From Eubacteriales bacterium (lineage in GTDB: Bacteria > Bacillota > Clostridia > Oscillospirales > CAG-272): 43,461 nucleotides of DNA. The stretch is taken from the NCBI GenBank assembly GCA_045643445.1, contig JAZUKT010000303.1, positions 1-43,461 on the forward strand, written 5' to 3'. This document shows positions 1-43,461 of this stretch, piece after piece. Made by a program: the position numbers and the translations under genes. Below the pieces are notes generated by a model that saw only the letters and a program-made list of their open reading frames with translations, searched no databases and was not told where the DNA came from. The first letter of the stretch is position 1; each line of letters begins with the position of its first letter.

Positions 1-1826
1 TTCGGGCAGGCGGCGAACTTGCCGTACCGTCCGTTCTTGATGACCATCTTCGCGCCGCAGAATTCGCAGATGATATCGGTTTCCTCCACCGGCACGTCCA
101 CGGCATGGACTTCGACGGAAGAGAGCGCCTTATCGAGTTCCTTACTGAATCCGCCGTAGAAACGGTTCAGAACGTCGAGCATGGAATCCCGGCCGTTCTC
201 GATCTCATCGAGCTCGGTTTCCATATCCGCCGTAAACTGGCAGTCTACGATGTCCGGGAAGTTTTCACACATGAGTTTGGTCGTCACTTCGCCGAGCTGC
301 GTCGGAACGAGCGATTTGCCTTCCCGCTTGACGTAGCCGCGCGTCGTGATCGTCGTGATGATGGTGGCATACGTGGACGGACGGCCGATCCCGCGGTCTT
401 CGAGCAGTTTGACGAGCGAGGCTTCGTTATAGCGTGCCGGCGGCTCCGTATAATGCTGCGCGGGTGTCAGGCTCTCCTGATTCAGGAGTTCGTTTTCCTT
501 CATCGGCGGCAGGCAGGTATTCTTTTCGTCGGATCCGGTCGGTTCGTCGGTCGATTCCTCATAAAGCGCCATGTAACCGGGGAATTCTACCGTATAGCCG
601 TTCGAGCGGAAGAGATAGCCCTCTGCCGTGAAATCCGTCTGCACGGTGGACATCTCCGCCGATTCCATCTGGCTGGCGATAAAGCGATCCCATACGAGCT
701 TATAGAGGCGATACTGATCGCTCGTCAGGCTCTTGCGGATCTTCGCGGGTTCGAGCATGGCGCCGGACGGACGGATCGCTTCGTGCGCGTCCTGCGCGTT
801 CGCTTTGGACTTATAATTCCGCGGGGATTCCGGCACGTATTCCCGGCCGAACTTTTCCGCGATATAGCTTCTGGCGGCTTCCTGCGCTTCGGGCGCGATC
901 CGCTGCGAGTCGGTACGCATATAGGTGATGAGACCCTGCATCCCGCCGAATTCCGAACCGACGTTGACGCCTTCGTACAGTTCCTGCGCCACACGCATCG
1001 TCCGCTGGGACTGGAAGTTCAGCTTGCGCGAGGCTTCCTGCTGCAAGGTGGATGTCGTGAACGGCGGCGCCGGATTCTTCGACTTCTTCCCGCGATGGAT
1101 CTCCGCCACGCGGAACGGTTTATCCTTCACGGCACGGCAGATAACGGCGGCTTCCGCTTCGTTATGCAGATCGATCTTCGTCTTGTCATCCGCTTTGCCG
1201 TAGAATTTCGTTTCGAACGTCTTGCCGTTATCGGCGATCAGGACAGCGTCCACCGTCCAGTATTCCTTCGGCTCGAACGCGCGGATCTCGTTTTCACGAT
1301 CGACGATGATGCGCGTCGCCACAGACTGCACACGTCCGGCGGAAAGGCCGCTCTTGACCGTTTTCCAGAGGAACGGGCTGAGCTTATAACCGACGATACG
1401 GTCGTGCAGGCGGCGCGTCTGCTGCGCGTTGACGATATTCATGTCGATCTCGCGCGGATGCTTGATGGATTCCTTGACCACGCTCTTGACGATGGCGTTG
1501 AACGGGACGCGCTTTGCTTTTTCCGGCGGAATCGCCAGCGCCGTGCAGAGATGCCATGCGATCGCTTCCCCTTCGCGGTCAGGGTCCGTTGCGAGGTAGA
1601 TCTTATCGGCGTTCTTGACTTCTTTTTTCAGGTCGCGGATGAGGTCGCCCTTGCCGCGGATGTTGATATAGTGCGCCTCAAAGTTATTGTCGATGTCGAT
1701 CCCGAGCGAGGACTTCGGCAGATCGCGCAGATGACCTTTGCAGGCTACCACCTTATAGGAGGAGCCGAGGTAGGACTTGACGGTGTTCGCCTTCGTCGGC
1801 GACTCCATAATGATCAGATTGCTCAT
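1..1826 (-). CDS. topA: DNA topoisomerase I, 5' part of gene; C-terminal end lies beyond the left edge
   Basis: The reverse strand from ATG at 1826 translates to MSNLIIMESPTKANTVKSYLGSSYKVVACKGHLRDLPKS...IYLATDPDREGEAIAWH (Toprim motif). The left edge reads ...EETDIICEFCGAKMVIKNGRYGKFAACP (Zn-ribbon). This ORF is missing from the track because it is open-ended. The 105..1865 + ORF is its antisense shadow. Confidence 0.9.
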   Translation of the reverse strand, partial: MSNLIIMESPTKANTVKSYLGSSYKVVACKGHLRDLPKSSLGIDIDNNFEAHYINIRGKGDLIRDLKKEVKNADKIYLATDPDREGEAIAWHLCTALAIPPEKAKRVPFNAIVKSVVKESIKHPREIDMNIVNAQQTRRLHDRIVGYKLSPFLWKTVKSGLSAGRVQSVATRIIVDRENEIRAFEPKEYWTVDAVLIADNGKTFETKFYGKADDKTKIDLHNEAEAAVICRAVKDKPFRVAEIHRGKKSKNPAPPFTTSTLQQEASRKLNFQSQRTMRVAQELYEGVNVGSEFGGMQGLITYMRTDSQRIAPEAQEAARSYIAEKFGREYVPESPRNYKSKANAQDAHEAIRPSGAMLEPAKIRKSLTSDQYRLYKLVWDRFIASQMESAEMSTVQTDFTAEGYLFRSNGYTVEFPGYMALYEESTDEPTGSDEKNTCLPPMKENELLNQESLTPAQHYTEPPARYNEASLVKLLEDRGIGRPSTYATIITTITTRGYVKREGKSLVPTQLGEVTTKLMCENFPDIVDCQFTADMETELDEIENGRDSMLDVLNRFYGGFSKELDKALSSVEVHAVDVPVEETDIICEFCGAKMVIKNGRYGKFAACP

Positions 1827-1872
1827 CGGAAATATTATCCCTTCGTAACTTGGTATTCTTGTTGATTTCGGT

Positions 1873-3372
1873 TCAGTCGTTCGTCGACTGCATGATATCG
1901 TCCGGCGAGAGGCGCATGAAATATCCGCCGTGTCCCGCCTCGACCGCTCCGGCGATTTCAAGCATGGTGAGCGAACTCATGATCTGACTGATCGGGCAGT
2001 CGGCGCTCACGAGTTCGTCCGGCAGCGTCGGAACATTTGGTTTCATCTTATTATATACCTTGATTTCATTTTCATCAAGCAATTCCAGGTCGATTTTTAC
2101 CGCCGGAACCATTTTTTCGTGAGAATTTACAGTTTGTTTTTCGGATTCTTCATGTTTATTTTCTTTTTTGAAGGCCGAGAAGAGTCCGCGGCGCTGTTTC
2201 GGCTCGGATTCCGGCTCCCTTTTCGGCTCTGGTATCGGTTCCGCTTTTGGTACGGCTGATGCCGGAGACGCCGTCGTCTGTTTCGGTGCAGCGGGTGTTT
2301 TTTCAGCGGGCACGTTTTTCATCGCATCCCGAATCCGTCCGCCGTAGGTGCCGTTTCCGTAGTAATTGCGCTTGCCGCCCGCCGTGCCGATCCGCATCCG
2401 ATTCATCGCGTTCTCGGACAGCGAAGCGGTATCGACTTTATAAAGCCGCGCGTGCGCCTGCTGGACGCTGACGGTATCGCGGTACATGAACTCAAATTCG
2501 GCCAACACGTCCTCCGCGCATACTGCGGGAATCGCGCCGTCCCGGATGAGGGCGTTCGTGCCTTCCGCATTTTCTTCACCGACCCGTCCCGGCACGGCAA
2601 ACAGTTTTCTCCCCTGCTCGATCGCACGTTTGGCGGTGATCAGCGCGCCGCTCGTTTCGCCCGCCTCCACGACGACGGTCGCCGCGGACAAGCCGCTCAT
2701 GATGCGGTTGCGGATCGGGAAATGACTGCCGACCGGCTGGGTTCCCGGCGGATATTCGGAAAAGACGAGGCCTTCGTCAAGGATCTTATAGTAGACTTCC
2801 TTATGCTCGCTCGGATAGATGACGTCAAGGCCGGAACCAAGCACCGCCACGACCGGTCTGCCCGTATCGAGCGCACCGATCAGCGCCATGCTGTCCGCGC
2901 CGAGCGCCATACCGCTGACGACAACCGCGCCGCCGTATGCGAGTCCCGCGCCGAATGCGTAGGCGATCCGCCGTCCGTAATCCGTCATGCTTCTCGTGCC
3001 GACGACGGTGACAAGCAGGCGGTCACGGATCAGTTCAAGATTGCCTCTGGCATACAGAAGAACGGGCGCGTCGGGGATCGTCCGCAGCACGTCCGGGTAA
3101 AGATCCGACGTATAAGGCACGACGGTGATGCCGTACCGCTCGCAGTTCGAGAGGATCTCGTCTGCACGGTCGAGTTCACGAACCTTCAGTTTGTTTTCGA
3201 GAGAATGCGCGACGCGCTCCGGAAAAATCTCCGTGAGTCCGAGCTCATCGGGCGGCGTTTCATAAAGATCGCGCGCCGAGCCGAATTTTTCGATCAGCGG
3301 AACAAAGGAACGGTTCCCCGCGCCGAGCGCTTCCGCCAGCCAGATCCAGTACAGTCTTTCATCTGCCGTCAT
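1873..3372 (-). CDS. dprA: DNA-processing protein DprA/Smf with a long low-complexity insertion
   Basis: MTADERLYWIWLAEALG... N-terminal SAM-like region, a Rossmann core (VVSGMALGADS, GLDVIYPSEH) and a C-terminal winged-helix-like tail. Start moved to the ATG at 3372, which has AAAGGAG 9 nt upstream. The dprA-topA adjacency is classic. Confidence 0.85.
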   Translation of the reverse strand: MTADERLYWIWLAEALGAGNRSFVPLIEKFGSARDLYETPPDELGLTEIFPERVAHSLENKLKVRELDRADEILSNCERYGITVVPYTSDLYPDVLRTIPDAPVLLYARGNLELIRDRLLVTVVGTRSMTDYGRRIAYAFGAGLAYGGAVVVSGMALGADSMALIGALDTGRPVVAVLGSGLDVIYPSEHKEVYYKILDEGLVFSEYPPGTQPVGSHFPIRNRIMSGLSAATVVVEAGETSGALITAKRAIEQGRKLFAVPGRVGEENAEGTNALIRDGAIPAVCAEDVLAEFEFMYRDTVSVQQAHARLYKVDTASLSENAMNRMRIGTAGGKRNYYGNGTYGGRIRDAMKNVPAEKTPAAPKQTTASPASAVPKAEPIPEPKREPESEPKQRRGLFSAFKKENKHEESEKQTVNSHEKMVPAVKIDLELLDENEIKVYNKMKPNVPTLPDELVSADCPISQIMSSLTMLEIAGAVEAGHGGYFMRLSPDDIMQSTND

Positions 3373-3423
3373 GGCCGCATTCTCCTTTTGCACCATATAA
3401 TATCCCGGACACGGCCGGGTCAT

Positions 3424-4254
3424 TCATGCGCGAAAATATTCCCACAGCACGCAGGCGGCTGCGGAGGAGGCATTGAGGCTTTCGGTCTCGCCCGCCATCG
3501 GGATCCGCACGCAGGCCGTTGACGCCTCAAGCACCGCCGTTGTGATGCCGTGGCCTTCGTTGCCGATCACGACGACGTCCGTGGAATCGGTCTCGTACTG
3601 TCCGAGCGTCAGCGTATGTTCGCCAAGCGCGGCAGACAAAACCCGGCGTCCGTTTTCCCGCAGGATCCGCACGCATTCCGCACCGTCCTTTGTCAGATAC
3701 ACGGGCAGGCGGAAAAGCGTTCCCATTGCCGCGCGTACGGTTTTCGGGCTGTACAGATCGACGGAGCCCGCGAGGATAACGCCTTCTACGCCGAGCGCCT
3801 CAGCCGAACGCAGGATCGTTCCGAGATTGCCGGGATCGCGGATCTCGTCGAGCATCAGGATCCGGCGGCCTTCCTGCCAACGCAAAAAATCTCCCGTGCG
3901 ATGCAGTTCCGGCATCATGCGGACGACGGCGATCACGCCCTGCGGCGCTTTTTCCGTCGAGATTTTCTCGAACGCACCCTCGGACAGCAGAAGGATCGGA
4001 ACGTTCTTCTGTGCGGCCGTCTCGGTCAGTTCGCCAAGCGGCTGCCGCTCCAGTGCGGATTCGGCGACGAGCAGTTTCTCCGTCGGCGCATACCGCAGCG
4101 CTTCCGCCGCCAGTTTGACGCCTTCGGCGAGAAACAGTCCTGCTTCATCCCGCTTTTTCTTTTCACTGAGCCCGGCGTACAACATCACCGTCGGATTGCT
4201 CCGCGACGTGATCTGTTCCGCTCCGGTCCGCTTCATCCATTCATCCAGTTTCAT
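3424..4254 (-). CDS. TrmH/SpoU-family RNA 2'-O-methyltransferase
   Basis: SpoU motifs are present: DEIRDPGNLGTILRSAEALGV, VVIGNEGHGI and ESLNASSAAACVLWE. It sits downstream of rplT, as ysgA does in Bacillus. Confidence 0.8.
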   Translation of the reverse strand: MKLDEWMKRTGAEQITSRSNPTVMLYAGLSEKKKRDEAGLFLAEGVKLAAEALRYAPTEKLLVAESALERQPLGELTETAAQKNVPILLLSEGAFEKISTEKAPQGVIAVVRMMPELHRTGDFLRWQEGRRILMLDEIRDPGNLGTILRSAEALGVEGVILAGSVDLYSPKTVRAAMGTLFRLPVYLTKDGAECVRILRENGRRVLSAALGEHTLTLGQYETDSTDVVVIGNEGHGITTAVLEASTACVRIPMAGETESLNASSAAACVLWEYFRA

Positions 4255-4261
4255 CTTTTAT

Positions 4262-4295
4262 ATGAAGAAAGGGTGTTACCTTGGCGCAACACCCT
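4262..4295 (-). terminator. Putative intrinsic terminator or pause hairpin after rplT
   Basis: Perfect 8-bp stem AGGGTGTT/AACACCCT (4270..4295) with a moderately T-rich tail on the minus strand. Confidence 0.45.
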
Positions 4296-4312
4296 ATTTG
4301 TTCAGTTCTGAT

Positions 4313-4666
4313 TTACAGAGCCGCCTTTGCCGTTTCAACGAGAGCAGCGAACGCTTCCTTGTCGGATACGGCGATTTCAGCGAGCATCTTGCGGTTGAGG
4401 TCAACGCCGGCCTTCTTCAGACCGTTCATCAGCGTGGAATAGTTGATGCCGTTTACCTTTGCCTGTGCGGAGATACGAGTGATCCACAGTGCGCGGAACT
4501 CTCTCTTCTTCTGCTTACGGCCGATGTATGCGTAGTTACCGCTCTTCATGACGGCCTGCTTGGCCATCTTAAAGTGCTTGCTCTTTGATCCCCAGTAACC
4601 CTTCGCAGCCTTCAGAATCTTATTTCTTCTCTTGCGCGTCATCATTGCGCCTTTTACTCTTGCCAT
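4313..4666 (-). CDS. rplT: 50S ribosomal protein L20
   Basis: [30 protein letters not shown]... is typical L20. Confidence 0.95.
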
Positions 4667-4699
4667 CTTCTCTAATCCTTTCTCTGTTTACAGGTTTTC

Positions 4700-4897
4700 T
4701 CAGTCTTTACCGATCAGTCTCTTGACGGTGGCCGTCATTGCGGGGCTGAGGATCTGGCTGCTTCTGAGGTGTCTCTTTCTCTTCTGCGTCTTCTGGCCGA
4801 GGTTGTGGCGGTGATCAGAGTGGAACACCTTTACTTTACCGGTACCGGTAACGGCATATCTCTTTGCTGATGCCTTATGCGTCTTGATCTTTCCCAT
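4700..4897 (-). CDS. rpmI: 50S ribosomal protein L35
   Basis: MGKIKTHKASAKRYAVTGTGKVK... is typical L35, and it lies between infC and rplT. Confidence 0.95.
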   Translation of the reverse strand: MGKIKTHKASAKRYAVTGTGKVKVFHSDHRHNLGQKTQKRKRHLRSSQILSPAMTATVKRLIGKD

Positions 4898-4970
4898 TTT
4901 TCTCTTTCCTTTCGGTTTTCGTTATTTTCGCTTGTTCGCCGTAGCGGCGTTAAACTATCAGATCGTGAAC

Positions 4971-5495
4971 TTACTTCGCTGCGTTCTTGACGGGGACGAT
5001 GAACATGACGAGACGTCTGCCGTCCAGCACCGGTTTCTTATCGACGGCGCCGACTTCTGCAACTGCCTCTTCAAATTTTTCAAGGACTTCCCGGCCGAGC
5101 TCCTGGTGAGCGATCTCACGGCCTTTGAACCGGAGACAGACGCGCACCTTGTCGCCGTCCTGAAGGAACTTGATCGCGCGGTTGACTTTCGTTTCAAAGT
5201 CGTGCGTGTCGATCCGGCAGGAAAGCTGCACTTCCTTGACTTCGACTACCTGCTGCTTTTTCTTGGCTTCTTTTTCCTTCTTGTCCACTTCATAACGGTA
5301 TTTTCCGTAATCCATGGCACGGCATACGGGCGGAGTCGCCGTCGGAGCGATCAGAACGAGATCGTATCCGTTGTCGTACGCATAGGCCTTCGCATCGGCG
5401 AGACTCATGATACCGAGCTGCCCGTTGTTCTCATCCAGCATACGGACTTCCTTTGCCTTGATGTCATCGTTGATAATAAGTTCTTTCGCGCTAAT
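4971..5495 (-). CDS. infC: Translation initiation factor IF-3, with non-canonical ATT start
   Basis: The track ORF starts at an internal Met (5441). The frame stays open upstream and reads ISAKELIINDDIKAKEVRMLDENNGQLGI from an in-frame ATT at 5495..5493, with GGGGGTG 9 nt upstream. An AUU start is the conserved IF3 autoregulatory feature. Confidence 0.85.
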   Translation of the reverse strand: MSAKELIINDDIKAKEVRMLDENNGQLGIMSLADAKAYAYDNGYDLVLIAPTATPPVCRAMDYGKYRYEVDKKEKEAKKKQQVVEVKEVQLSCRIDTHDFETKVNRAIKFLQDGDKVRVCLRFKGREIAHQELGREVLEKFEEAVAEVGAVDKKPVLDGRRLVMFIVPVKNAAK

Positions 5496-5640
5496 AGTTA
5501 TGCACCCCCAGATTCAGGAACAAAAAAATCGTACCGAGAACCTTCTCCGTACGACACAATACCGCATCTGACGCTTTATTAACCCTGTCGTGCCCGAAGC
5601 AGCAAGGTGAGAACGGAGACTGTTCTGCTTTGTTTTCCCA
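5496..5640 (-). promoter_or_regulatory. infC-rpmI-rplT 5' leader, probable L20-responsive ribosomal-protein leader with attenuator
   Basis: A leader of about 140 nt lies between a consensus promoter and the infC start and contains an intrinsic terminator. Position and architecture match the Firmicute L20 leader. No covariance model was run. Confidence 0.55.
5521..5553 (-). terminator. Leader attenuator terminator upstream of infC
   Basis: The minus strand reads CGTACGGAGAA-GG-TTCTCGGTACG (11-bp stem, one mismatch) followed by ATTTTTTTG. Confidence 0.6.
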
Positions 5641-5643
5641 AGT

Positions 5644-5672
5644 ATTATACATCCCTTTTCCGCTTTTGTCAA
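5644..5672 (-). promoter_or_regulatory. Sigma-A promoter of the infC operon
   Basis: Minus strand: TTGACA (5672..5667), 17-nt spacer, TATAAT (5649..5644). This is the exact consensus. Confidence 0.7.
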
Positions 5673-5837
5673 GACGTTTTATAAACTTTTTTCTAAAAAT
5701 CGGCACAAACTCCGCGTAATATTTTCGCCCGTTTTTGTCGATCATAACAGCAGAACGCGGCGTGCGTTCCTTCTCATAGATCAGCGATCCGCTGCGGGAC
5801 ACTGCCTTCACGCCGGCGTGCCCCGTACATAATCCCG

Positions 5838-6518
5838 TCAAAGAGCGCTGCGGATCTTATCGAGCGCGCTTTTTTCGATCCGGCTGACGTACGAGCGCGA
5901 AATCCCGAGACGGGCGGCGATCTCCCGCTGCGGAACCGGCTTCTGTCCCGACAGTCCGTAGCGGAGAATGATGATCTGCCGCTCCCGTTCGTCAAGATGC
6001 TGCATGATATACGCCGCCGCCTTCGAGAGTTTCATTTTCGTATCAAGATCGTCGGCGATCGTATCGTCGCATTTGATGACGTCGCCGTAAGTGAGCGCGT
6101 TGCCGTCCCGGTCCGTGTCGATCGTTTCGTCAAGCGATACTTCAAGCGCCAGTTTTTTCCGCGAACGGAAATACATGAGAATTTCATTCTGGATGCACTT
6201 TGCCGCGTAGGTCGCAAACCGTGCGCCGTTCGTGATATCAAAGGAATCCACCGATTTGATCAGTCCGATCGTGCCGATGGAAATAAGGTCTTCTTCCGCC
6301 GGGCTGGAGGCGTAATACTTGCGCACGATATGCGCGACCAGCCGCAGGTTATGCTCAATCAGCTTCGATCGCGCCTCCATGTCGCCGTTTTCACGTGCCG
6401 CGCGGAAATACGTCTCCTCTTCTTCCCGGCTGAGCGGCGGCGGAAAATGATTGCCCCCCGCTGAGGACAGAAAGACAAGCGAATAGCCGGCCAGCGCCGA
6501 CAAGAGAATTTCAAGCAT
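5838..6518 (-). CDS. sigK: Sporulation sigma factor pro-sigma-K, uninterrupted
   Basis: Contains ...NHFPPPLSREEEETYF...LIEHNLRLVAHIVRKY...DLISIGTIGLIKSVDSF...ATYAAKCIENEILMY-like...LGISRSYVSRIEKSAL. The hydrophobic N-terminal pro-sequence and IEHNLRLVAHIV match SigK better than SigE. Start set at ATG 6518, which has AAAGGAGG 7 nt upstream. Confidence 0.8.
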   Translation of the reverse strand: MLEILLSALAGYSLVFLSSAGGNHFPPPLSREEEETYFRAARENGDMEARSKLIEHNLRLVAHIVRKYYASSPAEEDLISIGTIGLIKSVDSFDITNGARFATYAAKCIQNEILMYFRSRKKLALEVSLDETIDTDRDGNALTYGDVIKCDDTIADDLDTKMKLSKAAAYIMQHLDERERQIIILRYGLSGQKPVPQREIAARLGISRSYVSRIEKSALDKIRSAL

Positions 6519-6631
6519 GATCCCGCCTCCTTTACGATAGAACGTATGCGCGGCGGCGGCAGAAAATACCATGCGTATTCTCCCCGGCGCCGGGCACAAT
6601 AATACCGCAGTCGAAGAAAGGAGAGCAAATC

Positions 6632-6841
6632 ATGCTTGATAGAATTTCGCTGATTCTGGTCATTATCGGCGCCCTCAACTGGGGTTCCGTCGGTCTCTTT
6701 CAGTTTGACCTCGTATCGTGGATCTTCGGCGGTCAGGGTTCCGTTCTCGCACGCACGGTGTATATTCTCGTAGCGCTCGCCGGTCTCTGGTGCATCACCC
6801 TTCTGTTCAGACCCCGCGAACGCAGTGAATCGAATCTCTGA
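6632..6841 (+). CDS. DUF378 family small membrane protein
   Basis: IGALNWGSVGLFQFDLVSWIFGG is the DUF378 signature. There are two TM helices, with RBS AAAGGAG upstream. Confidence 0.8.
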   Translation: MLDRISLILVIIGALNWGSVGLFQFDLVSWIFGGQGSVLARTVYILVALAGLWCITLLFRPRERSESNL

Positions 6842-6848
6842 CACAGCC

Positions 6849-6889
6849 CCCGCGGCTCCTTCCAATCGAAAGAACCGCGGGATCTTTCT
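6849..6889 (+). terminator. Putative terminator after the DUF378 gene
   Basis: Stem CCCGCGG (6849..6855) pairs with CCGCGGG (6875..6881), followed by ATCTTTCT. The 19-nt loop is large, which lowers confidence. Confidence 0.4.
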
Positions 6890-6895
6890 GTCTGC

Positions 6896-6924
6896 TTGAC
6901 AGTAACCCGTCCTCATGCTATAAT
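6896..6924 (+). promoter_or_regulatory. Sigma-A promoter of cysK
   Basis: TTGACA (6896..6901), 17 nt, TATAAT (6919..6924). GGGAGG RBS lies ahead of ATG 6954. Confidence 0.7.
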
Positions 6925-6953
6925 CGTATCAAATCACATTCGGGAGGCAGACT

Positions 6954-7883
6954 ATGCCGCGTATCGCCGCATCCGTCGATCAGCTCATCGGGAACACCCC
7001 GCTGATCGAACTCGGAAGAGTTCATGAGAAATTCAATCTGAAAGCAAGGCTCCTCGCCAAGCTCGAATACTTCAATCCGGCCGGCAGCGTCAAGGATCGC
7101 GTGGGACTTGCCATGATCAATGACGCCGAAGAAAAGGGGCTGCTCTGCCCGGGTGCCGTGATCATCGAACCGACCTCCGGCAACACGGGCATCGGTCTCG
7201 CAGCCGTCGCCGCCGCGCGCGGATACCGCCTCATCATCGTCATGCCTGACACGATGTCGATGGAACGGCGCAATCTGATGAAGGCATACGGTGCGGAACT
7301 CGTACTGACGGACGGCAAGCTCGGCATGGCCGGGGCGATTGCCAAAGCGGACGAGCTGGCAGCGTCGATCCCGCACGCATTCGTGGCCGGGCAGTTCGTG
7401 AATCCTGCGAATCCGGCGGCGCACTACGAGACAACGGGTCCCGAGATCTGGCGCGACACGGACGGTGCGATCGACTGCTTCGTCTGCGGCGTCGGAACGG
7501 GCGGTACGATCACCGGCATCGGACGCTATCTGAAAGAACAGAATCCCGCCGTGCGCGTTGCGGCTGTGGAACCGGCCACCTCTGCCGTTCTCTCCGGCAA
7601 ACCGGCAGGTCCTCACGGGCTGCAGGGCATCGGAGCCGGTTTTGTTCCCGCTGTGCTCGACACGACCGTATACGACGAAATCGTGCCGATCACCGATGAC
7701 GAGGCATACGAGGCGGCACGGACGCTCGGCAAAACGGAAGGCATCCTCGTCGGCATTTCCTCCGGCGCGGCGCTCTCGGCAGCCATCCGCATCGCATCCC
7801 GCGACGAATATGCCGGAAAGACCGTCGTCGTTCTTCTCCCTGATACCGGCGAACGGTATCTCTCGTCCTCGCTGTTCAACTGA
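6954..7883 (+). CDS. cysK: Cysteine synthase A (O-acetylserine sulfhydrylase)
   Basis: Contains [18 protein letters not shown] (PLP lysine), [12 protein letters not shown] and [10 protein letters not shown]. Confidence 0.9.
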
Positions 7884-7898
7884 GTCAAATTACACAAA

Positions 7899-7942
7899 CA
7901 AAAAGCGCTCCGCCTGTTTTCACAAACGGAGTGCTCTTTTTT
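7899..7942. terminator. Bidirectional intrinsic terminator between cysK and the DUF4430 gene
   Basis: AGCGCTCCG (7903..7911) pairs with CGGAGTGCT (7926..7934). It is flanked by an A-run on the left and TTTTTTT on the right. Confidence 0.6.
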
Positions 7943-7957
7943 TGTGTCAGTCAGCTA

Positions 7958-8383
7958 TCAGTCGATCGCTTCGCAGATGTAGGTGAAGACGATGTTCTGG
8001 CCTTCGAGAACGGCGTTGGAGCCCGCTCTGCCCTTTTCGGGTTCTTCACCGTTTACGGTGTAGCCCCAGTAGCAGATGTTGCCGTCAGCGTCGATACCGG
8101 TCGTATAATCTACGCCGTCATAGGAAACGCTGGAGAAGCCGAGTTCTTCGTCGTCGAGTGCATAGTTATATTCGACCATCTGAAGTGCTTCTCTGGCAGC
8201 CTGAAGGACTGTCGGGGGATTCTCTTCCGTGCCGACAGCTTCGACCGGGAATTCCTGAAGGATATATTCGCCGTCAATGATGAAGGAGATCTTGCAGTTT
8301 GCCGTTACTTTCGGTGCGCCGCAGGATGCGAGTGCCAGGCAGACCATGACGAGTGCCAGAGCGAGAGCAGCGATTTTTTTCAT
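7958..8383 (-). CDS. DUF4430-like lipoprotein
   Basis: MKKIAALALALVMVCLALASCG has a lipobox. The C-terminal ...YWGYTVNGEEPEKGRAGSNAVLEGQNIVFTY resembles the DUF4430 (transcobalamin-like) pattern. Start moved to ATG 8383, which has a GGAGG RBS. Confidence 0.55.
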   Translation of the reverse strand: MKKIAALALALVMVCLALASCGAPKVTANCKISFIIDGEYILQEFPVEAVGTEENPPTVLQAAREALQMVEYNYALDDEELGFSSVSYDGVDYTTGIDADGNICYWGYTVNGEEPEKGRAGSNAVLEGQNIVFTYICEAID

Positions 8384-8483
8384 GATGTTATGTAACCTCC
8401 GAATAGATTTGGGATCAGCCATATTATAGCAGGCGCGGCACATAATGTCAAGTGTAGCGCCGCTTATTTTTCGATATTTCGCG

Positions 8484-9554
8484 TCAGCTCAGTTTGACGA
8501 TCCAGCCCATGTCGTCCGGCTTCTTGCCCCACTGCATACCCGTGATGGCGTCGTACAGCTTCTGTGCGATCGGGCCGATCTCGTTATTATTGATGATCAT
8601 GCGGGAGTCGCCGTCGAACAGTTCGCCGATCGGGGAGATAACGGCTGCCGTGCCGGTGCCGAACGCTTCGTCGAGCTTGCCGTTCTTATTGGCTTCGATG
8701 ACTTCGTCGATGGAGAGTTTGCGTTCTTCAACCGGAACGCCCCACTTCTTGAGCATTTCCACGCAGGAACGTCTCGTAACGCCGGGCAGGATATTGCCGT
8801 CCGTCAGTTCCGGGGTAACGACAACGCCGTCGATCACGAAGAAGACGTTCATGGCGCCGACTTCGTCGATGTACTTGCGGTGGATACCGTCGAGCCAGAG
8901 AACCTGCGCGTAGCCGAGGTCTTCCGCTCTCTTCTGACCGATCAGGGAGGCCGCGTAGTTGCCGCCTGCCTTGGCGAGACCCGTGCCGCCCTTTACGCAG
9001 CGGACGTATTCGCGTTCGACGAAGATCTTGACCGGGTTGATGCCGGCTTCATAGTAAGAGCCGACCGGGGAGAGGATGATGCAGAAAATATAGCTGTGCG
9101 ACGGATGTACGCCGAGGTGCGCGTCGGTCGCGATGATGAACGGGCGGATGTAGAGCGAAGTGCCTTCGTCGTACGGAACCCAGTCAACGTCCGTCATAAC
9201 GGTTTCTTTAATAGCCTGGAGCACGTCCTCTTCCGGGATCGTCGGAACGCAGAGACGCTTGCAGGTATTGTTCATTCTTTCAATGTTCTTGTCCGGGCGG
9301 AAGAGCTGGATACCGCCGTCTGCTCTGCGGTATGCCTTCAGGCCTTCGAACAGTTCCTGCGCGTAATGGAAAACCATGGCGGAAGGATCGAGCGCGAGCG
9401 GTGCGTACGGTACGATGCGCGCGTCATGCCAGCCCTTTTCCGTGGAATAATCCATTAGGAACATATGGTCGGTGAAATAGTTGCCGAAGCCGAGTTTCTT
9501 ATAATCCGGCTTGGTTTTCGGGGTCGCCGTTCTTTCGATTCTGATGTTGAGCAT
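8484..9554 (-). CDS. ilvE: Branched-chain amino acid aminotransferase
   Basis: 356 aa. The fold-type IV pattern ...FEGLKAYR...LYIRPF...GTGLAKAGGNYAASL...EVGAMNVFF...TRRS... is present. Confidence 0.9.
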   Translation of the reverse strand: MLNIRIERTATPKTKPDYKKLGFGNYFTDHMFLMDYSTEKGWHDARIVPYAPLALDPSAMVFHYAQELFEGLKAYRRADGGIQLFRPDKNIERMNNTCKRLCVPTIPEEDVLQAIKETVMTDVDWVPYDEGTSLYIRPFIIATDAHLGVHPSHSYIFCIILSPVGSYYEAGINPVKIFVEREYVRCVKGGTGLAKAGGNYAASLIGQKRAEDLGYAQVLWLDGIHRKYIDEVGAMNVFFVIDGVVVTPELTDGNILPGVTRRSCVEMLKKWGVPVEERKLSIDEVIEANKNGKLDEAFGTGTAAVISPIGELFDGDSRMIINNNEIGPIAQKLYDAITGMQWGKKPDDMGWIVKLS

Positions 9555-9586
9555 AATAATTCCTCCCCATTCGGGTATTTTTTCAT

Positions 9587-9615
9587 ATTATACATCGTCT
9601 TTCACGCAATTGCAA
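9587..9615 (-). promoter_or_regulatory. Sigma-A promoter of ilvE
   Basis: Minus strand: TTGCAA (9615..9610), 17 nt, TATAAT (9592..9587). Confidence 0.6.
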
Positions 9616-9737
9616 GAATTTTGAGGAAATATTCAATAAAAATCCGGCCTTTGTCCGGCATATCCGCGCCGACGACGGAATAAAATCCGATGAAAACAGA
9701 ATTTTGATCCCGTATTCCGATGAAAGGACGCTATATT

Positions 9738-11039
9738 ATGAAAAAAATCACTCTCTTTCTCCTGACCGCGCTGCTCCTTATCGCTCCGCTGACCGTTTCC
9801 GCCGCGGCCTATTCTTTCTCCGGCGGTCTGCTCACGCCCGGACTCCCGCTTCTCGCCGCCGGTGACGGAATGATCCGCTCTTCGCTCGTCGGCACGGAAG
9901 TGACTTTCTCACGCTCCGATTTTGAAAAGGCGGTCGGCTGCAGGCTCGATTCCGTCGTGATCACCGCGCTGCCGCCATCGTCTGATGGGACGCTGTACTT
10001 CGGTTCCGCGCCCGTGATCGCCAATCAGCTGATCGGAGCGGCGGCGCTCTCTTCCCTCCGCTTCGTTCCGTCTGCGGCCTGCGGAACAAGTTCGTTCCGC
10101 TTCAAGGCCGCAGGTGAATACAGCATCGAATGCGCTCTGAAATTCACCGACACCGTCAACGCCGCACCGACTGCCGCTCCTTCCGCCGCCGAAGCCGCCG
10201 CATTCCCCGATTCCGTCTGGACGCAGCAGGACATCACCGTCTACGGCACGCTGAACGGCTCCGATCCCGACGGTGATGCCGTGATCTTCGAGGTGACAAA
10301 AGCGCCCCGGCACGGGATTCTTGAGGTGATCAGCCCGTCGGTCGGCGACTACCGTTACACGCCGTTTGACGGATACGTCGGCAAGGACACGTTCAGTTAC
10401 ACGGTGCGTGACGAATGGGGCAACTATGCCGAAGACGCCGTCGTTTCGGTCGAGGTGGCGCGGGCGGCTGCCGATCTCGTTTTCGCCGACATGGACGGTC
10501 ACTGGGCGTACAACGCGGCGCTCGTGATGGCTGCCGAGGACGCCATGCAGGTCGAATCGGTTGACGGGCAGCTCTATTTCCGCCCGGGCGAACGGATCAG
10601 CCGCGAGGATTTCCTCGTCACGGTGATGAAAGCGCTCGGTTCGGGCGATATTGAGCCGACGGCCACCGTATTCGCCGACAACGCCGCTATCTCGCCCGAC
10701 GCCACCGGCTATATCGACCGCGCTTACCGGCTGGGCGTCATCCGCGGCAGTTATGAGAACGGGATGCTCTGCTTCAAGCCGGGCGATTCGATCACAAGGG
10801 CTGAGGCCGCCGTCATTCTGAACGCCATTCTCGGAGCGGAAACGCCCGACGCCGTCCCGGTCTTCGCCGACAGCTCCGCCGTTCCCGCCTGGGCGCAGGG
10901 CTCGCTTTATGCCCTGACTGCGAGCGGTTACTTCAAAGGTACCGGCGCCGGGCAGCTCTCCCCGAACGAGGTACTTGACCGTGCGCAGACCGCCGAAATC
11001 CTTCTCACGATCCGTCAGAAGCTCGGGACGCTTCGATGA
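9738..11039 (+). CDS. Cell-surface protein: signal peptide, Ig/cadherin-like domain, three SLH repeats
   Basis: MKKITLFLLTALLLIAPLTVSAAA is a signal peptide. GSDPDGDAVIFEVTKAPRHGILEV...YRYTPFDGYVGKDTFSYTVRDEWG is a cadherin-like/VCBS-type module. There are three F-A-D...W-A... SLH-like repeats (FADMDGHWAYNA, FADNAAISPDATGYIDRAY, FADSSAVPAWAQGSLYAL). Confidence 0.8.
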   Translation: MKKITLFLLTALLLIAPLTVSAAAYSFSGGLLTPGLPLLAAGDGMIRSSLVGTEVTFSRSDFEKAVGCRLDSVVITALPPSSDGTLYFGSAPVIANQLIGAAALSSLRFVPSAACGTSSFRFKAAGEYSIECALKFTDTVNAAPTAAPSAAEAAAFPDSVWTQQDITVYGTLNGSDPDGDAVIFEVTKAPRHGILEVISPSVGDYRYTPFDGYVGKDTFSYTVRDEWGNYAEDAVVSVEVARAAADLVFADMDGHWAYNAALVMAAEDAMQVESVDGQLYFRPGERISREDFLVTVMKALGSGDIEPTATVFADNAAISPDATGYIDRAYRLGVIRGSYENGMLCFKPGDSITRAEAAVILNAILGAETPDAVPVFADSSAVPAWAQGSLYALTASGYFKGTGAGQLSPNEVLDRAQTAEILLTIRQKLGTLR

Positions 11040-11133
11040 TTCAAATGATTTTTCTGAATAAATCTGGGGGCGGGCGGCAACAATAGTGTCGTACCCTGAG
11101 CCGATATTTGCGTATAAGAACGGAGAAGGAAAA

Positions 11134-11298
11134 ATGGATAAGAATAATCAGAACCAGTACCAGAACAACAACAATCAGAATCAGAACAACAACAACCAGA
11201 ATCAGAATAAGAATCAGAATCAGAACCAGAACAAGAACAGCCAGAATCAGAATAAGAATCAGAATCAGAACAAGAAGAACGAAGAAGAAAGCTACTGA
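11134..11298 (+). CDS. 54-aa Asn/Gln-rich microprotein (hypothetical)
   Basis: MDKNNQNQYQNNNNQNQNNNNQNQNKNQNQNQNKNSQNQNKNQNQNKKNEEESY has 25 N, 14 Q and 6 K. GGAGAAGGA lies upstream of ATG 11134 and a hairpin plus T-run lies downstream. Coding is unproven. Confidence 0.5.
   Translation: MDKNNQNQYQNNNNQNQNNNNQNQNKNQNQNQNKNSQNQNKNQNQNKKNEEESY
11143..11280 (+). repeat. Imperfect tandem hexanucleotide (CAGAAY/AAGAAY) tract with an embedded exact 31-nt duplication
   Basis: Period-6 repeats run throughout. CCAGAATCAGAATAAGAATCAGAATCAGAAC occurs identically at 11196..11226 and 11241..11271, an offset of 45 nt (15 codons). Confidence 0.85.
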
Positions 11299-11327
11299 CC
11301 GTCCAGTCTGAATCTTCGGGGTACGGG

Positions 11328-11367
11328 AATACCGCTGGTCTCACGATCGGGATCGGCGGTATTTTTT
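11328..11367 (+). terminator. Putative terminator after the N/Q microprotein
   Basis: AATACCGC (11328..11335) pairs with GCGGTATT (11356..11363), followed by TTTTT. The loop is 20 nt. Confidence 0.45.
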
Positions 11368-11430
11368 CGCCGTGCGGCAAATCGCCTAAAGAACCGGCCG
11401 AATCCGTCCGACGTTTCGTGCGCTTCAATA

Positions 11431-11459
11431 TTGACAAGGGATGCGGCGGCAGGTATAAT
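11431..11459 (+). promoter_or_regulatory. Sigma-A promoter of the ABC transporter operon
   Basis: TTGACA (11431..11436), 17 nt, TATAAT (11454..11459). Confidence 0.7.
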
Positions 11460-11549
11460 ATTGATAAGGGATTTATTTCCTTCTTAAATAACCCATGATC
11501 TTTCTATTACACCGCGCAGTCTGCCGGTCTTCGGAAAGGACGCAACGCC

Positions 11550-12647
11550 ATGAAAGTCGTACTCGAAAATCTGACGAAAATTTACCCGAACCGCAACAAA
11601 AAACTGCCTGACGTCCGTGCGGTCGATCACTTCAATTTTGAGATCCCGGACGGCAAGCTGATCGGGCTTCTCGGTCCGTCCGGCTGCGGCAAAAGCACGA
11701 CGCTCAACCTGATCTCCGGCCTCGAAAAGCCGACGGAGGGCAAGATCTATTTCGGCGACGACGACGTGACCGCTCTCCCGCCCGAAAACCGCGGCGTCGG
11801 TCTCGTTTTTCAGAATTACGCGCTCTATCCGCATCTGACGGTGCGCGACAACATCCTCTTCCCGCTTCAGAATCTGCGCGGCAAGGACAGGCTCCCGAAA
11901 GCCGTCATGCTCGAAAAAGCAACGGAAGCCGCGCGGCTCGTACAGATCGACACGCTGATGGACCGCAAGCCGAGCGAGCTCTCCGGCGGCCAGCAGCAGC
12001 GAGTCGCCATCGCGCGGGCGCTCGTCAAGATGCCGAAGGTACTCCTGCTCGACGAACCGCTCTCAAACCTCGACGCGCGGCTGCGCCTCCAGACCAGAGA
12101 GGAGATCCGCCGCATCCAGCACGAGACCGGCATCACGACCGTCTTCGTCACGCACGACCAGGACGAGGCCATGAGCATCTCCGACCACATCATCGTCATG
12201 AAGGACGGCGTCGTTCAGCAGATCGGCAAGCCGCAGGACGTATACGACAATCCCGCCAATCTCTTTGTGGCGAAATTCCTCGGTACGCCGGCGATCAACG
12301 TATTCAAGGGTTCCGTGCGCGCCGGCCGGCTTTACATCGGTGAGGCCGACGTGCTCGGAACGGACGCCCCGGACGGCGACGTGATCGTCTGCATCCGTCC
12401 CGAAGGCTTTATTCCGACGAACGAGGGCGCGCTCCGCTGCCGTCTCGACCGAATCGAGGTCATGGGACGCGACACGAGCATCCTCTCGGAAAACGACGCT
12501 TCCCTCTCCGACACGATCCGCTCGATCGTCCGTTCGGAAACCGTGATCGAAACGGGTGCGGATGAGGTTCGCTTTGCGCTTCTGCCGAAAAAGGTCCACT
12601 TGTTCGACCCGGCGACCGAAGTGCGGCTTGACTGCGAGGTGCGCTGA
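11550..12647 (+). CDS. Sugar ABC transporter ATP-binding protein (MalK/MsmK/UgpC type)
   Basis: Walker A GPSGCGKST, signature LSGGQQQRVAIARAL, Walker B LLLDEPLSNLD, and a C-terminal regulatory/TOBE-like domain. Confidence 0.9.
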   Translation: MKVVLENLTKIYPNRNKKLPDVRAVDHFNFEIPDGKLIGLLGPSGCGKSTTLNLISGLEKPTEGKIYFGDDDVTALPPENRGVGLVFQNYALYPHLTVRDNILFPLQNLRGKDRLPKAVMLEKATEAARLVQIDTLMDRKPSELSGGQQQRVAIARALVKMPKVLLLDEPLSNLDARLRLQTREEIRRIQHETGITTVFVTHDQDEAMSISDHIIVMKDGVVQQIGKPQDVYDNPANLFVAKFLGTPAINVFKGSVRAGRLYIGEADVLGTDAPDGDVIVCIRPEGFIPTNEGALRCRLDRIEVMGRDTSILSENDASLSDTIRSIVRSETVIETGADEVRFALLPKKVHLFDPATEVRLDCEVR

Positions 12648-13537
12648 TGGAATCGAAAAATGCGAAAGCGTGGCTGTATCTTCTGCCCGCCATTCTCTTT
12701 CTCGGCGTTTTCATGATCTACCCGCTCGTCGACGTACTCGTTTACTCCTTTGAGGAAGGCTACAACTCCGCCTCCCAGACGTTCTTCGGCGTCGGCGGCT
12801 ACAACTATTCCTACGTTCTCCACGATCCCTACTTCATTCAGGCGCTCAAGAACACGCTCCTGCTCGTGGCGATCACCGTGCCGCTCTCAACCGGTTTCGC
12901 GCTCCTGATCTCGCTCGGGCTGAACGCCATCAAGCCGCTCCGCAATCTCTTTCAGACCGTTTATTTTCTCCCGTATGTGACGAACACGCTCGCCGTCGGT
13001 CTCGTCTTCATGATCCTCTTCAAAAAGACCGCCTACACGGACGGGCTCGTGAATCTCGTCATCACCTGGTTCGGCGGAAACGGCGTTGACTTCATTGACG
13101 GCCCTTATGCGGCAAAAATGTTCGTCCTTTGCTTCTACACGATCTGGATCGTACTGCCGTTCAAAATCCTGATCCTCACGAGCGCGCTCGCCTCCGTGAA
13201 TCAGACCTATTACAACGCTGCGAAAGTCGACGGAACGCCGCGGTGGCGCGTCTTTACGAAGATCACGCTCCCGATGATCTCCCCGATGATCTTCTATCTC
13301 GTGATCACGGGCTTCATCGGCGCGTTCAAGGCGTACAGCGACGCGGTCGCTCTCTTCGGCACCAATCTGAACGCCGCCGGGATGAACACCATCGTCGGCT
13401 ACGTTTACGATATGCTCTACGGCGACAGCGGCGGATATCCGTCCTATGCGTCGGCAGCGGCGCTCATCCTCTTTGCGATCGTTCTGACGATCACCGTCAT
13501 CAATCTGCTCATCAGCAAAAAGAACGTTCACTATTGA
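12647..13537 (+). CDS. CUT1-family sugar ABC permease (MalF-like)
   Basis: Six predicted TM helices and the EAA-type loop YYNAAKVDGTPRWRVFTKITLP. Start overlaps the preceding stop (TGATGG). Confidence 0.9.
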   Translation: MESKNAKAWLYLLPAILFLGVFMIYPLVDVLVYSFEEGYNSASQTFFGVGGYNYSYVLHDPYFIQALKNTLLLVAITVPLSTGFALLISLGLNAIKPLRNLFQTVYFLPYVTNTLAVGLVFMILFKKTAYTDGLVNLVITWFGGNGVDFIDGPYAAKMFVLCFYTIWIVLPFKILILTSALASVNQTYYNAAKVDGTPRWRVFTKITLPMISPMIFYLVITGFIGAFKAYSDAVALFGTNLNAAGMNTIVGYVYDMLYGDSGGYPSYASAAALILFAIVLTITVINLLISKKNVHY

Positions 13538-13549
13538 CGGGGGCTCACT

Positions 13550-14425
13550 ATGAATCATCAGACTGATTTTGAAAAAATCGAAAAAACGGCTGCCCGACGC
13601 AAAACGGTACGCGACGTTTTCATCTACGTACTGCTCGTCTTCTGGGCGCTGATGGTACTCTTCCCGTTCTACTGGATGCTGCTTACCTCGCTCAAAAGCT
13701 ACAGCGCCTACAACGCGGAATACGTGCCGAAATTCTTTACGCTTTCCCCGACGATCCAGAACTACCTCGACGCCTTCACTTCAGTGAATCTCGGCCGGTA
13801 TTTTCTGAACACGCTCATCTTTACCGCCGCAACGACAGCTCTGATGCTCCTCGTCATCGTCTTTGCCGCCTATGCGTTCGCACGCCTCGAATTCCGCGGC
13901 AAAAATCTCGCGTTCGGCTTCTTCCTCTCGCTCATGATGATCCCGAACGAACTCGTCATCATCACGAATTTCCAGACGATCACGAATCTCGGGATGTGCA
14001 ACACGTTCTGGGGACTCATTCTTCCGTCCGTCACGTCGGTTTTCTACATCTACCTGCTCAAAGAGAATTTTGAGTCGGTGCCCGACGAATTATACAAGGC
14101 CGCCAAAGTGGACGGAACCACCGATCTCAAGTTTCTCTTCAAGGTGATGATCCCGATCTGCCAGCCGACCATCGTGACCGTCACGATCCTGAAGGTCATC
14201 GAATGCTGGAACTCCTACGTCTGGCCGCGCCTGATCACGGATGACGAAGCGTATTTCCTCGTATCGAACGGGATCCAGGAGATCCGCGAAAACGGCTTCG
14301 GACGCGAGAACATTCCCGCCATGATGGCCGCCGTCGTAGTCATTTCCGTTCCGCTGATCGTGCTCTTTCTCATCTTCCACAAGAAGATCATGGAAGGCGT
14401 TTCGAGAGGAGGTACGAAGGGATGA
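13550..14425 (+). CDS. CUT1-family sugar ABC permease (MalG-like)
   Basis: EAA loop LYKAAKVDGTTDLKFLFKVMIP and multiple TM helices. Confidence 0.9.
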   Translation: MNHQTDFEKIEKTAARRKTVRDVFIYVLLVFWALMVLFPFYWMLLTSLKSYSAYNAEYVPKFFTLSPTIQNYLDAFTSVNLGRYFLNTLIFTAATTALMLLVIVFAAYAFARLEFRGKNLAFGFFLSLMMIPNELVIITNFQTITNLGMCNTFWGLILPSVTSVFYIYLLKENFESVPDELYKAAKVDGTTDLKFLFKVMIPICQPTIVTVTILKVIECWNSYVWPRLITDDEAYFLVSNGIQEIRENGFGRENIPAMMAAVVVISVPLIVLFLIFHKKIMEGVSRGGTKG

Positions 14426-16011
14426 TGAAACGAATCACCGCCGTTCTGCTGCTTCTTCTCACTCTGTTTTCGCTGACCGCCTGCCACGGCTCCCGCGAGC
14501 GTCACTCGTTCGACGTGCCGGAATCGTTTGACACGGACAAGCATTACGAGCTGACGTTCTGGGCGAAAAACGATACCAACAAGGCGCAGACGCACGTGTA
14601 CGAAAACGCGGCCGCCGGATTCTCCGCGCTTTATCCGAACGTCACCGTCAACATCCGCCTCTACACGGACTACAAGAAGATCTACAACGACGTCATCACG
14701 AACATCGCAACCGAGACGACGCCGAACATCTGCATCACGTATCCCGACCACATCATGACCTATCTGACCGGCGAAAACGTGGTCGCTCCGCTCGATGATC
14801 TGGCGGCAGACGCCCGCTACGGACTCGGCGGAAGCGAGCTGCTCTTCGACGGCCCGGCGAAAGACGAGATCATCCCGGAATTTCTCGGCGAATGTGTGAT
14901 CGGCGGCACGCTCTACGCGCTCCCCTATATGCGCTCGACCGAGGCCTGCTACATCAACCGTGATTTCGTAGAAGCGCTCGGCTACACCGTGCCCGACGTT
15001 CTGACGTGGGATTTCATCTGGGAAGTCTCCGACGCGGCCGCCGCGAAAAACGAGGACGGCACCTACGCGCTGAACGGGCAGAAAACGATGATCCCGTTCA
15101 TCTACAAATCCACCGACAACATGATGATCCAGCTGCTCCGTCAGAACGGGTACGATTACTCGACGGAACGCGGCGACATTCTCATTTTCAACGACAACAC
15201 ACGCTCTCTCCTCTACACCGTGGCCGAACACACGGCGACCGGCGCGTTCTCAACGTTCAAGATCTCGAGTTATCCCGCGAACTTTCTGAACGCCGGTCAG
15301 TGCGTCTTCGCCATCGACTCCACCGCCGGCGCCACCTGGATGGGCTCGGACGCGCCGCTCTCCGACATCAGCGAGGAATCCATCGTTCGCTTCGATACGG
15401 CGGTTCGCCCCGTTCCGCAGGTCGATCCCGATCACCCCGCCATGATCTCGCAGGGCCCGTCCGTCTGCATCTTCAATAAGGAAGATCCCGGTGAAGTCCT
15501 CGCGTCGTGGCTCTTCATGCAGTATCTGCTCACGAACGACATTCAGATCGGCTACGCCGAAACGGAAGGCTATATCCCCGTCACGAGCAAGGCGCAGAAC
15601 GATCCCGCCTATCAGGATTATCTCGCCCGCGGCGGCGAAGACAACACGACGCATTATCAGGTGAAGATCGAAGCGACGAAACTCCTGCTTTCCCACACGT
15701 CCGACACCTTCGTTACGCCCGCCTTCAACGGTTCCGCCTCTCTGCGCGACGCCGCCGGTCAGCTCATCGAAGACGTCACGAAATCCGTCCGCCGCCGTCA
15801 GACGATCGACGACGACTACATGGAAACGCTCTTCGAGAACGTCAACGCGCTCTACCGGCTCGATCAGCGGAGCGAAAACGCGGCTGAAACCGACCTCGGT
15901 CCGATGCCCGGAACGGCGACGGCTCTCCTCATCGGTCTCGGCGCAACGTGGCTCTGCATTGCCCTGTACGGACTATATCTGTTAATCAAGGCGAAAAGCG
16001 TGAAAAAATAG
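14422..16011 (+). CDS. Extracellular solute-binding lipoprotein (family 1), oversized, with an extra C-terminal TM anchor
   Basis: MMKRITAVLLLLLTLFSLTAC carries a lipobox. The body is SBP-like, and the C-terminus ...GTATALLIGLGATWLCIALYGLYLLIKAKSVKK is a hydrophobic helix with a basic tail. ATGA overlap with the permease gene. Confidence 0.85.
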   Translation: MMKRITAVLLLLLTLFSLTACHGSRERHSFDVPESFDTDKHYELTFWAKNDTNKAQTHVYENAAAGFSALYPNVTVNIRLYTDYKKIYNDVITNIATETTPNICITYPDHIMTYLTGENVVAPLDDLAADARYGLGGSELLFDGPAKDEIIPEFLGECVIGGTLYALPYMRSTEACYINRDFVEALGYTVPDVLTWDFIWEVSDAAAAKNEDGTYALNGQKTMIPFIYKSTDNMMIQLLRQNGYDYSTERGDILIFNDNTRSLLYTVAEHTATGAFSTFKISSYPANFLNAGQCVFAIDSTAGATWMGSDAPLSDISEESIVRFDTAVRPVPQVDPDHPAMISQGPSVCIFNKEDPGEVLASWLFMQYLLTNDIQIGYAETEGYIPVTSKAQNDPAYQDYLARGGEDNTTHYQVKIEATKLLLSHTSDTFVTPAFNGSASLRDAAGQLIEDVTKSVRRRQTIDDDYMETLFENVNALYRLDQRSENAAETDLGPMPGTATALLIGLGATWLCIALYGLYLLIKAKSVKK

Positions 16012-16021
16012 CGCAATCACC

Positions 16022-16049
16022 TTGACTTATTCGGATTTTGATGTATAAT
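16022..16049 (+). promoter_or_regulatory. Putative sigma-A promoter of the downstream lipoprotein gene
   Basis: TTGACT (16022..16027), 16 nt, TATAAT (16044..16049). Confidence 0.5.
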
Positions 16050-16092
16050 AATCATAGTGTTTCACACTTAAAAACAAAAAGGAGTACCCAAA

Positions 16093-16971
16093 ATGAAAAA
16101 GATTCTTGCTCTCGCTCTGGCTCTCTGCCTGATCCTCGCTGCAGTCAGCTGCACCAAGGTTGAAGAAAAGCCCGAAGAAACCGATCCCGCTACGGATGAG
16201 ATCGTTGACACCGAACCCGCAACCGATTCCGAAACGGAACCCGCTATCCCCGATGAAACCGAACCCGAAGAAACCGAAGCGGCTCCCGCTGAAGAAGCAG
16301 ACGTAAAGGGCGAAGGCGTTATGACCTACGCTGAATACGCTGCCGCTGAACTCGACACCGAAGTGACCATCGAAACCTACGTTCAGGCCAAGCAGTCCTG
16401 GTGGGACAACAAGGCTACCGTTTACACGCAGGACAAGGACGGCGCTTACTTCCTCTACAACATGGTCTGCTCCGAAGAAGATTACGAAAAGCTGACCGTC
16501 GGTACGAAGATCAAGGTTACCGGCTTCAAGGCTGAATGGGCCGGCGAAGTTGAACTCGCTGAAGGCGCTACCTTCGAAATCGAAGAAGGCAATTACGTTG
16601 CTGCTCCTGTTGACGTTACCGCTCTTCTCGGCACCGATGAACTCATCGAAAAGCAGAACCAGCTCGTCGCCTTCAAGGGCATGACCGTTGCTCCGAGCAC
16701 CGATGCTGACGGCAACGAAGCCGCATTCCTCTACAACTGGGACGGCTCCGGCGAAGACGGCAACGACCTGTACTTCAACGTTGCTCTCGGCGAAAACACC
16801 TACACCTTCACCGTTGAATCCTACCTCTGCGACAACACCACCGACGTTTACGCTGCCGTTAAGGCTCTCCAGATCGGCGACGTGATCGACATGGAAGGCT
16901 TCCTCTACTGGTACAACGGCGTCAACCCGCACATCACGGCTGTTGCCGCTGCCGAATCCGCTGAAGCATAA
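16093..16971 (+). CDS. Lipoprotein of unknown function with an acidic Thr/Glu/Pro linker
   Basis: MKKILALALALCLILAAVSC carries a lipobox, with RBS AAAGGAG. A linker of about 45 aa (EEKPEETDPATDEIVDTEPATDSETEPAIPDETEPEETEAAPAEEA) precedes a globular domain of about 220 aa that I do not recognise. Confidence 0.7.
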   Translation: MKKILALALALCLILAAVSCTKVEEKPEETDPATDEIVDTEPATDSETEPAIPDETEPEETEAAPAEEADVKGEGVMTYAEYAAAELDTEVTIETYVQAKQSWWDNKATVYTQDKDGAYFLYNMVCSEEDYEKLTVGTKIKVTGFKAEWAGEVELAEGATFEIEEGNYVAAPVDVTALLGTDELIEKQNQLVAFKGMTVAPSTDADGNEAAFLYNWDGSGEDGNDLYFNVALGENTYTFTVESYLCDNTTDVYAAVKALQIGDVIDMEGFLYWYNGVNPHITAVAAAESAEA

Positions 16972-16992
16972 TCAGCATATCGACAACCAAAC

Positions 16993-17034
16993 AAGGCGTA
17001 CTGCATTTTCCGTGCGGTACGCCTTTTCTTTATT
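16993..17034 (+). terminator. Intrinsic terminator after the lipoprotein gene
   Basis: AAGGCGTAC (16993..17001) pairs with GTACGCCTT (17017..17025), followed by TTCTTTATT. Confidence 0.6.
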
Positions 17035-17043
17035 CGATTGGAG

Positions 17044-29569: not shown

Positions 29570-31195
29570 ATGATCATCAAACTTGCCATGATCGTCGTCT
29601 TCTTCGCAATCCTGCTCCTCGTCGGCATCGTAAGCCGCCGCAGCAGCAAGGGCGTTGACGGTTTCGTCCTCGGAGGCCGCTCGGTCGGTCCGTGGCTCAC
29701 CGCCTTCTCCTTCGGTACCTCATACTTCTCCGCCGTTATCTTCATCGGCTATGCCGGTCGTTTCGGCTGGAACTTCGGCCTCGCGTCCACGTGGATCGGT
29801 CTCGGCAACGCCTTCATCGGTTCCCTGCTCGCGTGGGTCATCCTCGGCCGCCGCACCCGCATCATGACGCAGCACCTCGGCAGCCGCACGATGCCCGACT
29901 ACTTCGGTCTCCGCTTCGGCTCGAAGGCGCTTCGCCTGACCGCCGCTGTTATCGTATTCATCTTCCTGATCCCTTATACGGCTTCCCTGTTCAACGGACT
30001 TTCGCAGCTCTTCTCCTCCGCCTTCTCCGGCGTCAGCTACGCATGGTGGGTCATCATCATGGCCGTTCTGACCGGCGTGTACGTCATCATCGGCGGTTAC
30101 ATGGGTGCTGCTGTCAATAACTTCATTCAGGGCATCGTCATGCTCGTCGGTATCGTCGCCGTCATCGGAGCCGTGCTGAAGGGTCAGGGCGGCCTCACCG
30201 AAGCGATCGCCAAGCTCTCCGCCGAAAGCACCGTCACCGCTGCCGGTACGACTTTCTCGGGTGCGTTCACGTCCTTCCTCGGCCCGCAGCCCGTTCAGCT
30301 CCTCGGCGTCGTGATCCTCACCTCGCTCGGCACCTGGGGTCTGCCGCAGATGGTCGGCAAATTCTACGCCATCAAGGATGAAGGCGCCGTTCAGAAGGGC
30401 ACGATCATTTCGACCGCGTTCGCTCTGATCGTGGCAGGCGGCTGCTACTTCCTCGGCGGTTTCGGCCGTCTCTTTGCCGCTGACATCGCGCTCACAGAAG
30501 CCGGCGCTCCCGCCTCCTTTGACACGATCATTCCGGCGATGCTCAATTCCGTCTGCTCGAAGATCGGCGTCTCCGGCGACTGGCTCATGGGTCTCGTTCT
30601 GATCCTCGTGCTCGCCGCGTCGATGTCTACGCTCGCTTCCCTCGTCATCACCTCCGCTTCCACCATTGCGCTTGACCTCGTCCGCGTCGTCCGCCGCAAC
30701 AAGGAAGTCAAGGAATCCCGCGAAGTACTCCTGATGCGTTTCCTGATCGCGCTCTCCATCGTGATCGCCGCCGCTATCGCCATCCTCGTCGCGTTCAACA
30801 AGGAAATGGCAAGCCGTCTCTACATCTCCGATCTGATGGGCATTTCCTGGGGCACGCTCGCCGGATGCTTCCTCGCACCGTTCATGTACGGTCTCTTCTG
30901 GAAGAAGGTCACCCGTCCTGCCGTGTGGGCAAGCTTCGTGACCGGCCTCGGCATCACCATGACGGAATTCGTGATCACCTCCGTCCTCGGTATTCATCTT
31001 GAAAACGCCGTGCTCAGCTACTTCTTCAACTCCGCCATCAACGCCGGTATGCTTGCGATGCTCGTCGGTCTGATCGTCGTTCCCGTCGTCAGCTGGCTCA
31101 CGCAGAAGCGCGTTCCCGACGGTGTATCCGATATGTTCGCCTGCTACGATCAGAAGGTCTCCGTCCCGGTCAGCACGGCGCTCAACAAGGACTGA
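29570..31195 (+). CDS. Sodium:solute symporter (SSS family), substrate unknown
   Basis: About 13 TM helices. GGRSVGPWLTAFSFGTSYFSAVIFIGYAG is the SSS signature region, closest by eye to the PanF/PutP-type pattern. Start set at ATG 29570 (AAAGGA RBS), because the longer ORF would overlap the T-box terminator. Confidence 0.85.
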   Translation: MIIKLAMIVVFFAILLLVGIVSRRSSKGVDGFVLGGRSVGPWLTAFSFGTSYFSAVIFIGYAGRFGWNFGLASTWIGLGNAFIGSLLAWVILGRRTRIMTQHLGSRTMPDYFGLRFGSKALRLTAAVIVFIFLIPYTASLFNGLSQLFSSAFSGVSYAWWVIIMAVLTGVYVIIGGYMGAAVNNFIQGIVMLVGIVAVIGAVLKGQGGLTEAIAKLSAESTVTAAGTTFSGAFTSFLGPQPVQLLGVVILTSLGTWGLPQMVGKFYAIKDEGAVQKGTIISTAFALIVAGGCYFLGGFGRLFAADIALTEAGAPASFDTIIPAMLNSVCSKIGVSGDWLMGLVLILVLAASMSTLASLVITSASTIALDLVRVVRRNKEVKESREVLLMRFLIALSIVIAAAIAILVAFNKEMASRLYISDLMGISWGTLAGCFLAPFMYGLFWKKVTRPAVWASFVTGLGITMTEFVITSVLGIHLENAVLSYFFNSAINAGMLAMLVGLIVVPVVSWLTQKRVPDGVSDMFACYDQKVSVPVSTALNKD

Positions 31196-31217
31196 TAATC
31201 TAAAACCGAATATTCAG

Positions 31218-31256
31218 AAAAGGCGTGCTGCTCTCAACGAACGGCACGCCTTTTTA
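31218..31256 (+). terminator. Intrinsic terminator after the symporter
   Basis: AAAAGGCGTGC...GCACGCCTTTTT. The 8-bp GC-rich stem is 31221..31228 / 31244..31251. Confidence 0.7.
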
Positions 31257-31263
31257 TATCGTT

Positions 31264-31303
31264 CAAAAGAAAAGCGCCCGTCCGCCGAAGCAGAGGAGCG
31301 CTT
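31264..31303 (-). terminator. Possible terminator after the 766-aa ORF
   Basis: Minus strand: AAGCGC...GCGCTT followed by TTCTTTTG. The stem is 6 bp and the loop is large. Confidence 0.4.
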
Positions 31304-31312
31304 AAACGATAT

Positions 31313-33613
31313 TCAGTTCAGCGTGAAGATGGCGCTGCAATGGCAGTCTGCCGACGGACGGATCTTGACCCAGTGAGCGGCAAAGCCTTCCGGGAATTCA
31401 AAGGTCTGTCCTTCACCCGGCTCGACCGTAAAGGTCTTCCAGCAGCCGTAGGTGCCGCCGCCTTCGAAGTCCACGTCGATCATGAAGCTGACCGGCTCTT
31501 TCTGATCGTGCGACAGTTTCAGCGAAACGTGACGGTAGCCCATGAGGAGGAACGGCTCGGACTGTTCGTTGCGGTAGAGGAAGCCGCCGTCGATCGGGCC
31601 GCCAACGCCGGACGGGGTACCCATGCGCCACAGATCATCGACATTGCCGAACCAGAGGCCGGTGCCGTCGTCAGCGCGGACGATATGCTCGCTGTCTTCC
31701 TTCGCGTCAACGCCGGTCAGAACGAGCAGACCGCGCCACGAGCAGAAGTCAGTGATGCGTACATTCGGTGTTGCGACAGGCTTGATCTTGAAGAGGCCGT
31801 CGGACGCCGGACGCGGAACTTCGTAGAACGTACCGCCGAGATACATCATGCTGCGTTCCGTGACGACTTCGCGCGTGATACGGGCGGCATCCAGCTGATC
31901 AAAGACGGGATTGCCCTTCGCCACGTGGAACTTATTGCCGAAGCAGTCGATGAGGACGAAGCTGTGGCCGGTGTCGCGGACGATCGGATCGAAGAAGACT
32001 TCGGCGTCCACGTCGGGCATCGGATCGGGCGTCGGAACGGCTTTCAGCTTCATGTCGCCGCCGATCTCATAGGTACGGATGCTGCCGTCGGGATTCGTGA
32101 GGTAATACTGCATCCGCATATCGAGGCCTTCCAGCGGGTATAGCTTACCGGCGCAGAAGTCACCGGGCTTGTCGGCCTTGTGGAGCCCCTTGAGCAGCGA
32201 TTCGTCTACGGCAACGTCGTTCTTCATACGGAGATGGAAGAACGCGCTGACGCCCGTAGCATCGCGTTCAGGCACGATACGAACCCATTCGGTCCCTTCG
32301 GGCAGATCGAGCGGGATCTGTACGTAAGAGTAGCCGTGGATCTCGATAGACTGAACAGGTGTCCACGCCTCCCAGCCGTGCTTATCGCATTCGATACGGA
32401 AGGTGACGCGGAGCATATCGCCGTTATAGATGTGCAGCGTTTTGAGATCGAATCCGCCGACGAAGAACGCTTCCGACGGTTCGTTGCAGATGACGTTTTC
32501 GTGGCTCCAGACGCCGCCGAAGCCGAGCGGTTCGCTCATCGCCTCGAGGTCTTCGTACTTCGCAAACCAGAGGTTGCTGGACTGCTGACCGAGCAGCGGA
32601 TTATCGAACGGAGACGCGTCGTCGCACGCAAAGGCCAGTTCGTCACCGAAGTTATCCCAGTCAGCGATCATCTTGAGGTGACGGCAGATCGGGCGGATGC
32701 CGTTCTTCTGCAGCGGCGTGAACTGTCCCGGGAAGTCGTAGAACATCCCGTGCATGCACATGAGGTAATGATCCGGGCCGATCTGACGGATTCTCGGCCA
32801 TTCGGTGTACCAGCCGTGGTCGGCGTCCTGCGTATAGCTTGCCTTCGGCAGACGGTATCTCGTCCAGCGTCCGCTTTCACGAACGTTCAGAAGGACGGAT
32901 TTATCATCCCAGCCGAGCGCCCACACGGGATCGGTCGAGGAAGTCGGTCCGTTGATGCCGCCGGGGCCCGTGATTTCCGTATATTTATTGCGGTCGATGA
33001 CCTTCCAGTTTGCTTTCTTCTGCGCGTCGCCCTTACCGTCCCATTCGGCGAGGATGCCGAGGTGGCCGTTATTCGAGAACATGCAGACACCCTGCGCGGA
33101 GTAGCAGCCCTTGCCGTGGTTGCCGAACAGCTTTTCCTTTACCGTATGCAGGCCGGAATCGTTGCAGAGATCACGGCGCAGGCGGCGGATCGCCATCGTA
33201 TTGACGTTGACTTCATAGAAGCCGTCTTCCATCGTATTGATGTAAACCCATTCGTCCGGGTCGTTCAGCGAAAGAGCGGCGCCCGTCAGACGGCCTTCCA
33301 GCTTTTTCACGTCATAGGCCTTGATCGTGCCGTCTTTGTCAATGACGTACGCGCCGAGGATCAGCTTGCCGGTCTTCGGGTGGATCATTCTGTTCGCATC
33401 GGTGCCGCCGACGCTTTCGGGATGCACCACGAGATCCAGAGATTCGTCGATGCTGTACAGTTTATCCGTACTGCCGGTCGGACGGGCTGCCGGATAGGTG
33501 ATCCAGTACAGGCGTCCGCCGTAATTGACGACAGCGCCGATACCGCATTCGCTATGCTCATCATTGGTTACGGCCAGATGCGGATATATGCCGCTGAAAC
33601 GTGGGTAATTCAT
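31313..33613 (-). CDS. 766-aa cytoplasmic protein of unknown function (no family recognised)
   Basis: The frame is long and clean, with AAAGGAG 8 nt upstream of ATG 33613 (MNYPRFSGIYPHLAV...). There is no signal peptide or TM helix. It is rich in W/Y/G/D. The opposite-strand 518-aa ORF is an Arg-rich shadow. Confidence 0.8.
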   Translation of the reverse strand: MNYPRFSGIYPHLAVTNDEHSECGIGAVVNYGGRLYWITYPAARPTGSTDKLYSIDESLDLVVHPESVGGTDANRMIHPKTGKLILGAYVIDKDGTIKAYDVKKLEGRLTGAALSLNDPDEWVYINTMEDGFYEVNVNTMAIRRLRRDLCNDSGLHTVKEKLFGNHGKGCYSAQGVCMFSNNGHLGILAEWDGKGDAQKKANWKVIDRNKYTEITGPGGINGPTSSTDPVWALGWDDKSVLLNVRESGRWTRYRLPKASYTQDADHGWYTEWPRIRQIGPDHYLMCMHGMFYDFPGQFTPLQKNGIRPICRHLKMIADWDNFGDELAFACDDASPFDNPLLGQQSSNLWFAKYEDLEAMSEPLGFGGVWSHENVICNEPSEAFFVGGFDLKTLHIYNGDMLRVTFRIECDKHGWEAWTPVQSIEIHGYSYVQIPLDLPEGTEWVRIVPERDATGVSAFFHLRMKNDVAVDESLLKGLHKADKPGDFCAGKLYPLEGLDMRMQYYLTNPDGSIRTYEIGGDMKLKAVPTPDPMPDVDAEVFFDPIVRDTGHSFVLIDCFGNKFHVAKGNPVFDQLDAARITREVVTERSMMYLGGTFYEVPRPASDGLFKIKPVATPNVRITDFCSWRGLLVLTGVDAKEDSEHIVRADDGTGLWFGNVDDLWRMGTPSGVGGPIDGGFLYRNEQSEPFLLMGYRHVSLKLSHDQKEPVSFMIDVDFEGGGTYGCWKTFTVEPGEGQTFEFPEGFAAHWVKIRPSADCHCSAIFTLN

Positions 33614-33687
33614 GGGGATTTCTCCTTTGGATTCATTGCGCAGACGTTTTTTGAGGCTGAAACGGCATACGCAGTAATACAAGGTAT

Positions 33688-33716
33688 AGTGTACTTTATT
33701 TATCCTTTTTTGTCAA
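33688..33716 (-). promoter_or_regulatory. Putative promoter of the 766-aa ORF
   Basis: Minus strand: TTGACA (33716..33711), 17 nt, TACACT (33693..33688). Confidence 0.4.
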
Positions 33717-33763
33717 TAATATTTCGTTTTTTTTGACTGATATTACTTTTTTTCGGACGGATC

Positions 33764-33792
33764 ATGACAAATCCGCGATAATATGGTATAAT
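33764..33792 (+). promoter_or_regulatory. Putative promoter (extended -10) of the GH172 gene
   Basis: ATGACA (33764..33769), 17 nt, TGGTATAAT (-10 at 33787..33792). Confidence 0.55.
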
Positions 33793-33839
33793 GGGGTATC
33801 ACCCACTGACGAAGTCATCGGAAAGGATCGGTAACGTCC

Positions 33840-34910
33840 ATGTTCAACGGACTCGGTATGAATCTCGGCAATCTCTCCCGCCTCTCTGACGCGAAAACGC
33901 GCTCCATTTCGGCGGAAAACTTCACAGGCGAAAAAGGCAAGGCCGCCATGGCGATGAAAAATCCCGATTTCGGATGGAAGTCCTCGCCTTGCGTACACGT
34001 TGCTCCCGGCGCAACCTTTACGCTCGCCGAAATCGAAGGCCCCGGCGCAATCCAGAGTATGTGGTTTGCCGGCACGATCACGCACTGGGGATGTGTCATC
34101 CGCATTTACTGGGACGATCAGGAAAATCCGTCGGTCGAGGCGCCGATCAACGCTTTCTTCGGCCTCGGCTACAACGACAATGTGAACGACGACACGGAGC
34201 GCTTCCCCGTTCTCTCCTCGCTCCCCGTTCTCGTCGCGCCGAACCGCGGGTTCAACTGTTTCTGGGAAATGCCGTTCCGCAAAAAATGCCGCATCACCAT
34301 CGAAAACCTGACCGAAAAGGAAAAATCCTGCTTCTATCAGATCAATTACACGCTGACCGACGTGCCGGACGACGCCGCATATTTTCACGCGCAGTACCGG
34401 CAGGAACGCCCGGTCGAATATAAGAAAGAATACACGATCCTCGACGGCGTGGTCGGCAAAGGACATTATGTCGGCACGACGCTCTCGGTCGGACTGAATC
34501 AGGCCGGCGGCTGGTGGGGCGAAGGCGAGATCAAGTTTTATCTGGACGGTGACGGTCCATATCCGACGATCTGCGGCACCGGTACGGAAGACTACTTCGG
34601 CGGCGCGTGGAACTGGGACGTGAACGGCCGCTACACGACGTATTCGGCTCCCTTCATGGGAATGTTCACGGTCTCGAAGCCGGACGGGCTCTACAAATCG
34701 CAGATGCGCTTCTCCCTGTATCGCTGGCACGTCATGGATCCGATCCGCTTTGACGAAAATCTCAAAGTCACGCTGATGGATCTCGGCTGGCGGCGCAACG
34801 GTTTTCTTGCACGGCGCGATGATTTCATGAGCGTGGCGTTCTGGTATCAGACGCTGCCGACCGCGCCGTTCCCGAAGTTCCCCGATATCGACGAACTCGA
34901 GATCATCTGA
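33840..34910 (+). CDS. DUF2961 / GH172-family glycoside hydrolase
   Basis: ...SISAENFTGEKG..., GPGAIQSMWF, FFGLGYN, NCFWEMPFRK, YFHAQYR, GEGEIKFYLDGD and GTGTEDYFGGAWNW are the characteristic DUF2961 jelly-roll motifs. No signal peptide. Confidence 0.85.
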   Translation: MFNGLGMNLGNLSRLSDAKTRSISAENFTGEKGKAAMAMKNPDFGWKSSPCVHVAPGATFTLAEIEGPGAIQSMWFAGTITHWGCVIRIYWDDQENPSVEAPINAFFGLGYNDNVNDDTERFPVLSSLPVLVAPNRGFNCFWEMPFRKKCRITIENLTEKEKSCFYQINYTLTDVPDDAAYFHAQYRQERPVEYKKEYTILDGVVGKGHYVGTTLSVGLNQAGGWWGEGEIKFYLDGDGPYPTICGTGTEDYFGGAWNWDVNGRYTTYSAPFMGMFTVSKPDGLYKSQMRFSLYRWHVMDPIRFDENLKVTLMDLGWRRNGFLARRDDFMSVAFWYQTLPTAPFPKFPDIDELEII

Positions 34911-34921
34911 ATTTTTCCGAC

Positions 34922-34952
34922 AAAAAAGGGCGGGATCACTCCCGTCCTTTTA
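34922..34952. terminator. Bidirectional terminator between GH172 and the Gfo/Idh/MocA-like gene
   Basis: AAAAAAGGGCGGGA-TCAC-TCCCGTCCTTTT. Confidence 0.65.
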
Positions 34953-34963
34953 CTATTGCAGGA

Positions 34964-35797
34964 TTATTTCCGAACCTCTACCCACGTGCCCGGCGCGTAC
35001 TGGGCGTGCAGAGCGGCTTCGCGGACTGCCATGATGGCGATCGTTTCTTCCGGCTGAACCGGCGGAATGCGCGTCTCGCAGAATTCAAGGAACTCTTTGA
35101 TAAAGATCTTGAAGTAGCTCGATTTCGCTTCCACGACGCGCTTGCCCTGCTCGCCGGACAGATGCATCATGAACGGGCCGCCTTCGAGCGTATCGATCGT
35201 GGCAAGACGACCGTCTTCGAACTCGATAATAAGGTGCGTGCGATCCGCGTGGCTCATCGCCATGACACGCTTCGGCTCGCCCTTCATCATCATCATGACA
35301 GGTTCAAGCTGGTGGATGGAATAGGTATCCAGACCGCCGCCGCCCCACGAGCAGATATTGTCGAGGTGTCCCTGATCCTGATACTCCGTTGCGTAGCGGA
35401 GCGCGGACGAAGAGAAGCACGGCGTATTGTATTCCGCAGCCAGAGCGAACATACGCTTGGCAGACGCGGCATCCGGGGCGAACGTCTTATCAATGAACAC
35501 GGGCTTGCCGGATTTGAGCGGCAGGTTGCAGAGCATTTCATGAAGCTGGCAGTGGTCAGGCGAGAGCACCATGATGGCGTCGCTTTCTTCGATCACCTGC
35601 TGAATGCTGTCGGCGAGCTTGAAGCCCATATCCGCGCACCATTTATCGGTGGGACGTCTTCTCGGAACCGGGCTGTCCATCACGGCCCATGCGATCGTTA
35701 CTTTCGCTTCTCCGCCGGATATTTCTTCGATCCACGCGGGATAGCTGTTGGCGTGCCATTCGTCAAGGTAGTTGTCAATAAATCCGATTTTAAGCAT
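34964..35797 (-). CDS. Divergent Gfo/Idh/MocA-like protein lacking an obvious dinucleotide-binding glycine loop
   Basis: MLKIGFIDNYLDEWHANSYPAWIEE... and ...IMVLSPDHCQLHEMLCNLPLKSGKPVFIDKTF (in place of EKP). Its overall length and pattern parallel the 19657..20541 product. Confidence 0.55.
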   Translation of the reverse strand: MLKIGFIDNYLDEWHANSYPAWIEEISGGEAKVTIAWAVMDSPVPRRRPTDKWCADMGFKLADSIQQVIEESDAIMVLSPDHCQLHEMLCNLPLKSGKPVFIDKTFAPDAASAKRMFALAAEYNTPCFSSSALRYATEYQDQGHLDNICSWGGGGLDTYSIHQLEPVMMMMKGEPKRVMAMSHADRTHLIIEFEDGRLATIDTLEGGPFMMHLSGEQGKRVVEAKSSYFKIFIKEFLEFCETRIPPVQPEETIAIMAVREAALHAQYAPGTWVEVRK

Positions 35798-35878
35798 TGT
35801 TTTTTCTCCTTTTGGTAAGTTTCAGGATTATTTATTATTATAGCACGCAGACATTGCCATGTCAACGCCCGTTTTCCG

Positions 35879-35907
35879 TTGACACGCACCGATTTATTGA
35901 TTATAAT
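35879..35907 (+). promoter_or_regulatory. Sigma-A promoter of the GH2 gene
   Basis: TTGACA (35879..35884), 17 nt, TATAAT (35902..35907). Confidence 0.7.
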
Positions 35908-35938
35908 AAGATATCACGTACGAAGCAGGAGACTATCT

Positions 35939-38320
35939 ATGGAACGCAGAACAGAAGTACTGAAATACGGCTGGAAATTCCGGTTCTACCCCGACGGCTC
36001 GGCTCCCGCGGAAACCGTACTGCCCTCTTTTGACGACAGCGACTGGGAACAGGTACGCGTACCGCATGACTGGGCCATCAAGGGCGAATTCCGCAGCACC
36101 AACGACTGCACGTTCAGCAAGGTGTCGCAGGACGGGATCAACTATCCGATCGAACATACCGGCCGCACCGGCGCGCTTCCCATCGTCGGTCAGGGCGTAT
36201 ACCGGCTTTCCGTTGACGTTCCGGCCGATATGGAATCCCTGACGCTCGAATTCGACGGCGTGATGTGGGAATCCCATATCTATGTGAACGGTCAGCACGC
36301 CTTCTTCAATCATTTCGGCTACAAATCCTTTGAGGTCGATATTGCACCGTACGTCAACCCCGGCGAAAAGGCGCTGATCGCCGTCACAGCCTCCGTCTAT
36401 CACGACTGCTCCCGCTGGTATCCCGGCGCGGGCATCTATCGTCACGTGCGGCTGGTATCGAAATCCGCCGCGCACATCGTCTACAGCGGGATCTGGCTGC
36501 GTCAGCTTGAAGTACGCCCGGATCTGGCGGCGTTCGAATTATCCGTGGAGCATACGGCATCGGATTCCGCCGTTCTCCATGCGGAAATTTTCTCGCCGAG
36601 CGGTGAAGCCGTCTGCGTGGCCGATCACGGGACGTACAGAGGGGCGTTATCCACGGTTTTATGTATTCCCTCGCCCGTTCTCTGGAGCACCGACGAACCG
36701 AACCTCTACACGGCGCATATTGAGTTGAGAAGCGCCGACGGTCAGGTGCTCGATGCGGAAAACGTGAGATTCGGTATCCGCACGCTCGAATTCACGGCTG
36801 ATCACGGATTTTTCCTCAACGGGAAGCACATGAAGCTGAACGGTGTCTGCAATCACCACGACCTCGGCTCCATCGGCGCTGTCGTCAGCGTTCCGGCTCT
36901 CCGCCGTCAGCTCCGTCTGATGAAAGAAATGGGCGTGAACGCCATACGTACCTCCCACAACCCGCCGTCACCGGAGCTTCTCGATCTCTGCGACGAGATG
37001 GGCTTCTGCGTCATGGATGAGCTGTTCGACGAATGGCGCCTGCCGAAAATTTCGAACGGCTATGCAAAATATTTTGACGAACACGCCGAAGCGGACACCG
37101 TCGAAACGATCCGCCGCGACCGCAATCATCCCTCTGTTATTCTGTGGTCCATCGGCAACGAGATCAACGAACAGTGGGATCCCGAAGGCTGGCGCGACGC
37201 GAAATTTTTGACGGAAACCTGCCATCGCACCGACCCGACACGCCTCGTCACGGCCGGTATCTCTTATCCGGACGGCGCTTTTGAAAATCACATGACCGAC
37301 TATATCGACGTGATCGGTCTGAACTACAAGCCGCTGCTCTATGAAGAATTTCACCGGGCGCATCCGACCGTCAGATTCGTCGGCAGCGAAACGGATTCCT
37401 GCGTTTCCACCCGAGGCGTCTACCATCTCCCGGCATCAGTCGGCATCCCGGTCAACACGCACGATGATTTGACCATCAGCGCCTACGATCTGGATGCGAC
37501 CGCGTGGGGCAATTATCCCGAACGCGAATGGGCGGCGCAGGACGACTGTGAATTCCTCGCAGGCGAATTCGTCTGGACGGGCATGGATTATCTCGGCGAA
37601 CCGACTCCCTACCGCGCAGAATGGCCCGCACGTTCCGCTTATTTCGGGATCGTGGACATCACCGGGCAGCCGAAGAACCGCTTCTACGGCTACAAGGCGC
37701 ACTGGACGGACGAAAAAGTCCTGCACGTCTTTCCGCACTGGAACTGGGAAGGCATGGAAGGCAAGATCGTCCCGGTTCACGCCTATACGAGCTGGCCGTC
37801 GGCTGAATTATTCATCAACGGAAAATCCTTCGGCGTGCGCAGATTTGCCGAGGACGGCGAGATCGAGCGCTACCGGCTGATCTGGGACAACGCCGTCTAC
37901 GAGCCCGGCGAGATCAAAGTCGTGGCGTACGACGAGCACGGCGCTCCCGCAGCGGAAGAAAGTATCCGCACCGCCGGGAAGCCGCATCACGTCGTTCTTA
38001 CAGCGGAACGCGACGTCATCACCGCCGACGGCGACGATCTCGTATACGTGAAAGCCGCCATCGTCGATGAAAACGGCACGCTCTGCCCGCTTGCCTCTGA
38101 TCGGTTGTTCTTCTCGGTGGACGGCGCGGGTGAACTGCTTACGACGGACAGCGGCGATCAGCGCGAAACCGAATCGTTTGCGCGGCCCGACAAAAAGGCG
38201 CTCGCCGGAACCTCAGTCGCCTGCATCCGTTCCGTCGTCGGCCGCCCCGGCGATATCCGTATCAGCGTTTCGGCAGACGGGCTCGCCGGAGACTGCATCA
38301 CCGTAAAATCCGCAGAATGA
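35939..38320 (+). CDS. GH2-family beta-galactosidase/glycosidase, cytoplasmic
   Basis: GWKFRF..DDSDWEQVRVPHDW, NGVCNHHDLG, AIRTSHNPPSPELLDLCDEMGF and WSIGNE (acid/base), with C-terminal Ig-like domains. Start at ATG 35939 has an AGGAG RBS. Confidence 0.9.
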   Translation: MERRTEVLKYGWKFRFYPDGSAPAETVLPSFDDSDWEQVRVPHDWAIKGEFRSTNDCTFSKVSQDGINYPIEHTGRTGALPIVGQGVYRLSVDVPADMESLTLEFDGVMWESHIYVNGQHAFFNHFGYKSFEVDIAPYVNPGEKALIAVTASVYHDCSRWYPGAGIYRHVRLVSKSAAHIVYSGIWLRQLEVRPDLAAFELSVEHTASDSAVLHAEIFSPSGEAVCVADHGTYRGALSTVLCIPSPVLWSTDEPNLYTAHIELRSADGQVLDAENVRFGIRTLEFTADHGFFLNGKHMKLNGVCNHHDLGSIGAVVSVPALRRQLRLMKEMGVNAIRTSHNPPSPELLDLCDEMGFCVMDELFDEWRLPKISNGYAKYFDEHAEADTVETIRRDRNHPSVILWSIGNEINEQWDPEGWRDAKFLTETCHRTDPTRLVTAGISYPDGAFENHMTDYIDVIGLNYKPLLYEEFHRAHPTVRFVGSETDSCVSTRGVYHLPASVGIPVNTHDDLTISAYDLDATAWGNYPEREWAAQDDCEFLAGEFVWTGMDYLGEPTPYRAEWPARSAYFGIVDITGQPKNRFYGYKAHWTDEKVLHVFPHWNWEGMEGKIVPVHAYTSWPSAELFINGKSFGVRRFAEDGEIERYRLIWDNAVYEPGEIKVVAYDEHGAPAAEESIRTAGKPHHVVLTAERDVITADGDDLVYVKAAIVDENGTLCPLASDRLFFSVDGAGELLTTDSGDQRETESFARPDKKALAGTSVACIRSVVGRPGDIRISVSADGLAGDCITVKSAE

Positions 38321-38455
38321 CGCGGGTGTACGCGGATTCATCTGATTTTTTCTGACAAAAACTCCCTTGCTCCTTTTAGTTTTGACGGCGCATAATCTCC
38401 CATCATTTGCAAACACTAACCGTGCTGCCAATCAAAATCAAAGGAGATTGTATAG

Positions 38456-38998
38456 ATGAAAGCTACCGGTATTGTCAGACGCATTGATGATCTCGGCCGC
38501 GTCGTCATCCCGAAGGAAATCCGCCGCACCATGCGGATCCGCGAGGGCGACCCGCTTGAGATTTTCACAGACCGCGAAGGTGAGGTCATTTTCAAGAAAT
38601 ATTCTCCCATCGGCGAACTCGCGCAATTTGCGGCGCAGTATGCCGAAACCTTATGCAAGACCTGCGGCCTCTCCGTCGTGATCTGCGACCGTGACGCCGT
38701 GATCGCCTGCGCGGGCGTTCCGAAGCGCGAATACACCGACCGCAAGCTCACCGCCGAAGCGGAAGCGCTCGTCGAAAACAGACAGCTCTATATCGCATCG
38801 GGCGACGAGGGCGTCAGCATTGTGGACGGCGGTCTCCCGATCGGTTGTCTGATGCCGATCATCACCGAGGGCGACATCACGGGCTGTGTCGCATCCCTGC
38901 GCGGCGGCGAATCCGACAAGGCTCCCGTGGCCGCGGATCTCGAAGCCAAGCTCATTCAGACGGCTGCCGGTTTTCTCGGCCGCCAGCTCGAAGCATGA
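38456..38998 (+). CDS. spoVT: Stage V sporulation protein T (AbrB-family regulator with GAF domain)
   Basis: MKATGIVRRIDDLGRVVIPKEIRRTMRIREGDPLEIFTDREGEVIFKKYSP is near-identical in pattern to SpoVT. RBS AAAGGAG. Confidence 0.9.
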   Translation: MKATGIVRRIDDLGRVVIPKEIRRTMRIREGDPLEIFTDREGEVIFKKYSPIGELAQFAAQYAETLCKTCGLSVVICDRDAVIACAGVPKREYTDRKLTAEAEALVENRQLYIASGDEGVSIVDGGLPIGCLMPIITEGDITGCVASLRGGESDKAPVAADLEAKLIQTAAGFLGRQLEA

Positions 38999-39042
38999 AA
39001 AACTGCCGGATCTCCGTTTTTTCGGATTTCCGGCAGTTTTTT
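38998..39042. terminator. Bidirectional terminator between spoVT and the MazG-like gene
   Basis: ACTGCCGGATCTCCG-TTTTTT-CGGATTTCCGGCAGT followed by TTTTTT, with an A-run upstream. Confidence 0.7.
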
Positions 39043-39051
39043 GATTTCGAT

Positions 39052-39453
39052 TTATTCCAATGAGTCGGCTTCCGCGGCCTGACGTTCGATCTCGGCCTCC
39101 AGCTTCGGATGCGGATCCTCCCATGTGGTCGGCTTGATCGTCTTGCCCATTTCGTTATAATGCGGCTTGCCGTCCGGCCAGAGTTTCGCCATATTCGCGT
39201 CCTGCACGATCTCGAAAAGCGGATCGGGTTTGATCCCCATCTCAACGAGCGTGCCGAGCGCGAAATACATGACGTCGATCATGGCATCCGCCTGCTCCGT
39301 AATGTCCTCTGCTTCGAGAAATTCGTTGATCTCCTCAAGCATCCACGCATACCGCTTCTTCGCGCGCTCCGGCTCCATCATCGTCGGCCGCTCCGCGATC
39401 GGATGCCCGAATTTTTCCTGAAAGTCCCGTACCATCTGCCATTCTCTGTTCAT
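39052..39453 (-). CDS. All-alpha NTP pyrophosphohydrolase (MazG-like) family protein
   Basis: 133 aa. ...FQEKFGHP...RAKKRYAWMLEEINEFLEAEDITEQADAMIDVMYFALGTL...VQDANMAKL shows the EExxE...D metal-binding helix pattern of MazG-like small NTP-PPases. Confidence 0.6.
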   Translation of the reverse strand: MNREWQMVRDFQEKFGHPIAERPTMMEPERAKKRYAWMLEEINEFLEAEDITEQADAMIDVMYFALGTLVEMGIKPDPLFEIVQDANMAKLWPDGKPHYNEMGKTIKPTTWEDPHPKLEAEIERQAAEADSLE

Positions 39454-39559
39454 GCCGCACCTCGCGTTTTTTCTTTATTCTACCACAGATTCCGTCATCC
39501 TGCAACAGCAAAATAAAAAACAGCGCCGCATCCCGTCGGACACAGCGCCGTTTTGTCAC

Positions 39560-40015
39560 TTATTTCTGGAGAGAATCGCGGATTTCACGGAGCAGAAGGA
39601 TCTCTTCGCTCGGTTCGGCCGGTGCGGCTTCTGCTTCTGCAGCTGCTGCGGCTTCTTCCGCCTTCTTCTTCGCTTCCATCGCATCCTTCACCTTATTGAT
39701 GCTGCGGATGATGATGAACACGCACAGCGCAACGATGATGAAGTTGATGATCGCCTGGATGAACGCGCCGTACAGGACTGCGACTTCAGCGGTGTCTTCC
39801 GTTGCTTCGGTCAGAACAATCTTCAGCTCATCGAGCTTCACACCGCCGATCAGTTTGCCGATAAGCGGATTGATGATGCCGGATACGAGCTGGTTCACGA
39901 TCGCCGTGAAGGCGGAACCGACCACAACGCCGACTGCCATATCCATGACGTTGCCGCGTGCGATGAAGGTCTTGAACTCCGACCAGAAGGAGCTCTTTTT
40001 CTTTTCTTTTGCCAT
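39560..40015 (-). CDS. mscL: Large-conductance mechanosensitive channel
   Basis: FKTFIARGNVMDMAVGVVVGSAFTAIVNQLVSGIINPLIG is the MscL TM1 signature. Start set at ATG 40015, which has GGAGGA 5 nt upstream. Confidence 0.9.
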   Translation of the reverse strand: MAKEKKKSSFWSEFKTFIARGNVMDMAVGVVVGSAFTAIVNQLVSGIINPLIGKLIGGVKLDELKIVLTEATEDTAEVAVLYGAFIQAIINFIIVALCVFIIIRSINKVKDAMEAKKKAEEAAAAAEAEAAPAEPSEEILLLREIRDSLQK

Positions 40016-40041
40016 GTTGTCCTCCAAAATATATGTATTTT

Positions 40042-40251
40042 TCAGGATTGCCCGTTTTCGTCCGTCGGGAGCGGGATCTTCGATATATCAAGCGTACCGT
40101 GGATACGCTCGTGATACTGCACGTTCGTGCGGATCAGATGAAGCAGATGATTATTGAGATCTCTGCCCTCCGCCGACGCCGCCGCGATCATCTTCCGGTA
40201 CAGTTCCTCGTCGATGCGCACGCTGAAGCTGATTTTGTTTTTCTGCGGCAT
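40042..40251 (-). CDS. Ribbon-helix-helix (Arc/CopG-like) DNA-binding protein
   Basis: MPQKNKISFSVRIDEELYRKMIAAASAEGRDLNNHLLHLIR has the beta-strand plus two-helix RHH pattern. It lies 15 nt upstream of mscL. The start could also be ATG 40257. Confidence 0.6.
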   Translation of the reverse strand: MPQKNKISFSVRIDEELYRKMIAAASAEGRDLNNHLLHLIRTNVQYHERIHGTLDISKIPLPTDENGQS

Positions 40252-40280
40252 GGTCATTCCCCCTCTCTCGTTCTTCGTTG

Positions 40281-40310
40281 ATTATATCATATTTCCGTCT
40301 GAAAAGTCAA
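40281..40310 (-). promoter_or_regulatory. Putative sigma-A promoter of the RHH-mscL pair
   Basis: Minus strand: TTGACT (40310..40305), 18 nt, TATAAT (40286..40281). Confidence 0.55.
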
Positions 40311-40382
40311 CCGGCTATGTAAAACTCCCCGGTTTTTTCCGCAATTTTATCGTGCTCTCGGCTTTCTGGCGCGAATTCCCGG

Positions 40383-40411
40383 TTGACAAACGTCATGGGG
40401 GATTATATAAT
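40383..40411 (+). promoter_or_regulatory. Sigma-A promoter upstream of a small ORF and tilS
   Basis: TTGACA (40383..40388), 17 nt, TATAAT (40406..40411). Confidence 0.65.
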
Positions 40412-40445
40412 ATTTGTATATATCCCGCATTTCCCGGAGAATCCG

Positions 40446-40694
40446 ATGTCCGAATCCCGCTTTTTTCCCTTTTTCCGCCGCGTGACCCGGTTGGCGCTGT
40501 CGCCGCTCGCCGCCTGCTCCCTTTTCATGATGCGGGCCGCCGTCCGCTGCCGTCTGTCGCCCTCCCTCGCGCTCTCGCTCTATCCGCTTTTTCCGCGGAT
40601 GTTTGAATACATACTCTCAGCTTTGATCTTTTATCTCGTTTTTTCCGTCGCCGTCACGAAAATTCAGCGCGACGCACTGCATGACGGCGAATGA
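40446..40694 (+). CDS. Possible 82-aa membrane protein (hypothetical)
   Basis: ATG 40446 lies 5 nt after GGAGA. The product MSESRFFPFFRRVTRLALSPLAACSLFMM...YILSALIFYLVFSVAVTK has two hydrophobic stretches. This region may instead be a non-coding 5' leader of tilS. Confidence 0.35.
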   Translation: MSESRFFPFFRRVTRLALSPLAACSLFMMRAAVRCRLSPSLALSLYPLFPRMFEYILSALIFYLVFSVAVTKIQRDALHDGE

Positions 40695-40721
40695 ATTCGT
40701 ATAAAATAAACGGAGAATGAT

Positions 40722-42116
40722 ATGCAGCATTTGAATTTCGCACAAACGGTTGCCCGCTGCGGTATGGACGATCTGCTCCGCCGCCACGGGGCTGTTCTTG
40801 CCGCGTATTCCGGCGGTGCGGATTCGACCTGTCTTCTGTATCTCCTGAAGGATTTATGCGCCGATCTCGGCGTGACGCTCTACGCCGCCCACGTGAATCA
40901 CAAGATCCGCGGAGAAGACGCAGACGCCGACGAGCAATTCTGCCGCAAAACGTGCGCCTCGCTCGGCATCCCGCTTTTCGTCTATCGGGCGGACGTGCCG
41001 GCTCTCTCACGCGAAAGAGGCACCGGCCTTGAGGAAACGGCGCGCGACGTACGGTACGCCTACTTTGACCGGCTCTCGGCTGATCTCGGCTGTCCGCTGA
41101 TCGCAACGGCTCATCAGGCGGACGACAATCTCGAAACGGTGCTCTTTCATCTGCTGCGCGGCTCCGGGCTTTCCGGCCTCTGCGGCATTGACCCCGTGCG
41201 AGACGGACGGTTCCTGCGCCCGCTGATCGCCGACCGTGCCGCCGCCATCCGCGCGTGGTGTGACGAAAACATCATTTCCTACGTGACCGATGCGACGAAC
41301 GCCGTACCTGACTGCTCGCGCAATCAGATCCGCCTTCGTCTGACGCCGCTGCTCGACGAGCTCGTGCCCGATCCTGCCGCCGCCGTCACCCGCATGACGG
41401 AGTTATTGCGGACAGACGCAGCTTATTTCGACGACGCGGTGCGTGATTTACTCGAACCGGGTACCGATCACGTTGAACGCGCTGTATTGGAGCCGCTGCA
41501 TCCGGCGATCGCTTCCCGCGTGCTCCGTCAGTTATACGCGAACGTCACGGTCGGACATCCGACGCTTGCCTCGGGCCACGTTGACGCGATGCTGCGTCTT
41601 CTGCGGGAAAATCCGTCGGACGGCACGGCTGCGCTCCCGGGCGGCATCCTCTACCGTCAGGATCGCAAAACCGTTCGGATGATCCCCGCCCATGCGGAAG
41701 ACGGATCCGGCGACGTCCCGGTCTGGTCGGACGACGGCCTTATCTGGCAATCCGGGAACAGAATGCTCGTTTTTTCACACAATGAACGCATTCGTCACCC
41801 GGACAACGACAAGAATGGTGAAAATATTTACAAATTATCTATATCCGCGTCTTTCTGTTCTGCTAAAATAAAGGGTAAGCTTTTCGTCCGATCCCGTCTG
41901 CCCGGCGACCGATACCGATTCGGCGGCATGACACGGCGGCTCAAAAAGCTCCTGACCGACCGGAAACTCTCGGAAGCCGAAAAAGACGCGCTCCCCGTTC
42001 TGTGCGACGATGAAGGGATCCTCTGGATTCCCGGATTCCCGCCGCGTGACGGTACCGCTTATCAAGGCGACGGCGCCGCGCTTTCCGTCTGTTACCGTGT
42101 CACGGACGACAACTGA
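40722..42116 (+). CDS. tilS: tRNA(Ile)-lysidine synthetase
   Basis: PP-loop AAYSGGADS, plus conserved tilS-hpt-ftsH synteny. Confidence 0.9.
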   Translation: MQHLNFAQTVARCGMDDLLRRHGAVLAAYSGGADSTCLLYLLKDLCADLGVTLYAAHVNHKIRGEDADADEQFCRKTCASLGIPLFVYRADVPALSRERGTGLEETARDVRYAYFDRLSADLGCPLIATAHQADDNLETVLFHLLRGSGLSGLCGIDPVRDGRFLRPLIADRAAAIRAWCDENIISYVTDATNAVPDCSRNQIRLRLTPLLDELVPDPAAAVTRMTELLRTDAAYFDDAVRDLLEPGTDHVERAVLEPLHPAIASRVLRQLYANVTVGHPTLASGHVDAMLRLLRENPSDGTAALPGGILYRQDRKTVRMIPAHAEDGSGDVPVWSDDGLIWQSGNRMLVFSHNERIRHPDNDKNGENIYKLSISASFCSAKIKGKLFVRSRLPGDRYRFGGMTRRLKKLLTDRKLSEAEKDALPVLCDDEGILWIPGFPPRDGTAYQGDGAALSVCYRVTDDN

Positions 42117-42153
42117 TTGTATCTGACTTTACATATCTGAGGGGGTTATCATC

Positions 42154-42717
42154 ATGGCATATTCTTCCGTGCTTGACGCAGACATTGATCACATCATGAT
42201 CTCGCAGGCTGACATCGATAAAGTGACCGACCGCATCGCGGCAGAGGTTTCCGCGGATTACAAGGGGAAACGGCTCCTGCTGCTCTGCATCCTGAAAGGC
42301 AGCGTCGTTTTCATGGGCGATCTCATGAAAAAAATCACGATTCCCGTCGATATTGATTTCATGAAGGTCTCCTCCTACGCAGGCGGCACCGAAACGACCG
42401 GGCGCATCAAGATCCTGCTCGATCTGCATCGGAACGATCTGTCCGAATGCGACGTGCTGATCGTCGAAGACATCATCGACAGCGGCCGCACGCTTTCCTA
42501 TCTCGTGGAATACCTGAAACTCGGCGGCGTTCACTCCGTCAAGACCTGCACGCTTCTCGACAAGCCGAGCAGACGCGAAGTCGATTTCACCCCCGATTAC
42601 AGCGGCTACCAGATCCCGGACGAATTCGTGGTCGGCTACGGCCTTGACTATAAGGAACAGTACCGCGCGCTGCCGTATATCGGCGTGCTGAAGCCGGAGA
42701 TCTATCAGGCTCCCTGA
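42154..42717 (+). CDS. hpt: Hypoxanthine phosphoribosyltransferase
   Basis: PRPP-binding VLIVEDIIDSGRTL and C-terminal FVVGYGLDY. Confidence 0.9.
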   Translation: MAYSSVLDADIDHIMISQADIDKVTDRIAAEVSADYKGKRLLLLCILKGSVVFMGDLMKKITIPVDIDFMKVSSYAGGTETTGRIKILLDLHRNDLSECDVLIVEDIIDSGRTLSYLVEYLKLGGVHSVKTCTLLDKPSRREVDFTPDYSGYQIPDEFVVGYGLDYKEQYRALPYIGVLKPEIYQAP

Positions 42718-42750
42718 ATGCCGGCAGACCTATCTATGAGGAGTTAACGT

Positions 42751-43461
42751 ATGAAGAAACCTATAAAAATCGCAGGATTCTACATCCTTCTGATCGCCGT
42801 GATCCTCGTCGCTACGGCCTTCCTGTGGGATTCCATTCCGCAGGATAAGCCCGTATACAGCGACATCATCACGATGTTCCAGAGCGAGCAGGTCAAGGAA
42901 TTCACGGTCGACGAGAACAACACGCTCTCCATGACCGTGCGCGTCACGCTCGACGACGGAACCGAAGGCGAAAAATACGTCACCTACAAACTGCGTGACC
43001 TCGGCCTCTTTGTGAACGATCTCGGCGAACTGATCGACGAACAGCACGCGGCCGGCGTCATCACGAATTACGACTATCCCGCGCCGCATACGCTTCCGAT
43101 ATGGGTAGCGCTGCTTCCCTATATCATCCTGATCGTCGTTCTGATCGGCGCGTTCATTTTCTTCATCAATCAGGTGCCAGGCGGAAAAGGCTCGAAGATC
43201 GGCTCCGTCGGCCGCGCCAAAGCCAAGCTCGTAACGGCTGACAAGGCGAAGGTATTCTTCAAGGACGTGGCCGGTGCGGATGAAGAAAAAGCGGAACTCG
43301 AAGAAGTTGTCGAATTTCTGCGTAATCCCGCATATTTCACGAAGCTCGGCGCGAAGATTCCACACGGCGTGCTGCTCGTAGGCCCTCCCGGAACCGGTAA
43401 AACGCTCATTGCCAAGGCCGTGGCCGGTGAAGCGGGCGTTCCCTTCTACTCGATCTCCGGC
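42751..43461 (+). CDS. ftsH: ATP-dependent zinc metalloprotease FtsH, N-terminal part; continues beyond the right edge
   Basis: ATG 42751 follows GAGGAG. The product has [20 protein letters not shown] (TM1), a second TM, then [68 protein letters not shown] (Walker A). It is absent from the track because it is open-ended. Confidence 0.9.

Follow-up and report, generated by a model that had tools for sequence, protein, structure and literature searches.

Locus and gene

The window, i.e., the whole stretch of 43,461 nucleotides that was analyzed (contig JAZUKT010000303.1 from a Clostridia genome), contains a gene for a 766-aa protein together with the following expression signals:

31313..33613, minus strand: CDS of the 766-aa protein, a member of an unnamed family (stop codon included; ATG start, MNYPRF...)
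33621-33628, minus strand: ribosome-binding site AAAGGAGA, read in the sequence, 7 nt upstream of the ATG
33716..33688, minus strand: sigma-70-like promoter TTGACA-17-TACACT, a consensus match only (10/12 positions)
33764..33792, plus strand: divergent promoter ATGACA-17-TATAAT (TG-extended) for the GH172 gene, a consensus-type match
31265..31302, minus strand: terminator-like GC-rich hairpin followed by UUUUCUUUU, directly 3' of the stop codon, from folding of the spacer
31213..31253, no strand: second hairpin, between an A-run and a U-run, from folding of the spacer

The ATG start is supported by the N-termini of the homologues, which lie 4–13 residues upstream of a conserved FSGIYPHLA motif; a TTG at 33682 would be an alternative, longer start. 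Codon-position GC of the ORF is 0.59/0.41/0.75. The 117-nt spacer 3' of the stop codon folds into the two GC-rich hairpins with U-runs (dG −53.8 kcal/mol, z = −7.8), while the consensus terminator scan of this spacer reported none, and the hairpin at 31213..31253 is probably a bidirectional terminator in common with the convergent SSF symporter gene. The ORF is a real, conserved gene, beyond doubt given its > 5,700 full-length homologues at 40–65% identity, and the strong ribosome-binding site, promoter-like site, and terminator hairpin named in the preliminary description were all found. No Rfam families or tRNAs were detected within the window.

The protein has a mass of approximately 86 kDa and is rich in G (10.2%), D (8.2%), W (2.6%), and Y (3.9%), as described before. 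The reported lack of a signal peptide and of transmembrane helices was reproduced (maximum Kyte-Doolittle 19-mer of 0.77), and the protein is cytoplasmic in its monoderm Clostridia host. Three short motifs that had been pointed out were placed at aa 91–100 (IDKDGTIKAY), 506–515 (TNPDGSIRTY), and 647–654 (ADDGTGLW). Reading the last of them as a BNR Asp-box proved wrong: it has no BNR match and aligns with NLWF (aa 347–350) of the other copy of an internal repeat (see below).

Upstream, 226 bp of intergenic sequence separate the gene from a divergent DUF2961/GH172 gene at 33840-34910 (Pfam E 3.8e-86), so that both the length of this shared region and the identity of the neighbor were as first described. 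Pfam likewise confirmed the surrounding GH27-like, GH29, GH3, and GH2 genes and identified the SSF symporter. The proposed partnership with GH172 was, however, refuted as not conserved: tblastn with the GH172 protein of the window found a relative in just one of 80 species-representative loci (L070), which remained the sole one among all the fetched loci (~90), and DUF2961 occurred only once among 223 proteins flanking the homologues. The pairing of the two genes is a local accident. Of the linkage to glycoside hydrolases in other genomes, the GH172 part thus failed, whereas a linkage to glycan-degrading genes in general was recovered.

A widespread family without a name

Scans of the protein against Pfam, NCBIfam, PADLOC, and PHROGs gave no match, and searches of the PDB sequences returned 0 matches at E ≤ 10, whether the query was the protein alone, its full-length profile, or a profile merging both internal repeats. 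A Pfam scan of 51 aligned members yielded only sub-threshold matches to CBM6, CBM35, and F5/8-type-C domains in some of them, plus a spurious Zn_Ribbon_Topo. The family is nevertheless large, falling into ~2,000 clusters when grouped at 50% identity and occupying at least 589 loci of species-representative genomes, and spans many bacterial phyla, with carriers in Planctomycetota, Verrucomicrobiota, Lentisphaerae, Bacteroidota, Clostridia, Paenibacillus, Armatimonadota, and others; all named carriers are bacteria, complete Paenibacillus genomes among them. Members from Planctomycetota, Verrucomicrobiota, and Bacteroidota have signal peptides and those from Firmicutes or Treponema have none, the forms of the diderm phyla bearing a signal peptide, a lipoprotein signal, or a T9SS tail. 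No relevant description of the family, nor of PF12831 proteins in PULs, was found in the literature.

Predicted fold and internal duplication

The AlphaFold2 model of the whole protein is all-beta (DSSP) and confident (pLDDT 93.2, pTM 0.93). The following parts, all encoded on the minus strand, were distinguished:

32534..33613, minus strand: N-terminal beta-propeller (aa 1–360), seven blades by fold match, the most conserved part
32228..32908, minus strand: internal repeat A (aa 236–462), approximately the last 2.5 blades, a helix, and beta-sandwich 1 (hhalign, BLASTP)
31973..32227, minus strand: connecting beta-strands (aa 463–547), ~1.5–2 blade-like units (DSSP of the model), poorly conserved
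31316..31972, minus strand: internal repeat B (aa 548–766), blades and beta-sandwich 2 (hhalign, BLASTP)

Repeats A and B matched each other both in hhalign of their sub-alignments (probability 100%, E 3.3e-47) and in single-sequence BLASTP (E 1e-11), and the 'blades + beta-sandwich' module is internally duplicated, which had previously gone unnoticed. Repeat A has an insertion of its own (DADHGWYTEW) that holds E271, while repeat B contains REVVTER (581–587), the invariant D622, and the ADDGTGLW turn. The propeller (aa 1–360) is predicted to fold alone (pLDDT 90.2, pTM 0.91), and once the C-terminal half is removed, the confidence of a loop at approximately aa 261–270 drops from 77 to 64 (pLDDT), which is consistent with an interdomain cleft.

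In Foldseek, a check on the AlphaFold model suggested in the preliminary description, the isolated propeller was most similar to seven-bladed WD40 propellers and scaffolds (TM ~0.5), and the whole model (PDB and viral BFVD) to generic propellers, tail-hub proteins, and the like (TM ≤ 0.28). The arrangement of a propeller followed by a diverged copy of its own last blades and sandwich was absent from all Foldseek matches. The protein is unassignable, as first stated: Pfam, NCBIfam, PDB sequences, and Foldseek give no family.

Genomic context of the homologues

The genes next to the homologues are heterogeneous, and all-versus-all clustering of the flanking ORFs produced no single conserved neighbor family. 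Pooled neighbors were often AraC/LacI, GFO/IDH/MocA, SusD, GH29, GH95, and sulfatase (a raw tally from CAZyme-rich genomes), with fucosidases, sulfatases, sugar ABC importers, and AraC/LacI regulators represented. In Spirosoma oryzicola, the homologue follows SusC and SusD as the sole enzyme gene of the unit; in Chondrinema litorale, a red-alga isolate, the order is FAD-oxidoreductase, hypothetical, SusC, SusD, sulfatase, homologue, and a PUL of Prolixibacteraceae combines SusC/D, GH29, GH30-like, a homologue with a T9SS tail, and GH2. Units in Paenibacillus and Treponema consist of a regulator (LacI/AraC), a sugar ABC/SBP component, and the homologue. Two independent fusions to S1 sulfatases were recovered (P0131 and P0149). 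Some of the closest homologues (51–64% identity) lie in operons with GH38, GH2 (mannosidase-type), Lyx_isomer, PfkB, Mannitol_dh, and ABC importers, and others of them adjoin BNR_2, GH123, and sulfatase genes. The ABC importer of the window (11.5–16 kb) was rejected as a cognate of the importers found beside these closest homologues (identity only ~25%).

The context in other genomes, including the signal peptides of the diderm forms and a PF12831-type FAD oxidoreductase near ~18% of the loci, suggests a glycan-degrading role. The carbohydrate-active role put forward in the preliminary description gains support from the PULs, sulfatase fusions, T9SS tails, weak CBM-like matches, and sugar regulators and importers elsewhere, while the enzymatic role itself is one that we still infer.

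Invariant residues and proposed activity

Across 48 divergent members, the invariant polar residues are R75, D236, E271, R274, and D622, the first four of which sit in the N-terminal propeller. R274/R276/D318 and R578/R581/D622 are kept in both repeats and may for this reason be structural instead of catalytic, and the protein showed no catalytic motif of a known GH or PL family.

We lean, at slightly better than an even chance, towards a cytoplasmic 86-kDa all-beta enzyme that cleaves glycosidic linkages and acts on oligosaccharides from complex heteroglycans, often sulfated or fucosylated, with a hydrolase as the favored type. The main substrate pocket would be located in the N-terminal propeller, where the invariant carboxylates D236 and E271, the latter within the family-defining HGWYTEWPRIR loop, could form the acid/base pair, and R75 and R274 may bind the sugar through a polar or anionic group. 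The second lobe (aa 548–766), as a diverged copy of the last blades and sandwich, would close the cleft and bring in D622, R578, and R581, and the two CBM-like sandwiches might help to hold the glycan. In the Clostridia host, such an enzyme would work intracellularly on sugars imported by a transporter, for which the ABC importer at 11.5–16 kb and the adjacent SSF symporter are candidates within the window (putative links), and in the diderm phyla it would work outside the cytoplasm, equipped with the export signals named above.

The protein could also be a CAZyme other than a hydrolase, such as a lyase or another enzyme of anionic sugars (uronic, sulfated, or pyruvylated), or a phosphorylase in the cytoplasmic forms. 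The seven-bladed PL24, PL25, and PL42 lyases use Arg/His/Lys/Tyr chemistry (GH130 being an example of a phosphorylase), and an unusually large number of basic residues of the family are (near-)invariant (R75, R108, H166, K168, R254, R274, R276, R445, R581, R587, R627), its many invariant arginines being just as compatible with a lyase or an enzyme of acidic sugars. The sulfatase fusions and neighbors, the PL8 and Hepar_II_III genes beside some homologues, and a recurrent PF12831 FAD-oxidoreductase-like neighbor (nearby in ~18% of the loci) point the same way, the xanthan lyase XalA of Paenibacillus alginolyticus being, as we assume, of this PF12831 type. However, the solved PL propellers were matched neither in sequence nor in fold: for PL24/PL25/PL42 (GH145), the profile had 0 matches in the PDB at E ≤ 10, and they were absent from the top 50 Foldseek matches of both the whole protein and the propeller. 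Furthermore, GH88, GH105, KduI, and KduD, which belong to uronate catabolism, are absent from the 25 most frequent neighbor families, the three invariant carboxylates are what one would expect of a hydrolase, and an obligate phosphorylase is argued against by the secreted members, which keep the same invariant residues. We regard an enzyme of this kind as unlikely and retain the hydrolase as the favored reading.

Comparison with known families

A somewhat smaller likelihood is given to membership in an existing CAZy family without a Pfam model or structure, i.e., GH122 or one created after 2021, in which case the function would be unchanged and the family not new. GH122 (the Pyrococcus furiosus alpha-glucosidase family) resembles the present family in being cytoplasmic, of the seven-bladed fold class by AlphaFold modelling, without a crystal structure (PMC8602953), and without a Pfam or PDB trace, and archaeal proteins with 'GH122 + GH122' double matches (PMC12542729) recall the internal repeat. 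Compared by range and context, the two differ: GH122 genes were exclusively archaeal in a CAZy-wide survey (PMC7922503) and have starch contexts, whereas the named carriers here are broadly bacterial and the contexts of the homologues are those of sulfated/fucosylated glycans, unrelated to starch, maltodextrin, or alpha-glucan loci.

GH150 lambda-carrageenases share with the family a large size, the PGAP name 'hypothetical protein', and an association with sulfatases and GH2. They are multi-lobed, without a solved structure (crystallization failed), linked to GH2, GH110, and S1 sulfatases, and have an Arg-rich substrate cleft according to the literature. Since even a bona fide GH150 enzyme is named 'hypothetical protein' by PGAP, this label is uninformative. 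GH150 itself was rejected by profile comparison with a GH150B orthologue located via a published primer (hhalign probability 0.7%; BLASTP E > 1), and tblastn of the 766-aa protein on the P. carrageenovora plasmid NZ_CP027525.1, which carries both GH150 genes, gave no match.

Other families were set apart by their published folds or by the searches. In the literature, GH96 and GH111 are TIM barrels, GH195 has a GH99-like fold, and PL40 is an (alpha/alpha)6 toroid, as opposed to the all-beta model. For the GH33/GH181 sialidases, no BNR/BNR_2 match was found in the 51 members and no PDB sequence match, and the crystallized GH181 is six-bladed. For the five-bladed GHs (GH32, 43, 62, 68, 117, 130, 159, 165), the protein had no Pfam match, its propeller fitting best to seven-bladed ones, and GH43 structures appeared only as weak generic Foldseek matches (TMq 0.16–0.20). 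WD40 repeat proteins (PF00400 and relatives) were likewise dismissed: the family core has no WD40 sequence match, and the likeness is at the fold level (TM ~0.5). With propeller GHs and lyases that carry a sandwich (GH43 + CBM, GH74, PL24/PL25/PL42, GH181), the family has in common an all-beta propeller as presumed catalytic platform, CBM-like sandwiches, an occurrence in PULs or sugar operons, secretion in diderms and a cytoplasmic location in monoderms, as well as invariant carboxylates and arginines, but it resembles them neither in sequence or profile nor in any specific structural way, and the 766-aa protein is without Asp-boxes.

A non-catalytic role in glycan binding or scaffolding (as a sensor or accessory factor), in the manner of the tandem-propeller sensors and PorZ, is improbable: although the best whole-protein Foldseek matches include PorZ (5m11) and the heparin-sensing periplasmic domain of BT4663 (4a2l), both of them multi-lobed, all-beta, ending in a beta-sandwich, and tied to glycan biology, many further matches are non-enzymatic scaffolds or glycan sensors (WD40 scaffolds for the N-terminal domain), and there is no recognizable catalytic motif, the low TM values (0.25 whole, ~0.5 domain) make this a resemblance at the fold level only, Reg_prop, Y_Y_Y, and any output or signaling domains are missing from the 766-aa protein, the conserved residues are others, no other enzyme candidate accompanies the homologue in the SusC/D unit of Spirosoma or in the Paenibacillus regulator-SBP units, and catalysis would fit both the sulfatase fusions and the carboxylates and arginines that stay strictly invariant from phylum to phylum.

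The protein is a plausible founding member of a new CAZyme family. We see an even chance that this is a new CAZy family (GH or PL) with an unprecedented duplicated-lobe propeller architecture, found in hundreds of soil, gut, and sea species, which cleaves a linkage of sulfated/fucosylated heteroglycans that no enzyme known at present attacks, maybe alongside PF12831-type oxidoreductase-like proteins and S1 sulfatases.

Significance

It is chiefly among PUL genes of unknown function that new glycan-degrading activities await discovery, and this family is worth pursuing for its size, its span of phyla, the confident model, the SusC/D units in which it is the sole enzyme candidate, and the sulfatase fusions. 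The internal duplication is of structural and evolutionary interest as well. The question is directly testable in three cultured carriers (Paenibacillus ginsengarvi KCTC 13059, Spirosoma oryzicola RHs26, and Chondrinema litorale WSW3-B12). The assignment of an activity would annotate thousands of 'hypothetical proteins' together and could fill a gap in the degradation pathways of recalcitrant sulfated glycans, be they from algae, hosts, or microbes.

Gene structure, neighbourhood and host

The gene of the target protein lies on the minus strand and ends at 31313. The ORF was listed from a TTG at 33682 (789 aa), and the ATG at 33613, which gives the 766-aa product of the preliminary description, was taken as the true start because homologues begin only 4–13 residues ahead of the conserved FSGIYPHLA motif (aa 6–14 of the target). 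The control signals and the neighbouring genes matched by Pfam are as follows.

33621–33628, minus strand: ribosome-binding site AAAGGAGA, 7 nt 5′ of the target ATG, read from the sequence
33716..33688, minus strand: promoter-like TTGACA-17-TACACT for the target gene, consensus match
33764..33792, opposite direction: TG-extended ATGACA-17-TATAAT, facing the DUF2961/GH172 gene
24045–25541: GH27-like
25609–26973: GH29
26976–29018: GH3
29495–31195: SSF symporter, convergent to the target
33840–34910: DUF2961 (GH172), divergent from the target
34964–35797, minus strand: GFO/IDH/MocA-like, weak match
35879–38320: GH2

The 117-nt spacer between the target stop codon and the convergent symporter gene folds (dG −53.8 kcal/mol, z −7.8) into a pair of strong hairpins accompanied by U-tracts. 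The real gene with a ribosome-binding site, promoter-like site and terminator-like hairpin described from the sequence could thus be confirmed in all its parts, as could its GH27-like, GH29, GH3, GH2 and DUF2961 neighbours. The reported lack of a signal peptide or TM helix was likewise confirmed, as no hydrophobic segment was found in the target (maximum 19-residue hydropathy 0.77), and so was its richness in G and D (GC3 of the gene, 0.75).

The TilS protein of the window is ~50% identical to proteins of Ruminococcaceae and Eubacteriales MAGs, and SLH, PTS and DprA genes are also present; the window is thus from an uncultured member of the Clostridia with a monoderm cell plan, and a target without signal peptide is therefore cytoplasmic. 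The product of 9720–11039 (plus strand), a secreted protein that combines SLH, Big_9 and cadherin-like domains, fits a monoderm or S-layer-bearing host. The nearest homologues (64–71% identity; loci L005, L007 and L085) are found in MAGs labelled Lentisphaerae, whereas TilS points to Clostridia, a discrepancy suggestive of horizontal transfer among anaerobes or of mis-binned contigs. The window also encodes two GFO/IDH/MocA-like proteins with weak Rossmann-domain matches only (34964–35797, minus strand, 277 aa; 19657–20541, minus strand, 294 aa), which are not close paralogues of one another (BLASTP E 0.017). Long ORFs without Pfam match occur at 105–1865 (+), 39452–40114 (+) and 42730–43365 (−), and in two further places with an equally long antisense ORF (8445–9458 (+)/8484–9554 (−) and 16093–16971 (+)/16027–16932 (−)).

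Database searches and family distribution

Scans of the target against Pfam (E ≤ 1), NCBIfam (June 2026 release), PADLOC and PHROGs gave no match, and no PDB chain was retrieved at E ≤ 10 with phmmer, a 51-sequence profile or a profile merging both internal repeats; the protein is still rightly called unassignable. Judged by its homologues, it is far from an orphan. A word-indexed search returned >5,700, the best 120 of which were full-length and 40–65% identical, every named one being a "hypothetical protein". When 1.84 billion representatives were searched exhaustively with a profile, 1,975 clusters were found at E ≤ 1e−3 and 619 at E ≤ 1e−30, and scanning species-representative genomes confirmed at least 589 loci. 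Among the carriers are Planctomycetota, Verrucomicrobiota, Lentisphaerae, Clostridia, Paenibacillus, Bacteroidota, Armatimonadota, Abditibacteriota, Acidobacteriota and Treponema. Second, tandem copies were seen at the same locus in Verrucomicrobiota and Prolixibacteraceae (L024, 9226–11502 and 12504–14858; L077, 8977–11337 and 12751–15081), and one Clostridiales locus (L071) has two paralogues ~5 kb apart (3813–5171 and 10001–12235).

Predicted fold and internal duplication

The AlphaFold2 model of the target (51-sequence alignment; pLDDT 93.2, pTM 0.93) is entirely beta, with the following parts and internal repeats.

to about aa 351: blade-like four-strand groups
aa 363–462: eight-strand sandwich
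aa 489–656: ~4 more blade-like groups
aa 669–765: second, C-terminal sandwich
aa 236–462 (window 32228–32908): repeat A
aa 548–766 (window 31316–31972): repeat B

Residues 1–360 form an autonomous domain, since they fold alone at pLDDT 90.2 and pTM 0.91. Their best Foldseek matches were seven-bladed WD40 propellers (TM 0.50–0.55), the BT4663 sensor propeller reached 0.47, and no GH or PL propeller was among the top 50. The whole model matched multi-propeller proteins only (PorZ, BT4663, DDB1, Gemin5; TM ≤ 0.28), plus weak GH43, and a viral structure library added nothing.

Sub-alignments of the two repeats matched each other with an hhalign probability of 100% (E 3.3e−47, 217 columns), and the similarity is visible within the single target sequence (BLASTP E 1e−11). 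In each repeat, about 2.5 blades are joined by a short helix and a beta-sandwich; the duplication of this module, which the preliminary description could not have revealed, is ancient. Residues kept in both are S239/S551, R274/R578, R276/R581, P295/P600, P308/P612, D318/D622, G387/G692 and W443/W748; two Arg and one Asp thus occupy equivalent positions. The ADDGTGLW stretch (aa 647–654, repeat B), previously described as Asp-box-like, aligns with SSNLWF of repeat A and is therefore part of the internal repeat, so that the BNR reading was rejected. DADHGWYTEW, the hallmark of the family and the site of E271, is inserted in repeat A only.

Among 48 divergent representatives (34–53% identity) the invariant polar residues are R75, D236, E271, R274 and D622, together with W443, while E22, R108, H166, K168, N182, R254, D318, R445, R581, E586, R587, E598 and R627 are conserved in ≥93%. 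Conservation is highest in the propeller (identity to the target averaged per alignment column, 0.46 vs. 0.30–0.35 elsewhere). Because pLDDT around aa 261–270 falls from 77 to 64 once the C-terminal half is left out of the model, the E271 loop is predicted to lie where the two lobes meet.

Genomic context of the homologues

The GH172 gene, proposed earlier as a linked partner, was not conserved: tblastn of the window's GH172 protein matched one of 80 species-representative loci (L070), adding all the further loci brought no second match, and of 223 first and second neighbours a single one was a DUF2961 protein. When flanking ORFs were clustered all against all, no universal partner emerged. 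The pairing with GH172 is coincidental and local to a CAZyme-rich island.

Linkage to sugar-utilisation genes did recur in other genomes, and sugar utilisation is consistently the common theme. The commonest flanking families were AraC (9 proteins) and LacI-type regulators, GFO/IDH/MocA oxidoreductases (7), SusD, sugar-binding proteins (SBPs), permeases, fucosidases of GH29 and GH95, sulfatases, and proteins resembling heparinase II/III; as immediate neighbours, GFO/IDH/MocA genes were the most frequent. Representative arrangements are listed below, the entries headed by a percent identity being those of the closest homologues.

Spirosoma oryzicola plasmid: SusC, SusD, homologue; nothing else
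Chondrinema litorale plasmid (from red alga): FAD-dependent oxidoreductase, hypothetical, SusC, SusD, sulfatase, homologue
Prolixibacteraceae polysaccharide-utilisation locus (PUL): ECF sigma/anti-sigma, SusC/D, GH29, GH30-like, homologue with T9SS tail, unknown, LacZ-type GH2
Paenibacillus: LacI, SBP, homologue, GFO/IDH/MocA; AraC-RR, SBP, homologue; and LacI, homologue, PL8
Treponema: homologue, then ABC permeases, SBP, regulators
65% identity: BNR_2 and polysaccharide deacetylase nearby
64% identity: homologue, Lyx_isomer, PfkB, Mannitol_dh_C, GH38
63% identity: AraC, homologue, PF12831 FAD oxidoreductase; BNR_2, GH123 and sulfatase nearby
53% identity: ABC importer, then homologue; sulfatase and GH38 downstream
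51% identity: AraC, ABC, homologue, ROK, PfkB, GH2 (mannosidase-type), Lyx_isomer, Mannitol_dh

Among specific partners, a PF12831-like FAD-dependent oxidoreductase recurred most, often directly adjacent and within 10 kb of the homologue in 16 of ~90 non-redundant loci (~18%, a raw count) from five phyla (L008, L013, L024, L035, L036, L039, L044, L049, L065, L066, L071, L079, L093, L094, L095 and L098). The window has no such gene, and no description of a role for PF12831-type proteins in PULs was found in the literature searched. Large proteins without Pfam match or merely hypothetical, encoded near homologues (L093, 13636–16122 and 19364–20461; L095, 414–2720; L098, 3569–5509), may be extra undescribed glycan-active proteins; the 768-aa one in L095 falls outside the family.

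Domain fusions agree with the sugar-utilisation theme. In two independent cases (P0131, 1258 aa; P0149, 1330 aa) an N-terminal S1 sulfatase (PF00884 + SGSH_C) is fused to the full family domain. Other fusions involve T9SS tails, TSP3 repeats (e.g., P0122), Fn3_assoc/CHB_HEX_C modules and a WD40 propeller (P0153), and P0128 and P0176 carry long extensions without Pfam match. Signal peptides or lipoprotein signals were found in members from diderm phyla and in none from Firmicutes or Treponema.

Proposed function and alternatives

On balance we lean towards the target being a putative glycoside-cleaving enzyme, most probably a hydrolase, because homologues are the sole enzyme candidate in some PULs or regulator-importer units, because they are located outside the cytoplasm in diderms and in the cytoplasm, after import, in monoderms, and because the sulfatase fusions recall, by analogy, endo-acting enzymes of sulfated glycans, such as that of the sulfatase-GH195 tandem (PMC13063451). 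D236 and E271 would provide the carboxylates of a catalytic centre on the propeller, R75 and R274 would act as substrate ligands, and the duplicated second lobe (D622, R578, R581) would close the centre. Judged by the contexts, the linkage may be one shared by complex heteroglycans that also contain fucose, galactose, mannose and sulfate or acidic groups.

The many invariant arginines would also suit a lyase or other enzyme of anionic sugars, which we consider an unlikely but serious alternative. Somewhat less probable still is membership of an existing CAZy family without solved structure. As negative Pfam and PDB searches leave room for families that lack both a model and a structure, these were examined separately. 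GH150 lambda-carrageenase has no structure, its crystallisation having failed (PMC12549532). Using a published GH150B primer, we found the gene in the plasmid collection on Pseudoalteromonas carrageenovora plasmid NZ_CP027525.1; the orthologue (L097, 19932–22631), in a LacI-GH2-sulfatase-GH110-GH110-GH150-sulfatase cluster, showed no similarity to the target family (hhalign 0.7%, BLASTP E > 1), and NZ_CP027525.1 was not matched when the target was compared by tblastn with all plasmids, so that GH150 identity was rejected. Since PGAP labels this bona fide GH150B "hypothetical protein", the label says nothing about novelty and does not mean uncharacterised.

Families without structures as of 2021 were judged by published AlphaFold modelling, in which GH96 and GH111 are TIM barrels, GH159 and GH165 five-bladed propellers, GH118 and GH160 beta-helices, and GH122 the only seven-bladed propeller (PMC8602953). 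GH122 is reported exclusively from archaea (PMC7922503), in alpha-glucan contexts, and is the named candidate among these families. GH181 (crystallised, six-bladed propeller), GH195 (GH99-like) and PL40 ((alpha/alpha)6 toroid) were also set aside. A GH or PL family created after 2021 is a residual risk. That the family is a non-catalytic glycan binder seems improbable.

The carbohydrate-active interpretation of the preliminary description is strengthened by the cross-genome context but remains inferential. The description that fits the family best is that of a glycan-active enzyme built on a propeller, with an unusual duplicated architecture. As a candidate for a new CAZy family it is a good one and open to direct testing.
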